Assembly (NCBI GenBank): GCA_000004985.1 | Contig: GG738883.1 | Source: Naegleria gruberi | Taxonomy: Eukaryota | Strand: one strand, 5' to 3' | Length of the DNA stretch: 64,000 bases | Notes under the pieces: generated by a model | Told to the model about the DNA's origin: nothing | The model's input: the letters and a program-made list of their open reading frames with translations, nothing else | The model's database searches: none | Shown: one piece after another, positions 1 to 64,000 of the stretch | Layout of the letters: every line of letters starts with the position of its first letter | How positions within the stretch are numbered: position 1 is the first letter of the stretch | Made by a program: the position numbers and the translations under genes

Positions 1-294
1 GACCCAAAAACCCAAACCCAAACCCAAACCCAAACCCAAACCCAAACCCAAACCCAAACCCAAACCCAAACCCAAACCCAAACCCAAACCCAAACCCAAA
101 CCCAAACCCAAACCCAAACCCAAACCCAAACCCAAACCCAAACCCAAACCCAAACCCAAACCCAAACCCAAACCCAAACCCAAACCCAAACCCAAACCCA
201 AACCCAAACCCAAACCCAAACCCAAACCCAAACCCAAACCCAAACCCAAACCCAAACCCAAACCCAAACCCAAACCCAAACCCAAACCCAAACC
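1..294. repeat. Terminal telomeric hexamer array (CCCAAA)n, i.e. G-strand TTTGGG; about 48 near-perfect units
   Basis: Seen directly: uninterrupted cccaaa units from base 1, slightly irregular first unit (gacccaaaaaccc). C-rich strand 5' at the window edge is the orientation expected for a left chromosome end. Ends in the junction aacccacgaccaaagccagacccaacccg before an N gap. Confidence 0.9.
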
Positions 295-378
295 CACGAC
301 CAAAGCCAGACCCAACCCGNNNNNNNNNNNNNNNNNNNNNNNNNNNNNNNNNNNNNNNNNNNNNNNNNNAAAAATAGT

Positions 379-1314
379 TTATTTGCTTGGTATGCGCACT
401 ATACGACCTTCAGCAATATTGACTTGTGTAGGAGTTTGTGTATTATAAAAACCATCCAGTAATTTTATCATTGTGGTGGTACTTGTTTGATTACTCTCAA
501 AAGATGCCTTATTCTTCATAGCAGCTTCGTAAATCATATCAGCCTTTTCTGTATCACTGTCTGTAGTTTCATAGTAAATAATAGATTCATGTGAAATCTT
601 ATTAACATTCTTTTTAAGGTCATTATCGACAACAGAACGTAGCTCCGTCACCACTTTCTTTTCAGCATCCCCATGTGGTTCCTTAACCAAACCGTTTTCC
701 CTTATTTTCGAAAAAATTTTTGTACCTGTCGCTGCTGCAAGAGTCGTACCAGAAACTGCCAGAACAAATTCAGAAGCACCTGTTACAGCTACACCAAACA
801 ATTGACCCCCTGGAACGACAAAAAGCAAACCACCTACAACAAAACCAGTTGCAGCAATAATTGCCATCCATTTTGCAACATGATTGGCGTTTGCTACTGT
901 TTTCTTCGCTTCATTGTACGCTTTAATATGTTCTGCTTGGGAATCGCCAACATCGCTTAGGAAATCATCACAGTTTGTAATAAATGTTTGCATATCTCTG
1001 GAAATATCACCCAAACTGGTCAGTATTTGTCCATTACATTCGTTATTCATCTTCACTACAATTTTATATCTATTCTTATTGTAATGATCGATAATTGAAG
1101 TACAGAAACGCGTCCCAGTATCTGACAATTCTGCAGTGCATCGTGTGATAGTATAGGCAGATTTAAGAATAATAGCTAGCTTTTCTTTTTGCTCTTTGCT
1201 GAGTTTTGAGTACTTTTGCAAGCTATCAATGGCTGTGTTCATATCACCAATATTTTTAGCTGCTGTTTTAATAACAAAATCAAACGCTACACTGTACAAT
1301 TTATCCTTGTCCAT
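379..1314 (-). CDS. Hypothetical 311-aa helical protein with a central ~48-aa Gly/Ala-rich hydrophobic hairpin (alpha-helical pore-forming-toxin-like / membrane-insertion architecture)
   Basis: ATG confirmed at 1314-1312 (cat on plus). Long uninterrupted ORF. Amphipathic charged helices flank WMAIIAATGFVVGGLLFVVPGGQLFGVAVTGASEFVLAVSGTTLAAATGT. No signal peptide. Product call is inference from composition only. Confidence 0.55.
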   Translation of the reverse strand: MDKDKLYSVAFDFVIKTAAKNIGDMNTAIDSLQKYSKLSKEQKEKLAIILKSAYTITRCTAELSDTGTRFCTSIIDHYNKNRYKIVVKMNNECNGQILTSLGDISRDMQTFITNCDDFLSDVGDSQAEHIKAYNEAKKTVANANHVAKWMAIIAATGFVVGGLLFVVPGGQLFGVAVTGASEFVLAVSGTTLAAATGTKIFSKIRENGLVKEPHGDAEKKVVTELRSVVDNDLKKNVNKISHESIIYYETTDSDTEKADMIYEAAMKNKASFESNQTSTTTMIKLLDGFYNTQTPTQVNIAEGRIVRIPSK

Positions 1315-1575
1315 TTTTTTATAAATATTTTACAACAATCCAAACCTCCAAACACACAATAAAACACGCTAAAGCNNNNNNNNNNNNNNNNNNNNNNNNN
1401 NNNNNNNNNNNNNNNNNNNNNNNNNNNNNNNNNNNNNNNNNNNNNNNNNNNNNNNNNNNNNNNNNNNNNNNNNNNNNNNNNNNNNNNNNNNNNNNNNNNN
1501 NNNNNNNNNNNNNNNNNNNNNNNNNNNNNNNNNNNNNNNNNNNNNNNNNNNNNNNNNNNNNNNNNNNNNNNNNNN

Positions 1576-2050
1576 CCAAACCAAACCCAAACCCAAACCC
1601 AAACCCAAACCCAAACCCAAACCCAAACCCAAACCCAAACCCAAACCCAAACCCAAACCCAAACCCAAACCCAACCCAAACCCAAACCCAACCCAAACCC
1701 AAACCCAAACCCAAACCCAAACCCAAACCCAACCCAAACCCAAACCCAAACCCAAACCCAAACCCAAACCCAAACCCAAACCCAAACCCAAACCCAAACC
1801 CAAACCCAAACCCAAACCCAAACCCAAACCCAAACCCAAACCCAAACCCAAACCCAAACCCAAACCCAAACCCAAACCCAAACCCAAACCCAAACCCAAA
1901 CCCAAACCCAAACCCAAACCCAAACCCAAACCCAAACCCAAACCCAAACCCAAACCCAAACCCAAACCCAAACCCAAACCCAAACCCAAACCCAAACCCA
2001 AACCCAAACCCAAACCCAAACCCAAACCCAAACCCAAACCCAAACCCAAA
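1576..2050. repeat. Second (internal) telomeric (CCCAAA)n tract, same orientation as the terminal tract, with a few CCCAA variant units
   Basis: Seen directly after the N gap ending at 1575. Variants cccaacccaaa near 1670-1730. Terminates in aacccacgactaaagtcagacccaacatttt, which matches the junction at 290-319 at 26 of 28 positions. Confidence 0.9.
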
Positions 2051-4980
2051 CCCACGACTAAAGTCAGACCCAACATTTTGACTTTTATTCATCTTAATTC
2101 ATTATCTCAACAAATACTCATTATAAATCAATATATTATATATCAATATACTCCAAATTGAATATATAATCATATAATAACATAATATTACATCATTATT
2201 ATGACTTATATAAGTTAATTTCATATAATAGATTAGACAATTAGAATATCAATGAAAACATTTCAAAATCATTTCAAATCAATATATCACCTTATAAATC
2301 ATGTTGATAACAATATATATCAATTTCACATACTTTGTTATCATATCAGGGAATTAACTATTCAACTTGTCAACTGACCTATACTAACATTGAAGATAGA
2401 AATCTGTACCACTACAATTCACTTCCAATACATCTATACATGATAATTAAATATATCTATATGATTCAGAAGATCATCCATATCATACATGGTACATGGC
2501 TTATCCACTTGATACCTACAGGGATGTGACAATGACATCTACTATACAGATCATCATATAATTGATACAGTACCTTGCTAATGATGAATAAACACCACTG
2601 TATCAGTCTCATGACAATTTGAACTCATTCAACATGTCAGGAGTGTAATCATGAGAATTATGAATATCAAGAAAATGAAATCATATTAATTTTAAAATCT
2701 TTCAATTATAATATCATATATAGATCAATTTAACATGGTATATCAATAATTGGTATTGAATTTCATATCANNNNNNNNNNNNNNNNNNNNNNNNNNNNNN
2801 NNNNNNNNNNNNNNNNNNNNNNNNNNNNNNNNNNNNNNNNNNNNNNNNNNNNNNNNNNNNNNNNNNNNNNNNNNNNNNNNNNNNNNNNNNNNNNNNNNNN
2901 NNNNNNNNNNNNNNNNNNNNNNNNNNNNNNNNNNNNNNNNNNNNNNNNNNNNNNNNNNNNNNNNNNNNNNNNNNNNNNNNNNNNNNNNNNNNNNNNNNNN
3001 NNNNNNNNNNNNNNNNNNNNNNNNNNNNNNNNNNNNNNNNNNNNNNNNNNNNNNNNNNNNNNNNNNNNNNNNNNNNNNNNNNNNNNNNNNNNNNNNNNNN
3101 NNNNNNNNNNNNNNNNNNNNNNNNNNNNNNNNNNNNNNNNNNNNNNNNNNNNNNNNNNNNNNNNNNNNNNNNNNNNNNNNNNNNNNNNNNNNNNNNNNNN
3201 NNNNNNNNNNNNNNNNNNNNNNNNNNNNNNNNNNNNNNNNNNNNNNNNNNNNNNNNNNNNNNNNNNNNNNNNNNNNNNNNNNNNNNNNNNNNNNNNNNNN
3301 NNNNNNNNNNNNNNNNNNNNNNNNNNNNNNNNNNNNNNNNNNNNNNNNNNNNNNNNNNNNNNNNNNNNNNNNNNNNNNNNNNNNNNNNNNNNNNNNNNNN
3401 NNNNNNNNNNNNNNNNNNNNNNNNNNNNNNNNNNNNNNNNNNNNNNNNNNNNNNNNNNNNNNNNNNNNNNNNNNNNNNNNNNNNNNNNNNNNNNNNNNNN
3501 NNNNNNNNNNNNNNNNNNNNNNNNNNNNNNNNNNNNNNNNNNNNNNNNNNNNNNNNNNNNNNNNNNNNNNNNNNNNNNNNNNNNNNNNNNNNNNNNNNNN
3601 NNNNNNNNNNNNNNNNNNNNNNNNNNNNNNNNNNNNNNNNNNNNNNNNNNNNNNNNNNNNNNNNNNNNNNNNNNNNNNNNNNNNNNNNNNNNNNNNNNNN
3701 NNNNNNNNNNNNNNNNNNNNNNNNNNNNNNNNNNNNNNNNNNNNNNNNNNNNNNNNNNNNNNNNNNNNNNNNNNNNNNNNNNNNNNNNNNNNNNNNNNNN
3801 NNNNNNNNNNNNNNNNNNNNNNNNNNNNNNNNNNNNNNNNNNNNNNNNNNNNNNNNNNNNNNNNNNNNNNNNNNNNNNNNNNNNNNNNNNNNNNNNNNNN
3901 NNNNNNNNNNNNNNNNNNNNNNNNNNNNNNNNNNNNNNNNNNNNNNNNNNNNNNNNNNNNNNNNNNNNNNNNNNNNNNNNNNNNNNNNNNNNNNNNNNNN
4001 NNNNNTATATATATGATAAATTCAATTATTTCAATTATATATCATAAATCATGATAATTAGACATGTATCAATCAGTGGAATTAAGTCATGTAAGATATT
4101 CATCCTTCAATAACCAATATTGTCATTTTCACACAAGTTGACTTCCTACAGTCTGAATATGGATCCAATAATGATTATTTCAATTATATATGATTATATT
4201 TGACATTTACTACAATATCTATGAGTTAATATAAATGGGAGAGTATTTCCATAGTATGGCTCAATATCTTGGTCAATTAAGGTAGAACGAGTACAGTATA
4301 CTAAGGATATCATATGTTATACTTCCAACAATTCTACAAGGTAGATATCATCATAATACATCATATATATGAGATTGGTGATGATTCTAATAACATTCAT
4401 ATAATAGTACAATAAATGTTGAAAAGTTAATTTTTAGACATGTTGTAGTTTATTTAATATACCGATTCAACAAGATTAATTCATAATATCGTCTATTCAT
4501 ATATATATCTACAATATATCAAAAGTTTCATTCTGGCCCAACTTTGAAATTTTCAACTTTGTCAGACCCAAGGTAGGTTCAACCCATGGGGTCACTTTAG
4601 GACTCAATTATCTCGGGAACGGCGAATTAAAAAAATTAGTATTTTCTATCATTTCTTCCAAAACTCATATAGATTGATATTTGAGTGAATCATAACCCGG
4701 AACGTTCTCGTCGCAGAGATAATAGATATACTAGGAATTTTTGAGTTGACCATTTTTGATTATCTCAATAACTACGGGGAGTTTTTTCACGTGTATTACA
4801 GAATAGATATATTAATGTATTTAATAATACATATATAAGAACTGGATAGCCAATATTAGCCGTTCGTTTTATGTGATTAGGTTTTCGCCATACCCAAACC
4901 CAAACCCAACCATTAATCATTTAGCTGAATTGGGTCTTGCGTAGGTTTATTTTTTCTTAATATATATATATATTTGTAGA

Positions 4981-5556
4981 ATGAAAATAGCAACGTATTA
5001 TAGAACACTAGAAGAACTACTTGAGGACGAAAAACTTATTACTCAAAACATTCTCTTGACATGCTTATTCATTTGGCATCCAGATAATTTCGATCTTGAC
5101 TTTGCCCGAAAACGACTGTCAAGAGACTCCAAAAGTCTTCAAAATCATCACTACACTGCAATTGGTGGCTCTTTTAATAGAATGGTCAAACCTATCAGCA
5201 TCAAAAACTTCAAAGCTTTTTTAAAAGTTGTTCTTGAATTGGGTAATGAATATTTCGAACTTTATTCCGAAACATTTAGTAATGTTGAACCATTCGATCC
5301 AAGCTACGGTTATTGGTGGGCCAGCCAAAGTACTTCTGATCTTTTAAATTTATACAACAATCCGATTAGACCAATTCCGAACCACCCTAATGATTTTACT
5401 TGCATGTCAAAATATCGAACTTTAACTATTTTACCACAAATAATCAATAGTACAGAAGGATTATTTGAAGTATTATTCAAATTAATGAACAAATATTCCA
5501 CCGAAAACCTGATGTTTATTAAGGTTGATGTTAACATCTACTTGCGGATTTTTAAG
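4981..5556 (+). CDS. Hypothetical protein, exon 1 (ATG at 4981; gtaagt donor at 5557)
   Basis: ATG verified. ORF is in phase up to aag|gtaagtg at 5554-5563. Downstream read-through in the ORF track (RIFKVSVPCS...) is intron. Confidence 0.5.
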
Positions 5557-5601
5557 GTAAGTGTTCCTTGTTCAAATATATATATATATTTGCAAAAATA
5601 G

Positions 5602-5865
5602 ATTCTATATGTACTAGAAGAACTAAATGTTCTTCCTGAATGGAACAAAAAACTTGTAGTTATTCATGGCCCTTGGCATACTTTTAAAATGTGTTGTATT
5701 ATTGTTTGGAGATTGTATGCTGAGAACTTCTTGTTAAGAATTGTTGCAAGAATTTATCCAAAAGTTAATGCATATTTTAAACAATCACTACCTCTACAAT
5801 ATCTTGTTGATATTATCAACATCATAACTCTTGCGTTTAGATATGTGAATATTGAAATTGACTAA
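5602..5865 (+). CDS. Hypothetical protein, exon 2 (acceptor aaaaatag at 5594-5601; stop taa 5863-5865)
   Basis: Hand translation in phase 0 from the donor gives ILYVLEELNVLPEWNKKLVVIHGPWHTFKMCCIIVWRLYAENFLLRIVARIYPKVNAYFKQSLPLQYLVDIINIITLAFRYVNIEID then stop. No recognisable family. Confidence 0.45.
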   Translation: MLYVLEELNVLPEWNKKLVVIHGPWHTFKMCCIIVWRLYAENFLLRIVARIYPKVNAYFKQSLPLQYLVDIINIITLAFRYVNIEID

Positions 5866-5999
5866 AGTACCGAGTTAGGAAAGAACCTTCATGCACTACT
5901 AGAACTCTACCTTCCAGCTTTAAGAGATTTTTATTGTGCTCTCAGAACTAACGATTACTCAGTGTACAACAAATGCAAAGACGTACTTTTGTATTTGTT

Positions 6000-6048
6000 A
6001 TATTTCTCCAAAAGAAACAATAAAACAATCGTTGATAAACCAATGGGT
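6000..6048. repeat. Retroelement short repeat B2 (49 bp, identical to 6666-6714), about 490 bp beyond A2
   Basis: Exact 49-bp identity found by reading both regions. Its placement suggests the element boundary is near 5997-6000. Confidence 0.7.
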
Positions 6049-6536
6049 AGAAGCTCACTCAACATATTCTTCATCCAAAGGATGAGGTATGTTGCTCAGA
6101 AATGCTGCCTTTTAGGTCATTGACTTTATTCAGCATTGTCCCGAGTTAATAAAGTTGTTTACAAAATCGAGATTGAAGTAGAACAACTCCCCTATAAAAA
6201 ACCTGCATTGCAGGAAAAAATCGGTAAAAACTCCAATCCATTAAAGTTTTAAAAGGTGAATTGCTTGTAAAAAAATGCCTGGTAATTTCCATCAGAAATA
6301 TTTTTTGAAAAAATAAATCTGGCTTACTTTACGAGCATATTTCGAATTATTCAAATGATGTTAGTTAGAAATAAAAATTATTGTATCACAAGGTGATACT
6401 AATCCTGCATCCATAGAAGGATCACTTACCAAGATCGATCTAAAAGACAAAGAGGAAAAACACTCAAGGAGTGAAATACTAATTGAAGGAATTCAAGGAA
6501 TTCCTGAAGTTTCAAATAAGGGAACGGGTGGGTGGG

Positions 6537-6666
6537 TCGCCTTGCTTGGTGTTTGAACCATTTCAATATACTTAATTTTTTTGAGCATAAAATTATTTAT
6601 CAACTCAATTTTATTGTTTACAATTTGTCGAAATACTAACGTTACATCGTTCCTCGCAACTCTACA
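6537..6666. repeat. Retroelement direct repeat A2, immediately abutting repeat B1 (6666-6714)
   Basis: Same 130-bp unit as 10385-10514. Followed without gap by atatttctccaaaagaaacaataaaacaatcgttgataaaccaatgggt, which is repeated at 6000-6048. Confidence 0.85.
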
Positions 6667-6713
6667 TATTTCTCCAAAAGAAACAATAAAACAATCGTTG
6701 ATAAACCAATGGG

Positions 6714-7750
6714 TTAGTCCAGAGAAAATAAGGTGTCTGTGAAATTCTTGCCAGCAAGACCCTCAGATCGTAGATAAGGAAATAAACTGTTGGTTTTCTT
6801 ATGTCTTGCACCAACCATGAGATCTGAAGTAGAAACACCTTTTCTAAGTCCTTCTGTGATGGCTCCAATTCTAATGCTGTGCCCAGAAACTCTCACATCT
6901 TGGTCAACCATACCCACCGCATTCTTGAGTATCTTAGAAATATCATTTGAATCAAGGAATTTGTTGTTTTCGTAGGAAAACAAAGGAGAATCGTCATCTT
7001 TAAATTCACGAACCAAATCCATATACGAATTTAGTAGGGTTATTGGGCAAAGACTTGGATTCTTTGTATTCTTGTCAATAGTAATTGGTTTTTCAATAAG
7101 GAAGAAATCAGTTTTGTGACCACTGAGGTCAATTTTGATTTTTCCATTCTTGAGAACCTTGATATAGGACCATTTTAAGCGCGCAACCTCACCAGGTCTT
7201 GCAAATAGTCTGAAACCAACCACTAGAATAGCAGAAGTGAGTCGAAAAGTGAAATTGTCCACTTTGTCTTTGCACTTCACATAATCAGTCAAATGTTTGA
7301 CTGTAATTGGATCTCTTTGAAGAGAAACTTTATCCGAGAGTGTATAAAGTTTCAGTACACCTTTTTTAACCTTAGAGTAGGAGGCAGAGATGGTAATGGG
7401 TTTGCCATCAAGGTTAGCAAAGAATTGAATTGCTGCTTGCACAGTTTTTGCTTTGTATCCTTGAATATTTATCAAGAGGTATGAGATGTAATATTCAATA
7501 GCTATAGGATCATCAATGGTGAGATCAAACACATTGATAAACCAGAGAAAACCACCATAAATTCTATTATAAGTTCTGAATGTTTTCTCAGCTATTGATG
7601 AAAGGATACTAAGATCCCTTATTGCTTGAACAACTTGCCATGCACTTGAACAACCAGGAAATTGGAAGTCTCGAACTTGTCTTGCAACTCTGACAAGGGC
7701 GTTATTATAAGCATCTTTCGGGAAACAGGTATTATCCTTTCTGATATCTT
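6714..7750 (-). CDS. Retroelement tyrosine recombinase (approximate span; C-terminal third of the 6714-8603 ORF)
   Basis: C-terminal region carries the YR catalytic pattern: ...ARPGEVARL... (Arg), ...HSIRIGAITEG... (H-x-x-R), ...SLFPYLRS (Tyr). The upstream two thirds of this ORF is an R/S-rich alternate frame of the RNase H region and is probably not translated in this frame. The 5' boundary is uncertain. Confidence 0.6.
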
Positions 7751-8599
7751 TAGCAAGACTGGAAACCATATCGAAGAGGGCCAGTCTGGAACTACAAATG
7801 TCGCTTTCGCTTCTGATTTTATGCAATGAACTAGAGCTTGAGATATCAGACCCAGAGGAGGAACACAATAACTCATCAGATTTTGTTCCCATGGATTCAA
7901 GAATGTGTCGTTCTCTATCCATGAGTTGAATTGAATTGTTGTGGTTGATTCCGATGTCGCGAATCTGTCCACATGGTGCTCTCCAAATTCTGTCTGAACT
8001 AGATGCAGTAGTTCTTGAGATGATTTCCATTCTGTTAAGCGACTCAGTCTGTCTGCTAGATTGTTCTCCTTTGAGGGAATGTAAATCACCTTTGAAATCC
8101 ACCATTTTCTTCTCATCAAGATCTTGTAGAGGTCTCTGGCGATTTGAGAGAGTTCTTCTATGACTCCGTAACCTCTCCTTATATAGGAAATTGCTGTAAC
8201 ATTGTCGCCTCTGATTTCGAATGCTTGTCCAGGACCATAAAGGTTTAACCGATCTGCTTGTGTGAAGAAAATGAGGAGTGTTTTTAACTCTTTCACATTG
8301 ATGTGTTCTGAGGAAGTGAATCTTCCAATTGTAATGGTTGACTCTGCGTGAATTCCATAGCCTGTTGGGCAGGCATCTGAATTCACTCGAATTGGGTTCG
8401 TTGAATTCAGTTCGAAGGGAATTCCACTGTTTTTCTGAATCAGATCTTTCAAAATATTTAGATCCTTCGCTGCACCTCTGAATATTCTCATTGATGCGTG
8501 CCAAGATTTGTCGTTTACTACTTTCACCATATCCTTCCGAAGACGAGCAAGAAAGGGAGCAAAGTAATGGTTTGCAGTACCCTGTATTCGTTGTTCCAA
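7619..8599 (-). CDS. Retroelement pol, RNase H plus conserved post-RNase-H domain typical of DIRS-group elements
   Basis: RNase H catalytic pattern DACPTGYG ... NVKELK ... IRGDNVTAISY ... ENNLADRLSR, then NPWEQNLMSYCVPPLGLISQALVHCI...FVVPDWPSSIWFPVLL. Confidence 0.65.
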   Translation of the reverse strand: MEQRIQGTANHYFAPFLARLRKDMVKVVNDKSWHASMRIFRGAAKDLNILKDLIQKNSGIPFELNSTNPIRVNSDACPTGYGIHAESTITIGRFTSSEHINVKELKTLLIFFTQADRLNLYGPGQAFEIRGDNVTAISYIRRGYGVIEELSQIARDLYKILMRRKWWISKVIYIPSKENNLADRLSRLTEWKSSQELLHLVQTEFGEHHVDRFATSESTTTIQFNSWIENDTFLNPWEQNLMSYCVPPLGLISQALVHCIKSEAKATFVVPDWPSSIWFPVLLKISERIIPVSRKMLIITPLSELQDKFETSNFLVVQVHGKLFKQ

Positions 8600-8860
8600 C
8601 CAAATTTTTTTAGAGTCGAGCCAATTTTATAAATATTTTAATATTATTTATTCTTCTGATGATATTTCGTCGCCACTTTATTCATCACTTCCACTTTGTG
8701 GATTCTGATGCATCATCTTCCTCATATTCTGATCCGCTGGTAGTATCGTCTTGGTAAATTCTTGGAAAGCTTTTGGAGTTTATGGTTTGATGGTTGGTAT
8801 TTCATCATCAACAGGAAGAAGATTCCAGTCAAAGAAACTTCCTGATGATGGGTTGTTGTA

Positions 8861-9514
8861 TTAATTTTCTAGCCAACTGCCATGTTGTTCAGTTGCTTCC
8901 AAATACCAGCTTGTGATTNNNNNNNNNNNNNNNNNNNNNNNNNNNNNNNNNNNNNNNNNNNNNNNNNNGGAAGTAACCTTCTTCAGGTCTATCTTTGTTG
9001 CCCACATTCCCTTCTGAACAAATTTCAAACATCTTTGAATGTTGTCCATCTTGAAGGAACTGTCCTTTATTCCTAAATTGACCTTCCTTAGGTCTAGAAT
9101 AAAGCGAAATTGATCCGAACCCTTCTTGGGTACAATGTTTATTGGGTTCAATATTGTTGAACTGTTTCCAATCTCTATTACATTGGAACTCAGCATCTCT
9201 TGGATTTCCTGATCCATCCAAGAGGTTTCCTTTGGAGAGAAATTCTTCCTTTGTTTGAATTCTTTCCAAAGGGTGGGATTTGAGTAGATTGGGACTCCAT
9301 TTCGAATCCAATCCACTATAAATGGGTTGAAGTTGTAACTCTCCCACTGAGGTACAAACTTGTTGAGACGGCAACCTACCAAGTCAGAGGTCTTGTTTGA
9401 AAGCTCCTCCACCATTGTTATTGTACTTTGGCTTGGAATCTCCTGACTTTTGAAAAGAGGAACCACTCTTGTTGTAATTGTTGAATGGCTTTGAATAGCT
9501 GTTAGGGATGCCAC
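8861..9514 (-). CDS. Retroelement pol, reverse-transcriptase N-terminal region (interrupted by N gap 8919-8968)
   Basis: Motif PKKGSDQFRFILDLRKVN (RT domain 1-2, F..DLR..N) seen in the translation. The gap explains the truncation. Confidence 0.6.
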   Translation of the reverse strand: MASLTAIQSHSTITTRVVPLFKSQEIPSQSTITMVEELSNKTSDLVGCRLNKFVPQWESYNFNPFIVDWIRNGVPIYSNPTLWKEFKQRKNFSPKETSWMDQEIQEMLSSNVIEIGNSSTILNPINIVPKKGSDQFRFILDLRKVNLGIKDSSFKMDNIQRCLKFVQKGMWATKIDLKKVTSXXXXXXXXXXXXXXXXXITSWYLEATEQHGSWLEN

Positions 9515-10409
9515 CTTGATGAGAGGACGGTTTTTGAAACTTTTCTTTCATCTTTAGAGGTTTTTGGATCTTGCTGGTAATGGCATGCTTTACTACAGAT
9601 TTCTCTCTCTTCTTTTGGCGAGCTTTTTCTGTTATATCAGCAAACGTGTTGCTTTGGATGAAGGGTTGAATAAATTGGTTCGCAACATCAAAGTTACTTT
9701 CGAATAAACCTTCTTCTAAAAAGATTTTCTCAACCTCAGAGAGAAGAAACACCAACTCAGTGATTTCAATGATGTTGGTTACATTTAATGGATGGCTCAG
9801 AGCAAACTGAAGTAATTTAGACTTCAAATGTAACATTTCCATCATCTTTTGCAAGCCTTTGGATTGAATTTCTTGCAGACGAGGATAGTTACGAGAGTTG
9901 TGAATGACAGATTCAAATCGAGCCATCAAAACTTGAACTCTATTCAACAACGCCTCATTGGAAGAGTAATGACGAAGTGTTTTGGCTGAGACAAAACTTA
10001 AGACATCTCCATCGGATAGTCTATCACCAACTTCGTAGTTACGTCTAATCTCCTTGATAGTAGTTAGACCCCAATGTTTACCAGTGAAATCCTCATCAGC
10101 GGATTCCTCATCAGGGTCTTCATCAAGTTGATTAGCTTGTTGCAGAACAGGAGGAACAGCTTCGAGATGCTTTATTCTCTCACCCAAAGAAGTGATGGCG
10201 TTGAGAATAGCATCAAGGTTCTTTTCAGAACCAGCTTGGTTGTTATCCAAGGTTTTGGATGTTGGGTCAACCACAGAGGGGAGTGAAGCTGAGCTACCAT
10301 TGTCAGTTACTGGGATGTAACCTGACTTGTAGGTAGAAGTTGAGGATTTGCTTGCTGAAACTCTTTGACGAATGTTGGAAATATTCGCCTTGCTTGGTGT
10401 TTGAACCAT
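9384..10409 (-). CDS. Retroelement ORF1, gag-like (coiled-coil-rich; C-terminal basic/Gly-rich tail)
   Basis: First ATG in the ORF is cat at 10407-10409 (MVQTPSKANISN...), inside repeat A1 and 150 nt downstream of the non-ATG start reported by the ORF track. Protein is helical with a KSGDSKPKYNNNGGGAFKQDL tail. Confidence 0.55.
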   Translation of the reverse strand: MVQTPSKANISNIRQRVSASKSSTSTYKSGYIPVTDNGSSASLPSVVDPTSKTLDNNQAGSEKNLDAILNAITSLGERIKHLEAVPPVLQQANQLDEDPDEESADEDFTGKHWGLTTIKEIRRNYEVGDRLSDGDVLSFVSAKTLRHYSSNEALLNRVQVLMARFESVIHNSRNYPRLQEIQSKGLQKMMEMLHLKSKLLQFALSHPLNVTNIIEITELVFLLSEVEKIFLEEGLFESNFDVANQFIQPFIQSNTFADITEKARQKKREKSVVKHAITSKIQKPLKMKEKFQKPSSHQGGIPNSYSKPFNNYNKSGSSFQKSGDSKPKYNNNGGGAFKQDL

Positions 10410-10514
10410 TTCAATATACTTAATTTTTTTGAGCATAAAATTATTTATCAACTCAATTTTATTGTTTACAATTTGTCGAAATACTAACGTTGCATCGTTC
10501 CTCGCAACTCTACA
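10385..10514. repeat. Retroelement terminal direct repeat A1 (about 130 bp); contains the gag ATG
   Basis: Near-identical to 6537-6666 (tcgccttgcttggtgtttgaaccatttcaatatacttaatttttttgagcataaaattatttatcaactcaattttattgtttacaatttgtcgaaatactaacgt[t/g][a/g]catcgttcctcgcaactctaca). Confidence 0.85.
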
Positions 10515-10568
10515 ATAACTAGCAAACATACATTGTACACAAATGCAGAGTTGTTTCAAACGTTAAAT

Positions 10569-11126
10569 ATGGAAATATGGAAACTCAAATATCCAAGATT
10601 ATTTGAACTTTTTAGAAAAAACCTTTCTATGTTTTCAGAAGAAATAGGTGAAATAGCTTTTAGTATGATGGCTTCTAATCAAAATCTTTACACTGAGAGT
10701 GCAATGTTGAAAAATAAGCGTAGACATTTCAAAATTCTTAACAAAATCCATGAGGTGAATAATGTTTTCAACGAAAGTAATACTTTTAAAGACGAATCAG
10801 TGGATAAACAAGGATTTCACTATGGCAGTACAGAGGTGCAAGAGTGTATTTCTGAGTTGAAATTAATAATTGAGGAAACAAATAATGGCTCATTAAGAAG
10901 ACAAAATTATGAAACAAGGAAGAAAAGATATGTGTTGCTTCCTTCATTGGTAATGATTGACCAAAAAACGGTGAAAAAGTGTTATCTTGAAAACAATGAT
11001 CAAGAATTAACCAAGGCTCTTAAAGTATTAAGAAGGGGTTTTCTTGGTAAAAAAACAATTGATGAAACCAAAGAGAAGGTTATTAAGTGTCTTTATAAGC
11101 ACAACATTATGACTCCCCAAGAATAA
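10569..11126 (+). CDS. Hypothetical protein (first ATG 10569; frame is open back into the retroelement repeat from 10488)
   Basis: ORF-track start at 10533 is TTG. MEIWKLKYPRLFELF... from the first ATG. No family recognised. Confidence 0.4.
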   Translation: MEIWKLKYPRLFELFRKNLSMFSEEIGEIAFSMMASNQNLYTESAMLKNKRRHFKILNKIHEVNNVFNESNTFKDESVDKQGFHYGSTEVQECISELKLIIEETNNGSLRRQNYETRKKRYVLLPSLVMIDQKTVKKCYLENNDQELTKALKVLRRGFLGKKTIDETKEKVIKCLYKHNIMTPQE

Positions 11127-12084
11127 AAATATTTATTTTCAAATATATATATATATTTAATTGCTTTCTATTGATGATCATTTTAATAAATTTATTGGAA
11201 ATAACATATAATACTAATATATACACCTCTTTATTACTACCACAAACAGCCTTAATTCCTTAAATACAAAATGATAATCCTAAGCAAGTCTTGAAATTAA
11301 TCAAGTCATATATTAAATGTATTGATTGTTGTAATGAACTGGAATATACTTGTTAGGCCTGTTTGGAAGGGTCAAGAATAACACACGGAACCTTTTTTCC
11401 TTGATATCTCAATGATACGTTTCGGATCTTCAATAGCTAGCTGTATTGAATAAAAGTCATTAGAAAAGGACTCAACCTGACAAACCTTCTTTGTTTTTGT
11501 ATCAAAGCATCTCGTTTCTTACTCACTTCATAGTTGCCAGCAATACGTTGTCCTGAATTTAAGGGTTCATTCAGATCAAGAAGATCACATAATTGACACG
11601 TATCATAATACGTAATGGATTCTATTGAACTTGTTCTGCGGGTGTTAAAGGATTAGCAAGATTTGTTGCCGTAAAGAAGGCACCTCCAAATTTTCTGTGA
11701 ACTGAGCTTGTAAAATGCTGTTGATTGTACTGCCCTTTAGCAATGAATTCTGCCTTTTTGGAGAAGGATGGCCATGATTCCAGTTCTTTATCATAGCAAC
11801 AAATTTGAGAGAGTTGCCTTTCAATCTTGATTTAAAATTGGAGATTTTGATTTCATGCCCTGATCAGATTCGGATTCAGATAATAACTAAGCTGGTACAC
11901 CAAAGTCTAAAATCAAGATATCATCCAATTATCGCACTTGACTATTCAACATGGCGATCAAGTAAATGTTAACGTTGAAATTTGTGCTCTCAGATCTTAC
12001 ATGTTTGCACATCAATTTTAAAGAAACCAATAACAGCTTGACGGATCAGAAAAGCAATTATTATTCAAGATTATTTTCGAATGT

Positions 12085-12333
12085 ATGGGCAAAAGTTTTG
12101 AGAGAAATAAGAGCAAGCTTACCAAGTCCAAGAGCAAAGCTAAAGCAAAATTGGAGGGTGAGAATTCAAATAGTGAATCCACTGTAAATGAAGTTGAAGA
12201 GATCCTTAAGAAGAAATCGAAGAAAGGTGATAATGATGTATCAAAGAAGAAGAATGAAAAGAACAACAGTAAGAAGAGAGTTAGAGAGGAAATTTCAACA
12301 GATTCAAACAGTTCTACTAATTCTGATAATTAA
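12085..12333 (+). CDS. Small lysine-rich, low-complexity protein (82 aa)
   Basis: ATG verified at 12085. KSKSKAKAKLEG...KKKSKKGDNDVSKKKNEKNNSKKRVRE. Could be a short basic nuclear protein or chance ORF. Confidence 0.3.
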   Translation: MGKSFERNKSKLTKSKSKAKAKLEGENSNSESTVNEVEEILKKKSKKGDNDVSKKKNEKNNSKKRVREEISTDSNSSTNSDN

Positions 12334-12554
12334 TTGTAAACAATCACGTCCTTTCGGAATTTAATTTAATAAAAAAAATGGGAAGACACATTTTAACTTC
12401 CTTGCAACAATTTCGGTTAGTTGTTTTATTAGATTATTCACTCTGAATTCATCATCATTTTAGAATGTGTTTCTTCATGTAATTGTGTTGGTAATTGTTA
12501 TTATGTAAAATTGAATGTAAAGAGGGCCCAAAGTAATGGTAATTTGTTATTTAA

Positions 12555-12865
12555 TTTATTTATGTAGGTTGATTTGATGAAGATTTTAATGCAATAGGTG
12601 AGTCGGAGTACTACAATAATTTAATGGTAATTTGTTTAATTTGTTTAATTTATTTACAATTATTCAATTTAAATACAATAATATTAATTGATATTCAACA
12701 ATTTAATTAATCAGCAATGGTATTTGCAGAGGTTGATTTGATGAAGATTTTAATTCAATCGAGTGAGTCACGAGTATTACAATAATTTAATGGTAATTTG
12801 TTTAATTTATTTAATTTATTTAATTTATTTAATTTATTTACAGTTATTCAATTTAAATGCAATAG
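12555..12865. repeat. Two copies of a ~120-140 bp AT-rich tandem repeat with embedded (TTAATTTATT)n microsatellite
   Basis: Seen directly: gttgatttgatgaagattttaat[g/t]caat...ggtaatttgtttaattt(a/g)tttaattt...caattattcaatttaaat[a/g]caata occurs at about 12555-12672 and 12726-12865. Confidence 0.6.
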
Positions 12866-15214
12866 ATTTATTGGGTAATGATGAATAATTTAATAGTAAG
12901 TAGCTTGTTGTTGTTTCATTTCTGATGAATTAGATGAGAGGAAGTGAACGCTTTTAGTTGGAAGCAGGAAGTGAGTGAGTATATTTTTTTTCAGATGGAT
13001 TTAGTCGGAATTTCGGAACTTGGATTGACGACAACTCGACTTGGAATTTTATTAGAGTTGTGTGTAAATCATTAACAGTTTTTCGTTAATGATTGATGAC
13101 AATTATGAGGCAAATTTTATTGTGAAATATTGACGATTTTTCGCTAATGATTAACGTTTTTTGATAACAATTTTTCAATAATATTTAACGTTAAACATTA
13201 TTGAAAAATCGTCAATAATTTACGATAAAATTTAGCGTTAATTTACCTGTAAATTTGAAATTTTTTTCCCAACAAACGTTTACGTTTTTATTTCGTTTTT
13301 TTTGTTAATTATTAACGAAAATCAATAAAGTTTGACTTGAATTTTTGTTAACAAAAGTGCGAAAAAATTAATGAAAAAATAAAAATATTTACGTGGAAAT
13401 ATTTTAGCGGGATATACGAAATAAACCCGTATAAAAAATTATTCAGTAATATTCGGTCGCATCTGTAAGAAATCAACAAGAACTTGGAAAAATATTTCAA
13501 AAATATTGGATCAACATCAGGTACATCACGACTCTGTTGATTCTTGGAGTAGTTTCACATCTATTAACTCCAAGAATTTCACCACATCATCTCATCATCA
13601 TTTAAATAATAGTATTACTAGTAATTTTTGGAATTTAATCCTTCATCATGATTTGGAAATAATTTTATTATTTGGAAAAATTCAAGTTGGTACATCATCA
13701 TCGGAACAACTACCAACCATCATCATTGTTATTTATCATCATTATAATAGTAATATTTGTGGAAATAAATCTGATAATAGTAATATTTTAGTGAAATTTA
13801 ATATGGCCATCGTCATCACTGCCAGATTCACATGATAATTTGGAAAACTTTTAATCTAGTATTGTTCAGCATGGTCGATTCCATCAGGTAAAATCACTTC
13901 CGAACATTTCCCTATTGTTTATCATGATGGTAGGTACATGTATATTTTCAACATGTACATGGACCATATCTCAACATGTACTTCACCAACTTGGAAAATG
14001 TCTTTCATCACTACTATTCAAATACATAATAAACAATATATTTATTATCAGATTTTCATCATTTTGTGTTTTTGTCAACTTCGGGTTATTCATGGTCACC
14101 AATCATGATTCATGCCAAAAGTACACAGTCAATCTTCTTGAAACATTAATAAACTTTTATTAGTACTATTGTAGATGTACTATATCAATTATTTCGTCTT
14201 GTTTCGTTGAAATCATGAAGATTTGGATTTTTCTGTTTTTAATTAAATTTCATATCACCTACACCATATTTGTTGATGTAAACTAGACTAGTTACATGTA
14301 AATAATCCATTGTTGATTCTCTAATCATGTTTTATTGTGTTTTTGTGTATTTAGGTTTTTGAAATCTTGCAAATTATTCTGAGGTTGTTCTTCATATAAA
14401 TATGATTTCTCACTTCATGATATGAGGAGGGATTGATATCATGATTGTTTGGAAGTGTTGTACAAATTTTGGACACTCCCTGAATTGAAATCAGGAAGAA
14501 AGAGTCTAATCTTTAGCACCATATAAAATATGACTTTTGACGATGGTTTTGGTCTATTGGTTGTTTCCTCAAATATTGGAAAAGGAGAATGATAAACACC
14601 TTTTCTCAACATATTCTTTATTTATGGAAGTTATGACCATAAGAATGAATTTCGCATTACCAAACCATGCGAATTTATTTAGTATGAAATTTATTCGCAT
14701 AAATTTTATTCGAATATAATTGCCTGGAACAGGATCAATACTATCCTGTCTGCCACAATGACAAGTTCTTCCTGTAGACGATTATTGTAACAACAAGAAA
14801 TGTGAAATAAAACAATTTTTGTTTAATTGAAATTTTTTAAAACTCGTTTTTTCTCTTTTTCAGTGTTGAGTGTTTTCTGAGCATTCTCAAAACAACAATC
14901 CGAGATGAAATGAGTACTGGTTCACTTGTGTACTCACTTTCGAATCCTAGTATGAAAGGAATAGTGTGCTCATTTTAAAAAAACTCTCGAGAAAAAAATT
15001 TACTGGGCAATAAAAAGAGGTACTCAAACATCTTACAGTCATTTGTAGATTTTCAATAGGATTGGATAGTGGATTTGACTGTGTGGACAATCTTTCATTT
15101 TGGATTTACCTACCGGATATGTTATAAAAATCGTTTTGGGATCATAAATAGTGATTTTTTTGTTTATTGAAAGGTCACTCATTTCCTCTTTGCAATCCTA
15201 TTTAGTTGCATGAG

Positions 15215-16006
15215 ATGGCAAATTCAGAAGAGTCAAAACAAAAAAAAATGATCAAAAGTCTTCTTAACTCATATTTGCTGTTGTTTGTATTGATTGTGTA
15301 CGTGAATTGTGCAAATGTGTTGATCAATGTAAAAGATCTACCTAATGATGCAGTTGTAGAGATCTCTGGTGATAACCCAATTACTATTACTATTCCAAAT
15401 AGAAGTTACACTACACCTTTCAGTTTAAAACTTGATGGAGTCAAAAAATTTGTGTCTTCCTCGGTAGGATGTAAAATTTATACATTTGATGTTTCATTGG
15501 ATAAGCCTTATTACAAAGGAAATTCTTCAATAAGAACAGATATTCAAAATATTTTCTTTGGAGATCGTGTACGCTACAGATTTACAGACAGTAGATGCTT
15601 TCGTTTTGGATCAGAATTCAGTTTGTACCCTACTGCTGATGGTGCTGAAAGTGTTTGTGGATGTTCAACATTCTTTACGATAATACATACTGGATTCGGA
15701 TTGGTAGACAATTCTACTATTCCTGATGCCTATTATCCTTTGACAATTACCATCAAACCAAAGTTCCAACAATATTCCACACGCCAAGAGTATTATTGTA
15801 CAGTCAATTCCATTTCTTGTTCTAAACAACACTGTGGATGCAATTCTGGAGGAGTTAATCTTGATGAAAGTAGTTTTTTGTTTCCTCCCGTAAGCAATTC
15901 AATTAATAGATATGGAAGTACAAGAAGTGTTTCATTAGCCATAACAATTTCACAAAATATTTATTTAATAATTTTATTGATTTTCTTCTTTTTGTATTTA
16001 CAATAA
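15215..16006 (+). CDS. Putative secreted/GPI-anchored cysteine-containing surface protein
   Basis: First ATG at 15215 (ORF-track start 15206 is TTG). N-terminal hydrophobic segment LLNSYLLLFVLIVYVNCANV. Many N-glycosylation sequons. 12 Cys. C-terminal hydrophobic tail IYLIILLIFFFLYLQ consistent with a GPI signal. Confidence 0.5.
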   Translation: MANSEESKQKKMIKSLLNSYLLLFVLIVYVNCANVLINVKDLPNDAVVEISGDNPITITIPNRSYTTPFSLKLDGVKKFVSSSVGCKIYTFDVSLDKPYYKGNSSIRTDIQNIFFGDRVRYRFTDSRCFRFGSEFSLYPTADGAESVCGCSTFFTIIHTGFGLVDNSTIPDAYYPLTITIKPKFQQYSTRQEYYCTVNSISCSKQHCGCNSGGVNLDESSFLFPPVSNSINRYGSTRSVSLAITISQNIYLIILLIFFFLYLQ

Positions 16007-16293
16007 ATCATAAATTCTATTTACATTAAAAATTTTACTTTTTAGAAAGAGAGTATGAGATTGCCAGATCAATGACACAATTTCAGCTCTTAAGAGAAAA
16101 TGGCTAAACGTCACAAAGCTTGATCAGCAGAAAAGAAGCAAGTGCAAACAAATGATTGAGGAAAAGGATTCTATATTAAGCTGCTCCAAAATCGACCTTG
16201 TTACCAATGTGGAAGATGTAATTGCTTTCAGGGGATGATATTCCAAATATATTCCTCCTCCCTTACTGCTTTATTTCCAGTGAATAAGCAATT

Positions 16294-17320
16294 TTGAATG
16301 TACTTAGGACAATTATTACTGCTCAAAAGATAAATGGCCAATCAAAACTCATTCCAATCTATGGAGCTAATCTGTTCATATTTCAAAATGGCCAGTTTAT
16401 GAAATCTAACTTAATAGTGGATAAATACTCTTCCATTCAATGGAGACAATCTACATTAACTAACATCAACGCACCAGGTGGTATTGCCATTCACAACCAA
16501 AACATCATCTTCTCAGATTCGTACAACAATCGAATACTTTCGAATGGAACAATTATCACAATTGCTGGAAATGGTTGTAGCGGTTACAATGGAGATAACA
16601 TGTTAGCTACATCTGCTCAGATCCTAATGGCTTGGCAGTCAATTCTCTTGGTGAGATTCTAATTGATGACACGTATTACAATCGTATTCAAAAGATACTT
16701 TCGAATGGGACGATTATTACCGGTGATGAAACTTTCAATGGAGATGGTATTCTAGCAACGAGTGCCAATATTAAAAACCCAAATGATGTTGCAGTTGGTA
16801 AATTGGGAAGAAATTTACATTGCTGACAGCAACAATCGAATAAGAAAAATACTTTCGAATGGAATTATAACAACAATAGGAGGAACTGGCGCATGTGATT
16901 TCAATGGAGATGGCATGGATGCTACAACTTCCAATATGCTCTCCAACTGGTATTGTGATCAATTTGGTCAATTGTACATTGTTGATTTTATGAATGGAAG
17001 AATTCGTAAAATTTATACGAATGGAACCATTACAACAATTTTAATGGAGATGGAAAATTGGCATCCACTATGGAGCTAGTTATTGTACTGAAGTGATGGT
17101 AGGTCAGATATTGAAACAATCGAGTGGGGTACTGGATTATATTCACAAACAATTTGGGTAAGTTTTTGAAAATTCTATTGTAAATGTAAAATGGTAGAGT
17201 TATTCATAGAGATATCAAACCTAATGAATTAGCCGAGTTGGTATTGAGTATGTTGGAGAAGGATCCAGAGAAAAGACCGGATGCTAGCTCCATTTTGAAA
17301 CATAGTTACTTTAAAAAGTA
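16294..17320 (+). pseudogene. Gene-fragment mosaic: frameshifted NHL-repeat beta-propeller pseudogene followed by a spliced, internally deleted protein-kinase fragment
   Basis: NHL blades (NNRIRKILSNG[T]IITTI[GA]G[NT]G) occur in three different frames across 16294-17079. At 17103-17320, ...ILKQSSGVLDYIHKQFG|gtaagt...ggtag|VIHRDIKPNELAELVLSMLEKDPEKRPDASSILKHSYFKK stop. This is kinase subdomains VIa-VIb joined directly to subdomain XI, with no DFG/APE segment. Confidence 0.5.
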
Positions 17321-17380
17321 ATTCGTTTAGTTTGTAAATTATTAAATTCTCTTGGGTCACTAAGTTTAGTGATTGAGAAT

Positions 17381-19462
17381 TTATACCATTGATTGCATGG
17401 ATTGAGAATCGGTCGTTGAATGTTGAGGAATATTTTGAACTGCTTTCTGATTCAAATTTTGGAATGTGTTGTGAACTTCAGTTAAAGATTCGGCTACTTG
17501 CTTCTCAACATGATCGAATAAATCCTCCGTAATAATATCAAAATCTGCATACTCATCTATTTGATTATTGAAAGAATCCAACTCTTTCACTAAGAGCTCA
17601 ACATCTGATATAGAAACTCTAGAAAGAATAGTTCTATTTTCTGTGAATTGTTCCAAATATTTCGTCCAGATATCAAATGCCATTTCTTGCTTTTGTTTCT
17701 CAATCTTTGTCAGTTTCTTATCACTCTTTCTAATGCTCTTTACAAATTCAGCCTTTCCTTCTTCATTCAAATTCTTTCCAAACACCAATTTTCCATTCTC
17801 TATTAATTCTTTTGATTTTTCAAAGAGTTCTACTTGTACCTGGACAGATTGATTACCTAGTTCCTTATATTGTCTCACTTCTTCCAGGAAGTTGAAACAA
17901 TCTTCAAGTTGACCATTACCTAAACAATAATTCTGGAAACGTTGCCTTTGAGCTGGATCCTTCATGGTATCTAGAACCATAACAGCATTAACAGTTTGGA
18001 GTTTGGTTTGATTGGCCGAAGAGGTCTTCAAGCTTATTGCAAATATCACAATAACCATTGGAATAACAATTAGAATGGACAATCCAAGCAATACCAATGA
18101 CGTAATATTTGAATAGTATCCAACATGTGTTGCAATGATACTATGATTAAACAAATTATCAAGAAATTGTGAAAGATACATCTGATCATTTGCTTCAGCA
18201 TTCATAAACTCTGAAGTGTTCATAAAGAACTGAGCTACTATCAAATTAGTCAATGGAGGTAGGTCTCTTGTTCCATTATTTCTGCCACCACCACCACCTG
18301 GCCTTCCTCCTCCTCCACCACCTCCTCCAGGAGGTCTATTTCCTCCTCCTCCACTGCCACCTTGATTGTAATATGAGCTATTTCTTAATTTATCACCCCA
18401 AGAACCAAGATTCATATTAGTTCCATTGAATGTCATATTGATGGTCAGTTCCCAAACGTTAAATATTTCCAAAGCTTGTAAAGCAGAGGTATTTCTAGAA
18501 CCATTCAAATATTGGTAATTATCATCAAAAGTTGGAAAATTATCCAAAATATTTTGAATTGAGCTTGTGAATGTTCTCTTACTTTTCTGGTAGAGCTGCA
18601 GAGGATACCTTGCTTGTACTGAACCACGATTGAAAGCTCCCAATCTGACAGCTGTCTTCATGTCATTGTAAGAAGAAATTGCTGTAGCTCTAGAAGTCAA
18701 AAGCTCAGCAACATGATACTCACTCACAGAAATATATTGTAAAATAGTAACAGCTGCAATACAAAGCAATACCAAAATATTAACTACAAGTGCCAAAACT
18801 GACATTAAAGAAACTAAACTAAACTTGACTTGCTTATATCTTCTTGGTAGACAACAACACAACATACTACAACAACATCCGCATGAAACCTTAGCAACTT
18901 CCAAATGTTTAAACATTTGCGCAATAGCTGAAAGTATACAAAACACAACCATTGCAAAACATGAAGGTTCCTTCTCAATTGTACCAGTTGTTGAACTATG
19001 TGTGTCCTTTCCAATATCATTTTCATTGAGGTCTTTGATAGCTTTACCTTTTCTTTTCAGAGAATCCTTGTCTATGGTTGGTCCCAAACCAATCGGTGAC
19101 ATGGTTGTGCCTCTCATTCCACCATACATTATTTCATCAATGGCCATCACACTATCATCATCATTTCCAATTAGGGAATCACAACTGAGATCTGTTTGTT
19201 GAGAGGAAAAATCATCGGTCATGGACATGCCACGTTCTCTTGTTAGGTTGGGAGAGAGGAATTGGGAAGAGGAGGTTTGTTGTTGTATGTCAAAGGAAGC
19301 TCTGTTCATTGTTGAATTGATCATTGGATTAGTATTCGAAATCAAACTATTCGTTTCTGTCATTCCTACTGTGAAACCTTGCTGGCTGCTTTCAATCTTC
19401 TCCTCTGCATTACCAGAAGATCCTTCCAGAGGAATAATTGTATTCTCACTACTCGTTAACAT
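17381..19462 (-). CDS. Multi-pass membrane protein (3 TM, Cys-cluster CGCCCSMLCCC, glycosylated Gly-rich ectodomain, helical cytoplasmic tail); paralog of 19883-21757
   Basis: ATG verified. TM segments FAMVVFCILSAIAQMF, LVSLMSVLALVVNILVLLCIAAVTILQYI, SLVLLGLSILIVIPMVIVIFAISL. Tail has weak RGS-like motif LEDCFNFLEEVRQYKEL (very tentative). Confidence 0.7.
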   Translation of the reverse strand: MLTSSENTIIPLEGSSGNAEEKIESSQQGFTVGMTETNSLISNTNPMINSTMNRASFDIQQQTSSSQFLSPNLTRERGMSMTDDFSSQQTDLSCDSLIGNDDDSVMAIDEIMYGGMRGTTMSPIGLGPTIDKDSLKRKGKAIKDLNENDIGKDTHSSTTGTIEKEPSCFAMVVFCILSAIAQMFKHLEVAKVSCGCCCSMLCCCLPRRYKQVKFSLVSLMSVLALVVNILVLLCIAAVTILQYISVSEYHVAELLTSRATAISSYNDMKTAVRLGAFNRGSVQARYPLQLYQKSKRTFTSSIQNILDNFPTFDDNYQYLNGSRNTSALQALEIFNVWELTINMTFNGTNMNLGSWGDKLRNSSYYNQGGSGGGGNRPPGGGGGGGGRPGGGGGRNNGTRDLPPLTNLIVAQFFMNTSEFMNAEANDQMYLSQFLDNLFNHSIIATHVGYYSNITSLVLLGLSILIVIPMVIVIFAISLKTSSANQTKLQTVNAVMVLDTMKDPAQRQRFQNYCLGNGQLEDCFNFLEEVRQYKELGNQSVQVQVELFEKSKELIENGKLVFGKNLNEEGKAEFVKSIRKSDKKLTKIEKQKQEMAFDIWTKYLEQFTENRTILSRVSISDVELLVKELDSFNNQIDEYADFDIITEDLFDHVEKQVAESLTEVHNTFQNLNQKAVQNIPQHSTTDSQSMQSMV

Positions 19463-19882
19463 CTAATTGTTTTTTTACAGAATGGATAATATTCAAAAGA
19501 CCAAACTAATTGAATAAATGTTGTGTGGCTTACATATTCTTCATCCATGAAACAAATTACATCTCTTTCTTGTCGTTGTATTTTACAATCATAACGAAAA
19601 TTGATTCTATTCTTGTCTGTGAGACTACATCTTGGGATTTTGACAACCTAAAAGAAGCAAAAGCATTTGGGATTAATTTTGTAACGAAAGCAACTCGAAA
19701 TTCATTCACCTTCTCCAACAGAATAAAATACTACTAATTAGTTCAGTGTATTACTAGAAAGACTATTCGATACTTTGTTATGAAACTTAAAGCTCATTCA
19801 AAGACCATCATCCACATGTAAAACTGCATCAATCGATTCATAATATTATCCTACTAATAACCATACAAAAAAACGAAACACA

Positions 19883-21757
19883 ATGCCAACAGTCCAACTT
19901 GAAGAAATTGAATTACAAGAATCAGGGCAAACCACTAGCACTCAAATAGTACAAAAGGTGGACGAAGTTGCTCTTCAATCAACATCCAATAATGTTGCCA
20001 CTTCCAATTTGCTCGCTGTTCATAATGATTATACTCAATTGTCTAGTGTTGGATCCTCTGTTGGATCGTCAGTGATGAAATTTCAACAACAGGAATCTGC
20101 TATCATCACTGCTGGAAAGGCAAACTCAACTACTGGTCTATCTGTTGGTGAATCAAGATCTGCCATTTCAAAGAGAACTGCCACATCTCTGAAAACATCA
20201 AAAACTAAAACATCCAGAACTTCTACCTCTGTTAGGTTGCGTACTTGTTGTGGTACAATTGAATTGAACTGTGTGAGATTAATATCCTTAATCGGTATGA
20301 TTGTTAATATTGTTGCATTCTTTGTCATTCTAGCAATGACCATCCAAACATTCGTAATTACTAGCGCTCCAGTTGTTGACATGTTGGTCAACTTTGGTGA
20401 TGTTCAAATTGCTTATCAAGAAACTACAAGTAGTGTCTACAAGGGAGTCATTTTACAAAGCAATGATACTGCCTTTTCATGGTATTCCAATAAGGATCGA
20501 TTGATAGATTCCTTAAACCAATTACTCACACTAGTTCCCGCAGGAACTGCCAATGGAATTCTGAATGGTTCCTCTGATGCACAATCTCTTCCAATCCTTG
20601 CCACTCACAAAGCAATCATTGATACTGTTGTCTACCTGGGTGATTACAATGCCAGCTCTGCAATGATGCAAAGGAACATGTCCAAATCGACAGAAAGATG
20701 GGACAGAGGAATGAAGTACTTTATGGAAACAGTTTCCAATTTGGCCCAAAGTCAATACAACAGTATCATTTCCTCCATGACAACCAATCTTGTGGTCATT
20801 AGTGTTTGTCTTGTGGTTGCAATTCCTGTATGCATTGGAATCTTTGTCATGACCATCAAGAGAGAAAGAGAACTCTCCGAAAAGTTGAAACATGCCAATA
20901 TTGTTCTGCTGATGAATACTATGGCTGATCCATTCTTTAGGGATTTGTTTGGTGATTATTGCAATTTACACAAACCTTCCACATATTCTCGTTTCAAGTT
21001 ACTAGAAAAGTTGCAACACATCAAGATGAGTATTAGAAAACTCATTACACTCTCATTGCATCGTGATGATGCCAATTCCAACTCGAGTTATGGCAATTTG
21101 GATTCACAAATATCATCATCAAGTTTAAGCTCCACCACAACAATAGGAGAAGGTGAAGAAGAAGTTTCCATCCGTAGAAAACTCTACAAACATTTGGTCG
21201 AATTGAATGATGAATTTGTTGAACCTCAGACTGTTGCTGCTTCCAAGAAGAAGAATTTGAATAATAATATTCATCTTGATGATTTCTTCAATATCAGACA
21301 CATGATAGAAGACTTTGAACCAATAACAACAACAAACAATCATCATGGAGGAAATGACAATAATCATAAAGAATCAACACCACTCACTCCTCACACTCCC
21401 TTCTTCCAATTCCAATCCTCTCTGCTGACTGCCTCTGTAGCTGGAAGCTCTGCAGGTTCTTCATTGTTGGGTGGAAGTACATTGCTGGGTGCTGGAAATC
21501 AACAGGCCGGAACAAGTAGTAGCAGCTTTGGAAGTGTTATGAATGGAGGTAATAACAATAGAAAGAAACAAACCAAGCTAGAGGTCTATTCAAATTTGGT
21601 GGATCAGGCTCAAGGCTATGTCGGTGAAGGTTTGTTGCCAATTCACGATAAGTTTAAAAAGCAATTACAATTCCCTGCCAATACTAGAAAGCTCATGTTG
21701 AAGAATTATCGAATCATGTTCAAACAAGAGTTGGAAACGCTGTTGCAAACAAAGTAA
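19883..21757 (+). CDS. Multi-pass membrane protein, divergently transcribed paralog of 17381-19462
   Basis: ATG verified. Aligns with the neighbour over the TMs and juxtamembrane region (NLVVISVCLVVAIPVCIGIFVMTIK...NTMADPFFRDLFGDYC versus SLVLLGLSILIVIPMVIVIFAISLK...DTMKDPAQRQRFQNYC). Starts are 420 bp apart. Confidence 0.7.
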   Translation: MPTVQLEEIELQESGQTTSTQIVQKVDEVALQSTSNNVATSNLLAVHNDYTQLSSVGSSVGSSVMKFQQQESAIITAGKANSTTGLSVGESRSAISKRTATSLKTSKTKTSRTSTSVRLRTCCGTIELNCVRLISLIGMIVNIVAFFVILAMTIQTFVITSAPVVDMLVNFGDVQIAYQETTSSVYKGVILQSNDTAFSWYSNKDRLIDSLNQLLTLVPAGTANGILNGSSDAQSLPILATHKAIIDTVVYLGDYNASSAMMQRNMSKSTERWDRGMKYFMETVSNLAQSQYNSIISSMTTNLVVISVCLVVAIPVCIGIFVMTIKRERELSEKLKHANIVLLMNTMADPFFRDLFGDYCNLHKPSTYSRFKLLEKLQHIKMSIRKLITLSLHRDDANSNSSYGNLDSQISSSSLSSTTTIGEGEEEVSIRRKLYKHLVELNDEFVEPQTVAASKKKNLNNNIHLDDFFNIRHMIEDFEPITTTNNHHGGNDNNHKESTPLTPHTPFFQFQSSLLTASVAGSSAGSSLLGGSTLLGAGNQQAGTSSSSFGSVMNGGNNNRKKQTKLEVYSNLVDQAQGYVGEGLLPIHDKFKKQLQFPANTRKLMLKNYRIMFKQELETLLQTK

Positions 21758-22030
21758 ATGTTGAAAGGTTTGATGATGAAGTATTTTTTTATTTTTGATA
21801 AATAAATTTTTAATTTCGTAACGGTAACTTATTTACAACACAGTAATATCCGTCCTCTGCTTGTAAACAACATTGATATCAAACAGTATTGATTAGTTGT
21901 TATGGAATTGCAGAGATAATGCGATATTAGACATGAAGATTCTCTGCAACTTGTTTGGAAGTTGGCATGAGGGCACTTGAAGGGCCATTCATTGTAGACA
22001 GTTGACCAAAACAAAACAATAAAAAACAAG

Positions 22031-23563
22031 ATGAGCAACAACACAAACTCTTCTTGTGGTGCCTTTCTCTTCACTTCTATATCTGTTGAAAGCAATCCAG
22101 AGCAGCTGGGAAACATCTGTCCAGATACCATCATCAATTATCTTGTGGCAGCAATCATCTTGACATTGGCATTATTCTTCTTCACATCAAGTCTTATCAT
22201 GCTAATCATTTATGGTTGGAAAAACAGACAAATGAAACAAAGTAAAATACAGACAGAGAGGTTGGCCTATGTTAGAGCAAGAAATCCAATCATCATGCTG
22301 GTTAATCTTTTCACTTCGGCTGGTATTGCAACATTTCACACTTTGCGATATCTGATTGGTAGAAAGATATTTCCATGCGGCTTGTTAAGTTTATCCTACT
22401 TTCTGATACCTCCTGTAATATTCCTTCCAACACTGTTAAGATCCTCACGAGCATTTAACATGGCAAGAATCAATTCTCTCATCACCAGTACAAGAAGAAG
22501 AAAGACACTCTCAATTGATAGTAATGGAAAGTCAATAATATTCGAACAAGCAATGCCAAACATTGCTTCTAATCCAACAACCATAGATGAAGAACTTGCA
22601 GATAGTAATACTAATTCTCCGAACAAACAATCAGAACAGCAACCACAACCAACAACACCTAGGAAAGTGGAATTTAAATTTGATATCAATGAACAACAAC
22701 AACAACAACAACCAACAACAGAGAATACCTTCTCAGATACTGAATCGGATGTTGGAAGTCTATATGATATTGAAACTTCTATTAGCAAATCCATAATTAA
22801 TCAGCTGAAAATTCTGAATATCCTAATTTCCAACAAATTCATATTCATCCTCTATTTTGCAGTGTTGAGCTGTCATGTACTATTGTGGTTAGTATTGGGT
22901 GGTATAGAAGAGGGAATCTATCAATCTAATCCATCACAATCAAGGATTTTTGCTGGTTTCCTCCACTTTACAAGTGGTTGTGTTGTGAATATTAATGGTG
23001 TGGTTGTAGTGATTTGTCAGGCAGTTCTCTACTTGATAGCTGAAATCATCTTGCTGATTTTGCACTTCATCTCTGAGAGGGATACTTACTACATTAAATT
23101 GGAAACATTCATAGTTGTTGGAATGCAAGTGGGAGTGACTCTGATATTTGGATTGAGTTATATTGGAGCCATCAATCGGTACACTGAATACTTCTATGCA
23201 GGTGGTAATATCATTGCTTCCTTTGCAGTTCTGGAATTGTTGGTGAGTAATTTCCTTCCTCTCGTCCTCTCCTATTATAATGATAGTAGAATTGTTTCGT
23301 CGAGGAAATCCACTGCTGCTGCATCAGAAACAATAAGGAGAATGACAATGGATGATACTCAACCACAACAAACATCACCTATTGCTGCTGATGATGAGGA
23401 GAATCAAATAGGAGGAATTTCTGATAATAAGGCAGAAGATAGAGGAAGTTTATATGGAATTTTGGATGCTGCTTCCACTTCTGCTATTCTCATCTTGTTG
23501 AGACACAAAAAGTATAGTGAGCAATTCTTATTGTATGCTCAGAGAAGTTATTGTCCTGAGAAT
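22031..23563 (+). CDS. 7-TM receptor-like protein with C-terminal RGS domain, exon 1 (7TM body, Q/N-rich loop, start of RGS)
   Basis: ATG verified. Seven hydrophobic segments. Exon ends ...SEQFLLYAQRSYCPEN|gtatgt (phase 0). Confidence 0.7.
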
Positions 23564-23680
23564 GTATGTTTTTGTTATTAATTCAATATTTACACTATTA
23601 ATTATAATAATCCATCTAAATATTAATAATATATAAATTCCGATACTGATAATGATAATAATGATGAAAATACTAAATAG

Positions 23681-24013
23681 ATACTTTGTTGGAGAGATAT
23701 CGAAGCCTACAAGAAAGTAAAGAAAGATGCAAGTAGGAGAAGAATTGGGCAATTCATCTTGGGAACCTACTTAATTCATCACTCACCATTAGAATTGAAT
23801 ATTAGCAAAGAGGATAAGAGGGTTCAAGAGATTGAACAAGTGCTGACGAACAAATCGCTTCCTCTCCGTGCCGATCTCTTCGATTTCCTCCAACTTCATT
23901 GTCTACTCAACATGTTGGATATTTTCGAGCGCTTAAAATCTAGTAATAAGGAAATTAGAGAGTATTTGAAAGGAAGTAAGGCAGCAACCCCCTCGACGGG
24001 TAATTTAAATTAA
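23681..24013 (+). CDS. 7TM-RGS protein, exon 2 (remainder of RGS domain)
   Basis: Acceptor ...aatactaaatag at 23680; in-frame. ILCWRDIEAYKKVKKDASRRRIGQFILGTYLIHHSPLELNISKEDKRVQEIEQVL...MLDIFERLKSSNKEIREYL matches the RGS consensus (EN.l.FW..ve.yKk ... a..Iy..fi...ap..vNid...r ... F...q..i...m..D.y.RFlkS..y..l). Confidence 0.7.
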   Translation: MLCWRDIEAYKKVKKDASRRRIGQFILGTYLIHHSPLELNISKEDKRVQEIEQVLTNKSLPLRADLFDFLQLHCLLNMLDIFERLKSSNKEIREYLKGSKAATPSTGNLN

Positions 24014-24467
24014 GCTCTCTCATGTAAATGGATGATTGGAGAAGATTTGGCTGTTTTTATTTTGAATTTTTAAATTGTTTAAAATGTTGTGAGTAAAGCA
24101 TTACAAGAATTTTGATTGAAATATTTGCTTATTGTTCTTGTTTTTGTAAATGATTAAATTTTTGTCAGCAGAAAATAGTAATATAAAATTGCCAATCAAG
24201 ACGCGACACCAGACATCTTCTCTCATAAAAAATCACTCTTGTCAAGTAAGGAGATTAGTATGAATTATTCCTTGATGAACTTTCAACAAATTCCAACGCA
24301 AACATTCTATCATCAATATGCAAAACATGCCTTTTGGGATCTTACAAAGCATAGATTCGTCCACATTACCCCACACACTTGCCATTCTAACATCCCTCAC
24401 TATCTGATTCACCCAACAAACTCAAAAAAACAAATCATCTTGTTTATATATTGTAACACACAAAAGC

Positions 24468-25088
24468 ATGACATTGGAAATTGTTTACTTTGGTATGGCA
24501 GGTCGTGGTGAAGTCTTGAAATTGATTGCTGAAGCAGGTCAGGTAGAATATGTTTTCACACCTGTTAAGTATGAAAATTGGTCGAGTTTGAAACCAAGTA
24601 CTAGATATGGTCAACTTCCAATGTTGAAGATTAATCAAGATGTTACTCTCTATCAAACTATTTCAATAGCTAGATATTTGGCTCAAGAAGGTGGCTTGTA
24701 TCCATCAGATCGAATTGAGGCAAGTTTATCTGAAGAATATGTTGCAGCTGTTGATGAGATTATCGCTGGATTTGTGACAGTTTTCTTTAAAACTCCTGAA
24801 GAAAAGAGACCTGAAGCATTGAAGAGTTTTAGTGAAGGCGTATTAAAGACAATTCTCAATGCCTTGGATAAGGTATTGGAAAAGAACGGAGATTACCATT
24901 TGATTAAGGGAAAGCTCACTTGGGCTGATTTGTTTCTCTTTGATATTGTTGGAAATTTGAGAATGAGAGGAATTGATATTTCATTTGCTTCTAATGTTGC
25001 CAAAATGATTGACAATATTAAGGAAAATAATGAAAGAATTAAATCATTCTTGGAGAGTGATAGAAATTTGAGAAAACCAACTCAATAA
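24468..25088 (+). CDS. Glutathione S-transferase (sigma/alpha-like, thioredoxin-like N-domain plus helical C-domain)
   Basis: ATG verified. YFGMAGRGEVLKLIAEAGQVEY...YGQLPMLKINQDVTLYQTISIARYLA is the canonical GST N-domain G-site pattern. 206 aa. Confidence 0.85.
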   Translation: MTLEIVYFGMAGRGEVLKLIAEAGQVEYVFTPVKYENWSSLKPSTRYGQLPMLKINQDVTLYQTISIARYLAQEGGLYPSDRIEASLSEEYVAAVDEIIAGFVTVFFKTPEEKRPEALKSFSEGVLKTILNALDKVLEKNGDYHLIKGKLTWADLFLFDIVGNLRMRGIDISFASNVAKMIDNIKENNERIKSFLESDRNLRKPTQ

Positions 25089-25164
25089 ATCACAAATTAA
25101 CCAATGATTGAATAATTATTTCTACACATTGAATTCTAATACAAGTGAAAGGTAAATGATAAAT

Positions 25165-28023
25165 TTATTGAACAACAAAAGTCATCTTTTGAACATTACC
25201 AGTTGCAGAACTCTTCATCTTTTCAATAACTTCTTCCTTAATCTTTTCTCTTTCCAATACTTGATAAGAAATGATACCAAAGAATTTACCTAAAGTATTT
25301 CCGTTACCAGTCAAGATACCCTTATGCATGGCCTTGATGTTATCACCAGCATAGGTGGCGACAATATATTTGAAGAGAGTAATTCCTCCACTTTCCTTAC
25401 ATCTTACTCTGAAAATAATGTGGAACATGCTGTCATCAGTCAACTCTGGCATGAATTCCTTGAAACGAAGTCCCTTCTTGTAGAAGAGCATCTTGTTATT
25501 AATCTTTCCATCCTTATAATAGAGAACAATGTAGCTGGACTTCTTTTGACTGTGATTATGGAGCTTTTCATATTCTGAGAGGTCTGTATCACCATCATCA
25601 ACATCCATATCCAAATTATCCATTGAATCATCAAATCCAAGTAATTCTTCACCTCTCAACATGTCAAATACTGAAAGGACATTGTAATCGACGTTAATTC
25701 CTTCAAATGATTGATAACGAGTACCAGATTCATCTTCTGTTGCAGTTGACTTGGAAAGGAGATCTTGCATGACCTTACTCATTTGAGAAAGTTCTGCATT
25801 TTTCTTTTCCTCTTCCTCTTTAGCTCTTCTACGTTCTTCCTCTTCCAATTCTGCCTTTCTTCTACGTTCTTCTTCCTCAATTTGGGCTTTTCTCTTTCTT
25901 TCGTCTTCTTCGAGTTGAGCTTTTCTTTTACGTTCGTCTTCTTCTAATTGTGCCTTTCTCTTTCTTTCATCTTCCTCTAATTGGGCTTTTCTCAAACGAT
26001 CTTCTTCTTCCTTCTTCTTCCTGTCTTCTTCATCCTTCTTACGTCTGGCTTCCTCTTCTTGTCTTTTCTTTTCTTCTTGTTCTCTCCTCATCTTTTCTTC
26101 CAATTCTCTACGTTTACGTTCTTCTTCTTCCTTCTTGGCCAATTCAAGTTGAGAATTGTTGAGAGAGTTAATGAGATTTTGAATTTGATCTTCTAAATGT
26201 TTGACCTTTTCCTTGAGTTCATTAACTTGCTTTTCATTTTGATCTTTGGCAAGTGACAAATCAGTGAGGTTCTTCTTTTCCAATTCAGAAAACTTTTCAG
26301 TAATTTGCTTTTTCAATTCTTGATGAGAATATCTCAACTTGTCTTCAATAGTTGAGCAAACAGTACATTGAACCATTAATTCTTGATCTCCTGAATTGAC
26401 AACTGAATTATTGACATCCTTATTCTTTGGTTCAGTTGGAACAATCCAATAAGCAGAATCCTCAAAGGTCTTTTCAGGACTCATCACAAAAAGCCACTTG
26501 TTATAGACGAATCCATGCAAGAAACCACCAGCAATTGATGTCACAACTGTAATACAGAGAGCACAGATTTGGAATCCCCACAAATTAGTATACTTGGATC
26601 CAAACATTGTCTTGGTATCATCGCCATAGATTTTTACCTTTGCTGCATTGTCAATGGCATTACCTGTGGCTACAATGCTAACCAAACCACCATACACACC
26701 AATCAATAAATGGGTTGAGAATACATTGGAAGTGTCGTAAATTCTCAAATGTTTGATGAGTGGTTGTAAGACACACAAACCCAATCCAGTCAATGCACCA
26801 GCAACAAGACCAATGGTTAAGGCACCTCCTGGTGAAACAATGACTGATTGAACGGAGGCCATTGAGATACCACCAACGATGGCTCCTCTCTGTAAATCTC
26901 TCATTGAGAATCTTCCTCTCAGCAAACGCATAACCACGAAATGGATAACACAACTTGCAGCCATAGCAATGAATGTGGTCATTTGAGCTCTGTATTGATA
27001 TTGAGCATTGGAAATCAAAGCAGCATTGAAAGATGGCATCAACACCCACAATAAAACAGTTCCAATAATTGCAATCATGTCAGATGCCTTACTATGATGA
27101 TTTTCAAATACCTTACTTTGGAAAACCGATGGTTTGTACAATGACCAAGAAGCTGCCAATCCATAACAAGCACCAAATACATGAATAAACATGGAACCAC
27201 CATAATCAATAGCTCCCAATACCAAAATAATACAGAAATAATTCACACTATAAATGAAAACCTCTGAAAATGCCATTAAAATCAATTGAACTGGACTTGT
27301 TTTTCCAATCACACAACTTGTACTAATCAAAACAGCAAAAGCTCCATAAAAACCATGAACCAACCACTTCATATCCAAATAAATAACCGTATTAAATACA
27401 GTTTCATTCTTGGCATCTTTCAAAGTTGCATATTCCATAATCTTTGACCAAAATCCTTGAGCAATTATTGAGAATTGAAAACTCAAAGCTGCCAATAAAA
27501 TTGTCATTCCAATCGTGTGATATTGAGCATTCTTAATGCAACTCATTGAAAGTCCTAATCCTAATAATGTCATCATGGCAACATCAATCAAATTCTTGTA
27601 ATCACCAATTTGTGAGCTAGTGGAAGATGTTGGAAATTCAAAGAAAATCCAAAACATGCTCACATAGAATAATTCGAATAGAACAAGATAGAAAACGAAT
27701 GAAAATTTTTCAATATCGTATTCTCTACTAGCTATCCATTCGGTAACTTTTTCCTTCACGGTCTTTTCTTCTTGTGGTTTCTTCTCCAAATCAAAATTAA
27801 AATTACTACTCGATTCTAATTGAATAGTCGATTCTCCTCCACCTTCTTTCTTCTTCATAGACGCTGTCAACCCTTTAATTTTCTTCACACCATAATAAAT
27901 AAAACATCCGATCAAGTAAATAAAGTAAACGATTAGAAAAACGCTGGAAATTACAATTCCAGAAATGTAACGGTTCTTGTTGGTGGCAAGAGTCTCGGCG
28001 ATTGTGCTGTTGGTAGAGTTCAT
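25165..28023 (-). CDS. Rh50-type (Rhesus/Amt superfamily) ammonium transporter fused to a long E/K/R-rich helical segment and a C-terminal globular domain (952 aa)
   Basis: ATG verified. 11-12 TM. Rh-family signature DYGGSMFIHVFGACYGLAASW. Residues ~600-720 are KEEEERKRRELEEKMRREQEEKKRQEEEARRKKDEEDRKKKEEEDRLRKAQLEEDERKRKAQLEEDERKRKAQLEEDERKRKAQIEEEERRRKAELEEEERRR (encoded by 33-bp tandem repeats around 25800-26000), then a ~200-aa tail. Confidence 0.85.
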   Translation of the reverse strand: MNSTNSTIAETLATNKNRYISGIVISSVFLIVYFIYLIGCFIYYGVKKIKGLTASMKKKEGGGESTIQLESSSNFNFDLEKKPQEEKTVKEKVTEWIASREYDIEKFSFVFYLVLFELFYVSMFWIFFEFPTSSTSSQIGDYKNLIDVAMMTLLGLGLSMSCIKNAQYHTIGMTILLAALSFQFSIIAQGFWSKIMEYATLKDAKNETVFNTVIYLDMKWLVHGFYGAFAVLISTSCVIGKTSPVQLILMAFSEVFIYSVNYFCIILVLGAIDYGGSMFIHVFGACYGLAASWSLYKPSVFQSKVFENHHSKASDMIAIIGTVLLWVLMPSFNAALISNAQYQYRAQMTTFIAMAASCVIHFVVMRLLRGRFSMRDLQRGAIVGGISMASVQSVIVSPGGALTIGLVAGALTGLGLCVLQPLIKHLRIYDTSNVFSTHLLIGVYGGLVSIVATGNAIDNAAKVKIYGDDTKTMFGSKYTNLWGFQICALCITVVTSIAGGFLHGFVYNKWLFVMSPEKTFEDSAYWIVPTEPKNKDVNNSVVNSGDQELMVQCTVCSTIEDKLRYSHQELKKQITEKFSELEKKNLTDLSLAKDQNEKQVNELKEKVKHLEDQIQNLINSLNNSQLELAKKEEEERKRRELEEKMRREQEEKKRQEEEARRKKDEEDRKKKEEEDRLRKAQLEEDERKRKAQLEEDERKRKAQLEEDERKRKAQIEEEERRRKAELEEEERRRAKEEEEKKNAELSQMSKVMQDLLSKSTATEDESGTRYQSFEGINVDYNVLSVFDMLRGEELLGFDDSMDNLDMDVDDGDTDLSEYEKLHNHSQKKSSYIVLYYKDGKINNKMLFYKKGLRFKEFMPELTDDSMFHIIFRVRCKESGGITLFKYIVATYAGDNIKAMHKGILTGNGNTLGKFFGIISYQVLEREKIKEEVIEKMKSSATGNVQKMTFVVQ

Positions 28024-28434
28024 CTCAAGTTAGTTGTTATTGGTACGGTAAAATGATTGATGAAAATGCCAAAGACAAGTTTCGTATTTTTTTTGTGGTT
28101 TCGAAAAGTTTCTTGTTTGTGAAAGAGGATTTTATTCACGTCTTCATATCAGCGGAGAAAGTTGACAATTTGGTTGTGGATTTGTCATTAGAGTCCATGT
28201 ATGGAAACATGTTTTATATTGAAGAAGAGAATATTAGAAAGACAATAGTTTACAACAAAGACTATTTCACTGAACTAGCCGAAGATAACGAAGGAAACAA
28301 GTCGAAACATTTGATTCCTTTTTTACTGAAGTGAAATTCAAAGTTGTATGAACTGAAATCCGAAACCAATTCGAAACTCACAACATCTACAGTTCAGTCT
28401 GAAACACAAATTCTTTTAAATTGAATTACAATTC

Positions 28435-29499
28435 TTATTTATCATCACTTGTTGGTTGTTCGTGGAAAATTTGTTCCATAAATGAATTGCAATCACTTTT
28501 GAGAGTTGCACAATCGATGAATCCTAGAGAATTAGTTTTGGCATTTGGTCCATTTTGAGAGAAATCATGGAGGTTGACATTGAGGCAACTTTGCATGTGA
28601 TCGATACAGAAACAGGACGAAACTGGGATGAATAAACTTTGCCATTGCCTTACGCATTGTTCTGTAGTTTGAGTTTCTAATAAGCATTCGATTAAATCAT
28701 CATGTTCCTCATCGTAGAATGTATGAATAAGTGTGGAAAGTCTGGTTTGATTTTTCCTTTTAGATAATTTCTTGTCGTATTTCAAACTTTCAAATCCTAA
28801 TGCTACATCATCCGATTCTTCATTTTCTGGTTTTTCTTCCTTCTTAGTTTCCAATAATTGAGAAGAAACATTCTCACTTGCTTCTCTATTTTGCATATTT
28901 TTCATTTCATCTTGCTTAATTCTATTCATAATTGTCAATTCTCTATAAAAGGTATTATACATTGAATTGGGTGTGTTCCATTCCCTAAATGATTTGGCAA
29001 ATTTTGAGAAACGAGCCATCGTATTGACATCATTTCTGAAACATTTCAAAACTTTGGTGTGAATTGCCTTAAACATTGAAAATTTAGCTGCCTTTGCACG
29101 CATCAATTTCGATTGAGTTAACATTAATTGAATTTCCTCAGCAGTTGGCAAGCACGACTGTTCCTCAGGTTTAATCTTTTCAGCTAATTGTTGTGTAACT
29201 GCAGCTAGTGTTGTTGGTTCTTCAACATTGACATGATTGGCAAGTGTCATTTTGGAAATAATTGTTTCAGTTTCATGTGAATTTCTCTTTTTTCGGAATC
29301 CTTGTTCTCTCGATTGTTCATCTTCCAAAGCTCGAAACGTTTCCGAAAGTTCACATGATTTCTTCAATGCCAACAAGACATCCTCAGGTACTTGTGATTG
29401 TAATATTAAATTATGATTTAAATACTTGTTGTTACATTGATAAACTGCTGATAGATAGGAAATTAATAATTTCTTAGATAAATTATCACTAGATGACAT
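28435..29499 (-). CDS. Hypothetical protein (354 aa), no recognised domain
   Basis: ATG verified. Long intact ORF with A-rich context. Confidence 0.5.
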   Translation of the reverse strand: MSSSDNLSKKLLISYLSAVYQCNNKYLNHNLILQSQVPEDVLLALKKSCELSETFRALEDEQSREQGFRKKRNSHETETIISKMTLANHVNVEEPTTLAAVTQQLAEKIKPEEQSCLPTAEEIQLMLTQSKLMRAKAAKFSMFKAIHTKVLKCFRNDVNTMARFSKFAKSFREWNTPNSMYNTFYRELTIMNRIKQDEMKNMQNREASENVSSQLLETKKEEKPENEESDDVALGFESLKYDKKLSKRKNQTRLSTLIHTFYDEEHDDLIECLLETQTTEQCVRQWQSLFIPVSSCFCIDHMQSCLNVNLHDFSQNGPNAKTNSLGFIDCATLKSDCNSFMEQIFHEQPTSDDK

Positions 29500-29823
29500 T
29501 CTATATGATGATGATGTTTAATATTTAGATGATGTTGATTACTATTGTGTTGTTGATGGAAATTATTTGCTATTAAAAATTAAATATTGATGCGGAGAAA
29601 TAATGATTATATTCAATCAATACTATCAATGATAACAATATTATTCCGATGGTTAAACTCTGTGATGATGCAACTAGGTTTCACACACTCAAAGAGTATT
29701 ATTGATTATTTGATGTTGTCGTAATTTTTTCCGAATGCTTTTTGATTGAATTACGGCTAAACATAAACACTTCCAAATAAACTTAGTTGGTTGAAACGAT
29801 TGATAACAACTATTTTGAAGACT

Positions 29824-29897
29824 AGAAATGGAAGCAGCGATAGATCAGTTGGTTAGATCGTAAGCCTAACACGCTTAAGGTCGCGGGTTCAAGCCCC
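29824..29897 (+). tRNA. tRNA-Val (anticodon AAC)
   Basis: Folded by hand: acceptor gcagcga/tcgctgt (G1:U72 wobble), D stem gatc/gatc with agttggtta loop, anticodon stem taagc/gctta, loop ctAACac, T arm gcggg-ttcaagc-cccgc. A and B boxes are present. The anticodon arm (gcctaacacgc) is identical to the animal Val-AAC arm. Confidence 0.85.
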
Positions 29898-30071
29898 GCT
29901 CGCTGTAAACTTATGCATTTTTACAAAAAGTACACAACATTATAAATATTAAATTACATTTTTGAATTAATCTAACAATAACTGATGTAATTTCCATTTG
30001 TGCAAATTTATTTTTTTTAAAATTTGATTTTGATTTAAATACATTTGAGGATCCTCTGCAATTTTTCAACA

Positions 30072-31056
30072 CTAAATCTTAATTACTGAACTGGTCATTC
30101 TTCTCGATAACACCTGCATAGCAACCTCAGAAGCTGGATCAATACTTTCCTCAGATTTTGGAATTTCCGATATTCCCAATTGAAGTTGTTTCTCCACAAG
30201 TTTCTTATAAACTCCTCCTTCTCTATTCATCAATTCATTATGAGAACCTGCCTCTGTAACCTCTCCATCAACCATTACAACAATCTTATCACAATTTCTA
30301 ATGGTGGACAAACGATGAGCAACACAGATTGTGGTCCTTCCTTTCATGAGTGTATCCAATGCTGATTGGACTAAACCTTCCGATTCTGTATCGAGGGCAC
30401 TGGTTGCTTCATCTAATAGTAATACTAATGGATTTTGTAAAACAGCACGTGCAATGGCAATTCTTTGCTTTTGTCCACCACTTAGTGAAATACCCTTTTC
30501 TCCTAATTTGGTATTATAGCCATCTGGTAGTTCCATAATGAAATGATGACAGTTGGCAGTTCTAGCAGCTCTTTCAATATCTTCCAAAGTGACATTTTCA
30601 ATACCAACAGCATAGGCAATATTTTCCTTAATGGAACAACTAAAAAGCACTGGTTCCTGAGTTACAATTCCCAAGGCATGCTTATGAAGCCAAATAGGAT
30701 CAATTTCCTTAACATCTACACCATCCAATAATATATTTCCTCCTTTAGTTTCGTAAAATCTTTCTAATAATGAAACGATTGTTGTTTTACCAGAACCTGA
30801 TGGACCAACGAGTGCAACTGAAGTTCCTGCTTTGATATCGAGTGAGAACTTTTCTAAAACTCGAACATCACTTCTGGATGGATAGACGAAAGAAATATTT
30901 TCAAATTTGATTGATCCTTTTAAGGAAGGAATTGTTTTTCCTCCCTTAAATGGAATTTCTGGAGTTCTCTTCATGACACGAAGTAAATTTTTCATGGAAA
31001 CGAAAGCTCCAATGATATTTGGGAGAACTATTCCTGCCTCAGTCATGCCAAAGACA
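30072..31056 (-). CDS. ABCB-type half transporter, C-terminal exon (nucleotide-binding domain)
   Basis: Walker A GPSGSGKTT, signature LSGGQKQRIAIARAV, Walker B LLLDEATSALD, H-loop AHRLST. Acceptor ttttcaaag precedes VFGMTEAGIV... on the minus strand. Confidence 0.85.
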
Positions 31057-31557
31057 CTTTGAAAAGATTACAAAAATTTAAAGTTTCGAATAATGAAAAC
31101 TTACGAATAAACAATGGTACCAAATGTTTTCATTAATTCACCAACTGTTAATTTGCCATCTGCAACCATATGTCCTCTAAAATTATAAGAAAATACAAGA
31201 GTTTAAGTTACTTTCCATTTTTGAAAAATATTAGAAACTTACCCATACTAGGAAAATGTCAACAAAATTAAAAAATCAATATTTGAAATACTTACCCACC
31301 ATGCAAGAGCATTTGTTCCCCACATGACTGCTGAGAAAGATCCCCAAGCAGCTCCATCAAAACACGATCTGATAAATCCAAAAAATTGTGTCCTCTTGAA
31401 ATTACCAGCAAATCTTTCTTGTTCCTTTTCTATTTGGTTTCAAAATTCATAATCAATCGAAACACATGTGAATAGTTATAAAACATGACATGTGGCAGTG
31501 AAATTTCATATTAATTGAACTAGTCAACTGAAATTTTTCAAAATACTCAAAACATAC

Positions 31558-32632
31558 CTTCACAACCCATGCTTCTCACAGTTCTAATACTTGAAATTAC
31601 TTCACTGGCAATGATTGAACTCTGTTCATTGACAGTATTTGCCTTTCCATCAAAAATCTGAACAAACTTTGCTAAAATTCCATAACCAACAATCATGAGC
31701 GGACTTGTGGAAATCATAATCAAGGTCAATTCCCAAGTTGTGGCAAAAGCCAAAGCAACGCCAAGAATGAATTGAGTGACGTTTTGTACAAAGCTAGCCA
31801 GCTTGTAGGAGAGTGCATCCTGAATTTTGTAAATGTCTTCACTCAGTGGAAGTGTCAATTGACCTGTTTGTTTAATGTCAAAAAATCCAATTTCTTGTTT
31901 TGTGAGCGAATTAAAATAGGCTCTTCTTAGTGAGATTCCAATACGTTGTACAGCCCATCCCAAGAAGAAATAAGTCATCAAACTGGCGATACCTGAGCAA
32001 CCAGCAACAATTGCAAAATTGATGGCAACTCGATTAACATTCGTCTTGATTTCGTCTGAAGTAGGATAAACTCCATTCTTTGCCTGGAATACATTCAACA
32101 TATCTCCAAGAACGTATTGAAAAACCATTGGAATAACACCTCTACCAGCAGCTCCTATTAATCCAAAAAAGATTAGTATGAAATTCCAACCAATTATTCT
32201 AAAGATGGTGAAATACGAAAGTACGCCAAGTTTAGGTTCTCGAGTGTCGACTATTTTTCGTTCAGTTTCGATTATTTCCTTCTTATTTGGCTTGGTTTCG
32301 GTTGTTGTGGAGGAAGATGTTGCTGTTGCTGGAGTTTTCTTGAAAGGATTCAAGCTGAATCGTCTAGAATCGTTAGACGAAACACTTGTTGTAGGCGAAA
32401 GTTCAGCATCAGATGATTGTACACTGAGAGAAGAACTTTTACGACCTACAACTGGTAATTCATTAGAAAGCTCTGGATTATTCTTGAATAAATGTTGTTG
32501 GGCAGCATTAACATAATTAGGAGAAGTCGAAACTAAACTACTAGACGAATTTTGTTGTTGATAATCTACAGTTCCAAGATTGTTGGATTGAGTTGTTGCA
32601 TCAGAGTTTCCTCTATTTCTGAAGGAAGGCAT
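31558..32632 (-). CDS. ABCB-type half transporter, first exon (N-terminal S/T/N-rich tail plus transmembrane domain)
   Basis: ATG verified at 32632. Six-TM ABC exporter fold motifs. Donor gaag|gtatgt at 31557. At least one small internal exon (…ERFAGNFKRTQFFGFIRSCFDGAAWGSFSAVMWGTNALAWW…) lies in 31260-31430 between this exon and the NBD exon. Confidence 0.8.
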
Positions 32633-33490
32633 TTTGTAATGTTACGGTTAATAATTGGGATGATACCAAATACAAACGAAACGTGTGAACTATTCGAAAT
32701 CTGTTCACCACAGTGCTAAAACAAGCGGTTCACGGGAGAAATGGTAATATACTATAATACAATAATATCCTGTGATGAAATATTAGTACTATTCAATGAT
32801 AAACAGTTATTGGAAACTATTAGAATCTTTCCTCTACTAGTACACCTTTGATGAGATCTGCAGGTATTTGTTTTTTATGCTTGATTGCTTGAATCGCAGA
32901 CAAAAATCACAAACAACAACAGGGAAGTGCGATTTAAAGCATCATGCAAATCTTGTGCTGGAATGCAGACGAAATCAGCAGAAAGTCGATAAAGAAAGAC
33001 CATCGTCGTCTTTATTTTTATTGTAACAGGACGCTCACAACTTCTATCAAGGATTACGCAACCATTTTTGGATCTGGTACTGAGCGGCTTGAGGCCCATA
33101 GTTCGAAAGGAAAATTTGTAGTGGAAATCACATGAAATGGAAAATAGATGAATGATTTGTTTGAGGTACAAGTGGTGTTTATGGAAAGATAACAAATATC
33201 ATGGCATTGGTACAATTGGTTCTTTGGAAAGAATGTGAAAAAGTATTCTAATTGTAAGAAGAAACTATTCACTGTAAATTGATACAATATTAGATACAAG
33301 TATTAGATTGATGTGATTAATAGATGATTCAATGTTTTTGCATGTTAATTCCCAAATCGTTACAAAATGAATAATTTAAATAAGTCGAAAATTAAAAAAT
33401 TGATTATTGAAGAGTCCATTCGAACAATTAACCAAACCGTTAAACACTCTCATTTGGAAATTGGCAAAATATTGAAAAAGGTAAAGATAT

Positions 33491-34126
33491 TTAATTCTTG
33501 TAATCATATGGAGTGGTATTTGATTGAGTTTCCAACATTTGACTTGACATTGAACTGGCAGGCATGACAGCATCTTCCTTCTTTTCATAATTTCTCATCA
33601 TGATTAAAAGTGAATCAATAACTGAGAGAGCTCCAAAAACACAACAGACAATCATTGAAGAAAACCACAATGTAACAGTTTCACTCTGTAAACTCACACT
33701 TGCTTCTCCTCTTACAACAGCACCTGAGAGAATGCTACTCATTAGAGAAGTGCCAACCGTGGCCACACTTGAAACCACATAAGCCAAACATAAGGATTTG
33801 TGAGTGAGATTGAAAATCTTCAGACAACAGGATCTGCAACAAGCTTTGGACAGCACATTGTACGCCTTAAAGTTACGTTCACGAATAATTCTCATCAGAA
33901 TTTGATCATAGAAGAAGAGTGCAGAGAGGATGACTGTGAGAAGGGAGAAGAATAATGGAATTGCCATCAAGATGTAATATTCAATATTGGCGGAGGTTGA
34001 TTGAACCTTAACAGCATAGTAGGAAACTGAGGAGATTTGCAATAAGGAAGATAATAAGGAGAGAACAAAGGAGGTTCCCGAAATGATTCCCAATATAATT
34101 TTACCAGCTTTTGATGCTTTTCCCAT
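33491..34126 (-). CDS. Hypothetical 4-TM membrane protein (211 aa)
   Basis: ATG verified. Four hydrophobic segments. CCRSCCLK in a loop. No family assigned. Confidence 0.5.
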   Translation of the reverse strand: MGKASKAGKIILGIISGTSFVLSLLSSLLQISSVSYYAVKVQSTSANIEYYILMAIPLFFSLLTVILSALFFYDQILMRIIRERNFKAYNVLSKACCRSCCLKIFNLTHKSLCLAYVVSSVATVGTSLMSSILSGAVVRGEASVSLQSETVTLWFSSMIVCCVFGALSVIDSLLIMMRNYEKKEDAVMPASSMSSQMLETQSNTTPYDYKN

Positions 34127-34345
34127 GATGATGATGATGTTATAACTCTATGATGATGCTGAAGATGTTTTTCTTTAAATAACGCTTATTAAGCACAAAA
34201 TATCAAGCCAAATAAATTATTCAAGAGGAAGTGGGTTGGTTGTTATTGTATGAAAGAGATCACAAGCAATAACTCTTCGAGTGGTGCCCTTGAAAGAACA
34301 ATTAAGGTATTTTTTCTGGTAATTTAATTTTCACATGCTTGTGAA

Positions 34346-35482
34346 TCAATTGAAAATTAAAACCTGATTCTTCTCACAATCCACAAGATATAATTCTCCA
34401 GTCTTGTCATTGATGCACATTCCATCGGGCAGTTCAAAATTTTCCTCAACTTGTGAATCATTCTTAAAAGTTCGTACAGTTTTAACATTCTTTCCTTCAG
34501 AATCCATAATGGCAATGGTTGAGGTTCCTTCACTAACAAAGATATGTCTCTTAACTGGATCAAACATGACATAGGAAGGACACTGAGTGTGTAAGCTCTT
34601 CTTACTAACGAGAACATCACCAACTTTGTAAAGAAAGTGAAGATTAGGGGCAAAGGATGGGTTATGCTCTATCATAATAATGTCTTCGTTTTGGTCTAGG
34701 CAAATTCCAATAGGTTGTCTTAATGAACTGTGTAAATACTCATCTGCATAATCATTGTCCTCTTGCACTAAATGAGATGGGATAAATGTTGTGAAAGTTT
34801 CAATTAGAGAGCCATCACTCGATGCAAATGTTAGGATTTTGTTATTGCCTGTATCACACAAGAGAATGATTGCATTCTCATCCATTTTACACTTTTCATT
34901 CTTATACTTGTTCGAATACGAAACAGCAATACCACTAGGCAATTCAAGTTCATATTCCTCATCATTTGTCTCTCCAATTTTCCAGACATATCGCAATGCT
35001 TTACCTTCAAGAGCATCACCAATCATTTCAGCCAAATCAAACTTGTATAAAAATCCAGACTCTACACTCAAATATAAATATTCCTTCTCCCTTCTCTTAT
35101 CCATTTCAATGGCCAAATATCTCGTGACGTGACCAATCTTGATAGTACACTTTAATTCACAACTCTCCAAATCCAATATCTGCAATGATTCATTCTCCGA
35201 ATCACTCACAATAATACACCCACTCAAATGAGAAATCTTTACATCATACGGAAGGAGAAATCCAGATCGAATCAAACTCTTCTTCTCAAACAAGGTAGAA
35301 TACGGCAGAGGATGATACAATTTTCGGAACAAGAGTTTTGATTTTAGAAAATTAAAACTTGTTGTTTGCCGTAATGGTGCATCTCCGACCATGAGAGTAG
35401 TAGTTTTAGATGTATTTTCATTATTTAATAACTGTTCCGATTCTTGATAATGATGAGTAGTTAGTTGATCATGAGTAGACAT
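34346..35482 (-). CDS. NHL-repeat-like beta-propeller protein (378 aa)
   Basis: ATG verified. Repeated blade-like motifs PSGIAVSYSN, LLCDTGNNKILTF, PIGICLDQNEDIIMIE, PDGMCINDKTGELYLVDCEKNQVLIFN. Confidence 0.5.
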   Translation of the reverse strand: MSTHDQLTTHHYQESEQLLNNENTSKTTTLMVGDAPLRQTTSFNFLKSKLLFRKLYHPLPYSTLFEKKSLIRSGFLLPYDVKISHLSGCIIVSDSENESLQILDLESCELKCTIKIGHVTRYLAIEMDKRREKEYLYLSVESGFLYKFDLAEMIGDALEGKALRYVWKIGETNDEEYELELPSGIAVSYSNKYKNEKCKMDENAIILLCDTGNNKILTFASSDGSLIETFTTFIPSHLVQEDNDYADEYLHSSLRQPIGICLDQNEDIIMIEHNPSFAPNLHFLYKVGDVLVSKKSLHTQCPSYVMFDPVKRHIFVSEGTSTIAIMDSEGKNVKTVRTFKNDSQVEENFELPDGMCINDKTGELYLVDCEKNQVLIFN

Positions 35483-36055
35483 TTTTTAAAGTTTGTATTT
35501 GTATTTTAAAATTGATAGTTTAAACTGAATTGAAATGTTGTTGAGGTGAATTTGGAATGTGAAGTTTTGAACAGAGAACCAATAATAATTAACGATTCAT
35601 ATTCAAAGATGAACCAAAGACAATTTTAGGCATTTTTTATAAAATTATTTTAATTTATTAAAATTGAATTTAATCTATGAGAATTAAGATTCCTTTAAGA
35701 TTTTTTGAATATTGATTGGCCAAATTGATAAAAATATGAAAATATCAGAGAATGATTACTGACATTTCCAATGGTATGAAGGAAAAGTTTATTACAGTTT
35801 GGACGAACTTCAGAACGCCCCCGATTCTCCTTCACTATCACTGAAGCATTTGATTAGTGACATTTCTCTTCAAATTCACTTGACAGCTCTCCCACCCAAC
35901 AATTTCAATGTAAGGAAAAAAAACAAATTGACAATCAAATAAAAACATCAAGTCCTGCAAACTAATAACAAGCTCATCAATTAACTGAAACATTCCTTTA
36001 AAAACATAAAGAAGAATTTTCAAAAACAACAAATCTGTCAGCCTTCAGTTAGAGA

Positions 36056-38761
36056 ATGGCTTTTCATAAAAAAAAATTCAACATGCCAAATCCCATTAAA
36101 TTCCACTCACAAAGCGAAAGTTCTTCCACCTCAGAACAACACCATCACCACCACTTACCTCCTCAGCAGCAACAGCAACAACAACAAACTTTAGGCTCTT
36201 CAACACCAATTCCCCCGCCAAAACCAGCACATCTCTCTGCTAGTAGCACAACCAACAGTAATACAACAACGACGACGCAGCAGCTGTTGCAGGCCAATTT
36301 TACAGTGAATAGAACAACAACAACAGCAAATAATAATGGCGCCAAACAAAGTACTTCGCCAACTTCTTCTTCTTTGCAACATGTTGTAGGAAGTAATAAT
36401 ACAATTACAAATACAAATAATAATTCGAGTAGTAGTGGAACGAATGGATCGCCTTCTCCATTGTCTTCTTTCCAAGATAATGGTGAAAATACTCCAATAA
36501 TTCATACACCAACACCACAACCACAACAACATACCACAACATCACATTCCTTTGGATTTAGTATTATTGGAAATAGGAGAGGATCTACATCCCAATCTTC
36601 GGGTTCTAGAAATTCTGTAAAATCTCCTATTACCAATCAATTTATTCAACATGCTGATAATACTTTCCCAATAACAGAGGGAAATAATTCTCTATTATCT
36701 TCTTGGACTTGTAAACATAAAGGACCAGTATTGGTGGTGAGAGTTTCGAGAATTGAACATTTAAATGTTTATCCTTCATCAGCAGAGAAGGCAAATAATT
36801 CATCATCCACAACATCTTCCAATGCTTCGACACCAGCCACTCCTCAGAATAAGCAAACTCCAACAACATCCAATAATAATAATAATACTTCATCAACAAC
36901 ATCAGCTGTAACAACCAGTTCAACAACATCGAGTAGTAGTACCAGTGGTTTTGTTTCAACCAATGAAAAGTTTAGTAATTACAATCCTCATGTTGTTGTT
37001 GGTTATGGAAGATTAAAGACATTGAAGAATGATTCGGAAGATGCCATTCCAATCTTTGAACAAAGGACAAAAACCTTGCAGAGTGAAGTCTTTCCAATCT
37101 ATAATACTGTCTTTGAGTTTCCATTGCTCACTATGGACTTTTCAGCTAGGGGAAAGAAATTATCAGAGCTAGTAAAGAACTTCCCTGATCAACTGTTTTC
37201 CTCCGAGGCACACCAACATGCTGACAGTGATGCACACATTGAGGATACTACAGTATTATCTTTCAAGGTTTTATCTCACAATCGTTACAAGAAGAAACAG
37301 GAATCTGTAATTGCTGTCGCAGAATTAAATTTGGGAGATTTACCTCACGTTACCAATGATGAAAAGATTTTCCTAAGAATGAGAAAACCTGGTGAACCTT
37401 TGAGAAAATCAGACATGATTAATGGAGGAGAGGTATTACCAGAAAATCAACCAATTTTACATTTGGATGTCAAAGTTGTATGGAATAATGAAATATACAA
37501 ATCAATCGGAGACGATGAATCTTCAACTTCATATGATAAGTGGAATGACATTCTTACTCAATTCTACATTCAGGATATGGGAGATGATGAATTTGATAAT
37601 GATCCCATGCTAGCTAGGAGACAAGAAGACATGTTCAAATCAATGGACCGACTCATGAATCAATGTGAGTTGTTAAAACTTGTAACCTTCCCTCTTCCAC
37701 ACACATGGCACATGATTGGTAAGCAAGACAAACTCATTCTTGTCTCACCAACACAACTTACCAATGAGGAAATCTTTACCGATAACATTAATGTTTATTA
37801 TGTATACGAGAGCAATACTAAAAAAGTATTGGAAGAAATGCTTAAAAATAGTGAAAAAAGATCCTACTTTGGTTTGGCAATGCCACTTCACAATTTTAAA
37901 ATGCTGTCAAATTGGCAAGGATACAGATTTGCATGTTATTACTCACTTTATAACAAGATTTATCATCAAAATGTTATTGGAATTCAGACCAAGATTGGTG
38001 TCAGCTATATTCTTCAATATGTTTCCAATTGTGGCTCATTTAATCAACCTGTGTTTGATAAAATGTTGGAAAGACTTACCATCCTTCCGTCAGTCTACTC
38101 CAAAGATCTGGAAAGAGGAAAGATTTGGTGTGGTGCTGTTCCTTGTGCATGGAGAGGAGTTTCCAAAGATTCAATCATTCACTTGTACTCTCCTTATCAA
38201 TGTAATGGAAAATTGAATTGTACCGATCAAATCATGCTTCAACCATTTGTCAACAACATGTCCACTATGGAGAGAATAAGATTTATTTTGAAAAAGTATA
38301 TGGATGATGCTGACTTTGAAGGATTGGAAATTCTACATGGTCCACTAGCTACCGATTTGAATGATCACACAGATAGTGTCATGTATGAGGAGTATAATCA
38401 TTATTCGGATTTGGAACAATTGGAATCTTCAGAGAATGTTGATCATACATTTGAGCCACCATTCTGGATCAATAGAAGAAAAGCACTCCCTGATAATCTT
38501 AACATTTCCAAAGATAACCTTGAGGAGGCTTCTACCATTACTTTTGCTGTGAAAATGAAGGCCAAACCACCAACAAACACCTACGATGTACCTCCACCAT
38601 CTTCCTTCTGCAATTCTTACTACATCTACCAAAAGACTGTAGTAATGAAAATGAAAAATGTTGACTATCAACTTAACATTAGTTACAAAACAACACTCAA
38701 CAGCCATCTAGTTTCAGAAGGAGCTTTTAACAGACTAGTTCAATCCATCAGATTGACCTAA
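36056..38761 (+). CDS. Large protein (901 aa) with poly-H/Q/N/S/T low-complexity N-terminus, a probable C2-like domain and an unassigned C-terminal half
   Basis: ATG verified. C2-like segment ...KGPVLVVRVSRIEHLNV...NYNPHVVVGYGRLKTLKN...IFEQRTKTLQSEVFPIYNTVFEFPL. The rest is unassigned. Confidence 0.6.
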   Translation: MAFHKKKFNMPNPIKFHSQSESSSTSEQHHHHHLPPQQQQQQQQTLGSSTPIPPPKPAHLSASSTTNSNTTTTTQQLLQANFTVNRTTTTANNNGAKQSTSPTSSSLQHVVGSNNTITNTNNNSSSSGTNGSPSPLSSFQDNGENTPIIHTPTPQPQQHTTTSHSFGFSIIGNRRGSTSQSSGSRNSVKSPITNQFIQHADNTFPITEGNNSLLSSWTCKHKGPVLVVRVSRIEHLNVYPSSAEKANNSSSTTSSNASTPATPQNKQTPTTSNNNNNTSSTTSAVTTSSTTSSSSTSGFVSTNEKFSNYNPHVVVGYGRLKTLKNDSEDAIPIFEQRTKTLQSEVFPIYNTVFEFPLLTMDFSARGKKLSELVKNFPDQLFSSEAHQHADSDAHIEDTTVLSFKVLSHNRYKKKQESVIAVAELNLGDLPHVTNDEKIFLRMRKPGEPLRKSDMINGGEVLPENQPILHLDVKVVWNNEIYKSIGDDESSTSYDKWNDILTQFYIQDMGDDEFDNDPMLARRQEDMFKSMDRLMNQCELLKLVTFPLPHTWHMIGKQDKLILVSPTQLTNEEIFTDNINVYYVYESNTKKVLEEMLKNSEKRSYFGLAMPLHNFKMLSNWQGYRFACYYSLYNKIYHQNVIGIQTKIGVSYILQYVSNCGSFNQPVFDKMLERLTILPSVYSKDLERGKIWCGAVPCAWRGVSKDSIIHLYSPYQCNGKLNCTDQIMLQPFVNNMSTMERIRFILKKYMDDADFEGLEILHGPLATDLNDHTDSVMYEEYNHYSDLEQLESSENVDHTFEPPFWINRRKALPDNLNISKDNLEEASTITFAVKMKAKPPTNTYDVPPPSSFCNSYYIYQKTVVMKMKNVDYQLNISYKTTLNSHLVSEGAFNRLVQSIRLT

Positions 38762-38799
38762 ATAAATTTAGAATCTTGCTAGGAATAACCTTTTATTTA

Positions 38800-39789
38800 T
38801 CAGCAAGAATAACATAAGGTATAACTCAAATCAAGAATATCCAATTCCATTTCATGAAGTTTCTTGGCTCCTTCATTATCAATCTGAGTGTGAGTAGCAA
38901 CAAGTTCCTTCAATTGTTTCATTCCACTAATTAGCTGGGCTTCTTCATTACTTATTCTATTTTGACTTATATTAAGCTTTGTCAATAGTGGAAGTTCAAT
39001 AATCGATTTAATTCCTTCATTTTGAATGCTATTTCGGGTAAGGTTTAGTTCTGTTAAATTCTCAAGTTGACTCACTGATTTAGCTCCTTTATCTTGAATA
39101 TAATTGGCAAGTAAGTTTAGTTTTTTTAATTGAGATAGTTCACCCAAATATTGAGCACCTTTGCATGCTATCCGATTGTCATTCAAATCAAGAATGGTCA
39201 ATTGTTTTAATTTACTTATTGATCTAGCTCCTTCTTCTGTTATAAAATTGCTAGCAATAGAAAGATTGGTCAATTTACTCAATTCACCAATGTACGCGGC
39301 TCCTAAATCTCCAATTCCATTGAAATTAATATTTAAAACAGTCAACTGAGTCAATTTACAGATTGATTCAGCTCCTTCGTGTGAGAGAAAATTCTCTGCC
39401 ACATTAAGTTCCGTTAATGTGGTCAATTGGCCAATAATCTCGGCTCCTGCATCATGAAGTCTGTTAAATCCAATAGAAAGTTTGGTCAACCTATTCATAG
39501 AGCAAAGAAAAACATTCCATTTATCTAACTTTTTCACAACTGATAATCCAAATTTAACATTTTCTAAACATTTCAGTAGTTGACTATTTGTTTGTTGGTG
39601 CAGCACATCTTCATCTTTTAATTGCTCATTGAAAAATATTGAAAGTTTAGAATGGTTTCGGATAACATTCATCCACTGTTTGTTTATCAGTGCACAGCTC
39701 TTGATAACAAATCGAGCATCATCAAAGAAAGACAATATTTCATAACAAACATCATCAGAAAATATATCGTCTAAACTTTGTTTCGTCAT
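38800..39789 (-). CDS. F-box / leucine-rich-repeat protein (RNI-type LRRs)
   Basis: ATG verified. N-terminal F-box-like DDVCYEILSFFDDARFVIKSCALINKQWMNVI. Then ~9 tandem 24-aa repeats L..L.L..N.I...GA..I..L. Confidence 0.7.
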   Translation of the reverse strand: MTKQSLDDIFSDDVCYEILSFFDDARFVIKSCALINKQWMNVIRNHSKLSIFFNEQLKDEDVLHQQTNSQLLKCLENVKFGLSVVKKLDKWNVFLCSMNRLTKLSIGFNRLHDAGAEIIGQLTTLTELNVAENFLSHEGAESICKLTQLTVLNINFNGIGDLGAAYIGELSKLTNLSIASNFITEEGARSISKLKQLTILDLNDNRIACKGAQYLGELSQLKKLNLLANYIQDKGAKSVSQLENLTELNLTRNSIQNEGIKSIIELPLLTKLNISQNRISNEEAQLISGMKQLKELVATHTQIDNEGAKKLHEMELDILDLSYTLCYSC

Positions 39790-39949
39790 TTTTTATTCTT
39801 AATTTAAAATCAATAAAGCACTATATCAAAAATTTGAAAATTCACAACATTTTGAACTTCTAATGAACAATTTCAGTTCTATGCAACTCCTTAAATGAGT
39901 CAACTTTCATTCCTCACTGATAGTTGCCCACATCAAGAAAGTGGAAAAT

Positions 39950-40750
39950 ATGATCACTGATAGTTGCCCACTGTATGGAAAGTATGATATTGACAAGGTA
40001 AAGGTTTTACAATGCAATTCAGAGACGTTTCGAATTTTCGATTTTTTGAATATTAAAAAAATGCAATTAAACAGTGATCAATGTTGCGTAACCTTTCCTC
40101 TCGATCTCACCATCTCTTCCGAACTTGTCATGAGCAAACTTCGAGATATTCCACCAAAAGAAAAATCCACCAAAATTACACAACCAATTTTTACCTTTAT
40201 TGAAAATAGAAAGTATTATCCATTGTCTTTTAAGCAAGTGGTGATAACGGAGAATTTAGATGTAATTCGTGATCGTAAATTTATTATTCACGAAATGGTT
40301 GAATATTACAACAAATGTAAAAGTCAGTTGATTGGTATTTGGCGTGAGGTTGTGAGCTATTTGAAATTGTGGAATGAAAGAGAATTTGTATTGGAAATGA
40401 TGAAGAAATTTGGTTACTTGTTGGATGAGTTTGTAAAGAAGGAGGAGTTTTTGGAGGATCGAGAGATTATTCTATATTCTATTAGATCATGTTATGGCAA
40501 TTATTCGATTGTGAAGGAAAAATTTAGAAATGATAAGGAAATTACAATGATTGCAGTTGGCCAATCACCAGATTTATTAAGATATGCATCTGAAGCAATG
40601 AAAGCTGATAGAGATGTTGTAAAAATTGCCTTATTGCAGAGTGGATACGCTTTCAAATATATTTCAGAAGAAGTGAAGAAGGATCGAGAGTTTATTTCAT
40701 CCATTTTCAATCACAATAAGGATATGATTGAATACATTTATTCCTTTTGA
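39950..40750 (+). CDS. DUF4116-repeat protein
   Basis: First ATG 39950 (ORF-track start 39941 is GTG). C-terminal repeats ...IAVGQSPDLLRYASEAMKADRDVVKIALLQSGYAFKYISEEVKKDREFISSIF match the DUF4116 pattern (A..q.g.aL.yas.elk.D.evv..Av.q.g.al). Confidence 0.55.
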   Translation: MITDSCPLYGKYDIDKVKVLQCNSETFRIFDFLNIKKMQLNSDQCCVTFPLDLTISSELVMSKLRDIPPKEKSTKITQPIFTFIENRKYYPLSFKQVVITENLDVIRDRKFIIHEMVEYYNKCKSQLIGIWREVVSYLKLWNEREFVLEMMKKFGYLLDEFVKKEEFLEDREIILYSIRSCYGNYSIVKEKFRNDKEITMIAVGQSPDLLRYASEAMKADRDVVKIALLQSGYAFKYISEEVKKDREFISSIFNHNKDMIEYIYSF

Positions 40751-40877
40751 ATTAACTGAAAAGAAACCAGCAACTTTTCAACCTTTGGAATCAATTGGTT
40801 AGTTACGGAACCACATATTCCAATTAAAAGTGAAGAGCATTTTAGTGATAATTTCTAACACGCTTTCCATTCAGTAA

Positions 40878-42183
40878 TTATAAAACAACACATAAAGATG
40901 ATGATGGTTGTTTGAAAATTGTGGAATTCATCAAATGGTGATAAATTGTCTCATTTTCTTCCCTCAAACAAACATCAAGAGGCGTCTCATTCTTTTCATT
41001 CTTCAATGACAAATCGAAAAAGTAGATCCTTTCTTTGGGTGGTAAATCTTTCAAACTATTCTCAATTGAAACCAGTAAAGATTTTTTACCATAATTGCAG
41101 AGATAGTGTGCCAATGTTGATCCGTTCATCATTTTGTGGTTCATTGAAATCTTGTACTTGATTAGTAAATCCACCTTTCCAAATGTCTTGATAAATGGAA
41201 CAAGAGCATTCAATCCATCAACCTTATTAACAACCGAGAAGAGTTCATTCATTTCAGCTGTAACTGTTTTAGTATTTCCCATAGCCAAATAGTGTATAAT
41301 AAATTCTACAGTTGGTGGTTCTGATTGAGTAAGTGCATAATTAATGATGTTTCTTCCTCGCATGTCCAATGTTTTGGTATCCAAGCTCAAATAGGAATAA
41401 TGATGTAGAAAGAAATAGATATTCCTCAATTGTTGATGAAATGCGTGTGTCTTTTCTTTGTTTGTGAGGAATTTCAGTCTATACTGTTCCAGACGATTCC
41501 TTCTCAGATTATATTTGGAAATTAATTCTTCAAAGTGAAATTTCATGACCAATTCCAAGTCCTTTGTTTCGTCCAATAAAATACAAGCTCGAGTATATGA
41601 ATCAAACTCTAATTCAACATTTGGAAGTACCTCTCTATACATTTCCTTCTCCATTCTGAGTTTCTCTTCTTTATCCGAAACTCCATAATCAGATGAAGTA
41701 TCTGGAAATGATACTACCTTCTTCAATTGAGAAAAACACTTTAAAACACAAAGAGAACTGATTTTCGTTTCTCTTTCATAATTTCCAGACGAATTAATAT
41801 TGAACTGAGCTAGAGAAACTTGTTCAATTCCACATTTTTCAATTCCCTTCCTTAAATATTGTAAACTTTCAAAATCTTTCAATAAACAACTTTCTAACAC
41901 GAATCCACATTCAGAAAATGGTTCACTCCTTCTAGGAAACATATCAATAGATATTTTAAAGGTACAATTCACAAACGAAAGCTTTCGAACAGTTCCTCCC
42001 CATTCAGAAATCAATAAAAAGAATAATGGATCATTAAACTCCATATTCTTCAATATCAATTTATCCAATTTTCTAAAATTCTTCAACACTGTTCGAAAGA
42101 ATAAAAACCAATCAGCTGCTTTTTTCTGCTTGAAAGTTCTCTCAACCAACATGAATAGTATTTTGGTTCCATTTTGGGAAGTC
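40878..42183 (-). CDS. F-box protein, exon 2 (body, weak ankyrin-like C-terminus)
   Basis: Acceptor ggaaag at 42184-42189 (minus). In-frame continuation TSQNGTKILFMLVERTF.... 71-bp AT-rich intron. Confidence 0.6.
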
Positions 42184-42254
42184 TTTCCATTTCAATTTTC
42201 ATCACATCACGAAAATATTAATTTAAGATTTAATATTATTCAAAATATACCAAC

Positions 42255-42485
42255 CTCCTTTCCATTATCATCATCTATACGATCAATCATCATATTATTA
42301 TACGAATATACAAAAGTATCATCCCAATGCAATTCCGAACACTCCTCTTGCATGCATTCCTTACACAATTCCAACCAACTCGATGAAACTCTTTGTAATT
42401 GGAAAAGATAAGGAATTGGTGGCAAAAACGACAAGATACTCTGAAATACATCAAAGCAAAGTTTGTTGAATGGATTTTCTGGCAT
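42255..42485 (-). CDS. F-box protein, exon 1 (F-box)
   Basis: ATG verified. FDVFQSILSFLPPIPYLFQLQRVSSSWLELC F-box motif. Donor gag|gttggt at 42254 (phase 0). Confidence 0.6.
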
Positions 42486-42635
42486 TTTTTTTTTTGTAAA
42501 CTTTACAAAAAATTCAAAAGTTCAATACATGAAAAATATTATTAACCTGTTATTTACTTAATAATTAGAATTTTCAAATTCTTAAAAAGATAACAAGTTT
42601 GCAATTTTATATTTCAAATTAATTTGAAAAAAAAA

Positions 42636-43553
42636 ATGCACGCATTATCAACATCATTTCTTCCCATTCACGAGATGATCAAGTGTAGAAGAGTAAATTC
42701 TCTATGGAAACATAGTGTGCATTCCGATCAACCATTTTGGAAGAGCATGTTTGTAAATTATTATGAAATTGATCAATATTTTCATTACGATGATGAAGAT
42801 GAAGATAATAGGGTTCATTCTTGTTGGTTATACAAATTATTAAGAATTTTGGCTAAAATTCCAAAAAAGCAAATTAATGATCATGATGAAGTGTTTAATC
42901 CAAATAGCTTGGAATGTGTGAAGAATTACGAATCACTATTTTCCAAAGTATATCCTTATGATTATTGTTCATCTGCTATGGTTGTGAATGATGAACAAAA
43001 GGTCTCTTTTAAATTTAATGAGGAAATTTCAAAAACGAGTGTTCTTGAAGTGTTGGATCACTTTTTGATTGTAATTATTTATGATGCATTGACACTCTCT
43101 GGATATACACCAAATTTACTAATCGACAAATTAATGGTTCAGCTCTATGATTTTGAGCTTACTAAGCATGTTGTAAAAACCATTCCATTATTGACATTTC
43201 TGACCTGCTTTTTTAAAGTGGAGAGTTATAGAAATAATTGCTTCAAGCTTGCTAAAAAACTATTCTCTGTCGAGTGTCTTGATAATGTTTGTGTTGGATT
43301 GAATATGGAAAACTTTGTGGGGCTGATAGAAATTGGAGAAATGACAAATCCAAATACAACTTTTATTGATGAGGAATTATTGGAAGACCCATGTTCTGAA
43401 TTTCGATTATCATTATGTGAAGGAAGCATCATTCCATCCTACTTTAATGCTGGTGGAGGATGGATTGACAGTGCAGATACCAGCTTGCGAGTCAATTCTC
43501 AAGATGGATCCATAGTAGATGTTGAAAGACTGTCAACAAGACAATTTTACTAA
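42636..43553 (+). CDS. F-box-like protein (divergent neighbour of the previous gene)
   Basis: First ATG 42636 (ORF-track start is TTG). LSTSFLPIHEMIKCRRVNSLWKHSV F-box-like, followed by an acidic stretch as in the neighbour. Confidence 0.5.
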   Translation: MHALSTSFLPIHEMIKCRRVNSLWKHSVHSDQPFWKSMFVNYYEIDQYFHYDDEDEDNRVHSCWLYKLLRILAKIPKKQINDHDEVFNPNSLECVKNYESLFSKVYPYDYCSSAMVVNDEQKVSFKFNEEISKTSVLEVLDHFLIVIIYDALTLSGYTPNLLIDKLMVQLYDFELTKHVVKTIPLLTFLTCFFKVESYRNNCFKLAKKLFSVECLDNVCVGLNMENFVGLIEIGEMTNPNTTFIDEELLEDPCSEFRLSLCEGSIIPSYFNAGGGWIDSADTSLRVNSQDGSIVDVERLSTRQFY

Positions 43554-44063
43554 TCCCTTAAACAATGTTATATTAGTGACCTTTCCACTCTCACCTGAGG
43601 TGCAGTCATTTAGGAGTGAAAATACAGTGGATACTTCTTTCGTTCCAACCTTTTACACAAAATTTCTCAATGAAACAAACAGCTCTTTGAATTCAAATGT
43701 ACCAATCTCCACATTCCTATCCAAATCATCGAATGTATTGAGAAAACCAAAGTACTATCCAGATAATGTTGAGATGATGTGAAATTCAGAGTTTCATCAA
43801 GTGAAATAGACACCAAAAATTTACTGATAACTACAAATTATTTAATATTTAACTGTAGTACGTATTGTTTTTGTAAACTTGCAATCACTCAATATGGAAA
43901 GGCTGGTCAATCGTACAATACATTAAATCTATGCTGGAATGTTTCTGTGAAAGTGATCTATTCCCTTCAGCTGTCACTTTATGAAGATGCTTGAGTATTA
44001 TTTTGAACAAGCAAGTCAACAAAGCGTTAGTCTCACAAACTATTGCGCTACTATCGTGAAAAA

Positions 44064-44390
44064 ATGCTCAAATTGACAATTGGCAGTTTGTTGTTGCTTG
44101 CCATCTTTGTTTGCACAGTATCTCTTTGTGAAGCAAAGACTGTATCGCTCAGACATTCTCATCATAAAGATGGAGCTTTAACTATCATTATTGATATGGG
44201 TGGAGAAGGTAAAAAGTCAAAGGAAACAAAAGAAACTAAAACCAAAGAAACTAAAGAAACTGAAGAAACTAAACCAAAGTTGGACGATACTACAAAGGAC
44301 ATTGTAGCACAAGTTTCAAAGGCCATCTCCAAGGAAGAAGAAAAGAAACTCGCCGAATCCTTGTTGACTCTTGGTAATGAGCTCACCCAA
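44064..44390 (+). CDS. Secreted repeat protein, exon 1 (signal peptide, (KET)n repeats)
   Basis: ATG at 44064 gives MLKLTIGSLLLLAIFVCTVSLCEA. Repeats KETKETKTKETKETEETKPK. Donor caa|gtaagt at 44391. Confidence 0.65.
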
Positions 44391-44547
44391 GTAAGTTATT
44401 TTCTATTTCACACCAATTATAATAATAACTATGGAAATTTAACCGCAATGTATAAATGTACATGTTATCCAACCACCACCAAACAACAACAACAACAACA
44501 ATAATTGGTCATCATGACGCGATTCTAATTTTCATGTGAACAAATAG

Positions 44548-45789
44548 ATTGCCAAGTTAATTCCTGGAAAGGACAGTGAACAAAAATTATTGAGAGATCA
44601 ACTCTTGTCTGTTGCCAGTGAAATGGCAAAGGAAGCTGAAAAACCTTCCTTCATGATCTTGCAATCCTCCATGGCTATGGTCGTTCAAGATAAACAAAAT
44701 CAACAAAATGCTGCAGCTGACAGTAGTAGTAGTAGTAGTGGAGCCCAAACCATGTTTATTGGTGCTGCTATTGAAGGTCTCAGTCTTGGAATGAATGCCA
44801 TTGATGGTATTGGTACCTATTCTACATCTGTTAGTAAGATTGGTCAATGGGTTAAAGGAAAGGCTGCTGATAAGTTGGATAAGTGGGGTTTACAATCTGC
44901 TGCTAGCATTGCTAGAAATACTGGTAAATCAATCGATGGTTTTGCTCAAAAGGTTGCTCCATACGAAACTAAACTTGCTGCCAAGATTGCTCCAGTTGTC
45001 AAGTCAAAGACTTTCCAAGGAATTAAAAGAGTTGCCAACGTTGTTGGTGGAGCTCTTTCTATTCATGCTGGTGTCAAATTCTTGGGTATGAGTGCTGCCA
45101 CTAAATTGCCAAAGACTTTCAGTGCTATCAAGTCAAGCATTACTAAAGCTGCCAAGGTTGTTGCTAATAAGGGTGGAATTGTTAGAAAGATTGCTGCTAC
45201 TGGTCTTAAGGCAAAGAAGGCTGCCACTCAATCATTGAATCAATTCTCCACTTTCAGAAAAGTTAATGCTGCTGTCAAAGCTTCAAAGGCTGCTAAGGCT
45301 GCCAAGAATGTTGGACATGCTGCTCATGCTCACTCCAAGTTTAAGACTGCTGTCCATCATGCTCATGCAGGATATGAAATTTATTCTGGTTCTTCCCATG
45401 TTAAACACGGTCTTCTTGGTCATCATGGTGGTGGACACGGATCAAGTGGTCATGGTTCAAGCGGTCATGGTTCAAGTGGACATGGATCTTCATCTGGACA
45501 CGGAGCTTCCTCATCCAAACATGGAGCTTCTTCTGGACATGGATCTTCATCCTCAAGAAAATCATCTGGTCACAGTTCATCATCTTCAAGAAGTTCATCA
45601 TCCACCAGAAAATCAACTGGTAACTCTGGAAGTAGAACCTCAAGAACCTCATCAACAAGATCATCAAATTCTGGTAGATCATCCTCCACTTCTGGCAGAA
45701 GCAGTACTAGATCTTCATCATCATCTAGACAAACCAGAAGCAGCAACAGTTCAAGACAAACTACTACCAAAAGAAGAGGCGGCAAATAA
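44548..45789 (+). CDS. Secreted repeat protein, exon 2 (A/K-rich amphipathic region, then His/Gly/Ser-rich and Ser/Arg/Thr-rich tail)
   Basis: Acceptor caaatag at 44541-44547, in frame. AKVVANKGGIVRKIAATGLKAKKAATQS...KASKAAKAAKNVGHAAHAHSKFKTAVHHAHAG. Then GHGSSGHGSSGHGSSGHGSSSGHGASSSKHGASSGHGSSSSRKSSGH... and SSTRSSNSGRSSSTSGRSS.... Confidence 0.65.
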   Translation: MAKLIPGKDSEQKLLRDQLLSVASEMAKEAEKPSFMILQSSMAMVVQDKQNQQNAAADSSSSSSGAQTMFIGAAIEGLSLGMNAIDGIGTYSTSVSKIGQWVKGKAADKLDKWGLQSAASIARNTGKSIDGFAQKVAPYETKLAAKIAPVVKSKTFQGIKRVANVVGGALSIHAGVKFLGMSAATKLPKTFSAIKSSITKAAKVVANKGGIVRKIAATGLKAKKAATQSLNQFSTFRKVNAAVKASKAAKAAKNVGHAAHAHSKFKTAVHHAHAGYEIYSGSSHVKHGLLGHHGGGHGSSGHGSSGHGSSGHGSSSGHGASSSKHGASSGHGSSSSRKSSGHSSSSSRSSSSTRKSTGNSGSRTSRTSSTRSSNSGRSSSTSGRSSTRSSSSSRQTRSSNSSRQTTTKRRGGK

Positions 45790-46221
45790 TCAATCCTAAA
45801 GATTTAGGAGAACAATAAAGCCTTAGTGTATGTCATCAATATTTTGTAAAATTTTAAAAAAAATCGTAAATAATTCTCATGGTTAAAGGCGCGTAAAATA
45901 TTAAGCAACTCTTTTCAATATTGATGATGTATTATTGTGTGGATGAACGAAGAATAAAAAGATTCACTATTAGGAGTATTATTAAAAACACTTGTTGATG
46001 AATTATAATTTAAATATTAATTAATATTAAAATTGCTCATCATGTGAAGATAACAGTATTTTCGGAATCATACCAAAACTCTCACTTTGGATGGCAAATC
46101 TTTCTCATCACAAAACATCACAGTGTGTCGCATTGAATGAATATCGAAGAGGAAAATTCTTCAACAATTATTGAAAAGCTCTTGACAAGTTGAAAAAAAT
46201 TAGATTGACAAGTGAAACGAC

Positions 46222-46759
46222 ATGTCCTTCTCTTTCAAACGATCAAATTCACTACATTCCCAACATTCTCGGAACAACCTTGCTTTTGTTCCAACTGCAT
46301 CATCAAAACACTATCTTTCTCTCTCACCTAAAATACATTTGTGGAATAGCTCGATTGATCATCAAACCATTGATGTTTTCAATTTATTTTCTTTACAAAA
46401 TGTTCTGACAGATACAAATCTTGTTCATAAAACACTTTCCGAATTAAAAGTTGGAAAGAAAATCAAGTGTCTTCGATTGGGAAATTATGATATTACTCAA
46501 CTGAAAAATTCAGGAGAGAACATTTCACCAACAAGACAAATTCCACCTCCAATGACTTCAAATTCTAATATAATGTCGAGTCATTCTATTAATTCAATTC
46601 AACAAGGTCAAAATTCAACGACCACTTCTTTGGATTTATCATCAAAATTTGCAAATTTTCTAAAAAAGAAGAAATTTAAAGAATATTATTGGATTTTAAA
46701 TGATAATGAGAATGTGATAGAGATTAAAGATTCGAAAAGGAAGAAATTGAAACATTCCA
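46222..46759 (+). CDS. Phosphoinositide-specific phospholipase C (delta-like), exon 1 (N-terminal, PH-like region)
   Basis: ATG verified. Donor ca|gtatgt at 46760 (phase 1). Confidence 0.8.
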
Positions 46760-46876
46760 GTATGTTTTTTTAAAATCAACAAATTTATTTATTATTATTT
46801 ATTTGTTATTATAATGAAAATTTAAATAATATTATTATTTATTTATTTATAATTTACAAAATATTTAATTGAACAG

Positions 46877-47255
46877 TTTTCATTGCGGATATTTTACGAA
46901 TTGAACATCCAGCACTCTTTTCATCAGCTTATTCATCTTCCGATCATGATAACTCTGATTTTACCATGACCATCATCTTTTCCTCTGGTAAATTGAGAAG
47001 TAAGAGTGTTGCCTTCATTCATGAGAGGATTGATTTGGTAATTGGAACACAAACCGATTTCTATGTCTTTTTAGCATTGATTAACTATTTAATGTGTCGA
47101 GCCGATATGAAATCATTGAAAGATCCAACAAGTTTACAAATTTTGAAATGTTGGATTGGAACAGAGGTTGATGGTGATGGTAATTTGGATATTAAGGAAT
47201 TGGCCAAGTTATTGAACAGGATTAATTTGGAATTTCCTGTTAAAACTTTGAGACA
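46877..47255 (+). CDS. Phospholipase C, exon 2 (EF-hand region)
   Basis: Acceptor gaacag at 46871-46876. In-frame ...WIGTEVDGDGNLDIKELAKLL.... Donor ca|gtatgt at 47256 (phase 2). Confidence 0.8.
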
Positions 47256-47328
47256 GTATGTGTTTTAATAGTATTAATTGATTTTTACTATTGTTTTAAT
47301 AATTTTGTAATTAATTTTTTTGTAATAG

Positions 47329-49429
47329 AATTTACAAACAAGCAGATACTGATGGAACTGGTTATTTAGAATATGATGAATTTAGAGAATTGTACTATTC
47401 ACTGATTAGAAATGAAGAAATCGAGGAATATATTTATAGGAATTATGCCAACAATCAACAATTAATATTCAAGGAGGATTTTATAGAGTTTTTACAAGAT
47501 CAATTAAATGGAACTATTCTAGTTGCACCAGAATGGGTCGATACCATATTCAACAGATATAATGCCAAAACATTGGACAATAATATTGGACTCTCGTGTC
47601 ATGATTTTACTCGTTTTCTACTTTCAGCACATGATAACAATATCATTGATGAAAGTTTCAAAGTTTTGCATTCCAATGATATGAATCAACCATTGACTCA
47701 ATATTGGATTTCTTCTTCTCATAATACCTATTTGACAGGTCTTCAATGGAAGGGTGAGAGCTCTGTCGAACAGTACAGAGATGTCTTGCTGACTGGATGC
47801 AGATGTGTTGAATTGGATTGTTGGGATGGTCCAGTGGAGCCAATTATCTATCATGGAAGAACACTCACTTCCAAGATTTTATTCAGAGATGTCATTATCA
47901 TGATTAATCAGTATGCATTTGTTGCTTCAGAGTATCCACTCATTCTCTCATTAGAGGTTCACTGTAGTGAACCACAGCAGGAAATGATGGCCAAAATTAT
48001 GAGTGACATATTCGGAGGTACCTTGTTGAAATCATTCTTTGGACCTCAACAAACTGAATTGGATAAATTACCTAGCCCAAACGATTTGAAATACAAGATT
48101 ATTCTGAAAGGAAAGAAACATTCGAATACAAACGAACCAGAAGAGGTCGGTGGTGAGGATTCAGATGATGAACAGGAAGATGATAGTCTGAGTGTTACAT
48201 TTGATGAAATGATTACTACTTCTGGACCACCTAAATCTCCTCGAATGCCTTCAATCATTTCCGATAAGAATGTCAAGGATTTGAAAAAGAAAATTCCACC
48301 TAAGGATGTGAAACGAAAAGTTGCACAAGGACTTTCAGATATCATTGCTTGGTGTGGTATTTCATTCAAAGGAAAATTGAGCTTCCAATGTTGGCACATG
48401 CACAGTTTTGCAGAGGATAAATTTAGCAAAGTTGTGAGGAAGGATTTTGCTGGATTAGTGGAATATAACAAGAATCAATCATCTAGAATTTATCCAAAAG
48501 CCATGAGAGTTGACTCGAGCAATTATTGTCCTAATTTGGCTTGGGTTACAGGATGTCAAATGGCAGCTCTCAATTTCCAAACTCGTGACGAACATATGAG
48601 ATTTAATGAAGTGAAATTTTTAGAGAATGGCAAATGTGGATACATTTTGAAACCAGACTTTTTAAGACTTGCACATGTTCCATATCCATCTGAGGAAACT
48701 CACAAACCTACCTATTTCACACTTGCTGCCATTTGTGCACAAAATTTACCAAAACCTTCGACATATATTTCATCGACATCATCCAATTTACCAAAAGAAG
48801 TTTCAAATCCATTTGTCAAGATTCAAATACTAGGTATCTCTAAAGATTTATACGAAGAAAAGAGTGAAACAGTAATAGGAAATGGACTCATGCCAGCATT
48901 CAACAAGGTCTTCCACTTTACTGTTCTCTGTCCAGAAGTGGCCTTCCTGAAAGTTTCCATCTATGACAATAGAAAATCAGAAGTGAAATGCATTTGTGAA
49001 AATTATTTACCAGTCAAACATTTACGTCAAGGATTCAGAGCCATCCAAATGTTGGATCTTCACGCCAAACCAATTGAAGGTTGTACATTATTATGTGAAT
49101 TGAGAATGGATGAAAAACATCATCCAATGATGGTTGTACCATCCTCATCTATGGAATATTTAGGAAATGATGCTTTGAGACTTCCATCCATGTCTCAAAC
49201 TTTACAAAGTTCAAACACAAATAGTCCAATCAATCTATTTGCTCAATTAATGAATAATCAAGAAAGAAACGAAAGAACTTCCCAAGGAAGTAGTCAATCA
49301 GGAGACATGACACCAATTACCTTGGAGATTAGTGAACCTTTAGAAGAGGATGCCAACTCACCAGTTCCTTCCTCCTTTACCATTGCAAAGAGATTATCTG
49401 ATTGTGATTTGGAAAGTTTGAATAAATAA
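47329..49429 (+). CDS. Phospholipase C, exon 3 (second EF-hand, catalytic X and Y boxes, C2 domain)
   Basis: Acceptor gtaatag at 47322-47328. [14 protein letters not shown] box [37 protein letters not shown]...[11 protein letters not shown] box SFAEDKF...[40 protein letters not shown]-terminal C2. Confidence 0.85.
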
Positions 49430-49915
49430 CTTTTTTCCATAATAGAAGAACCATTTGTTATTCGTCTTCTTGATTCCCTGTTAACATCAAAAGACATTAC
49501 AATAACTTGAACAAAGTATTATACTTTGTATCTGATCATTGGTTTTGGAGAGCACAATAAAAAAGAGCCTTAATATCTTCTCTATCTTGTCTTCTTTCTT
49601 CTTTTCTTTTTTCTTCTTCAGCTCTTTTTTCCTCAACTTTTTTGCCATCTTTCACATTGCCAACCCAAACAAGTATCATCCCACCACAACTTGTTCACAA
49701 CCCCCATATCAACCACACATTAACTGTTGACTGAGTCTTAACTGGAATTAACACAACTGTGAGAACTGACAGCATTATTCACCAACATAATTATTATACT
49801 GATTGAGAATTTACAATTTTTGTAAAGTGCAAAGACTATTTTGGTCATTTCTAATCTGTTCAAGATTCGTCAAGCGTCTATTGAAAAAGATCCTTTTCGG
49901 ATCAAATTAAAAAAA

Positions 49916-50443
49916 ATGTCTACAGATCAACCAGCTGGATTTAAACTCAGTGATTTACTTTCCGTTTTGGACAAGGATCAACTCTTCAAATTATTCGAAA
50001 CTATCAAAAACGAATATCTGCCACCAATCAACAAATTTAAAGAATTACAAACAGAAAAGAAAGTTAATGCCCAATCAATTTATCAATTAATACTTGATCA
50101 TTTGAATTTATTATTGATCACTTGGATGATGATCTTTTCCATCTTGTCAATTGTCTTACCACAAGTCATTCAATTTTTCTTGACATTTACAACACATAGT
50201 TTTGTCAATGAATGGATCAGAATTTGTGGTGTGTTCACTTTCCCAATCACTTTGCTCTTTATTTTGTTTTACAAATCACAAAATGCTGAAATTCAAAGAG
50301 ATTTGGCAATTACAATGGCTGTTGTAAACTTTGTCATTGCACTTGTGTTGCTTATTTATTTAAAGGTTGGAATGTCGTTGATTGTAGGATTGTTGAGTGC
50401 TGGTTTTGGAGTTTTATTCCTCAAGAAGGCAAATATTTTTTAA
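49916..50443 (+). CDS. Hypothetical small membrane protein (about 4 TM)
   Basis: First ATG 49916 (aaaaaaaatg context). ORF-track start is TTG. Confidence 0.45.
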   Translation: MSTDQPAGFKLSDLLSVLDKDQLFKLFETIKNEYLPPINKFKELQTEKKVNAQSIYQLILDHLNLLLITWMMIFSILSIVLPQVIQFFLTFTTHSFVNEWIRICGVFTFPITLLFILFYKSQNAEIQRDLAITMAVVNFVIALVLLIYLKVGMSLIVGLLSAGFGVLFLKKANIF

Positions 50444-50608
50444 AAGTAAACTTTAAATTTATTCGAAACTGTTTATTATTTTATTAAACGATCTGACTAT
50501 TCCATGTTGTGAACTACATCTGATTTGCAAATAACAACTTTTTTGGAACTAAAATATGGAATCAATACAAAGATAGTGTTAATAATTATGAAATTTAAAT
50601 TCAAAATT

Positions 50609-51739
50609 TTACTCTTCCTTTTCTTCTTCAACTTCTTGTTCAACTTCTTCTTCCTTATTTTCAGAAGATTCATCAAGCTTAATTTCTTCTTCAGTGGATT
50701 CCTTCTTTTCAGTCTTCTTGACCTTCTTGGAAGTTTCATCGTCGCCACCTCTCATCAACAACCAAATTGGAACAGTTGAGACAATAACGAGAACAATTGT
50801 ACCAGCAATGACTGGAATTGGATAGTCATTGAAGAGTTGGTGAATTTGAACCAAAATTTGTTTGAAAAAATCAGAATCTGGCTTATTTTCCTCTTGAATC
50901 TTCTTCAACTTTTCAGTTTCAATAGCGTGCTTCTTAGCCCAAGTCTTTTCAGCATAATCAGCAGCAACTTCCTCATCGTGAGCAATGATAAAGTTATCAA
51001 AGAAGGTATTTTGTTGCATGGTCCAGATTTCAATAAAAACAGCACCAATCTTTCCAGAGAGATTTGATGGTTGCTTATCTTCAAAATAGTTTGGATTTGG
51101 AATTTGCTTTGGAGCCCAAACACCCTTATAAGCTGGATTCTTAATCTTTGGAGCAACCCATTTACCCTTGTAAGCTGGATTTTTAATCAATCTTGGTTGC
51201 CATTTTCCACAACCTTGAGTTTCACACTTCTTATTCTTAACAATTGGAGCTTCCCAAGTACCATCTTCGTCTTCATCCCATTCTTCTGGCATTTTAGCTT
51301 CTGGATCTGGAATCATGTCTGGTTCATTTTCTAACCAATCTTCTGGCATCTTATCTTCTGGATCTGGAATAAATTCTGGCAATGTTTCATCCCAATCTTC
51401 TGGCTTACTAGCTTCTGGATCATCCATTAATTCTTCATCAACCCAATCGAGTGGCTTCTTATCAGTTGGATCATCAATTTCCTTTGGTGGAATAACAGAT
51501 GGAGAGAATTCTTCAAACAAGCTTCCATTTCTAGCAGTTTGTTGATCAATCTTGATTTCAAAAGTATTGTCCTTTCTAATAATGAGAGTGTACAAGTGAG
51601 ACAATTCATCATTCTTAATAGTTGGAGCATTAGTCAAGTGTTTTTCTTCCCATGTTTGATTCTTTGGATTAAAGTGACGGAAGATAAAGTGAACCTTATT
51701 GGTTGTACCACACATATCTGGACCGAACATAATGACATA
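50609..51739 (-). CDS. Calnexin, exon 2 ([11 protein letters not shown], proline-rich P-domain repeats, TM segment, acidic cytoplasmic tail)
   Basis: Acceptor attaaatag precedes [11 protein letters not shown]. Repeated [25 protein letters not shown] motifs. [25 protein letters not shown], which indicates calnexin rather than calreticulin. 203-bp AT-rich intron. Confidence 0.85.
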
Positions 51740-51942
51740 CTATTTAATATTACAATAATAATAGATTATAACAATAATTATGTGATGATAAATAATTATA
51801 ATTAATAGTAATAGGAGGATGTTGATAAGATGATGTTATTGTTGTTAATCCATAAAGTGTTACGATCATGATGAATATTGTTAATATTGTTAATAATTAT
51901 TGTGATGATTAAATTTGAGATGAGATGAAAATAAAAACAAAC

Positions 51943-52413
51943 CTCGGAATCATTATTCAAAGTAGCCATATCAAGTTCTTCTCCTTCCTTTTCCAACAAT
52001 AATTTCAAATAAGCACCTCCACATGATAATTTAGAATCAAATTTAACTTCATATTGAATAATCAAATCCTTGTTTTCATTATCAATGGATGGAGAAATCT
52101 TGGAAGCAACACCAAAATGTTGACCGGCGTTCTTCATCAAGATACCATGATCACCAGAGAAGGCCAAAACATTTCCAGTAGCTTCAGTCCATTCAACTTG
52201 TTGTGTAGCATATTTAGAGTCCTGGCTTTTAACCCATTTACCAGAAACGAATGGATTTTGATTAAAATTATCAAAGAAGAGAACTTTAGAGGAAGGTCTT
52301 GGAGCAGAATATTGTTTTTGATTCAAGCTCAAGTCATCATCCGATGATCCGAGAACAATACTAATCAGCAGACAAGACACAAGCAAGGCAACAAGTAATT
52401 TTGTGTTTTGCAT
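51943..52413 (-). CDS. Calnexin, exon 1 (signal peptide and N-terminal lectin-domain region)
   Basis: ATG verified. MQNTKLLVALLVSCLLISIVLG signal. ...SCGGAYLKLL motif. Donor gag|gtttgt at 51942 (phase 0). Confidence 0.85.
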
Positions 52414-52565
52414 TCTTGCAATTTTTTTTTAAAATTAAAAAACTTTGTGATGATGAAAATTTCGGAATTGCAAAAATTTCCGATTCTTGCCAACAAGAAG
52501 GAAATTATGAAGAAGTGAATGAAACTCTGATGTTTGAATGAATGATGTACCAAAAGAATGATTTT

Positions 52566-54144
52566 TTATTCAGTCTTGAGCTTTTGATTTTGAATTTTGA
52601 CAGTATCAAACCAATCTCCAAACATATTTCTATGTAAAATAAGAGAGGAAGTCATGAGTGAGGTGATCATAGCAGAGGCAACTCCATTCGTCAACAAGTC
52701 TTGACCTACCATGTAGAAACCTTCAATTGGAGTGTTAGGTCTAGAGATTTGAATATTTTCGAGCTTGGATTTGTCTGGATTTTGTCCATAAGCTTCACCG
52801 AATTGAGCTCCCAAATAATGTTTGACTGTGAGTGGTGTGGAACCATCCAAAACATCACATGGAACATTCTTCAAATGAGGGAATGCAGAGTAGAATAATT
52901 GCATGGCTCTGTCAGTGTGCATCTTTTTCAAATCATTGTATCCTGAGCCACGTTTCTTAACTCTTTGATGTTCCCATTCTTTGAACCATTCATAATTGGT
53001 GGAGAAACAGAAGGTAATATAAGTACCACCACTCTTTGGATGTTCCTTAATGGAACAGTATAATAAATTAATATCAACTCCATCCTTTGGAGAAATGACG
53101 CCATCAGAGTTGTGGAATCTATCGTGTTGAGCATTGACATCGTCACTAGTTACAATCCAAGTGTTTTGATACTTTAAACCCAATTCCTTGAGGGACTTTT
53201 TGTAACCTAAAAAGACACAACTCAATTGAGCAGATGGCTTGTAATCTTTGAGGTAATCCTTCATGCCATACTTTTCCAAATCACTAGGTGTGATCATCTT
53301 GTTGAATGTATTGTAATTACCAGCATTGGAAATAATAATTGGAGCATTGATAGTGAGATCATTTTCCAATTTAACACCAACAGCCTTTCCTTTCTTGATG
53401 ATAATAGAATTGACCTTCGCCTTTGTCAAAACATCACCTCCACTCTTTCTGATAACCTTAATCATACTCTCCACAATATCCAAAGCTCCCTTAGTTGGGA
53501 AATAGCTACCTTCCATATAGTGTGACTTGATTTGCGAGTGAACAAAGAGTGGACAATCCTTTGGTTTCACACCATAATCCAAATAGAAATAACACAAACA
53601 AGTTTGCAAGAGTTTGTTTGATGTAACACTATCCAACACTGATTGTAAATTAGTATCCAATAAATTCATGAATTTTGGAGAAATGAAACGTTTAAACAAA
53701 TTGACAATCCACAATGGCATACTTCTCATTAAGGTTGATGAAGCTCTCGATGCCAAAATATCCTCAGCACTTTGATCATAAATCTTCAAATACTTTTCAA
53801 TGGCCTCCTTTTCAGTTGGGAATGCATCTTTCAATGCCTTCTCATAGGCCTTTCTTCCTTTCGGAACTGAAAATGTTTTCAAAATATTGTCATCTCCATT
53901 CTTTGTATCCAAAATCACAACCTTATCATATTCATTACTATCCAATTCAGTCATGGCAATATTCTTATCACACAATATATCCAGCAATACTTTCAGATCT
54001 TGTCCTTCTCCAACTCCACCAATGTAATGTAAACCAGCTTCATATGGGAATTTAACTTCTGATCCACCTCTTCCGAATGTGTGAATTGAACCTCCTGCTG
54101 CTTTGTGTTGTTCCAAAACGAGTACTTTCTTTCCAGCCTTTGCT
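52566..54144 (-). CDS. RETSAT/phytoene-desaturase-like oxidoreductase, exon 2
   Basis: Acceptor aattaatag (minus) at 54145-54153. In-frame (G)SILAKAGKKVLVLEQHKAAGGSIHTF.... 125-bp AT-rich intron. Confidence 0.8.
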
Positions 54145-54275
54145 AAAATTGATCCTATTAATTATTTAATTAAATATATTAAATATATTAATCATTATTC
54201 AATAATTATATAATTATCAAAATAACACAATGTGATGACAATGTTAATAATTAATAATCATTGATTAATACAAAC

Positions 54276-54570
54276 CTGTTGATAATCCACCAATTCCAGA
54301 ACCAATAATAATAACATCCAATTCACCCAATTCTTTCAAAGCCTTCTCCGAGAATACATTCTTTGCAATCTTCTTCTTTTCTACACCTGATGATGATGAT
54401 GAGGCAGCAACATCACTTTCAACAGTTTTGTATTGTGGATTCTGGAAGATATTAATCTCCAATCTATTCTTGATAAATACTTGATAAAACCATTGAATAA
54501 GAGAAAAGAGGAGAGTAGCTAGAAAACCTCCCAAAATAATCAAAATTCCATACAAAATATATTCAATCAT
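54276..54570 (-). CDS. FAD-dependent oxidoreductase of the phytoene-desaturase / all-trans-retinol 13,14-reductase (RETSAT)-like family, exon 1 (N-terminal membrane anchor, start of Rossmann fold)
   Basis: ATG verified. MIEYILYGILIILGGFLATLLFSLIQWF anchor. DVIIIGSGIGGLSTG dinucleotide-binding motif. Donor cag|gtttgt at 54275. Confidence 0.75.
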
Positions 54571-54897
54571 ATTAGATGATGCTATCTTTCAATAATATTA
54601 AATAAATATTAAATATATTAAATATTTTAACAATGAAGAAGTATTCAATTGTTTATATTTTTTTCTATTTGAATGTCATATAGCAAACGATCAGTATTGT
54701 TGATTTTTATATTGAATATTGAAGGTGAACCTTGTAAATTATTAAACTTGATGATAAAGGGGTCGCAGTAATTGATGGACTTTTTGCTTTTTGAAAAGTG
54801 CGCATTAATTGGATTGTAAAGTTGTTGATGAGGTCAATTAAGGAAAAAGAAATGGAGTCCATGAGGAGGAGTTTTTGTGGATTTATTGTTATTATGT

Positions 54898-56904
54898 CTA
54901 TAATTGTTTGTTAGAGTTTCGTCTTCTTGTTGTGAGGAAACAACAATATTGGAAAGTGATGGAAAGTATTGGAATTACAAGAGAAAGGATAAATGGGAGA
55001 GGAATATTGAGTTGAATGTACCATGGAAGTAGTGTGGAAATATCTCGAGTGTGTTGATCGAAATTATCAAAAGCTACCTCAATAACAATTTCTCCAGCTG
55101 TTAAAACATTATTCGAAAGCAATTCGCTTATATTCGAAAGTGAATCTCCCAAACTTTGAATGGTTGAAATACTCAACTTGGCTGCATTCAAATTATTCCT
55201 CTTAATCTCCCTCATCCTCTTCTTAATTTCCATTTTTGAGGAAATGACACTTTTCAAACTCTTGGAAAATGATTTTTCATTTCGTTCGAAAATATCTTCA
55301 GAAATTACAAATCCAAGTCCAAAATCTTCACATCTAATAGAATTGGCGAATTGATCTCCAAATATTGGGAATGTCAAGACCGGAACTTGGTTGTCAATTG
55401 CTTCGACGAGTGAATGACATCCGGCATGTGTTACAAAAGCAACAATTGATGGATGGGAAAGAATTAATCCCTGATTGACCCAGGTTTGGAAGAGAACTTT
55501 CTTGGCCATGGATTCTGGTAATTTCAAATCAGAATATCCTTCATGAACACAAATTACATGAATATTCTCATCTGTTCTAATTGTAAAATTCAAAATGGTT
55601 GTCATGTGTTCGTTTGAGAATTCCAATTTAGTTCCAAATGCAATATAGACAATAGAGATATTTCTTTCCAATTTTTCATCTAACCATCTAGTCATCTCCT
55701 GATCAGATAAATTATCATCCTTATTCTTCTCATAGAGTACAAAGTTTTCCTCTCCTAATTTATCACTAAATAAATTTGGTTTTCCAATGAGTTTGTGATT
55801 CTTCTTTGCTGTCGATTTATATCCAACAAATCTGTTATTATGAGAGATTGGATAGCTGTAATCTAAAACTCCAGGACTTGTAAAATGAATGAAAATCTTT
55901 TCAGAGCTAGTGAATAAAATTTCATACTTTTCACTCATGTTGTGAGCTCTTCTGATTGAGTTCAATTCTCCAACAGATTTAATTCCTTGTAAGAGTAATC
56001 TTCCTTGGATGTAAATTTCCTCATAGAGACGTGTCAATAAATACTTGGAAATTCCTTCTTCCTGATAAATTGAAGTGAGCTTTGTGAAACTTGTTGTGGT
56101 GAATGGAAATCTTGCAATAAATTGAGGAATATTTTGATTGAAAATGACAGATGGCAAGATATTGACAATTACAAAGTTCAATCCTTCTCTTTGTGCATAA
56201 TCAATTGCAGAATGAGCTGTCATGTCAATCACAAACAAAATGTCGTGTGGTCTCTTTTCTTTGATTAATCTCAATTCAGAATCTTGAGCAAGCATTCCAT
56301 CAATTGATTGAATAATAATCGAATAGGCAACTGACAATACATCAATTCCAATTACATATCTTTCCATCTTACTAGTTTCAGATTTTCTATACGAATCCAT
56401 TTTCTTCAATTTATCTTTCAACTCGGAATCTTTTACATTAATATAAATTGGAGTGAAATATTGTTCATGATCAAAGAATTCACTCTTACTATTATTTGCA
56501 ATTTCTTCAACCACACCATTCCATATTGGGAATGTCAACAATTTAATTTGTGAAACAGTAAAACCTTGACATTTGGCATTCATCAACAAACTTGTAGCTT
56601 TGGCAACATCTGCCAAACCTCTAATATGAGAACTATCCGGAAGTGGAATAAATACAAATTGTTTGTGCGTGCAATCTTGTTCAGAAATTAAATTTTCCTT
56701 CATGGCAAAAGTTTGCAACATGTTGAAGAAAATCGTTGTGATGATGACGAGGAGCAATCTAGATTGCATCCTTCCCGCGACGAGTTTCGTGTCCATCTGT
56801 TGATGTGAAAATTGCTGCTGTTTTTTTTTTGGTAAATCAGAGTTGACTTTCCTAATGTGGAACGGCCCGATTTTCATGCTGTTTTTTACAATGAATTCAC
56901 CCAT
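54898..56904 (-). CDS. UDP-glycosyltransferase (animal-type UGT with N-terminal signal and C-terminal TM anchor)
   Basis: UGT signature WVNQGLILSHPSIVAFVTHAGCHSLVEAIDNQVPVLTFPIFGDQFANS. C-terminal TM PLPFILSLVIPILSITFQYCCFL. The more likely start is the internal ATG at 56769 (MQSRLLLVIITTIFFNMLQTFA signal) rather than 56904. Confidence 0.8.
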   Translation of the reverse strand: MGEFIVKNSMKIGPFHIRKVNSDLPKKKQQQFSHQQMDTKLVAGRMQSRLLLVIITTIFFNMLQTFAMKENLISEQDCTHKQFVFIPLPDSSHIRGLADVAKATSLLMNAKCQGFTVSQIKLLTFPIWNGVVEEIANNSKSEFFDHEQYFTPIYINVKDSELKDKLKKMDSYRKSETSKMERYVIGIDVLSVAYSIIIQSIDGMLAQDSELRLIKEKRPHDILFVIDMTAHSAIDYAQREGLNFVIVNILPSVIFNQNIPQFIARFPFTTTSFTKLTSIYQEEGISKYLLTRLYEEIYIQGRLLLQGIKSVGELNSIRRAHNMSEKYEILFTSSEKIFIHFTSPGVLDYSYPISHNNRFVGYKSTAKKNHKLIGKPNLFSDKLGEENFVLYEKNKDDNLSDQEMTRWLDEKLERNISIVYIAFGTKLEFSNEHMTTILNFTIRTDENIHVICVHEGYSDLKLPESMAKKVLFQTWVNQGLILSHPSIVAFVTHAGCHSLVEAIDNQVPVLTFPIFGDQFANSIRCEDFGLGFVISEDIFERNEKSFSKSLKSVISSKMEIKKRMREIKRNNLNAAKLSISTIQSLGDSLSNISELLSNNVLTAGEIVIEVAFDNFDQHTRDISTLLPWYIQLNIPLPFILSLVIPILSITFQYCCFLTTRRRNSNKQL

Positions 56905-56937
56905 ATAGATAAAAATAATTATCGATTATCAATTGTT

Positions 56938-57333
56938 TTACAAAATATTACAATACCATCGATTATTCAATCCATAATTGTTAAATACTATTTTGTAATC
57001 TTCCTTAATAACCGATTCCAATAACTTTACACTATCCACATGCTTATTTTTACATCTCTCTATTGCTTCATTAAATATCGCATCCACATTAATATCTAAT
57101 TCGGCACTACTTTCAATAATTACACAATTTGTCAATTGGAATTTCTTGACAAGTGAGGTGAGTTCCTTTTTGTGTTGTGAAATAATTTCATTCCTTTCTG
57201 AATCTTTCAATAAATCCATCATTGTTAGAGCAATTACAAATGACATCTCATTAATTGGTAAATCATGAAATCTATTGGAAAGTTTTTCAATTATATTCGA
57301 AACTATTTTCAAAGAGCTGAAAGAAGAGCTCAA
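56938..57333 (-). CDS. C-terminal exon of a putative small-GTPase-like protein (ESSA G5-like motif); exon structure uncertain
   Basis: ...VKKFQLTNCVIIESSAELDINVDAIFNEAI.... Hand translation of upstream exons gives ...NVMLMGGLGKTSLVNRYVSFDSARDDAV (a non-canonical P-loop). Confidence 0.35.
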   Translation of the reverse strand: MSSSFSSLKIVSNIIEKLSNRFHDLPINEMSFVIALTMMDLLKDSERNEIISQHKKELTSLVKKFQLTNCVIIESSAELDINVDAIFNEAIERCKNKHVDSVKLLESVIKEDYKIVFNNYGLNNRWYCNIL

Positions 57334-57583
57334 TGGACACGCAATGACAAACGAATCTTGACGATTAATATGAAAATCTGCAACAAGTGGATCATCTGAA
57401 AATTGCTTGAAATATTCGAAAGTTAGAGAAACCTACAATCATAAATGCGGACCTCCTCTCCAGTAATGCTAAGTATAAGCCTAACCTGTACAGCATCATC
57501 TCTAGCAGAATCAAACGAAACATAACGATTTACCAGAGATGTTTTACCTTAATTTCGAATAAGAATTTAACAATTGAATTAAA

Positions 57584-57907
57584 CTAACCTAATCCACCCA
57601 TAAGCATTACGTTCACGCTGCGTTTCGTTTTAACTACTGTCTTATTTCGAATTTGAATAAATGTTAATACCATTCGTTTCAGTTCATAGCTATCCGAAAG
57701 TTCACATTTCAAGTTTCGTCTCTCAATCAAATCTTCCAATAAAACATCCGAACATTCCATTAATAAAACGTGCCACCAAAATTCACAACAAAATTCATTA
57801 AATTCTTTTGAAATATTCAAACTCTTGGAAATTGATTGAAAATTATGAATACACTCAATTTGTGATTTAATTTTCCAATCTCTCCGATAATTCTTAAAAT
57901 CCAACAA
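57584..57907 (-). CDS. Upstream exon of the same putative GTPase-like gene (N-terminal extension and P-loop start)
   Basis: ORF start is TTG, so the true start is unknown. Ends ...KTKRSVNVMLMGGLG before a gttagt donor. Confidence 0.3.
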   Translation of the reverse strand: MLDFKNYRRDWKIKSQIECIHNFQSISKSLNISKEFNEFCCEFWWHVLLMECSDVLLEDLIERRNLKCELSDSYELKRMVLTFIQIRNKTVVKTKRSVNVMLMGGLG

Positions 57908-58019
57908 AATAATATACGAAAGAATTTGTTGGAGAATTTCTGATGGAAGCGAACAAAATGGTGATTGATCTTGTGGTATTTTTTTTAAAGTGTTTAGTTT
58001 AGTTTACAATAGAATAGTT

Positions 58020-61000
58020 TCAAAAGTTTGGTAAAGTCAATCCCCAAACCACTGGAACCAACACACTAATCAAAATCCAATAAATGATCGTTAAGGGAAG
58101 ACCTACTTTAAAAAAGTCCAAAAATTTGTAATTTCCAACTCCCATCACCAACATATTCCCCGAAAATCCCAAAGGAAATGCAAAAACTGATTGAGATGCA
58201 TAAATTACACACATTACAAAACATCGAGCATTTAATCCATAGGATTGAGCTATGGACACAGCAATCGGAATGCAAATTGCAACAACAGCACTTCCAGTAA
58301 TAATGTGTGCAATGATGAGAGTGATGAAAGTTATGAATGCTGGAAGTAAAATGATTGGAACATTTGCCATTTTCAAAACTTGTGTGATTCCTTGTCCTAT
58401 TCCACTTTGAGTGATGGCAGTTCCAATGCCAATGGATGATCCAACCAATATTACTAGTCCCCAATCAACACTTTCTAATGCATCTGTTGGAGAAATCAAT
58501 CCAAACAAAATGATAACACAAAAAGTGACTAAACTACACTGAACCATTGGATAACCATATATGGCGCAACCAATCATGGCTGCAAAGAATAGGAAAATCC
58601 AATTTTCCCACCACCATAATCGAAATACCTTCTTAGTGAATGGAATTCTGAATTGGAATGGTCTTTGAATAAATTGATTGTCCGTAGGAGAAACTTCTGA
58701 AAATCTGGAAATCATGTAAAATTCTCGAGTGGAATTATGATGATTGGTGTAGAATCTGGGTTTTCCAATGACCAAAATGGTGTCTCCTGTGTTGACTTGG
58801 AAAGTTCTCAGATCGTTTTCAGCAGTTTCAGATTCCTTTTCCTCATAAAACATGTTTCGAATAGCTAGTACTGTAACTTGATATCTTAATTCGAAAATTT
58901 GATAAGTTTCACCAACACAAGGATTGGAATTGCCAATCACAACTTCAAAATATTCTAATTGACTTGTTTCTTCTACTACTGTCTCTTTGGATGTTTCTGC
59001 TTTGGAGCTTTCATTCTTCTTTGGATGATTTCTCTTCAGATTCGAATATAATTTTGTAATGATATCATTCTGATCACTTCCTCCACCAGATGAGATTGTA
59101 CTATTCTCATTTGAATCTTGACTTATTAAGGAAAGTTGTGAACCTCTCATTTGGGTAAACTCTTGAATTGATGGATTGATTGTTGACAATCGATATTCAT
59201 ATGGTTTAAGACTAACCTCCTTATACTCCTCAATCTCAAATACCATTGATTGGAGTTTCAAGATGGATTTGGGATTTCCTTTGAACATTAGAATATCATC
59301 CTTTTCAATGACAAGATCTTTTGGAACTGGTTTGATTCGTATGGTTTCTTCGGATGTGTCAGTTTCGATTTTTGCCATGTCTATTTCTATGGAAATAGTT
59401 TCTGCATTTGCAGGAGAGGTATTTTGAATAGATTCCATTTTCTTTTGAGTTTTGGTTTCCTCTACTTTCTTTTCACATTTTCTAATAACTTCCACAATTT
59501 CAATATTATCCAATTCTAAAACTTTCAGAATTTTTTCTTCATTTCTCCCCAACATGTTCATAAACAACATATAAGGTTTCGTATGATGCTTCTGAGATGA
59601 TAATTGATTCATTCTCACCACTGCAATAAACTCTTCCATTCTCTCTTTCGTCTTGTTTCTTAGTTTCTTTATCTTTTTAGCAAAATTCACATTAATTCTC
59701 TTCAACTTTTTGGATTCTCCCCTAATCTCATCTGGAACAATCCACAAACCATAGGTAATGAGATAGACAATCGTCACAACACACAAAATTCCTCCAACAT
59801 AAACAAACTCGTAAAATTCTAAAGCTCTATAACCATAACTGGTATACAATTCATTGGCCACAATATTAGGAGAATTTCCAATCGATGTCAAAAATCCACT
59901 TCCAGAAATAATGAAAGAAAGTGTCATTAAAAACTTTGAAGGTGAGACCTTATGTTGTCTAGCCCATTCCATTACAATTGGTAAACCTAAAACAACCACT
60001 GGTGTGTTGATTACAAAAGCACTTATCAAGGAAAACACCAAACAAATCCTCAATGTTGGAACTAGTAAGGATAAGTGTTGTAAAACCTTACTCTTTTCCA
60101 TGTTTTTGAATTTGATTGGAGAACCAAATAAGAGTTTTGAAAATTTCAAAACGAGTGAATTCTGAGTGACAGCTTTCACAATGGGAAATAGTAATGCAAT
60201 CACGAGTGTTCCACTACTTGCAAATCCACTGAGTGTCTGATCGAGAGTGAGAATTCCTGACAGATTGAAAATGACAATGGTAAAGAGAATAACGACATAG
60301 GGACGCCAAACTGTCAAGACCAAAAGTGTGAGCATGAGTAGGAGGAAAGCAACGACAACCCATAATTTCCATGAATTCCAAGCGAATGGTATTATTGGAG
60401 AAGAGGAAGAGCAAATGTTTGTAATTGGCTCTGATGTTTTGACATCTGAAATTAAAAGGGAAGAATTCAATAGTTTCAATGTTGAATAGGTATAATTGGA
60501 TTGTTTGATTTGGTTGAGCAATTGATTTGTATAATAATCCAAAGTGAATGTCTGGTTTAATACCACCAAATATGGCAATTCCATTCTAAGATGAGTAATA
60601 TTCAGCTGCAATGTGAACCACTGCATGTAATACTTATTCTTGTACAATTCTGAGATTTCAATGCTATCACTGACAAGAGAAACTTGATTTCCATTCAAAT
60701 TAAAAAACATTTTCTCATAATTCAAATCCAATCCATCATCGTTTCTCTTAGCTCTGTAATCGAAGAAATCCGAAGAAGGTAACAACAATTGTTTGGAGGT
60801 ATTACTATTCAAAATATTATTGTGAATTAATCGGAAATGTGAAAAAGTGAGTGTGGTGTTCAGGTTGGAAGAATTCATCACTTGTGAATCGGCTACTTTT
60901 GGGTAAATAATTTCCCATGCCAAAGTATTCTTTGTAGATGAAAACGATAGTGTTACAAAGCCAACTTTCTGTGTACTGTTTACATATTGATGCCTATCAT

Positions 61001-61145
61001 CACTCCACACCAGTTGATTTTTGGTAAATTGAGTTGAGAATTGGAACGCATTTAACTGTTCATTGATGAGCAGCGTTAAAATCAGCACAATGAGAAGTGA
61101 TGATGAACTCTCGAAAGTGAAAGAATGCGATCCTATCGATTTCAT
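58020..61145 (-). CDS. SLC13/DASS-like permease (ArsB/NhaD/CitMHS ion-transporter superfamily) with two central TrkA-C-like domains and a ~270-aa glycosylated N-terminal extension
   Basis: ORF-track start 61259 is GTG. First ATG at 61145 gives the signal-like MKSIGSHSFTFESSSSLLIVLILTLLINEQLNA. Two blocks of ~6 TM helices flank beta-rich TrkA-C-like modules (...IRIKPVPKDLVIEKDDILMFKGNPKSILKL... and ...VIGNSNPCVGETYQIFELRYQVTVLAIRN...TGDTILVIGKP...). C-terminal ...ITGSAVVAICIPIAVSIAQSYGLN.... Confidence 0.75.
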   Translation of the reverse strand: MKSIGSHSFTFESSSSLLIVLILTLLINEQLNAFQFSTQFTKNQLVWSDDRHQYVNSTQKVGFVTLSFSSTKNTLAWEIIYPKVADSQVMNSSNLNTTLTFSHFRLIHNNILNSNTSKQLLLPSSDFFDYRAKRNDDGLDLNYEKMFFNLNGNQVSLVSDSIEISELYKNKYYMQWFTLQLNITHLRMELPYLVVLNQTFTLDYYTNQLLNQIKQSNYTYSTLKLLNSSLLISDVKTSEPITNICSSSSPIIPFAWNSWKLWVVVAFLLLMLTLLVLTVWRPYVVILFTIVIFNLSGILTLDQTLSGFASSGTLVIALLFPIVKAVTQNSLVLKFSKLLFGSPIKFKNMEKSKVLQHLSLLVPTLRICLVFSLISAFVINTPVVVLGLPIVMEWARQHKVSPSKFLMTLSFIISGSGFLTSIGNSPNIVANELYTSYGYRALEFYEFVYVGGILCVVTIVYLITYGLWIVPDEIRGESKKLKRINVNFAKKIKKLRNKTKERMEEFIAVVRMNQLSSQKHHTKPYMLFMNMLGRNEEKILKVLELDNIEIVEVIRKCEKKVEETKTQKKMESIQNTSPANAETISIEIDMAKIETDTSEETIRIKPVPKDLVIEKDDILMFKGNPKSILKLQSMVFEIEEYKEVSLKPYEYRLSTINPSIQEFTQMRGSQLSLISQDSNENSTISSGGGSDQNDIITKLYSNLKRNHPKKNESSKAETSKETVVEETSQLEYFEVVIGNSNPCVGETYQIFELRYQVTVLAIRNMFYEEKESETAENDLRTFQVNTGDTILVIGKPRFYTNHHNSTREFYMISRFSEVSPTDNQFIQRPFQFRIPFTKKVFRLWWWENWIFLFFAAMIGCAIYGYPMVQCSLVTFCVIILFGLISPTDALESVDWGLVILVGSSIGIGTAITQSGIGQGITQVLKMANVPIILLPAFITFITLIIAHIITGSAVVAICIPIAVSIAQSYGLNARCFVMCVIYASQSVFAFPLGFSGNMLVMGVGNYKFLDFFKVGLPLTIIYWILISVLVPVVWGLTLPNF

Positions 61146-62242
61146 TCCTTTGCAAATCTTGTTGTTTTTTTCATCAGATAAAAACCCTATTAACATGGAC
61201 AATATTCGAAAATATACATTGTGTGGGTTTCCAATAAGAGGTGCAATCACTGATTCCACTGTCTACACAGACTGGAAAATATCATCATATTTGAGACAGT
61301 TTACGAAATGACCCCTTCAATATTGTGAATGATTTAAACGATACTTCCCGTTTAGGATGGTGTGAAAATATCTGACCCTTTTCCCCAACATTACTTGTCA
61401 CCACACGCTCGATTTTGTTTGTACTTGCCTTCAAAAGTGCACTACTGCAAGTATAGACATGCAACTACTGACCTCGTAACAAGGATTATTTTGTTGTGTT
61501 TGTTTCCAATAACCTGCTATGGAAGAATTGGCTGCCAATTCCAAATTCACAATAGTAGTAATCGTATCTATAAACCAAACATCCTCCTAACAGTCCTTAT
61601 CAATTAAGTCAACAAGGAATAATTCATTTATAATAATATAAAATTATTTTGTAAATTGTTGTAGTTGTGTATCATAAGAACGTTCAATTATAATTTTAAG
61701 GAAATCCTTTTTGAGGAAATATTATTAAAATAACAATTGAAGTACTAACGAGGGTGTATTGAAATTAAAGTATTTCTCATTCCGATAAGAACAACATAGT
61801 GTTCTTCAAAAGCCTTGTTGGTTCATAAGGAAACCAATCCGATTCCATAGACATACACTCTTATAATCTACATCATTAAATACATGTATGTAATTTTCCA
61901 ACAATTTTTAAAAGAACCTATGAGAATCTGAATAGATTCGTTATTGTCGTAATAAAAGAATTAAAAATTCATAAAAAATTAATTGTTATTAAATTATAAA
62001 TTGAATTGGATAAATGTTGCAAGAAGAAGTAGAAAGGGAAGAAATATCTCAATTCCTTCCTTTTGCAAAGAAATAAATGTTTTACATTTTTTTTATCGTC
62101 ATTGTAAAGTCGTGAATCTCAGATAATAATCCAATCAAAACAGAATTGATATATTAATGAAACTGTTCACCATTTATTGTTCAAATAGAGAAATTGAGGA
62201 TATGTCATACTTCAATGTTTTTATTATGACAGATTAAAAAAA

Positions 62243-62668
62243 ATGTCATTAAAATTCGAATTCAATGCTTCAGGAAGGAGACGTTTTGCTTACTACAATA
62301 GTGGTAAAGCCTGCTTCTACAAGGACAACATTCTTCTGTGGGAATTCAACTGGTATAATGATTATACTCATATGAATCTATTCGAAAGAAATGGAGAAAT
62401 ATTTCTCTTTTCTTATAGAGTTGGTCTTTTACAAGCTTTTGGAGTGATCGACAAATTGACTGATGCAAGCAATATCGAATTAAAAAGACATGGAAACTGG
62501 GCTAAAGATTGGTCACAATTCGAAATTCTCTCCAAATTCGAAACCTTTCATGGTCCAATATTGAAATCAACCAAATACGTCGGTGGCACCAAGATCACAG
62601 CCTACGACCTAATCGACACAACCACAGGTGAACTAACTTCCATCAAACGTATCGAAGAATACATGTAA
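62243..62668 (+). CDS. Hypothetical protein (141 aa)
   Basis: ATG verified with aaaaaaaatg context. No family recognised. Confidence 0.4.
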   Translation: MSLKFEFNASGRRRFAYYNSGKACFYKDNILLWEFNWYNDYTHMNLFERNGEIFLFSYRVGLLQAFGVIDKLTDASNIELKRHGNWAKDWSQFEILSKFETFHGPILKSTKYVGGTKITAYDLIDTTTGELTSIKRIEEYM

Positions 62669-62675
62669 AGTTTTT

Positions 62676-64000
62676 TTAATTCAATTCTTGTTTTTTAAAT
62701 TTCATTCTCAGCTTGGGAATGTTAACACAACTGGCAATATCTAGAATGAAGGCAATGAGTAAAATGACACCAGATATGGTCATACTGACAATTAAACCAG
62801 TTTCATCGTATTCTTTCAACTTGGGAGAAGAATCGAATATTTCACAATTGGATCCAACCCACGAACCGAAACATGAACATTTTTCTGGTCCAACACATTT
62901 ACCTCTTCCCAAACAAACTTGACTTGAATTTGATAGAAAACCATTACAAGTTGTCAATTGGCAAACTATTCCAAAATATCCTTCACTGCAATTACAAGAA
63001 TTTAAAGTTTGACATTTGCCATTTCCACTGCAGACGAAACTTGAATTGAGTGATGAGATATTTTCACATGTTGGAATGCTGCAGTCAATTCCAAGGTATC
63101 CAGTTTCGCATTGACATTGATTGGGACCTATACAGTTACCATATGAACTGCAATTGTGAACTAGCCCACAATCAGGTGTTTCGCATAGTTGACCTTTCCA
63201 ACCAGAGTTACATTGACAAGTTTCGGTTGCAATACACTTTCCATTTCCACTACAAACTGATGAATTCGTGTATAGTGTACCATTACAGAAAATTGAAAGT
63301 GAGAGCTTTCGAATTCGATTATTACTCGAATCTGCAAAGTAAATTTCATCATTTTTCTTATCGTAAACTATTCCAGTTGGAAAGCTCAATAACGCCTGGG
63401 TTGCAATCTTGAAATCTCCATTAAAATTTAAAGTTCCCCAATTGACATTAATGGCGCCCATTCCAGCAATTGTTGAAATTGTTCCATTCGCTTGAATTTT
63501 TCTAATTCTTCCATTATACGAATCTGAAATAAACAAATCGCCACTTGGTGAAGTTGCCATAAAGTGAGGATTATTCAACTTTGCATTGATAGCTAGCCCT
63601 CCATCTCCACTCAATCCTCCATTCTTAATTACCATTCCAACTGGACCAATTCCACCTAAAGTTGTCAAAGTTCCATTTTCTAAACTAATTGACCGAATCT
63701 TGTTTGTGTAAATTTCAGCAATTCCTAAACTACCATCAACGAGACGAATAACACTACCAGGGCCACAAACTCTTGAATTCAATGCGATTGATCCATCTGC
63801 AGCAGAACCTTCAAGTCCATTACCATATATAGTAGTGATGGTGCCATTGGTTAGAATTTTTCTAATTCTATGATTCCACATATCACTAATGATGAGCTCT
63901 CCATTGGAAAGAGGAAGAATTCCAAGTGGCCAAGCTAACAAACTGTCAACTGCCAAAATATTGTCAGAATTAAAATTTAAACCTGGTGCTGTATTTGTTG
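62676..64000 (-). CDS. Type I membrane protein with N-terminal NHL-repeat beta-propeller, four or more EGF-like (tenascin/laminin-type) Cys repeats, a TM segment and a short basic tail; 5' end lies beyond the window
   Basis: Frame stays open to base 64000 (ORF-track start at 63956 is TTG). NHL blades (NHRIRKILTNGTITTIYG, NGRIRKIQANGTISTIAG, NNRIRKLS). EGF-like C.SGNGKC....C.C..G..G..C. TM GLIVSMTISGVILLIAFIL. Confidence 0.75.
   Translation of the reverse strand, partial: TNTAPGLNFNSDNILAVDSLLAWPLGILPLSNGELIISDMWNHRIRKILTNGTITTIYGNGLEGSAADGSIALNSRVCGPGSVIRLVDGSLGIAEIYTNKIRSISLENGTLTTLGGIGPVGMVIKNGGLSGDGGLAINAKLNNPHFMATSPSGDLFISDSYNGRIRKIQANGTISTIAGMGAINVNWGTLNFNGDFKIATQALLSFPTGIVYDKKNDEIYFADSSNNRIRKLSLSIFCNGTLYTNSSVCSGNGKCIATETCQCNSGWKGQLCETPDCGLVHNCSSYGNCIGPNQCQCETGYLGIDCSIPTCENISSLNSSFVCSGNGKCQTLNSCNCSEGYFGIVCQLTTCNGFLSNSSQVCLGRGKCVGPEKCSCFGSWVGSNCEIFDSSPKLKEYDETGLIVSMTISGVILLIAFILDIASCVNIPKLRMKFKKQELN

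Follow-up and report, generated by a model that had tools for sequence, protein, structure and literature searches.

Extension of a chromosome end by a segment that carries nested cargo is a type of event known in yeasts and other eukaryotes. In budding yeast, Y' elements are acquired through internal TG1-3 tracts; they are present in multiple copies on many ends, and the internal tracts are short and have been sequenced through. Telomere-specific retroelements are another arrangement in which a short coding segment has repeats on both sides. A similar picture can arise in genome assembly when draft scaffolders line up the allelic contigs of a heterozygous diploid in tandem. Naegleria is described as being mainly a heterozygous diploid, and heterozygosity has been reported for N. 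gruberi (PMC9928731). TTTGGG was earlier proposed as the telomere repeat of this organism from genome data that include chromosome ends (Fulneckova et al. 2013, PMC3622300).

Here we analyse a stretch of 64 kb (the window) that lies at the end of an N. gruberi draft scaffold of 371 kb, where two telomere arrays with a common junction bracket a single gene. The origin of the window is given by that gene, which is 100% identical to XP_002674598.1. As described below, the gene is tied to the two telomeres by nothing other than runs of N, and its bracketing is most likely a scaffolding artefact.

Results

Two arrays, a common junction and a gene between them had been described in an earlier note on this DNA, and all were recovered in place by TRF, pattern search and open reading frame analysis. 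The outer array (1-292, + strand), which sits at the scaffold terminus, consists of GACCCAAAAA (1-10) followed by 47 perfect CCCAAA units (11-292). The inner array (1576-2050, + strand) has 75 CCCAAA units and five that are one base short (CCAAA at 1576 and 1581; CCCAA at 1670, 1687 and 1728). The earlier description of the arrays as perfect is thus accurate for 11-292 but not for the first ten bases or for the inner array. TRF reports 6-nt arrays at 8-315 (51.3 copies, 97% matches) and at 1576-2054 (80.5 copies, 98% matches, 1% indels). In the assembly the arrays are at least 282 bp (outer) and at least 475 bp (inner) long, the contig of the inner one beginning within the repeat.

Both arrays carry CCCAAA on the + strand at the left end, as do all CCCAAA matches in the window, so that the G-rich strand points with its 3' end towards the chromosome end, the orientation of a left-hand telomere. 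A tandem short repeat of this polarity, present here in 47 and 75 canonical units, is what telomerase-type telomeres have. The arrays support TTTGGG as the telomere repeat of this genome, as the earlier note held; the same had been published for N. gruberi (PMC3622300). The inner array is the sole one that is sequenced continuously into the chromosome; on its distal side lies a run of 200 N, so that it is not sequenced into unique DNA in both directions.

Each array passes into four degenerate telomere hexamers that remain in register with it: CCCACG, ACCAAA, GCCAGA and CCCAAC in junction J1 (293-316, + strand) and CCCACG, ACTAAA, GTCAGA and CCCAAC in junction J2 (2051-2074, + strand). The two are identical at 22 of 24 positions and are homologous by descent, since non-telomeric bases are common to them at the same positions. 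The junction pattern CCCACGACYAAAGYCAGACCCAAC has exactly two matches in the 64 kb, namely these two, and none would be expected by chance even with three mismatches. After J1 comes CCG, at the end of which (319) the contig stops, and after J2 comes ATT, so that three of the three following bases are different. The junctions had been said to precede a divergence; the sequences indeed differ there, but over a comparison of 3 nt. J2 is the sole junction that is sequenced continuously into chromosomal DNA, being contiguous with non-coding, AT-rich subtelomeric DNA (2075-2770, 24% GC). The differences between the junctions (2 of 24, and all three that follow) fit alleles or paralogous ends better than a single read-through structure. 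Collapsed multi-copy sequence typically leaves a stub that breaks off at the point of divergence between the copies, and we infer that J1 is common to, or collapsed from, other chromosome ends.

We also searched for the junction and the repeat elsewhere. The junction had no match among JGI metagenome contigs (exact-pattern scan) or among GTDB genome contigs. With (CCCAAA)6 as the pattern, 120 metagenome loci were recovered, of which at least 27 have a terminal array in telomere orientation; none had the Naegleria junction, and none was similar to the window or to the gene. A metagenome contig in ENA, from a strain with 99.1% identity, matches 29.4-33.5 kb of the window, not the scaffold end.

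The bracketed gene, NAEGRDRAFT_80559 (XP_002674598.1; 379-1314, - strand), lies on a contig of 1,006 bp (370-1375, 36% GC). It is a single-exon gene for a product of 311 aa with a hydrophobic, Gly/Ala-rich central segment of about 58 aa. It is intact, as the earlier note had stated. Its codon usage is host-like (in-frame LLR of +0.19, negative in the other five frames), and its GC3 of 0.28 resembles that of neighbouring genes. Searches with the product against Pfam, NCBIfam and PDB sequences gave nothing significant, no reverse transcriptase, endonuclease or recombinase domain was found in it, and its AlphaFold single-sequence model has a pLDDT of 37. An exhaustive HMMER search returned the protein itself and nothing else, and neither a paralogue nor a homologue was present among 5.8 billion clustered and 1.84 billion representative proteins. 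By these sequence comparisons NAEGRDRAFT_80559 is a single-copy orphan; it is therefore neither part of a repeated subtelomeric unit, found on several ends, nor a mobile-element gene. BLAST found no significant similarity between the gene contig and the remainder of the window, the AT-rich subtelomere included.

We examined how these pieces are joined. Three of the four runs of N in the 64-kb window fall within the first 4 kb (50 N at 320-369, 200 N at 1376-1575 and 1,235 N at 2771-4005, the last one following the AT-rich subtelomeric DNA), the fourth being 50 N at 8919-8968. The pieces delimited by the first three are 319, 1,006 and 1,195 bp long. The outer array with J1 is thus a separate contig of 319 bp, J1 is cut off from the gene contig by a scaffold gap (320-369), and a second gap (1376-1575) separates the gene contig from the inner array. 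Every join between the outer stub, the gene contig and the inner-array contig is a run of N, with no continuity at the level of reads. The stub halts 27 nt past its array, at a stated distance of 50 nt from the gene contig, which in turn halts 61 nt upstream of the gene's ATG, at a stated distance of 200 nt from the inner array; neither small contig runs into its supposed neighbour. Sanger reads of about 700 nt that cross such points would normally merge the adjoining pieces. We found no overlap between contig ends in any order or orientation, nor one that would put the gene contig into the 1,235-N gap or beside J1 or J2.

Perfect telomere repeats are absent from both ends of the gene contig. 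At its right end there is a weak telomere-like remnant, CCAAACCTCCAAACACAC. Against a probe of telomere plus junction this end is marginal, with 3 of 4,033 control windows scoring at least as highly, two of which overlap each other and lie over the tract described next. As a relic of the junction it failed with the 24-nt junction probe alone (56 of 4,033 control windows score at least as highly; not significant).

Besides the arrays, the window has a single other telomere-like match, an interstitial tract of 18 nt (CCCAAACCCAAACCCAAC, 4893-4910, + strand) that is oriented like the arrays. It hints that telomere repeats have been internalised at the present end at least once before. A junction fragment of 11 nt lies at 4561-4571.

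Further in, at about 6.0-10.6 kb, is a tyrosine-recombinase, DIRS-like retroelement. False mate-pair links through near-identical copies of it are unsupported, its closest annotated paralogues having 85% and 53% protein identity.

Discussion

We consider it probable that the window holds one real chromosome end together with a pair of small contigs, belonging to the second allele of this end or to a different end, that the scaffolder stacked distally. On this reading the window would open at a genuine N. gruberi chromosome end in a draft assembly of a heterozygous diploid, and the physically sequenced end would be the one that leads without a gap from the inner array (at least 475 bp) through J2 into AT-rich subtelomeric DNA. 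The outer stub and the gene contig would be independent contigs placed by clone mate-pair distances alone, derived either from the other allele or from another end with the ancestral degenerate junction in common. The scaffolder would have set these misplaced contigs distal to the true telomere, and the bracketing would be an artefact of linearisation. We infer that the N-run joins of these two contigs are wrong; the gene contig, at 1,006 bp, could conceivably fit the gap of 1,235 N. What speaks for this is that the parts are joined by gaps only (320-369 and 1376-1575), with no overlapping ends, and among the three options of the earlier note, which had left the choice between them open, mis-scaffolding emerges as the best supported: all links are runs of N, and neither small contig reaches into the adjacent piece. 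Fragmentation alone is no proof of misassembly, since sparse coverage is to be expected over the last insert length before a real chromosome end. Against an artefact, the order of the contigs presumably reflects some mate-pair links available to the scaffolder, the co-oriented tract at 4893-4910 shows that telomere sequence has been made internal here at least once before, and the remnant CCAAACCTCCAAACACAC on the right end of the gene contig weakly points the same way.

It is possible, though doubtful, that the nested telomere is real, the end having been extended past an older telomere, on one or both homologues, by a segment bearing the orphan gene and a telomere of its own. In that case the inner array would represent a long interstitial telomeric sequence. 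One conceivable route is break-induced replication or telomere capture, in which a shortened telomere may have primed on TTTGGG repeats inside another end, by analogy with the gain of Y' elements in budding yeast. The two arrays are co-oriented, both as left-end telomeres, and the junctions are homologous yet non-identical, as expected after a duplication. The 18-nt tract and the 11-nt fragment at 4561-4571 suggest that internalisation has occurred in earlier rounds, the gene contig bears its weak remnant, and some clone-pair support must underlie the scaffold order. However, the gene contig is not sequenced into an array on either side, the first two contigs fail to bridge stated gaps of 50 and 200 nt, and the inner array is bordered distally by the 200-N run. 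Capture, moreover, needs a donor copy of the gene, whereas the annotated proteome and every database searched contain a single one, and an old telomere would rarely be expected to keep at least 475 bp of near-perfect repeats. The earlier suggestion of an extension past an older telomere thus retains one hint, the tract at 4893-4910, and ranks below mis-scaffolding. We regard it as unlikely that the scaffold is correct as it stands; if it were, the end would have a long, nearly undegraded internal array and, distal to it, a single-copy, lineage-restricted orphan and a second telomere, which together with the relic at 4893-4910 would amount to repeated terminal extension, by telomere capture or break-induced replication, at one end.

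It is highly improbable that the end carries a tandemly duplicated subtelomeric unit of array and junction, with or without the cargo. The 24-nt junction does recur, co-oriented, behind each array, but this common part is fully accounted for by the four degenerate hexamers in register, and the sequences after it differ at once (CCG and ATT). The gene is not repeated, and its contig and the AT-rich subtelomere have no similarity. These observations, and the unlikeness of the gene contig to the rest of the window, disfavour the tandem unit of junction and telomere that the earlier note had listed.

The idea that a mobile element targeted to telomeres carries the gene and was inserted in telomere repeats, suggested by the likeness of its flanking repeats to those of telomere-specific retroelements and by the retroelement nearby, is effectively refuted by a single-copy gene without an enzymatic domain, since a second copy was found nowhere, the product has neither a mobility-enzyme domain nor a significant Pfam, NCBIfam or PDB match, the codon usage is that of the host, and J1, being homologous to J2, is not an element terminus.

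If the preferred reading of stacked contigs is correct, the first ~1.5 kb of the scaffold is unreliable, including the placement of NAEGRDRAFT_80559, which is of modest practical value. The proximal structure of one Naegleria telomere is in any case recorded: four degenerate units in register, then AT-rich DNA. If the nested structure were true, it would be a first example of gene-bearing nested telomeres in Heterolobosea and a handle on subtelomere growth, and it would reveal a route by which a young gene can come to lie within ~100 bp of a heterolobosean telomere. Nanopore reads of N. gruberi have been published (PMC12695648).

Among known systems, the candidate TTTGGG telomere of N. gruberi (PMC3622300) shares with this locus the organism, the hexamer and the position at a scaffold end in telomere orientation. 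The main text of that paper names the repeat alone, without junctions or subtelomeres; the degenerate in-register units of J1 and J2, the arrays measuring 282 and 475 bp or more in the assembly and the tract at 4893-4910 are additions to it. The budding-yeast order X-(TG1-3)-Y'-(TG1-3) is alike in having a coding segment between co-oriented telomere tracts at a chromosome end; in contrast to Y', the cargo here is a single-copy orphan, and neither of its flanks is sequenced into a tract. The 18-nt tract has the features of interstitial telomeric sequences left by healing or double-strand break repair, as it is short, internal and in telomere orientation. The inner array would belong to the same class if the scaffold is right; however, with at least 475 bp and 75 of 80 units perfect it would be exceptionally long and fresh for that class, and its internal position is putative. 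Finally, although no allelic counterpart of the gene contig is to be seen in the window, the locus resembles the stacked allelic or paralogous contigs of heterozygous drafts, with which it shares small contigs separated by runs of N, a near-identical short sequence that occurs twice and co-oriented, and a heterozygous organism.

Two telomere arrays with a common junction

Two CCCAAA hexamer arrays lie on the plus strand within the first 2.1 kb of the window, each followed by the same junction and with a gene between them, as the earlier note had described (TRF, pattern search and ORF call). TRF places the outer array at 8–315 (51.3 copies) and the inner array at 1576–2054 (80.5 copies). The outer one opens with an irregular GACCCAAAAA, followed by 47 perfect units at 11–292; the description of both arrays as perfect holds for this stretch and fails for the inner array, which has 75 canonical units and five that are one base short (CCAAA twice where the array begins, and CCCAA at 1670, 1687 and 1728). 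The C-rich strand runs 5′ to 3′ away from the left end, as expected of a telomere. The assignment of TTTGGG as the telomere hexamer of this genome agrees with this orientation and with a published proposal, where it is a candidate N. gruberi telomere repeat identified from the genome sequence (Fulneckova et al. 2013, PMC3622300), and is thus not new. Uncultured eukaryotes besides Naegleria share the hexamer: a (CCCAAA)6 scan turned up many metagenome contigs that end in such arrays, oriented as telomeres, so the repeat is in use beyond this genus. None of these contigs carries the Naegleria junction or similarity to the window. JAESGV01 contigs (loci L007, L029, L031, L042, L054, L077 and L078) and others have correctly oriented (TTTGGG)n ends, and such metagenome ends switch abruptly into unique, often AT-rich DNA.

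Both arrays run into CCCACGAC[C/T]AAAG[C/T]CAGACCCAAC, at 293–316 (J1) and 2051–2074 (J2). No third copy of this 24-mer occurs in the 64-kb window with up to three mismatches allowed, and none is expected there by chance; nor did the junction pattern match any JGI metagenome contig or GTDB genome contig. In array register, J1 reads CCCACG ACCAAA GCCAGA CCCAAC and J2 reads CCCACG ACTAAA GTCAGA CCCAAC. Each consists of four degenerate hexamers of the telomere type that keep the phase of its array, which is the usual look of a telomere's proximal edge. The non-telomeric bases stand at identical positions in J1 and J2, so the two go back to one ancestral sequence and are not products of independent decay; at the two differences, the telomere-consensus C stands in J1 and T in J2. 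Past CCCAAC, J1 reads CCG, and J2 reads ATTTTG and continues into 696 bp of non-coding DNA (24% GC). The divergence claimed to follow the junctions is therefore present (CCG versus ATT), with the J1 side contributing three bases only, because its contig ends at 319.

Placement of the contigs at the scaffold end

The N runs measure 50 (320–369), 200 (1376–1575), 1,235 (2771–4005) and 50 (8919–8968, the sole other gap in the 64 kb). Only the inner array is sequenced without a break into chromosomal DNA, as contig 1576–2770. The outer piece is a separate 319-bp contig (array plus 27 nt), and so is the gene contig (1,006 bp, 370–1375), which ends 9 nt past the stop codon on one side and, on the other, 61 nt before the ATG is reached. 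Neither end of the gene contig has a perfect telomere repeat. Whatever order and orientation are tried, no two contig ends overlap, and neither DNA nor protein comparison finds significant similarity between the gene contig and the remainder of the window. As the contigs are separate and non-overlapping, the bracketing of the gene by arrays exists through N runs alone, that is, through clone-pair distance estimates. The three small contigs would all fall inside a single plasmid-insert length from the scaffold end, and mates further in presumably gave their order relative to one another. In Sanger assemblies, a read across J1 is expected to continue for several hundred bases and merge with a contig 50 nt away, and reads that start in the gene contig's right half are expected to reach an array 200 nt away. 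Both missing merges are awkward for a correct scaffold.

Among mis-scaffolding, extension of the end by telomere capture or healing, and tandem duplication, between which the earlier note did not choose, we favour the first. The window probably contains one real chromosome end, with two small contigs laid distal to the true telomere by the scaffolder. The real end would pass from telomere through four degenerate units into AT-rich subtelomere. The 319-bp contig would be telomere and junction of the second allele or of a different end, a collapsed or allelic sequence that breaks off where its copies begin to differ; the 1-kb single-gene contig would come from elsewhere, with thin coverage and an uncertain position. 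With such origins the missing merges would be natural. Naegleria is described as mainly a heterozygous diploid, and heterozygosity is reported for N. gruberi (PMC9928731), so allelic contigs could realistically have been stacked in error.

That the end was truly extended beyond an older telomere is possible, though we regard it as rather unlikely. The telomere-like tract CCCAAACCCAAACCCAAC at 4893–4910 (plus strand), the sole other CCCAAACCCAAA match (≤1 mismatch) in 64 kb, has the orientation of the terminal arrays, lies ~2.8 kb inside the inner array and 70 nt upstream of an ORF start (ATG at 4981), and may have been left behind by an older telomere or by telomerase-mediated repair. The 11-nt GTCAGACCCAA, part of J2, recurs at 4561–4571 (plus strand), perhaps by chance or perhaps as one more fragment of a junction; nearby, GGCCCAACTTTGA is similar to GACCCAACATTTTGA at the J2 end. 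Against a telomere-plus-junction probe, the gene contig's right end (CCAAACCTCCAAACACAC...CACGCTAAAGC) has a score that just 3 of 4,033 control windows equal, and two of these three overlap each other across the 4893–4910 tract; with only the junction as probe, its score is unremarkable (56 of 4,033 as good). By these hints, there appears to have been at least one occasion on which telomere repeats turned internal at this end, which keeps a nested structure in play. Against it, capture requires a donor copy of the gene, and none is visible; reads would also have failed to merge across the stated 50- and 200-nt gaps. Tandem duplication of a subtelomeric unit is disfavoured by the tests run here and very improbable. 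Least credible of all is a telomere-targeted mobile element, disfavoured by the tests and by the single copy of the gene.

What is useful here is a caution on this scaffold end and one characterised telomere junction from Naegleria. For N. gruberi, a nanopore re-assembly has been published (PMC12695648).

Other features of the window

A DIRS/PAT-like tyrosine-recombinase retroelement occupies ~6000–10560 (minus strand), with Phage_integrase (E 3.5e-5) and Dam-like methyltransferase (E 3.6e-6) domains, a gag-like ORF, an RT-like motif recognized by eye in ORF 8861–9514, a 50-N gap inside it, and split direct repeats (6537–6666 = 10385–10514, 99%; 6000–6048 = 6666–6714, 100%). Its N. gruberi paralogues, on other scaffolds, share only 85% and 53% protein identity, so it is unlikely to have caused false mate-pair links.

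An apparently unannotated gene lies at 4981–5870 (plus strand): ORF 4981–5556, a candidate 45-nt GTAAGT...TAG intron (5557–5601) and an in-frame continuation, the last two assigned by eye. Its sole relative in the databases is a 178-aa protein (P0009) of 44% identity on a 1.8-kb contig. The ENA metagenome contig L001 (ERZ929261, PRJEB11402) covers 29443–33456 only and matches the window at 99.1% identity across 3.4 kb, so that sample contains a close N. gruberi strain. ORF 30072–31046 (ABC_tran) has its protein-collection match from ENA only, with no identical NCBI N. gruberi protein. The sole Rfam or ARAGORN match in the window is a tRNA-Val (AAC) at 29834–29907 (plus strand). Imperfect 33-nt (11-codon) tandem repeats at 25792–26010 (minus strand), which also show a 99-nt higher-order period, lie inside a 952-aa ORF (25165–28023) that probably encodes a charged, coiled-coil-like repeat protein.

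The gene between the arrays

The single intact gene reported between the arrays is confirmed as a 311-codon ORF on the minus strand (379–1314). Its product is identical over its full length (100%) to EFC41854.1/XP_002674598.1, ‘predicted protein [Naegleria gruberi]’ (NAEGRDRAFT_80559), and several further window ORFs exactly match N. gruberi proteins of the same 371,401-bp contig, so the window represents the left end of an N. gruberi draft-genome scaffold. Only the annotated frame shows host-like codon usage, and GC3 matches that of neighbouring genes; by these measures it is a genuine Naegleria coding sequence. A word-indexed search of 5.8 billion clustered proteins and an exhaustive HMMER search of 1.84 billion representatives each returned only the protein itself, and nothing significant was found in Pfam, NCBIfam or PDB sequences. 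On these searches NAEGRDRAFT_80559 is a strict orphan and single-copy, and a single copy means that it is not an element of the repeated, Y′-like subtelomeric kind and is not cargo carried by a telomere-targeted mobile element. A single-sequence AlphaFold model was unusable (pLDDT 37). The protein has a central Gly/Ala-rich hydrophobic stretch of ~58 residues (148–205), and its N- and C-terminal parts look helical. This predicted layout of helical ends around a hydrophobic centre recalls membrane-inserting helical proteins.

What the first reader, a model, noticed from the sequence alone, without database searches (positions are those of the whole stretch)
5997..10514. Apparently intact tyrosine-recombinase retrotransposon with split direct repeats, about 6 kb from the telomere
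Gene order is gag, RT, RNase H, the DIRS-specific post-RH domain and YR. The repeat structure is A1(10385-10514)-ORFs-B1(6666-6714)A2(6537-6666)...B2(6000-6048). This is the PAT/Ngaro-style split-direct-repeat layout rather than DIRS1-style inverted repeats.

Repeats are 99-100 percent identical and ORFs are open, apart from an N gap in RT, so the copy is young or active. The gag ATG lies inside A1.

The ~490 bp between A2 and B2 is not expected in the canonical model. It could be element-specific sequence or a nested fragment.
Basis: partly seen in the sequence, partly recalled or inferred. Interest (0 to 1): 0.55.

Follow-up and report, generated by a model that had tools for sequence, protein, structure and literature searches.

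The report
Damaged tyrosine-recombinase retrotransposon in Naegleria gruberi
This is a recently inserted but reverse-transcriptase-damaged jumping gene of the DIRS/PAT type in the amoeba Naegleria gruberi. The odd extra sequence at its tail is shared with a relative in another amoeba genus, so it belongs to the element.

Summary
The repeats are real. A is 130 nt (129/130 identical; 10385-10514 and 6537-6666). B is 49 nt (49/49; 6666-6714 and 6000-6048). The element lies on the minus strand in the order A1, gag-like ORF, RT, RNase H, Dam-like MT, YR, B1A2, 488-nt spacer, B2. It has no inverted repeats.

The window is Naegleria gruberi: an NCBI predicted protein of that species is encoded exactly here.

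"Apparently intact" is not supported. About 476 nt of the RT core (motif A to thumb) is missing. In its place are the 50-N gap and 343 nt (8576-8918) with no RT similarity and stops in every frame. A 1-nt deletion shifts the frame just before the gap.

The spacer is not a nested fragment. The only relative I could fetch with both ends, in Willaertia magna, has the same layout with a 340-nt spacer. In both species the spacer begins with four C3 tracts directly after A2. This is the only such motif outside the telomere arrays in 64 kb.

DIRS-order elements were already reported in N. gruberi (Piednoël 2011), but their termini were not described. By structure this is a PAT-like split-direct-repeat element of a heterolobosean clade. 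It is of modest interest. The C-tract is the one new lead.

The parts
10385..10514 (-). A1, the 5' terminal repeat (130 nt). It contains the gag-frame ATG at 10409-10407.
   Evidence: 129/130 identical to 6537-6666. Its start GTAGAGTT is also found after the B-like sequence in relative L002.
9387..10409 (-). ORF1, gag-like (341 aa from the ATG in A1). It has no zinc knuckle and no Pfam match.
   Evidence: Open frame. No Pfam family. 67.5% nucleotide identity to ORF1 plus the start of pol in L007. Weak BLASTP match to ORF1 of L004, E 1e-4. The 'gag' label rests on position and these relatives.
8969..9547 (-). N-terminal part of reverse transcriptase, up to motif A (KIDLKK). It overlaps the end of ORF1 in another frame. 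A 1-nt deletion lies about 12 nt before the gap.
   Evidence: 64-66% identity to RT of L007 and P0006. Frameshift shown.
8919..8968 (.). Assembly gap of 50 N, true size unknown.
8576..8918 (-). 343 nt that are not RT. There are stops in all frames. In element orientation it ends with AATAAA-type signals and an A7 run (8607-8613). It stands where 476 nt of RT core should be.
   Evidence: No similarity to the RT of P0001, P0006, P0007, P0009 or P0010. Sharp nucleotide breakpoint at 8575/8576 against L007. Unique in the window.
7622..8575 (-). End of the RT thumb, RNase H and the Dam-like methyltransferase-like domain (pol C-terminal part; stop at 7619-7621).
   Evidence: 78% identity to L007 pol and 60% to P0001. 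Pfam Dam PF05869, E 3.7e-6, 27.2 bits against a cut-off of 28.1. RNase H residues D84, E113, D141 and D192 are invariant in alignment A1.
6717..7829 (-). Tyrosine recombinase ORF. It overlaps the end of pol in another frame. Its stop TAA is at 6716-6714, and the last base of the stop is the first base of B1.
   Evidence: Pfam Phage_integrase, E 3.6e-5, below cut-off. ARPGE, HKTD and GHSxRIG are invariant across all nine aligned relatives. The ARH/GRW and tyrosine positions are kept in the window and in the relatives that extend that far. Residues 28-309 of NCBI 'predicted protein [Naegleria gruberi]' P0005 are an exact substring.
6666..6714 (-). B1, the internal copy of the 3' terminal repeat (49 nt).
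   Evidence: 49/49 identical to 6000-6048. Its start ACCCATTGG is conserved as ACCCATTAG in L002.
6537..6666 (-). A2, the internal copy of A. The B1|A2 junction (…GAAATAT|GTAGAGTT…) is the predicted circle junction.
   Evidence: The same junction AT|GTAGAGTT is in L002.
6520..6536 (-). C-tract CCCACCCACCCGTTCCC, the first 17 nt of the spacer, directly after A2. It is a G4-type motif on the complementary strand.
   Evidence: It is the only 4xC3 motif on either strand of the window outside the telomere arrays. The Willaertia element has CCCTCCCTCCCTTACCC at the same place, the only such motif in that 23-kb locus.
6049..6536 (-). Spacer X (488 nt) between A2 and B2. It is non-coding and belongs to the element.
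   Evidence: No ORF. No similarity to the rest of the element or window. A 340-nt spacer occupies the same position in Willaertia.
6000..6048 (-). B2, the 3' terminal repeat and end of the element.
   Evidence: The flanking ORF reads in frame across the element if one shared base is kept.
4981..5999 (+). Left flank: an orphan host ORF with a 45-nt intron (5557-5601) and an in-frame TAA at 5863-5865. The element interrupts it.
   Evidence: No Pfam match and no homologue.
10515..11126 (+). Right flank: the continuation of the same orphan ORF.
   Evidence: Left flank + A + right flank is in frame (…KDVLLYLLITSKHTLY…). This has a one-in-three chance of being coincidence.

Best explanation
Identity. 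This is one copy of a tyrosine-recombinase (DIRS-order) retrotransposon in the Naegleria gruberi reference genome. It lies on the minus strand at 6000-10514. It belongs to a clade found so far in heteroloboseans (Naegleria, Willaertia) and in environmental contigs.

Layout. The order is A1, gag-like ORF, RT-RNase H-MT-like pol, YR, B1A2, spacer, B2. This is the split-direct-repeat (PAT-like) arrangement with a methyltransferase-like domain. A long unique spacer between A2 and B2 begins with a C3-tract.

Likely mechanism. These steps are inferred from the DIRS/PAT model, not shown here.
1. An RNA running from A1 to B2 is reverse-transcribed.
2. The internal B1|A2 junction serves as the template that restores and joins the two ends into a circle. 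The circle's B2|A1 junction equals B1|A2.
3. The YR recombines that junction with the target without a target-site duplication.

The sequence shows that the two ends and the internal junction share a single base. The interrupted host ORF is restored in frame when one base is kept. The repeats differ at 1 of 179 positions, so the insertion is recent.

State of this copy. As assembled it cannot make its own RT. The core from motif A to the thumb is absent, 343 nt of unrelated sequence sit in its place, and there is a frameshift. It is therefore either a defective copy, possibly mobilised in trans, or a copy disrupted after insertion.
For: Organism: P0005 (NCBI, N. gruberi) is encoded exactly here.

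Domains:
- Pfam Dam and Phage_integrase hits.
- RT, RNase H and MT homology to P0001, P0006 and L007.
- YR catalytic motifs conserved.

Repeats. No ITR here. The ITR control L009 is positive.

Same layout in Willaertia magna L003:
- A 9820-9997 and 14180-14357, 99% identical.
- B 14137-14182 and 14698-14743, 100% identical.
- Spacer of 340 nt.
- pol contiguous; YR present.

C-tract at the A2/spacer boundary in both species. B-start and the B|A junction are conserved in L002. RT defect. Host ORF continuity.

Literature:
- Model and ICR requirement, PMC7192593.
- No TSD and a short crossover, PMC3266345.
- SDR definition, PMC4157794, PMC8547959, PMC9210276.
- A short A2-B2 spacer in VIPER/SIRE, PMC6681497.
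Against: - Only two loci with complete termini could be examined, so 'clade feature' rests on n = 2.
- No other copy of this family could be fetched from the N. gruberi genome, so no consensus could be built.
- The gap size is unknown, and the 343-nt segment sits at a contig end, where assembly chimeras occur.
- The host ORF has no homologues and carries an in-frame stop. The boundary argument from reading-frame continuity is therefore weak (one in three by chance).
- The Pfam scores for MT and YR are just below the curated cut-offs.
- No phylogeny with named DIRS1 or PAT references was made. A published similarity test called the N. gruberi elements DIRS1-like (PMC3266345).
Confidence: 0.75

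Rival explanations
1. The copy is intact and potentially active. The missing RT core is hidden in the gap, and the 343 nt next to it are an assembly artefact or lie outside the true path.
For: All other coding parts are open: gag, RT N-terminus, RNase H-MT and YR. The repeats are 99-100% identical. The defects cluster at the two contig ends flanking the gap, where read quality is lowest. A 50-N gap may be a placeholder.
Against: The 343 nt are contiguous with the RNase H sequence in the same contig, and the breakpoint is sharp. They are clean sequence resembling an mRNA 3' end, not low-quality noise. There is a separate 1-nt frameshift on the other side of the gap.
Confidence: 0.2
2. The 488-nt spacer is a later nested insertion into a canonical A2B2 junction, for example a small repeat with a 5-bp target duplication.
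For: ACCCA occurs at both edges of the spacer: GGCG-ACCCA-CCCACC… and …GCTTCT-ACCCA-TTGG. A canonical Ngaro/PAT element has A2 directly followed by B2 (PMC8547959).
Against: The Willaertia relative has a spacer at the same place, beginning with the same kind of C-tract. The ACCCA match is part of that C-tract. The spacer has no other copy in the window. VIPER also has unique sequence between A2 and B2 (PMC6681497).
Confidence: 0.05
3. The locus is two units in tandem: a full unit A-ORFs-B followed by a short non-autonomous unit A-X-B. This would resemble SIRE next to VIPER, produced by recombination of a circle into a resident short unit rather than by one element.
For: The sequence parses exactly as [A1-ORFs-B1][A2-X-B2]. 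In T. cruzi the A2-30 bp-B2 region is the dispersed element SIRE (PMC6681497).
Against: The same order is seen in a second genus, so it is the standard genomic form. X has no similarity to the internal sequence. Under the standard model, B1A2 must be internal for end restoration (PMC7192593 for the analogous ICR).
Confidence: 0.1
4. It is a DIRS1-type element with inverted terminal repeats and an internal complementary region, as implied by the published assignment of N. gruberi sequences to the DIRS1-like superfamily.
For: Piednoël et al. assigned the N. gruberi sequences to DIRS1-like by TBLASTX against their re-annotated Repbase set (PMC3266345). The pol has an MT-like domain. More distant pol relatives such as L009 are ITR-type.
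Against: No inverted repeat involves the element ends in N. gruberi or in Willaertia. The same tool finds 175-nt ITRs in L009.
Confidence: 0.02

Closest known systems
PAT-like elements (PAT1, Toc, kangaroo) of the DIRS group
   Same: They share the gag, RT-RNase H-MT and YR set with overlapping ORFs. They share split direct repeats in which A is at the 5' end and B1, A2, B2 at the 3' end, and they lack inverted repeats (PMC4157794, PMC3266345). These features were tested here.
   Different: Here a long unique spacer (488 nt; 340 nt in Willaertia) separates A2 from B2 and starts with a C3-tract. The gag has no zinc finger. The host is a heterolobosean. Phylogenetic placement next to PAT references was not tested.
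DIRS1-like elements (Dictyostelium DIRS-1 and relatives)
   Same: The pol architecture includes the MT-like domain. ORFs overlap. Integration is expected without target duplication at a very short crossover sequence. N. gruberi sequences were assigned here by similarity (PMC3266345).
   Different: The defining inverted terminal repeats and internal complementary regions are absent. The internal B1A2 junction plays the part of the ICR.
VIPER/SIRE of trypanosomatids
   Same: It also occurs in Discoba and has split direct repeats A1…B1-A2-B2. About 30 bp of unique sequence lie between A2 and B2, and that A2-B2 region also occurs as the short element SIRE (PMC6681497).
   Different: The literature describes VIPER as lacking the MT domain (PMC3266345). 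From my own knowledge, not checked here, its YR lies before RT/RNase H. The spacer here is 10-15 times longer.
Ngaro elements
   Same: Same A1-[ORFs]-B1A2B2 repeat logic and a YR (PMC8547959, PMC9210276).
   Different: Ngaro lacks the MT-like domain and usually lacks ORF overlaps (PMC3266345). Here both are present.

Membership tests
DIRS order (tyrosine-recombinase retrotransposons) | Reverse transcriptase and RNase H related to Ty3-type RT | tested here: met
   RT N-terminus and thumb-RNase H match P0001, P0006 and L007, which carry RVT_1. The RT core itself is missing from this copy.
DIRS order (tyrosine-recombinase retrotransposons) | Tyrosine recombinase instead of a DDE integrase, and no protease | tested here: met
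   Phage_integrase hit at E 3.6e-5. ARPGE, HKTD and GHSxRIG are invariant across the aligned relatives, and the catalytic tyrosine is present in the window. No integrase or protease family was found in any ORF.
DIRS order (tyrosine-recombinase retrotransposons) | Insertion without target-site duplication | tested here: inconclusive
   The ends share one base with the internal junction. The host ORF is in frame after removing the element and keeping one base. No empty site was available. An imperfect 20-nt similarity in the flanks is not adjacent to the ends.
DIRS group sensu Szitenberg (DIRS1-like + PAT) | Methyltransferase-like domain after RNase H | tested here: met
   Pfam Dam PF05869, E 3.7e-6, 27.2 bits against a cut-off of 28.1. 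The same family is recorded for P0004, the Willaertia gene and L007 pol. The NPPW-type motif reads CVPPL, in line with the view that DIRS MT domains are inactive (PMC4738411).
DIRS1-like superfamily | Inverted terminal repeats plus internal complementary regions | tested here: not met
   No inverted repeat involves the termini. The positive control L009 shows 175-nt arms at 95%.
PAT-like superfamily | Split direct repeats A1 … B1 A2 B2 with B1A2 internal, downstream of the ORFs | tested here: met
   The same is seen in Willaertia. The deviation is a 488-nt or 340-nt spacer between A2 and B2.
PAT-like superfamily | Pol groups with PAT reference elements in phylogeny | not tested
   No named PAT or DIRS1 reference sequences were available. 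The representatives library carries no names. A published similarity test favoured DIRS1-like for N. gruberi (PMC3266345).
Ngaro | No MT domain; ORFs usually not overlapping | tested here: not met
   The MT-like domain is present. The gag/pol and pol/YR ORFs overlap.
VIPER | No MT domain (PMC3266345); YR placed before RT/RNase H (my own knowledge, not checked here) | tested here: not met
   The order here is gag, RT-RNase H-MT, YR.

The most novel reading that the evidence does not exclude
The conserved C3-tract directly after A2 may be a functional cis-element of these split-direct-repeat retrotransposons. It could be the place where minus-strand cDNA synthesis starts, analogous in position to a primer-binding site just after an LTR. 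Alternatively it could be a G-quadruplex signal on the cDNA strand. Either would bear on the unanswered question of how DIRS-order elements prime reverse transcription (PMC7192593 states that no primer is known).
Probability: 0.12. Interest if true: 0.6.

Novelty: new variant of a known kind. Interest (0 to 1): 0.35.

Why it matters
Tyrosine-recombinase retrotransposons are rare. Their replication is understood mostly from one Dictyostelium element.

The N. gruberi copies had been reported only as corrupted pol hits called DIRS1-like. This locus and its Willaertia counterpart show that the heterolobosean clade combines a DIRS-type pol (with an MT-like domain) with PAT-type split direct repeats. 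That supports the view that terminal architecture and pol phylogeny are decoupled.

The conserved spacer and its C-tract give a concrete, testable candidate for a cis-acting replication signal.

For genome annotation, the N. gruberi gene model P0005 is a chimera of the pol end and the YR of this element.

Tried and rejected
- Other copies in the window: none.
- N. gruberi DNA for the other annotated YR genes (P0005, P0157, P0159) and for the gag ORF: not on record. No family consensus could be built.
- Metagenome scan: only two 1.7-kb contigs without termini.
- L004, L007, L008 and L010 end before the 3' repeats, or are truncated in YR.
- The N. fowleri locus L005/L006 has pol but no repeats.
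- Host ORF: no Pfam family and no homologue among 5.8 billion proteins. The empty site could not be verified.
- RT remnants in 8576-8918: none, even at E 50 with word size 2.
- Similarity of the spacer or the 343-nt segment to anything else in the window: none.
- Global alignment of the N. gruberi and Willaertia 3' regions is uninformative beyond the motifs.
- RNA folding of the spacer gives z -2.96 in N. gruberi but -0.02 in Willaertia, so there is no consistent structure. Hairpins just before B2 exist in both species but are not significant.
- No internal complement to the C-tract.
- Rfam: nothing above chance.
- tRNA: one tRNA-Val at 29834, unrelated.
- Naming of distant pol relatives through cluster look-ups gave no DIRS1 or PAT references, so no phylogeny was attempted.
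- The nested-insertion idea (ACCCA duplication) was rejected on the Willaertia evidence.


Full report
**What is in the sequence**

- A is 10385-10514 and 6537-6666, 130 nt. There is a single mismatch (10492 G against 6644 A).
- B is 6000-6048 and 6666-6714, 49 of 49 identical.
- B1 and A2 abut and share one base (6666). Neither repeat extends into its neighbours.
- No further copy of any part of the element occurs in the 64-kb window.
- No inverted repeat involves the ends.

Read on the minus strand, the order is as follows:
- A1;
- an ORF of 341 codons from an ATG inside A1 (10409-10407);
- a second frame from 9547 that runs into the N run (8919-8968);
- a frame from 8575 to 7622;
- an overlapping frame ending at 6717, whose stop codon overlaps the first base of B1;
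- then B1A2, 488 nt, and B2.

**Organism**

The NCBI protein 'predicted protein [Naegleria gruberi]' (P0005) is a spliced gene model. Its first 27 residues are an exact substring of the pol frame. Its remaining 282 residues are an exact substring of the YR frame of this window. The window is therefore the end of a N. gruberi scaffold.

(CCCAAA)n arrays lie at 8-315 and 1576-2054.

**Protein content**

- Pfam gives Dam (PF05869, E 3.7e-6) in the pol C-terminal part and Phage_integrase (E 3.6e-5) in the last ORF. Both are just under the curated cut-offs.
- The pol part is 60-78% identical to environmental relatives that carry RVT_1: P0001, and the pol of contig L007.
- A profile search of 1.84 billion representatives found 4657 homologues, but only 20 at E <= 1e-30.
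- The named close relatives are from Willaertia magna and Naegleria fowleri.
- In the YR, ARPGE, HKTD and GHSxRIG are invariant across nine relatives. The ARH/GRW and tyrosine positions are kept in the window.
- The RNase H residues D, E, D, D are invariant in alignment A1.
- ORF1 has no Pfam family. It is called gag by position and by similarity to ORF1 of L007 and, weakly, of L004.

**The copy is not intact as assembled**

- The closest relative with a complete pol (L007) aligns at the nucleotide level in two blocks. L007 526-1412 matches window 9872-8969. L007 1889-3604 matches window 8575-6860.
- The 476 nt in between have no counterpart. They encode RT from GYFH after motif A, through YIDD, to the thumb.
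- In their place are 50 N and 343 nt (8576-8918). These have stops in every frame. They show no similarity to any of five related RTs, even at very permissive settings.
- The breakpoint at 8575/8576 is sharp.
- Twelve bases before the gap, the window lacks one base relative to L007. This turns KIDLKKGYFH into KIDLKKVTS.
- In element orientation the 343 nt look like the tail of a messenger. A short open stretch ends in two stops, then comes AT-rich sequence with AATAAA, and then an A7 run near the breakpoint.

It could be a template switch onto a host mRNA, the end of a nested retroposon whose remainder lies in the gap, or an assembly chimera.

**The spacer belongs to the element**

Willaertia magna contig JBEGDK010000002.1 (locus L003) carries a relative with pol 40% identical to P0006 over its whole length. 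It also has a recognisable, damaged YR. Its repeats are:
- A at 9820-9997 and 14180-14357 (99% identical);
- B at 14137-14182 and 14698-14743 (100% identical);
- B1 directly before A2;
- 340 nt between A2 and B2.

This is the same layout as in N. gruberi, with no inverted repeats.

The first bases of the spacer are CCCTCCCTCCCTTACCC in Willaertia and CCCACCCACCCGTTCCC in N. gruberi. A scan for four C3 tracts on both strands finds this site and nothing else in the 23-kb Willaertia locus. In the 64-kb window it finds this site and the telomere arrays only.

In a third relative (L002, 65% pol identity), the contig ends just after the YR. It still shows a B-like start (ACCCATTAG) and the junction AT|GTAGAGTT, as in N. 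gruberi.

The idea that the spacer is a nested insertion flanked by an ACCCA duplication is therefore rejected. The ACCCA match is part of the C-tract.

A more distant relative (L009, about 35% identity) has 175-nt inverted terminal repeats. This shows that the tool would have found such repeats here.

**Boundaries and insertion**

The flanks are two parts of an orphan ORF on the plus strand.
- Left part: 4981-5999, with a 45-nt intron and an in-frame TAA at 5863.
- Right part: 10515-11126.

Left flank plus one A plus right flank reads through in frame (…KDVLLYLLITSKHTLY…). This fits recombination at a 1-3-nt crossover without duplication, as described for DIRS elements (PMC3266345). Frame continuity alone has a one-in-three chance, and the ORF has no homologue.

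**How it most likely works**

These steps are inferred from the DIRS-1 work (PMC7192593) and from the split-repeat descriptions (PMC4157794, PMC8547959, PMC9210276). They are not shown here.
1. A sub-genomic RNA is copied into cDNA.
2. The internal B1|A2 junction supplies the missing ends and the circle junction.
3. The YR integrates the circle.

The one mismatch in 179 repeat positions indicates a recent insertion. Because RT is defective, this copy would depend on RT from another copy. DIRS-1 RT can act in trans (PMC7192593).

N. gruberi encodes at least two further YR genes of this clade, at 85% and 51% identity to this one.

**Comparison with what is known**

Piednoël et al. (PMC3266345) found seven DIRS-order sequences in six families in N. 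gruberi. They judged them too corrupted for phylogeny and assigned them to DIRS1-like by similarity. Termini were not described.

By the structure-based scheme (PMC4157794), an MT-bearing element with split direct repeats is PAT-like. It fails the DIRS1-like test (no ITR or ICR). It fails the Ngaro and VIPER tests (MT present).

Unique sequence between A2 and B2 has a precedent in VIPER/SIRE, at about 30 bp (PMC6681497). From memory, not checked here, TOC1 also has such sequence. The spacer is thus a difference of degree.

The C-tract at its start is, as far as the searched literature goes, undescribed. Its function is unknown. It has no partner inside the element, and the spacer shows no consistent RNA structure.

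**Verdict**

This is a real split-direct-repeat YR retrotransposon of a heterolobosean clade. It was recently inserted about 4-6 kb from a telomere-like array. As assembled, its RT is defective.

Its claim of intactness does not. Its open question about the spacer is resolved in favour of element-specific sequence. Interest is modest.

Noticed in passing
window 1-2054: There are two (CCCAAA)n arrays (8-315 and 1576-2054). They are separated by N gaps and about 1 kb that carries a long minus-strand ORF (about 370-1320). This suggests a TTTGGG-type telomere for N. gruberi, for which a 2013 survey said no information existed (PMC3622300). The doubled array may be a scaffolding artefact.
   Followed up: partly
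window 2001-4000: The 2-kb composition bin 2001-4000 shows only about 10% G+C, though it includes the start of the 1235-N gap. The low-GC stretch lies between the inner telomere-like array (ending at 2054) and that gap (2771-4005).
   Followed up: no
window 4981-5999 and 10515-11126: The interrupted host ORF is an orphan. It has no Pfam family and no homologue in 5.8 billion proteins. It carries an in-frame TAA at 5863-5865.
   Followed up: yes
window 5960-5980 and 10531-10550: An imperfect 20-nt direct repeat lies in the two flanks (CAGTGTACAACAAATGCAAAG / CATTGTACACAAATGCAGAG). The copies sit 19 and 16 nt from the element ends. Only 18 of 2977 random window pairs score as high. Its meaning is unknown.
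   Followed up: partly
window 6717-8626 (gene model P0005): The public N. gruberi protein P0005 is a chimeric gene model. It splices the last 27 codons of the element's pol to its YR ORF.
   Followed up: yes
L003 9820-14743 (Willaertia magna JBEGDK010000002.1): The repeats of this SDR element are 99-100% identical, but its gag and YR frames are broken and the YR HxxR histidine is replaced. The copy may be defective and mobilised in trans, or the assembly may have indel errors. The element sits about 100 nt upstream of a Glyco_transf_22 gene, far from the contig ends.
   Followed up: partly
L003 14663-14685 and window 6069-6094: A hairpin lies shortly upstream of B2 in both species. In Willaertia it is a 9-bp stem plus extension (TTAATTATC/GATAATTAA). 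In N. gruberi it is a 6-bp stem (TCATCC/GGATGA). Neither is significant against shuffles. A 3' hairpin was once proposed as a primer for DIRS-1 (PMC7192593).
   Followed up: partly
L005 8695-11833 and L006 (Naegleria fowleri): The same degenerate DIRS-order pol locus, without terminal repeats, appears both in the N. fowleri assembly (L005) and in a Logan run contig whose organism was not given (L006). It looks like an old, fixed remnant.
   Followed up: partly
L009 9108-13606 (GCA_977066275.1): This more distant relative has 175-nt inverted terminal repeats (95% complementary) and a 39-nt perfect internal complementary pair, so it is a true DIRS1-type element. An internal 300-nt exact duplication lies at 10100-10399 / 10955-11254.
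   Followed up: no
L007 3604-3740 and L008 2420-2556: In two metagenome samples, the closest intact-pol relative loses homology inside the YR, after RIGAT. It continues into unrelated sequence with a new ATG-led ORF. This looks like a 3'-truncated copy.
   Followed up: partly

What the first reader, a model, noticed from the sequence alone, without database searches (positions are those of the whole stretch)
22031..24013. Seven-transmembrane protein with a C-terminal RGS domain split by a 117-bp intron
Hand splicing (gtatgt...aaatag) joins the 7TM body to a textbook RGS box (SEQFLLYAQRSYCPEN-ILCWRDIEAYKK...RRRIGQFILGTYLIHHSPLELNISKEDKRVQEIEQVL...DIFERLKSSNKEIREYL). This is the AtRGS1-like architecture, a receptor-GAP that regulates G-alpha directly.

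This architecture is uncommon outside plants and a few protists. It sits next to the paralog pair that also has RGS-like tails.
Basis: partly seen in the sequence, partly recalled or inferred. Interest (0 to 1): 0.55.

Follow-up and report, generated by a model that had tools for sequence, protein, structure and literature searches.

The report
Naegleria seven-helix receptor with RGS tail
This is a real two-exon gene of the amoeba Naegleria gruberi that joins a GPCR-like seven-helix membrane domain to a G-protein "off-switch" (RGS) domain, and it is one ordinary member of a large family of such proteins already described in Naegleria.

Summary
Exon 1 (22031-23563), a 117-nt GTATGT...AAATAG intron (23564-23680) and exon 2 (23681-24013) give a 621-aa protein. 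Pfam RGS scores 33.3 bits against a cut-off of 23.9, and the match runs across the splice junction.

No RNA data were available, so the splice rests on comparison:
- Paralogues read SYCPENIL straight through the junction.
- A family HMM that never saw exon 2 matches exon 1 up to position 469 and exon 2 from position 468.
- An environmental orthologue keeps both splice sites around a 119-nt intron, which shifts the frame if unspliced. dN/dS is 0.12.

The window is the published N. gruberi genome. N. gruberi is reported to have 229 RGS genes. N. fowleri has 28 7TM-RGS proteins, three of which have shown GAP activity. The family here has at least 98 strong relatives; every named one checked is heterolobosean.

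So the AtRGS1-like architecture is right, but it is not rare in this lineage. The most likely function is a membrane receptor-type GAP for Galpha; this is inferred, not shown. Interest is low.

The parts
22031..23563 (+). Exon 1 (511 codons): short N-terminal ectodomain, 7TM body, linker, and the first ~27 residues of the RGS box
   Evidence: ORF with ATG at 22031 and an upstream in-frame stop at 21995. The family HMM matches it at positions 8-469.
22031..22129 (+). N-terminal extracellular segment (aa 1-33)
   Evidence: It has no Lys or Arg, two N-x-S/T sequons (N3, N6), and Cys9 and Cys30 (ICPDT motif), which align with Cys in paralogue P0001, the only one of the two whose model reaches this region. 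Read from the sequence; alignment.
22130..22237 (+). TM1 (aa 34-69)
   Evidence: AF2 helix with pLDDT >90; hydropathy peak at 42-60.
22286..22357 (+). TM2 (aa 86-109)
   Evidence: AF2 helix; hydropathy.
22376..22450 (+). TM3 (aa 116-140; the helix continues into the cytoplasm to aa 164). It starts at the near-invariant Pro115-Cys116.
   Evidence: AF2. Cys116 is conserved in 44 of 45 ungapped family sequences.
22451..22831 (+). Long second cytoplasmic loop (aa 141-267), Ser/Thr/Gln/acidic-rich and low-complexity; aa 168-248 are predicted disordered
   Evidence: pLDDT <50 over 168-248. The loop varies in length and sequence among paralogues.
22832..22927 (+). TM4 (aa 268-299)
   Evidence: AF2; hydropathy.
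22928..22990 (+). Second extracellular loop (aa 300-320) with invariant Gly316-Cys317, the likely disulfide partner of Cys116
   Evidence: G316 and C317 are invariant in 48/48 sequences. The disulfide itself is inferred.
22991..23071 (+). TM5 (aa 321-347)
   Evidence: AF2.
23078..23158 (+). TM6 (aa 350-376), preceded by the conserved (D/E)RDT(W/Y) motif at the TM5-TM6 turn (ERDTY in this protein)
   Evidence: AF2. D351 is conserved in 46/48 sequences.
23201..23275 (+). TM7 (aa 391-415; the helix continues into the cytoplasm to aa 440)
   Evidence: AF2. P410 is nearly invariant.
23351..23482 (+). Disordered cytoplasmic linker (aa 441-484)
   Evidence: pLDDT <50 over 450-483. It is an insertion relative to the paralogues.
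23483..23563 (+). RGS box, 5' part (aa 485-511), ending in ...SYCPEN. Glu510 and Asn511 are the equivalents of RGS4 Glu87 and Asn88.
   Evidence: Pfam RGS match starts at aa 489. Alignments to RGS16 and RGS2 and to RGS4.
23564..23680 (+). Phase-0 spliceosomal intron, 117 nt, GTATGT...ACTAAATAG
   Evidence: 16% GC and three in-frame stops. In the orthologous contig L001 both splice sites are conserved, but the intron interior is 63% identical with 20 gap columns, and its length there is 119 nt. The same 3' end (AAATAG) is seen in the calnexin intron at 51942-51740.
23681..23962 (+). RGS box, 3' part (aa 512-605): ILCWRDIEAYKK..., PLELN (Asn551 is the equivalent of RGS4 Asn128), ...MLDIFERLKSS
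   Evidence: Pfam match to aa 589. The family HMM matches positions 468-568. Asn551 equivalent is 42/42, and the D and R of D.FERL are 39/42 (the other 3 are Glu) and 42/42 in the family.
23963..24013 (+). Short C-terminal tail (aa 606-621, Ser/Thr-containing) and TAA stop (24011-24013)
   Evidence: The stop is conserved in the orthologue. Identity drops from 87% to 50% immediately after it.

Best explanation
This is a functional two-exon gene of Naegleria gruberi that encodes a 621-aa membrane protein.

The protein has a short glycosylatable extracellular N-terminus and a GPCR-fold seven-helix bundle. A conserved Cys116-Cys317 pair probably links the top of TM3 to the second extracellular loop. 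A long disordered second cytoplasmic loop and a flexible linker follow, and then a cytoplasmic RGS box.

The most likely mechanism is that of a receptor-type GTPase-activating protein. The RGS box, held at the membrane by the 7TM body, binds the switch regions of GTP-bound Galpha subunits and accelerates hydrolysis. This keeps fast-exchanging ('self-activating') or receptor-activated Galpha switched off. An extracellular cue sensed by the 7TM bundle, or phosphorylation of the disordered loop or tail, would then change that GAP activity or remove the protein from the surface.

Shown here: gene structure, splice, domain identity, fold, topology signals, purifying selection, and family membership.

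Inferred: GAP activity, the Galpha partner, and regulation by a ligand.
For: **Splice**
- The junction restores SYCPEN|ILCW, collinear with paralogues. It is the only one of 40 frame-preserving GT/AG pairs to do so.
- A family HMM built without this exon 2 matches exon 1 at positions 8-469 and exon 2 at 468-568.
- The orthologous ENA contig L001 has conserved GT and AG sites, a 119-nt intron that is not a multiple of three, 87% exon identity against 63% in the intron, 28 of 42 exon-2 substitutions at third codon positions, and dN/dS 0.12 over 172 codons across the junction.

**RGS box**
- Pfam scores 33.3 bits against a cut-off of 23.9.
- The family profile hits RGS16, RGS10, RGS5, RGS2 and RGS4 in the PDB.
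- Equivalents of RGS4 Glu87, Asn88 and Asn128 are present in this protein. The Glu87 and Asn128 equivalents are invariant in the family.

**7TM body**
- AF2 gives pLDDT 76.9 and pTM 0.74, with seven helices at pLDDT around 90 or higher.

**Topology**
- There is no Lys or Arg in aa 1-33, which carry two N-glycosylation sequons.
- Lys/Arg residues are concentrated in loops 1, 3 and 5 and after TM7 (read from the sequence using the helix limits).

**Precedent**
- N. fowleri has 28 7TM-RGS proteins. Isolated RGS domains of three of them accelerate GTP hydrolysis on Nf Galpha2, 3, 5 and 7. That activity is lost with the switch-I Gly-to-Ser mutation, tested on Galpha2 and Galpha3 (PMC9283941).
- N. 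gruberi has more than 30 Galpha subunits and 229 RGS genes (PMC5784254).
Against: - No transcript evidence for the splice was available; support is comparative only.
- No Galpha gene lies in the window, so there is no partner hint from gene context.
- The N. fowleri proteins tested biochemically have adhesion-GPCR-like ectodomains (EGF repeats, lectin domains, GPS motifs). They are therefore a different subfamily from this short-N-terminus protein.
- The Asn88 equivalent is variable in the family (Ser is commonest), so GAP competence across the family is not guaranteed. This member does keep Asn.
- The alignment of the last two RGS helices to RGS4 Asp163/Arg167 is ambiguous. HMMER's gapless register places His584/Asn588 there, while the invariant D591/R595 need a 7-residue-longer helix 8.
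- Nothing shows that the 7TM bundle binds a ligand.
Confidence: 0.78

Rival explanations
1. It is a true GPCR, acting as a ligand-activated exchange factor for slow-exchanging Galpha subunits. Its built-in RGS tail only sharpens signal termination, as proposed for GPCR fusion proteins and fungal class VI GPCRs. On this reading it is not an AtRGS1-style constitutive brake.
Against: No sequence-level match to any Pfam 7TM receptor family. No exchange-factor activity has been shown for any 7TM-RGS protein in the papers read here. The two roles are not mutually exclusive.
Confidence: 0.12
2. The RGS box does not act as a GAP. It serves as a Galpha-binding or scaffold module, as the RGS-homology domains of GRKs or mammalian RhoGEFs do, making the protein a Galpha effector or anchor.
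For: The domain is divergent: 33 bits to Pfam and E of about 0.02 to the best single PDB sequences. The Asn88 equivalent varies within the family. The register of the helix 8-9 contact residues is uncertain.
Against: This member keeps the Glu87, Asn88 and Asn128 equivalents. In N. fowleri even the RGS-RhoGEF uses a canonical, GAP-competent interface.
Confidence: 0.07
3. The intron is not removed. The locus makes a 516-aa seven-helix protein that stops five codons into the intron (stop at 23579-23581), and the downstream RGS-like piece is a decaying remnant.
For: No RNA evidence was available. Neither the spliced nor the unspliced product is found by exact look-up in the 15-billion-protein collection.
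Against: Exon 2 is under purifying selection: 89% aa identity to the orthologue, a third-position substitution bias, and dN/dS 0.12. Both splice sites are conserved while the intron interior and length drift. The family HMM joins the two pieces at adjacent positions.
Confidence: 0.03

Closest known systems
Naegleria fowleri 7TM RGS proteins (28 genes; Nf 7TM RGS1-4 studied; Bosch, Jeck & Siderovski 2022, PMC9283941)
   Same: Same genus and same architecture: a seven-helix body with a C-terminal RGS box. The tested RGS boxes are GAPs for Naegleria Galpha subunits, including self-activating ones, through a canonical switch-I-dependent interface.
   Different: The four studied proteins carry large adhesion-GPCR-like ectodomains (EGF repeats, lectin domains, GPS motif), whereas this protein has only ~33 extracellular N-terminal residues. 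Direct homology to Nf 7TM RGS1-4 was not tested because their sequences were not at hand. Named relatives found here are from N. gruberi, N. lovaniensis, Willaertia magna and Acrasis kona.
Arabidopsis AtRGS1 (plant 7TM-RGS)
   Same: Same domain order and predicted topology: N-terminus outside, seven helices, cytoplasmic RGS box, then a short Ser/Thr-containing tail. The same proposed logic applies, a membrane GAP restraining self-activating Galpha.
   Different: Homology of the 7TM body to AtRGS1 was not established: Pfam has no model for it, and the AlphaFold database library was unavailable. This protein has a ~125-residue disordered second cytoplasmic loop and a class C-like helix bundle. 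The glucose/WNK8/endocytosis regulation known for AtRGS1 is not implied here.
Class C GPCR 7TM domains, especially GPR158 and GPR156 (GPR158 recruits RGS7-Gbeta5)
   Different: Only 10-14% sequence identity. There is no Venus-flytrap or Cache ectodomain. Here the RGS box is part of the same polypeptide rather than a recruited partner.
Fungal class VI GPCRs (GprK/GprR type, 7TM plus RGS; PMC10794492) and 7TM-RGS proteins of Trichomonas, chytrids, filastereans and ichthyosporeans (PMC3971589)
   Same: The same two-domain architecture, reported across many eukaryotic lineages.
   Different: No sequence relationship to these was tested here. All named members checked of the family found with the profile are heterolobosean.

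Membership tests
RGS domain (Pfam PF00615) | Score at or above the curated gathering threshold of the family HMM | tested here: met
   33.3 bits against a cut-off of 23.9, residues 489-589, model positions 5-100 of 117. Paralogues score 24.1 and 45.1 bits.
RGS domain (Pfam PF00615) | Galpha-contact residues equivalent to RGS4 Glu87, Asn88 and Asn128 | tested here: met
   Glu510, Asn511 and Asn551 align with them. RGS4 numbering comes from a sequence recalled from memory, whose length and landmark residues are self-consistent. The Glu and the second Asn are invariant in the family.
RGS domain (Pfam PF00615) | Helix 8-9 contact residues equivalent to RGS4 Asp163 and Arg167 | tested here: inconclusive
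   Invariant Asp591 and Arg595 (D.FERL) fit only if helix 8 is 7 residues longer. HMMER's register puts His584/Asn588 there. The spliced sequence could not be submitted for structure prediction.
RGS domain (Pfam PF00615) | GTPase-accelerating activity on a Galpha subunit | not testable with these tools
   Needs a biochemical assay. Precedent exists only for N. fowleri paralogous proteins (PMC9283941).
7TM-RGS receptor-GAP architecture (AtRGS1 / Naegleria 7TM RGS class) | Seven membrane-spanning helices N-terminal to the RGS box in one polypeptide | tested here: met
   [not shown]
7TM-RGS receptor-GAP architecture (AtRGS1 / Naegleria 7TM RGS class) | Topology with the N-terminus outside and the RGS box in the cytoplasm | tested here: met
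   By the positive-inside rule and the position of sequons only. There is no Lys/Arg and there are two N-x-S/T sites in aa 1-33. There are 7 Lys/Arg in the TM1-TM2 loop, many in the TM3-TM4 loop, and 5 just after TM7 (sequence, helix limits). This is a prediction, not an experiment.
7TM-RGS receptor-GAP architecture (AtRGS1 / Naegleria 7TM RGS class) | 7TM body homologous to that of plant RGS1 | not tested
   The AtRGS1 sequence and model were not available; the afdb50 library was offline. Pfam has no hit in the 7TM region.
Heterolobosean 7TM-RGS gene family (P0001, P0002, P0123-P0187 and others) | Full-length collinear similarity, including the signature motifs ICPD(T/S), GRKIFPC, GC in the second extracellular loop, DRDTW, RSYCPE..LCW, PLELN and D.FERLK | tested here: met
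   32% identity over 97% of the length to P0001, E = 1e-88. A profile search gave 866 hits at E <= 1e-3 and 98 at E <= 1e-30. The motifs are seen; this protein has ERDTY at the DRDTW position.
Class C GPCR | Sequence membership (Pfam 7tm_3) and a large ligand-binding ectodomain | tested here: not met
   No 7tm_3 or other receptor family hit at E <= 1. The ectodomain is only ~33 residues. The similarity is of fold only.

The most novel reading that the evidence does not exclude
The heterolobosean family to which this gene belongs is an independent fusion of a class C-like GPCR bundle to an RGS box. That would make it convergent with plant AtRGS1 rather than descended from one ancient 7TM-RGS. 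In addition, this particular locus may lack a correct public protein model: neither the spliced nor the unspliced product is in the 15-billion-protein collection, although both flanking N. gruberi genes are.
Probability: 0.3. Interest if true: 0.3.

Novelty: new member of a known kind. Interest (0 to 1): 0.15.

Why it matters
It matters little beyond annotation. It adds one well-supported two-exon gene model to the already very large RGS and 7TM-RGS repertoire of Naegleria.

It also supplies a few family features that could guide experiments on how these receptor-GAPs sense cues:
- a conserved TM3 to extracellular-loop-2 cysteine pair;
- the (D/E)RDT(W/Y) motif at the TM5-TM6 turn;
- a class C-like helix bundle.

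That question is still open, both for Naegleria (PMC9283941) and for 7TM-RGS proteins in general.

Tried and rejected
The N. gruberi paralogue loci could therefore not be checked for a shared intron position.
Only the exon-1 product was modelled, and the RGS box of this protein has no model.
- **The AlphaFold database fold library** was unavailable, so there is no structural comparison with AtRGS1.
- **Organism identity.** From a calnexin ORF I first inferred an unsequenced relative of Naegleria (70% identity to N. fowleri). That was wrong. The flanking genes are 100% identical to N. gruberi NAEGRDRAFT_80560, 80561, 70195, 50811, 70197 and 50813.
- **The word-indexed homology search** found only 2 relatives, whereas the exhaustive profile search found 866.
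- **A literature search** for the probable accession of this locus (EFC41762 / XP_002674506 / D2VMM8) found nothing.
- **Galpha genes.** No Galpha gene or second family member was found in the window: Pfam on the large ORFs tested gave no Galpha domain, and the six-frame HMM scan found no second family member.
Full report
**1. What is in the sequence**

The + strand carries an ORF that starts at ATG 22031, with an in-frame stop upstream at 21995. It runs 511 codons to 23563, where GTATGT follows. Read straight on, the frame stops after five more codons, giving a 516-aa product.

Removing 23564-23680 joins the frame to 23681-24013, which ends in TAA. The removed stretch is 117 nt, GTATGT...ACTAAATAG, with three in-frame stops. 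Its GC content is 16%, against 37% and 38% in the two exons. The spliced product is 621 aa.

**2. Is the splice real?**

No transcript data were available, so I used comparison. Four lines of evidence agree.

- *Junction sequence.* Among 40 GT/AG pairs in the neighbourhood that keep the frame open to the TAA, only 23564/23680 gives ...QRSYCPEN|ILCWRDIEAYKK. That string is collinear without any indel with the two N. gruberi paralogues found first, P0001 (...SYCPENILCFKDIQIYKR) and P0002 (...SYCTESVLCWRDIQRFKK).
- *Family HMM.* I built an HMM from 48 sequences in which this window contributes only exon 1. It matches the exon-1 segment at model positions 8-469 and the exon-2 segment at positions 468-568. 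The two pieces are therefore adjacent parts of one protein with nothing missing between them.
- *Orthologous contig.* The exhaustive protein search returned a 115-aa ORF (P0200) that is 89% identical to exon 2 from its very first residue. It sits on a 1054-nt environmental contig (ENA ERZ12289978, locus L001), which aligns with the window across the junction. Identity is 87% in both exon parts, 63% with 20 gap columns in the intron, and 50% after the stop codon. GTATGT and AG are conserved. The intron there is 119 nt, so in that organism the two exons are in different frames and only splicing rejoins them.
- *Selection.* Of 42 substitutions in exon 2, 28 are at third codon positions. dN/dS over 172 codons spanning the junction is 0.12.

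In addition, the calnexin gene in the same window has a probable 203-nt intron ending in the same AAATAG. I consider the splice established short of RNA evidence.

**3. The RGS box**

Pfam PF00615 scores 33.3 bits (gathering cut-off 23.9) over residues 489-589, so the match runs across the junction. The domain alone hits RGS16, RGS2 and RGS10 in the PDB at E of about 0.02. A three-sequence family profile hits RGS16, RGS10, RGS5, RGS2, RGS3 and RGS4 at E from 3e-6 to 3e-3.

In these alignments CPEN aligns with SEEN, and LELNIS with KEVNID. Aligned to RGS4, Glu510, Asn511, Trp515 and Asn551 correspond to Glu87, Asn88, Trp92 and Asn128. The RGS4 sequence was written from memory; it is 205 aa and its landmark residues fall at the published numbers.

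Across 48 family members the Glu and the second Asn are invariant. The Asn88 position varies, with Ser the commonest residue; this protein keeps Asn.

The register of the last two helices is uncertain. The invariant Asp591 and Arg595 (D.FERL) look like RGS4 Asp163 and Arg167, but only if helix 8 is seven residues longer. HMMER's gapless register puts His584 and Asn588 there instead. The domain is a real RGS box, divergent rather than textbook, with the core GAP residues in place.

**4. The seven-helix body**

Hydropathy gives seven segments. AlphaFold2 on the exon-1 product with a 48-sequence alignment gives mean pLDDT 76.9 and pTM 0.74. The helices are at 34-69, 86-109, 116-164, 268-299, 321-347, 350-376 and 391-440, mostly at pLDDT above 90. 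Residues 168-248 and 450-483 are disordered.

Cys116 at the start of TM3 and Gly316-Cys317 in the loop between TM4 and TM5 are essentially invariant in the family. That is where the canonical GPCR disulfide lies, but the bond itself is an inference.

Topology signals agree with an extracellular N-terminus and a cytoplasmic C-terminus. Residues 1-33 have no Lys or Arg and carry two N-x-S/T sequons. The TM1-TM2 loop has 7 Lys/Arg, the TM3-TM4 loop has many, and the stretch after TM7 has 5. The three putative outer loops have 3, 1 and 1 (sequence, helix limits). The RGS box is therefore predicted to face the cytoplasm.

**5. Where the window comes from, and the family**

From a calnexin ORF I first inferred an unsequenced relative of Naegleria (70% identity to N. 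fowleri). That was wrong. The ORFs at 17381-19462(-), 19883-21757(+), 24468-25088(+), 25165-28023(-), 28435-29499(-) and 34346-35482(-) are identical, residue for residue, to N. gruberi proteins NAEGRDRAFT_80560, 80561, 70195, 50811, 70197 and 50813. All lie on one 371,401-bp scaffold. The window is the published N. gruberi genome.

The accessions of the + strand neighbours are EFC41761.1 and EFC41763.1. A model EFC41762.1 (D2VMM8) therefore probably exists for this locus. However, neither the 621-aa nor the 516-aa product is in the 15-billion-protein collection. No N. gruberi protein more than 33% identical came back from either search. I cannot tell whether the public model is absent, different, or simply not in the collection.

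The exhaustive profile search found 866 relatives at E <= 1e-3 and 98 at E <= 1e-30, many of them covering both the helix bundle and the RGS box. Every named relative checked is heterolobosean: N. gruberi (several), N. lovaniensis, Willaertia magna and Acrasis kona. The rest are unnamed environmental sequences.

**6. What is already known**

- Bosch, Jeck and Siderovski (PMC9283941) describe 28 seven-transmembrane RGS proteins in N. fowleri. They show that isolated RGS domains of three of them accelerate GTP hydrolysis on Nf Galpha2, 3, 5 and 7, including two self-activating subunits. The interface is canonical and is broken by the switch-I Gly-to-Ser mutation, tested on Galpha2 and Galpha3.
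- De Mendoza et al. (PMC3971589) report 7TM-RGS architectures in many bikonts and in chytrids, filastereans and ichthyosporeans.
- N. gruberi is credited with 229 RGS genes and over 30 Galpha subunits (PMC5784254).
- Fungal class VI GPCRs also carry RGS domains (PMC10794492).

The architecture is thus common in this lineage and well beyond plants.

**7. Mechanism**

The best-supported reading is a membrane receptor-type GAP. The RGS box, tethered under a GPCR-fold bundle, deactivates Galpha-GTP. A cue sensed by the bundle, or modification of the disordered Ser/Thr-rich loop and tail, would modulate that activity.

The gene structure, domains, fold and selection are shown. The GAP activity, the partner and the regulation are inferred from the conserved residues and from the N. 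fowleri precedent. That precedent concerns paralogous proteins with large adhesion-type ectodomains, not this short-N-terminus subfamily.

Three rivals remain: a true exchange-factor GPCR with a self-limiting RGS tail, a non-catalytic RGS scaffold, and an unspliced truncated product. The first two cannot be excluded without biochemistry. The third is very unlikely given section 2. No Galpha gene lies in the window.

**8. The neighbouring pair**

The genes at 17381-19462(-) and 19883-21757(+) are weak paralogues of each other: 32% identity over 81 residues around the second membrane helix, E = 2e-10. Each appears to have two membrane segments flanking an ectodomain, followed by a cytoplasmic tail; this is read from the sequence and was not tested.

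UniRef names both 'RGS domain-containing protein'. None of my tests supports an RGS fold for the tails:
- Pfam gives no RGS hit even at E <= 10.
- hhalign against the family RGS profile gives probabilities below 1%.
- An AlphaFold model of one tail has pLDDT 58 and matches only helical hairpins.

That part of the finding remains open.

**9. Verdict**

The object is an ordinary member of a known, very large gene family in a published genome. At most, it is a locus whose protein model is missing from the collections searched. Interest is low.

Noticed in passing
[not shown]
   Followed up: partly
window 25165-28023 (-): NAEGRDRAFT_50811 (952 aa) combines an ammonium-transporter domain (aa 135-512), a long Glu/Lys/Arg-rich repeat region, and a C-terminal cofilin/ADF actin-binding domain (aa 816-935). 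A transporter fused to an actin-binding domain looked unusual to me; I did not check whether it is known.
   Followed up: no
window 50609-52320 (-): A calnexin gene in two exons with a probable 203-nt intron (51942-51740, GTTTGT...AAATAG). No N. gruberi calnexin protein came back from the large database; the best hits were N. fowleri at 70% and N. lovaniensis at 69%. This multi-exon gene also lacks a retrievable public model.
   Followed up: partly
L001 (ENA ERZ12289978, NODE_29250, 1054 nt): An environmental metagenome contig carries the orthologue of the target gene at 87% nucleotide identity in the exons. An unsequenced close relative of N. gruberi is therefore present in that sample. Other ENA contigs hold near-identical copies of neighbouring genes (P0276, P0278, P0280).
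   Followed up: partly
window 6714-8603 (-), near N runs at 320-369, 1376-1575, 2771-4005, 8919-8968: A 629-aa ORF with a sub-threshold match to the phage-integrase (tyrosine recombinase) family, 24.1 bits against a cut-off of 27.1. It sits in a stretch broken by assembly gaps and may be a tyrosine-recombinase mobile element.
   Followed up: no
window 47390-49429 (+): A phosphoinositide-specific phospholipase C (X, Y and C2 domains) lies about 23 kb downstream. It is a possible G-protein effector class, but there is no evidence linking it to the target gene.
   Followed up: no
window 1-2000: Strongly negative GC skew (-0.48 to -0.71) with elevated GC next to assembly gaps. The ORFs at 379-1314 and 1319-2092 on the - strand were not examined.
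   Followed up: no
window 16294-17079 (+), 34346-35482 (-), 62676-63956 (-): Several ORFs with NHL repeats. The one at 62676-63956 also has teneurin-like EGF repeats. The one at 16294-17079 was judged by eye only. They may belong to a dispersed family of secreted or surface proteins.
   Followed up: no

Follow-up and report, generated by a model that had tools for sequence, protein, structure and literature searches.

Why should a membrane channel for ammonium end in a long, highly charged helix and a further folded domain? The question is raised by a gene of Naegleria gruberi in the 64,000-nucleotide stretch of DNA that we analysed as a whole (the window; all features below are given in window coordinates and lie on its minus strand). 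An initial annotation, made from the sequence alone, had read the gene as an Rh channel followed by an ER/K helix and a folded C-terminal domain. This anatomy holds, and it is the same in three Naegleria species. Judged by sequence, the gene is an Rh-type ammonium/gas channel joined by a charged helical arm to a coactosin/drebrin-like ADF-H tip.

The gene and its channel core

The fusion is encoded by a complete, single-exon CDS (25165..28023; 952 amino acids plus stop) that runs as one reading frame without interruptions. It is a 100% match to the N. gruberi NEG-M protein EFC41858.1 (XP_002674602.1, D2VMN0; locus tag NAEGRDRAFT_50811), which is currently labelled ‘predicted protein’ or ‘ADF-H domain-containing protein’ and nothing more. 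From the N- to the C-terminus the order is an extra transmembrane (TM) helix, the Rh core, a coiled coil, the ER/K segment, a 44-residue motif, an acidic linker and the ADF-H domain. The only Pfam domains in the 952 residues are PF00909 and PF00241. A full-length AF2 model, built on a four-sequence alignment, has a pLDDT of 39, too low to use. The neighbouring genes in the window (GST, ABC transporter and NHL repeat genes) are unrelated to the fusion gene, and no paralog of the ADF-H protein lies elsewhere within the window.

The channel core spans residues 107-530 (26434..27705). Pfam Ammonium_transp (PF00909) covers residues 135-512 with 127.6 bits (cutoff 23.2, E 6.6e-37), and the top solved relatives are RhCG (E 4e-51) and RhAG (1e-46), with bacterial Rh50 at 1e-20; the core is nearer to Rh than to Amt proteins. 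The Rh50 signature recognized earlier, DYGGSMFIHVFGACYGL, is located at residues 273-289. We aligned the core residue by residue with RhCG (3hd6, chain numbering offset by +5) and RhAG (7uzq). In the 3hd6 alignment H281 and H438 correspond to the twin histidines H185 and H344 of RhCG, and D273 to its D177. In the Phe gate, F332 corresponds to RhCG F235, while the position of RhCG F130 is taken by Y226, with F225 adjoining, and is aromatic but not Phe. D273, H281, F332 and H438 are identical in all four Naegleria sequences.

Ahead of the core is an N-terminal extension (residues 1-106, 27706..28023), described from hydropathy and a list of sequons. It holds an additional TM helix at residues 23-41 (nt 27901-27957, hydropathy peak 2.58), N-glycosylation sequons (N-X-S/T) at N2 and N5 and a Lys-rich loop. 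Both the extra TM helix and the sequons (NAT/NIT) are kept in the orthologs. The 12 TM helices counted previously are thus those of the core, and because of the N-terminal helix the total by hydropathy is 13. The predicted topology places the N-terminus outside and the C-terminus inside, which would make the tail cytoplasmic.

Full-length orthologs with both Pfam domains were found in N. lovaniensis (963 aa) and in N. fowleri (946 aa), where the gene is again one continuous ORF. Identity to these orthologs is 53-55% in the Rh core, 53-54% in the ADF-H domain and 61-64% in the 44-residue motif, the highest of all regions. The tail is therefore conserved to the same degree as the channel. Between the window and a near-identical strain (L001) there are no differences at all in the tail, and the overall dN/dS is 0.11.

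When 1.84 billion proteins were searched exhaustively with a profile, the Rh-ADF-H fusion turned up in Naegleria only, so the tail is not a common extension of Rh C-termini. Metagenome scans with patterns from the tail and from the Rh core returned no further relatives except one Rh match of 26% identity (L002), and the literature, searched under the gene's identifiers (locus tag, accession) as well as under its topic, yielded no paper describing an Rh-ADF-H architecture and no localization or expression data for this gene.

The nearest relatives of the ADF-H domain among the same 1.84 billion proteins are two stand-alone Naegleria proteins, NAEGRDRAFT_81960 of N. gruberi and FDP41_005638 of N. 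fowleri (E 8e-14 and 1e-9). Like the tail, these begin with a coiled coil and end in an ADF-H domain, with a linker in between; unlike the fusion, they are without membrane domain, ER/K segment or 44-residue motif. An hhalign comparison with the tail gives a probability of 97.6 for the ADF-H domain only, and upstream of this domain no homology is detectable. The idea that the whole tail (coiled coil, motif and ADF-H domain) is homologous to these proteins is thus supported for the ADF-H domain only, and an origin of the fusion by whole-gene capture stays conjecture.

Could the fusion itself be an artefact of annotation or assembly, or could an Rh gene and a downstream coiled-coil-ADF-H gene yield separate products? 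The existence of the stand-alone paralogs speaks for this, as does the position of FDP41_005638, 7.3 kb from the fusion gene of N. fowleri. But the ORF is intact in four independent assemblies (NEG-M, a metagenomic strain, N. lovaniensis and N. fowleri), all indels among the fusion genes are multiples of three, the ER/K repeat copies differ synonymously only, and the heptad pattern and ER/K composition of the linker regions are kept across species. Together with the match to the public gene model and the orthologs, this led us to reject an artefact, which we regard as hardly credible. The domain identities, their conservation and the single-gene architecture are established by these analyses.

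The helical arm

The arm begins with a juxtamembrane linker (residues 531-555), a helical stretch (556-593) and a heptad coiled coil (594-628), which together occupy 26140..26433. In its best heptad register the coiled coil itself (nt 26140-26244) is hydrophobic at eight of its ten a/d positions (NVLVLILLSL). Both orthologs have equivalent heptad peaks, despite just 16-18% identity in the coiled-coil/linker region.

The ER/K segment that follows (residues 629-747, 25783..26139) was assigned from its composition and charge pairs. Over residues ~622-750, 74% of positions are D, E, K or R (E 33%, K 18%, R 18%, D 5%), Leu makes up 7%, and there is not one Pro or Gly. There are 70 oppositely charged i/i+4 pairs, 41 of which run from E to K/R, and the heptad score, which is 0.70-0.78 in the preceding coiled coil, is at most 0.25 here. 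By its composition, its i/i+4 pairs and its lack of helix breakers and of a heptad seam, the segment has the sequence features of a single alpha-helix (SAH), in agreement with the spacer of ~120 residues proposed in the initial annotation. AF2 predicts helix at residues 557-667 and 696-730, with low confidence. If fully helical, the ER/K segment would be ~18 nm long. Its monomeric SAH state is putative, and joining to a trimer could favour association of the ER/K chains with each other. Furthermore, given the heptad coiled coil upstream, the arm is not a single alpha-helix throughout.

Part of the ER/K segment is encoded by a tandem array of 33-bp repeats, for which TRF gives 5.6 copies at 25825..26010. 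Four copies of AQLEEDERKRK had been reported at ~25800-26000; the 33-bp repeat is there, but only three of the 11-residue units are exact (residues 680-712), and they are followed by AQIEEEERRRK and AELEEEERRRA. Units with the same peptide differ at 6-7 of 33 nucleotides, always synonymously. The repeat number is also polymorphic, as strain L001 has one additional 11-residue unit relative to the window.

How constant is the length of this segment? It measures 129 residues in the window, 140 in a strain of 97% identity, 111 in N. lovaniensis and 80 in N. fowleri. What has been kept is a long charged helix rather than an exact length. The suggestion that the spacer holds the tail at a fixed distance from the channel is, with a range of 80-140 residues across strains and species, unsupported.

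Known SAH spacers provide a useful comparison. Those of myosin VI and X, INCENP and the CAF-1 KER are likewise dominated by E, K and R, have dense i/i+4 pairs (PMC4183817, PMC5378345), are without a hydrophobic seam and are placed between functional domains. The Naegleria segment, in contrast to these, has a genuine heptad coiled coil upstream, and it contains 11-residue repeat units, each with a single Leu, and varies in length between strains and species.

The C-terminal domain

The remainder of the protein had been described as a globular tail of ~200 residues. A folded domain is indeed present, but what follows the helix is better divided into three parts. The first is the conserved 44-residue motif at residues 748-791 (25651..25782), MSKVMQDLLSKSTATEDESGTRYQSFEGINVDYNVLSVFDMLRG, with a predicted alpha-beta-beta-beta-alpha fold (AF2 pLDDT ~87-90 over residues 11-40 of the tail). 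The second is an acidic linker at residues 792-815 (25579..25650; AF2 pLDDT 49-55), defined by alignment, which carries a conserved F..DD..DNL[DE]. The third is a C-terminal ADF-H domain of 137 residues (816-952, 25168..25578).

Pfam Cofilin_ADF (PF00241) matches residues 816-935 with 33.1 bits (cutoff 22.4, E 5e-8), at profile positions 3-124 of 125. The AF2 model of the tail, the check that had been proposed, has the ADF-H alpha/beta fold and comes closest in fold to human coactosin-like protein and to drebrin; GMF and twinfilin domains also match well, with coactosin, drebrin and Abp1 ahead of them. When a profile of the tail and its nearest relatives, which is dominated by multi-ADF-H relatives, is compared with the PDB, drebrin-like (4e-24), coactosin (3e-23) and drebrin (1e-18) come before actophorin and cofilin (1e-9 to 1e-3). 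The domain is divergent: compared on its own with solved ADF-H sequences, it finds only drebrin-like 1x67, at E 0.03-0.46. Because Pfam, the profile comparison and the predicted fold agree, and the coactosin/drebrin/Abp1 class comes first each time, we identify the C-terminal domain as an ADF-H domain that by profile and modelled fold belongs to the coactosin/Abp1/drebrin branch, closer to it than to ADF/cofilin, twinfilin or GMF. The initial annotation had expected an effector or sensor domain at this place, where we find an actin-binding type of domain instead.

Does this domain bind actin? The double mutation R73E/K75E eliminates F-actin binding by human COTL1 (PMC3890291). In the Naegleria protein K885 aligns with K75 of COTL1 and is kept in at least 90% of 25 aligned relatives, while the position of R73 is L883. 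Coactosin and Abp1 attach to F-actin without taking filaments apart, and neither of them binds G-actin (PMC2447895).

A different reading is that the ADF-H domain, instead of binding F-actin, serves for protein interaction or regulation. It might recruit Arp2/3 in the manner of GMF, helped by the acidic stretch beside it, bind some other partner or fold back to gate or regulate the channel. The divergence of the sequence, the good structural matches to GMF and twinfilin domains and the leucine at the R73 position would all suit such a module, as would the conserved acidic linker and 44-residue motif that adjoin the domain. The acidic motifs of Abp1 and cortactin are Arp2/3 binders, and some ADF-H domains do have non-actin partners, e.g. 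GMF with Arp2/3 and drebrin with ZMYND8 (5y1z, among our fold matches). Against this, coactosin, drebrin and Abp1 come first by profile and fold, well before GMF, and the lysine equivalent to K75 is retained. A fold-back onto the pore is geometrically awkward with an arm of ~190 helical residues. On balance we consider a module of this kind unlikely.

The initial annotation had also suggested something like a transceptor. Such a protein would relay the transport or the occupancy of ammonium to a sensor or effector domain at a defined distance. Certain Amt/Mep proteins do serve as sensors, and a folded domain is indeed held far from the pore. Moreover, NH3/NH4+ flux alters local pH, and actin regulators are pH-sensitive. 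However, the 952 residues include neither a kinase nor a cyclase, PAS or comparable domain, the length of the spacer is unconserved, and it is hard to see how conformational changes would be coupled through a long arm with a flexible end. A transceptor thus seems to us very improbable. With no signalling domain, and with an ADF-H domain at the tip, a cytoskeletal anchor fits the protein better.

A channel with a proposed anchor of its own

An ADF-H tip on a cytoplasmic arm suggests that the channel probably hooks onto actin. We propose that the Rh channel probably attaches directly to the actin skeleton, with no separate adaptor. The explanation that we favour, with moderate confidence, is that one gene encodes a membrane channel together with its own cytoskeletal anchor, an Rh trimer tethered to F-actin.

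Such an anchor might work as follows. The Rh core is presumably trimeric, as in all solved Rh/Amt proteins, and would conduct NH3/NH4+ and possibly CO2. The cytoplasmic C-terminus of each subunit would continue into a long helical arm, ~25-30 nm if fully helical, in which the short coiled coil may bundle the three chains before the ER/K segment extends as a semi-rigid, single-helix-like rod. At the end of the arm would sit the 44-residue motif and the ADF-H domain of coactosin/drebrin type, a class that binds the sides of F-actin with low affinity and does not sever. A trimer would present three such domains, and these could together take an avid grip on the actin cortex or on actin-coated membranes. 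The outcome would be a channel that is tethered, positioned or immobilized relative to actin. In this model actin binding, the trimer and coiled-coil state, the rigidity of the helix and the host membrane are what we infer.

The proposed logic resembles that of two mammalian assemblies, Rh/RhAG-ankyrin-R-spectrin and RhBG-ankyrin-G, the former found in erythrocytes and the latter in kidney epithelium, and it would be realized here by direct fusion. The C-termini of mammalian Rh/RhAG and RhBG bind ankyrins, for anchoring and regulation (PMC9467607). The Naegleria protein shares with the mammalian Rh glycoproteins an Rh core, in which the twin histidines, the Asp and one of the two gate Phe residues of the pore are kept, and a predicted cytoplasmic C-terminus that would link it to the cytoskeleton, as the C-terminus does in mammals (PMC9467607). 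Where mammalian Rh proteins have a short tail that reaches actin through separate ankyrin and spectrin, the Naegleria protein has ~420 extra fused residues with a terminal domain expected to bind F-actin directly; it also has the extra N-terminal TM helix. The fusion, apparently undescribed so far, may be seen as analogous to the Rh-ankyrin link.

The tip, for its part, may be compared with drebrin, Abp1 and coactosin, which belong to the same ADF-H branch by profile and fold; COTL1 K75 has its counterpart in K885. In drebrin the ADF-H domain also lies next to a charged single alpha-helix (PMC12203971), a pairing much like that in Naegleria. Those proteins are soluble and cytosolic, and in drebrin and Abp1 the ADF-H domain is N-terminal, whereas in Naegleria the helix precedes the domain and both are mounted on a channel of 13 TM helices. 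The Naegleria protein further differs in having no SH3 or proline-rich region, and Leu in place of R73.

Which membrane might carry such a channel? The contractile-vacuole Rh protein of Dictyostelium, the Rh50 homolog RhgA, also comes from a free-living amoeba with contractile vacuoles; we know of no ER/K-ADF-H tail in it. A broader version of our proposal is a membrane-cortex tether with two functions, in which the Rh trimer, as an anchor with three actin-binding ends, docks a specific membrane to cortical actin and couples NH3/NH4+ (pH) flux in space to actin-rich zones. Candidate membranes would be the contractile-vacuole system, nascent phagosomes or food-cups and the plasma membrane. On contractile-vacuole membranes of Naegleria actin filaments were not seen (bioRxiv 10.1101/2023.03.01.529730). 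We hold this dual role to be quite improbable. If true, it would be a protist-specific, adaptor-free and independently evolved counterpart of the metazoan Rh-ankyrin-spectrin complex, and anchoring to the cytoskeleton would be something that the function of Rh channels repeatedly calls for.

For the study of SAH spacers, a transmembrane protein with a coiled coil and an ER/K arm of naturally varying length is a useful object. The interest of the direct anchor, the reading that we prefer, lies with the Rh family. What is best known of Rh proteins is their place in mammalian membrane complexes that are anchored to the cytoskeleton, and the reason why an NH3/CO2 channel should require this is still under debate. 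The fusion offers a simple, genetically self-contained system for testing the effect of anchoring. Heterolobosea have independently fused a putative actin-binding module to an Rh channel and kept it across Naegleria, including the pathogen N. fowleri. Such an independent, genus-wide fusion in a distant protist suggests, by analogy with the mammalian complexes, that the coupling of Rh channels to the cytoskeleton meets a recurrent functional need and is no peculiarity of vertebrates.

Gene structure and chromosomal setting

The gene at 25165-28023 (- strand) is an ORF of 952 codons without interruption. An exact-sequence look-up shows that its product is identical to the public N. gruberi NEG-M protein EFC41858.1 (XP_002674602.1, UniProt D2VMN0, NAEGRDRAFT_50811, 'predicted protein'), therefore the published gene model is the same single exon. 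The flanking ORFs on both sides are also exact matches to N. gruberi proteins. The translation was made with the bacterial code, the gene itself being eukaryotic (heterolobosean).

Two families exceed the curated thresholds in a Pfam scan of the protein. These are Ammonium_transp (PF00909, aa 135-512, E 6.6e-37) and Cofilin_ADF (PF00241, E 5e-8; 33.1 bits, cutoff 22.4; aa 816-935, model positions 3-124 of 125). The initial annotation had described a Rh core, an E/K/R-rich helix and an extra C-terminal domain, all of which are confirmed by the single ORF, the two Pfam matches and the ER/K segment described below. As PF00241 is above threshold, the extra domain is an ADF-H actin-binding domain. 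Judging from its sequence, the protein joins a Rh channel to a helical arm that ends in a predicted actin-binding head of the coactosin/drebrin type.

Telomere-type (CCCAAA)n arrays at 1-300 and 1576-2055 indicate that the window starts at the end of a N. gruberi chromosome or scaffold, with the gene ~25 kb away. N gaps are found at 320-369, 1376-1575 and 2771-4005. Gaps and a 311-aa ORF with no Pfam match (379-1314, - strand) separate the two arrays, a layout that looks like an assembly join. The N. fowleri ortholog (4101-6941 of contig VFQX01000044.1) starts ~4 kb from CCCAAA repeats at its contig end (1-240), so the subtelomeric position is conserved between the two species, although the orientation of the gene relative to the telomere is opposite. 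Elsewhere in the window, adjacent ORFs at 30072-32632 (- strand) match ABC_membrane (31547-32632) and ABC_tran (30072-31046); both probably belong to a single ABC transporter gene that an intron or a frame change interrupts.

The channel core and the helical arm

The closest solved structures to the core are human RhCG (3hd6, E 4e-51) and RhAG (7uzq_L, E 1e-46), with bacterial Rh50 far behind (1e-20). Residues D273, H281, F332 and H438 align with RhCG D177, H185, F235 and H344 (the alignment chain numbering is offset by +5), while Y226, next to F225, takes the position of the first gate phenylalanine (RhCG F130). All six residues are invariant across the Naegleria alignment, and from these the pore looks competent. 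Hydropathy indicates 12 core helices and a strong additional N-terminal helix (aa 23-41), with N-X-S/T sequons at N2 and N5 upstream and a Lys-rich loop downstream. Both the helix and the sequons (NAT, NIT) are kept in the N. lovaniensis and N. fowleri orthologs. This suggests an N-out, 13-TM, C-in topology, which would place the long tail on the cytoplasmic side.

FEDSAYWIVP (aa 520-529), the final Rh motif, leads through a short linker into a helical region, in which aa 594-628 show a clean heptad pattern (a/d positions N V L V L I L L S L, hydrophobic in 8 of 10, heptad score 0.70-0.78). The heptad signal peaks at the equivalent place in N. lovaniensis and N. fowleri, despite a coiled-coil identity of just 16-18%. 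The ER/K segment, at ~aa 622-750, consists of 33% E, 18% K, 18% R and 5% D, lacks Pro and Gly, and has 70 i/i+4 pairs of opposite charge with a heptad score of at most 0.25. Such composition, pairing and low heptad signal are what marks single alpha-helix domains at the sequence level (PMC4183817, PMC5378345). At 0.15 nm per residue the arm would span ~29 nm if aa 556-747 are helical, ~18 nm of this being the ER/K part. The full-length AF2 model is unusable (pLDDT 39); within it the arm, predicted to be helical at aa 557-667 and 696-730, is the only region that exceeds 50.

Part of the ER/K segment is encoded by a 33-bp tandem repeat (TRF, 25825-26010, 5.6 copies). Rather than the four AQLEEDERKRK units initially reported, there are three exact units (aa 680-712) followed by the variants AQIEEEERRRK and AELEEEERRRA. 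The three identical-peptide units differ pairwise at 6-7 of 33 nucleotides, always synonymously; the peptide is therefore under purifying selection and the array did not arise by recent slippage. A check of the repeat number, as the initial annotation had proposed, shows it to be polymorphic. A N. gruberi-like metagenomic contig (L001, ENA ERZ929261; 96.9% DNA identity over 4 kb) carries one extra AQLEEDERKRK unit, in a DNA version unlike the other copies. In the same contig (1-710), stops or frameshifts break the frame matching the N-terminal 123 aa, ahead of the called start, which may reflect an error in sequencing or assembly, or a genuine N-terminal difference of that strain. The array is absent from the N. 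fowleri gene.

That the fusion is a gene-model artefact is very improbable, given that the ORF is unbroken in four independent assemblies, every indel is in-frame and the variation among repeat copies is synonymous only. The ER/K segment is 129 aa long in the window, 140 aa in L001, 111 aa in N. lovaniensis and 80 aa in N. fowleri. All of these proteins thus keep a long charged helix while its exact length varies, contrary to the idea of a spacer that sets a fixed distance. The architecture stands as initially described; the accompanying proposal, that the protein is a transceptor, is improbable, since it has no signalling domain and its spacer varies in length.

The conserved tail

The C-terminal tail was modelled with AF2 (aa 745-952, mean pLDDT 76.5, pTM 0.71) from a 25-sequence alignment of the tail with the most closely related ADF-H domains. 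This structural check, which the initial annotation had called for, predicts a mini-module, an acidic linker and a complete ADF-H fold, in that order. The mini-module (aa ~750-791), with a predicted alpha-beta-beta-beta-alpha arrangement (pLDDT ~87-90), corresponds to a 44-aa motif (aa 748-791; 25651-25782, - strand), and the linker (aa 792-815) has low confidence. Lying between the arm and the ADF-H domain, the motif matches no Pfam family, and no other part of the protein is as conserved.

The best 50 Foldseek matches in the PDB are all ADF-H proteins, the top one being human coactosin-like protein (E 1e-7). Against PDB sequences the alignment profile finds drebrin-like (4e-24), coactosin-like (3e-23), Entamoeba coactosin (3e-21) and drebrin (1e-18), with cofilins weaker (1e-9 to 1e-3); the tail alone has a sole, weak match, drebrin-like 1x67 (E 0.03-0.46). 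Profile and model thus assign the domain to the coactosin/Abp1/drebrin branch, whose members bind F-actin with low affinity, do not bind G-actin and do not disassemble filaments (PMC2447895). Of the lysines in the alignment, only K885 is almost invariant, and it corresponds to K75 of COTL1, where the R73E/K75E mutant loses F-actin binding (PMC3890291). The R73 position is Leu883 here, so only half of this F-actin-binding pair is retained. The domain is divergent and adjoins a conserved acidic linker and the unexplained 44-aa motif, and it may instead bind a partner other than F-actin or regulate the channel. We regard this as unlikely, though less so than a transceptor, and favour an actin-binding head.

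Distribution of the fusion

Full-length orthologs with both Pfam domains are found in N. lovaniensis (963 aa) and N. fowleri (946 aa, also one continuous ORF). Their identity to N. gruberi is 53-55% for the Rh core, 53-54% for ADF-H, 61-64% for the 44-aa motif and 41-55% for ER/K. The ADF-H and motif values are on a par with the Rh core, hence the tail is constrained as much as the channel.

With a tail profile, HMMER searched 1.84 billion representative proteins exhaustively and gave 17 matches (E <=0.001) in three groups: the Naegleria fusion proteins; three stand-alone proteins with a coiled coil and a C-terminal ADF-H domain, including NAEGRDRAFT_81960 (N. gruberi) and FDP41_005638 (N. fowleri); and multi-ADF-H proteins of other protists, e.g. 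Dermamoeba and Diplonema. No other long Rh fusion was found among these matches, nor any further relative in two metagenome scans. As far as these searches reach, the fusion is confined to Naegleria.

The closest relative of the tail ADF-H domain is FDP41_005638 (403 aa; 14233-15444, - strand, of VFQX01000044.1), which in N. fowleri is separated from the fusion gene by 7.3 kb and three other genes. This nearby paralog hints at the origin of the fusion. Between the tail and the stand-alone proteins, hhalign supports homology for the ADF-H part only, and no such paralog occurs in the 64-kb N. gruberi window.

Literature searches by accession, locus tag and topic returned no description of the architecture. 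A Rh50 phylogeny notes merely that N. gruberi has RH50 (PMC5209957), and a paper on the Naegleria pangenome refers to an ammonium transporter only in passing (PMC9928731). Databases carry the fusion protein solely as an uncharacterised protein. A 682-aa protein (P0006) from Logan/JGI metagenome contigs of ~2.2 kb combines a Rh core with ankyrin repeats at its N-terminus (PF12796, PF00023 and others); by its domain matches, this is an independent case of a Rh channel joined to a scaffold-type domain.

A possible link to the actin cytoskeleton

Dictyostelium Rh50 is a contractile-vacuole protein. In Naegleria, by contrast, actin filaments were seen in the cell cortex, with none on the membranes of contractile vacuoles, yet osmoregulation was impaired when actin was depolymerised (bioRxiv 10.1101/2023.03.01.529730). 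An actin link through the arm and ADF-H domain would have a parallel in mammals, where the C-termini of Rh/RhAG bind ankyrin-R and that of RhBG binds ankyrin-G, the latter being required for RhBG membrane stability and transport activity (PMC9467607). Drebrin likewise pairs ADF-H with a SAH (PMC12203971).

The mechanism that we infer combines trimerisation, bundling and actin tethering. Solved Rh/Amt structures, e.g. 3hd6 and 7uzq, are trimers. A trimer of the fusion protein would extend three cytoplasmic arms, which the short coiled coil could bundle close to the membrane, while the ER/K rods would hold three low-affinity F-actin-binding ADF-H domains ~25-30 nm off. Together, these domains may attach the channel avidly to cortical actin or to membranes coated with actin.
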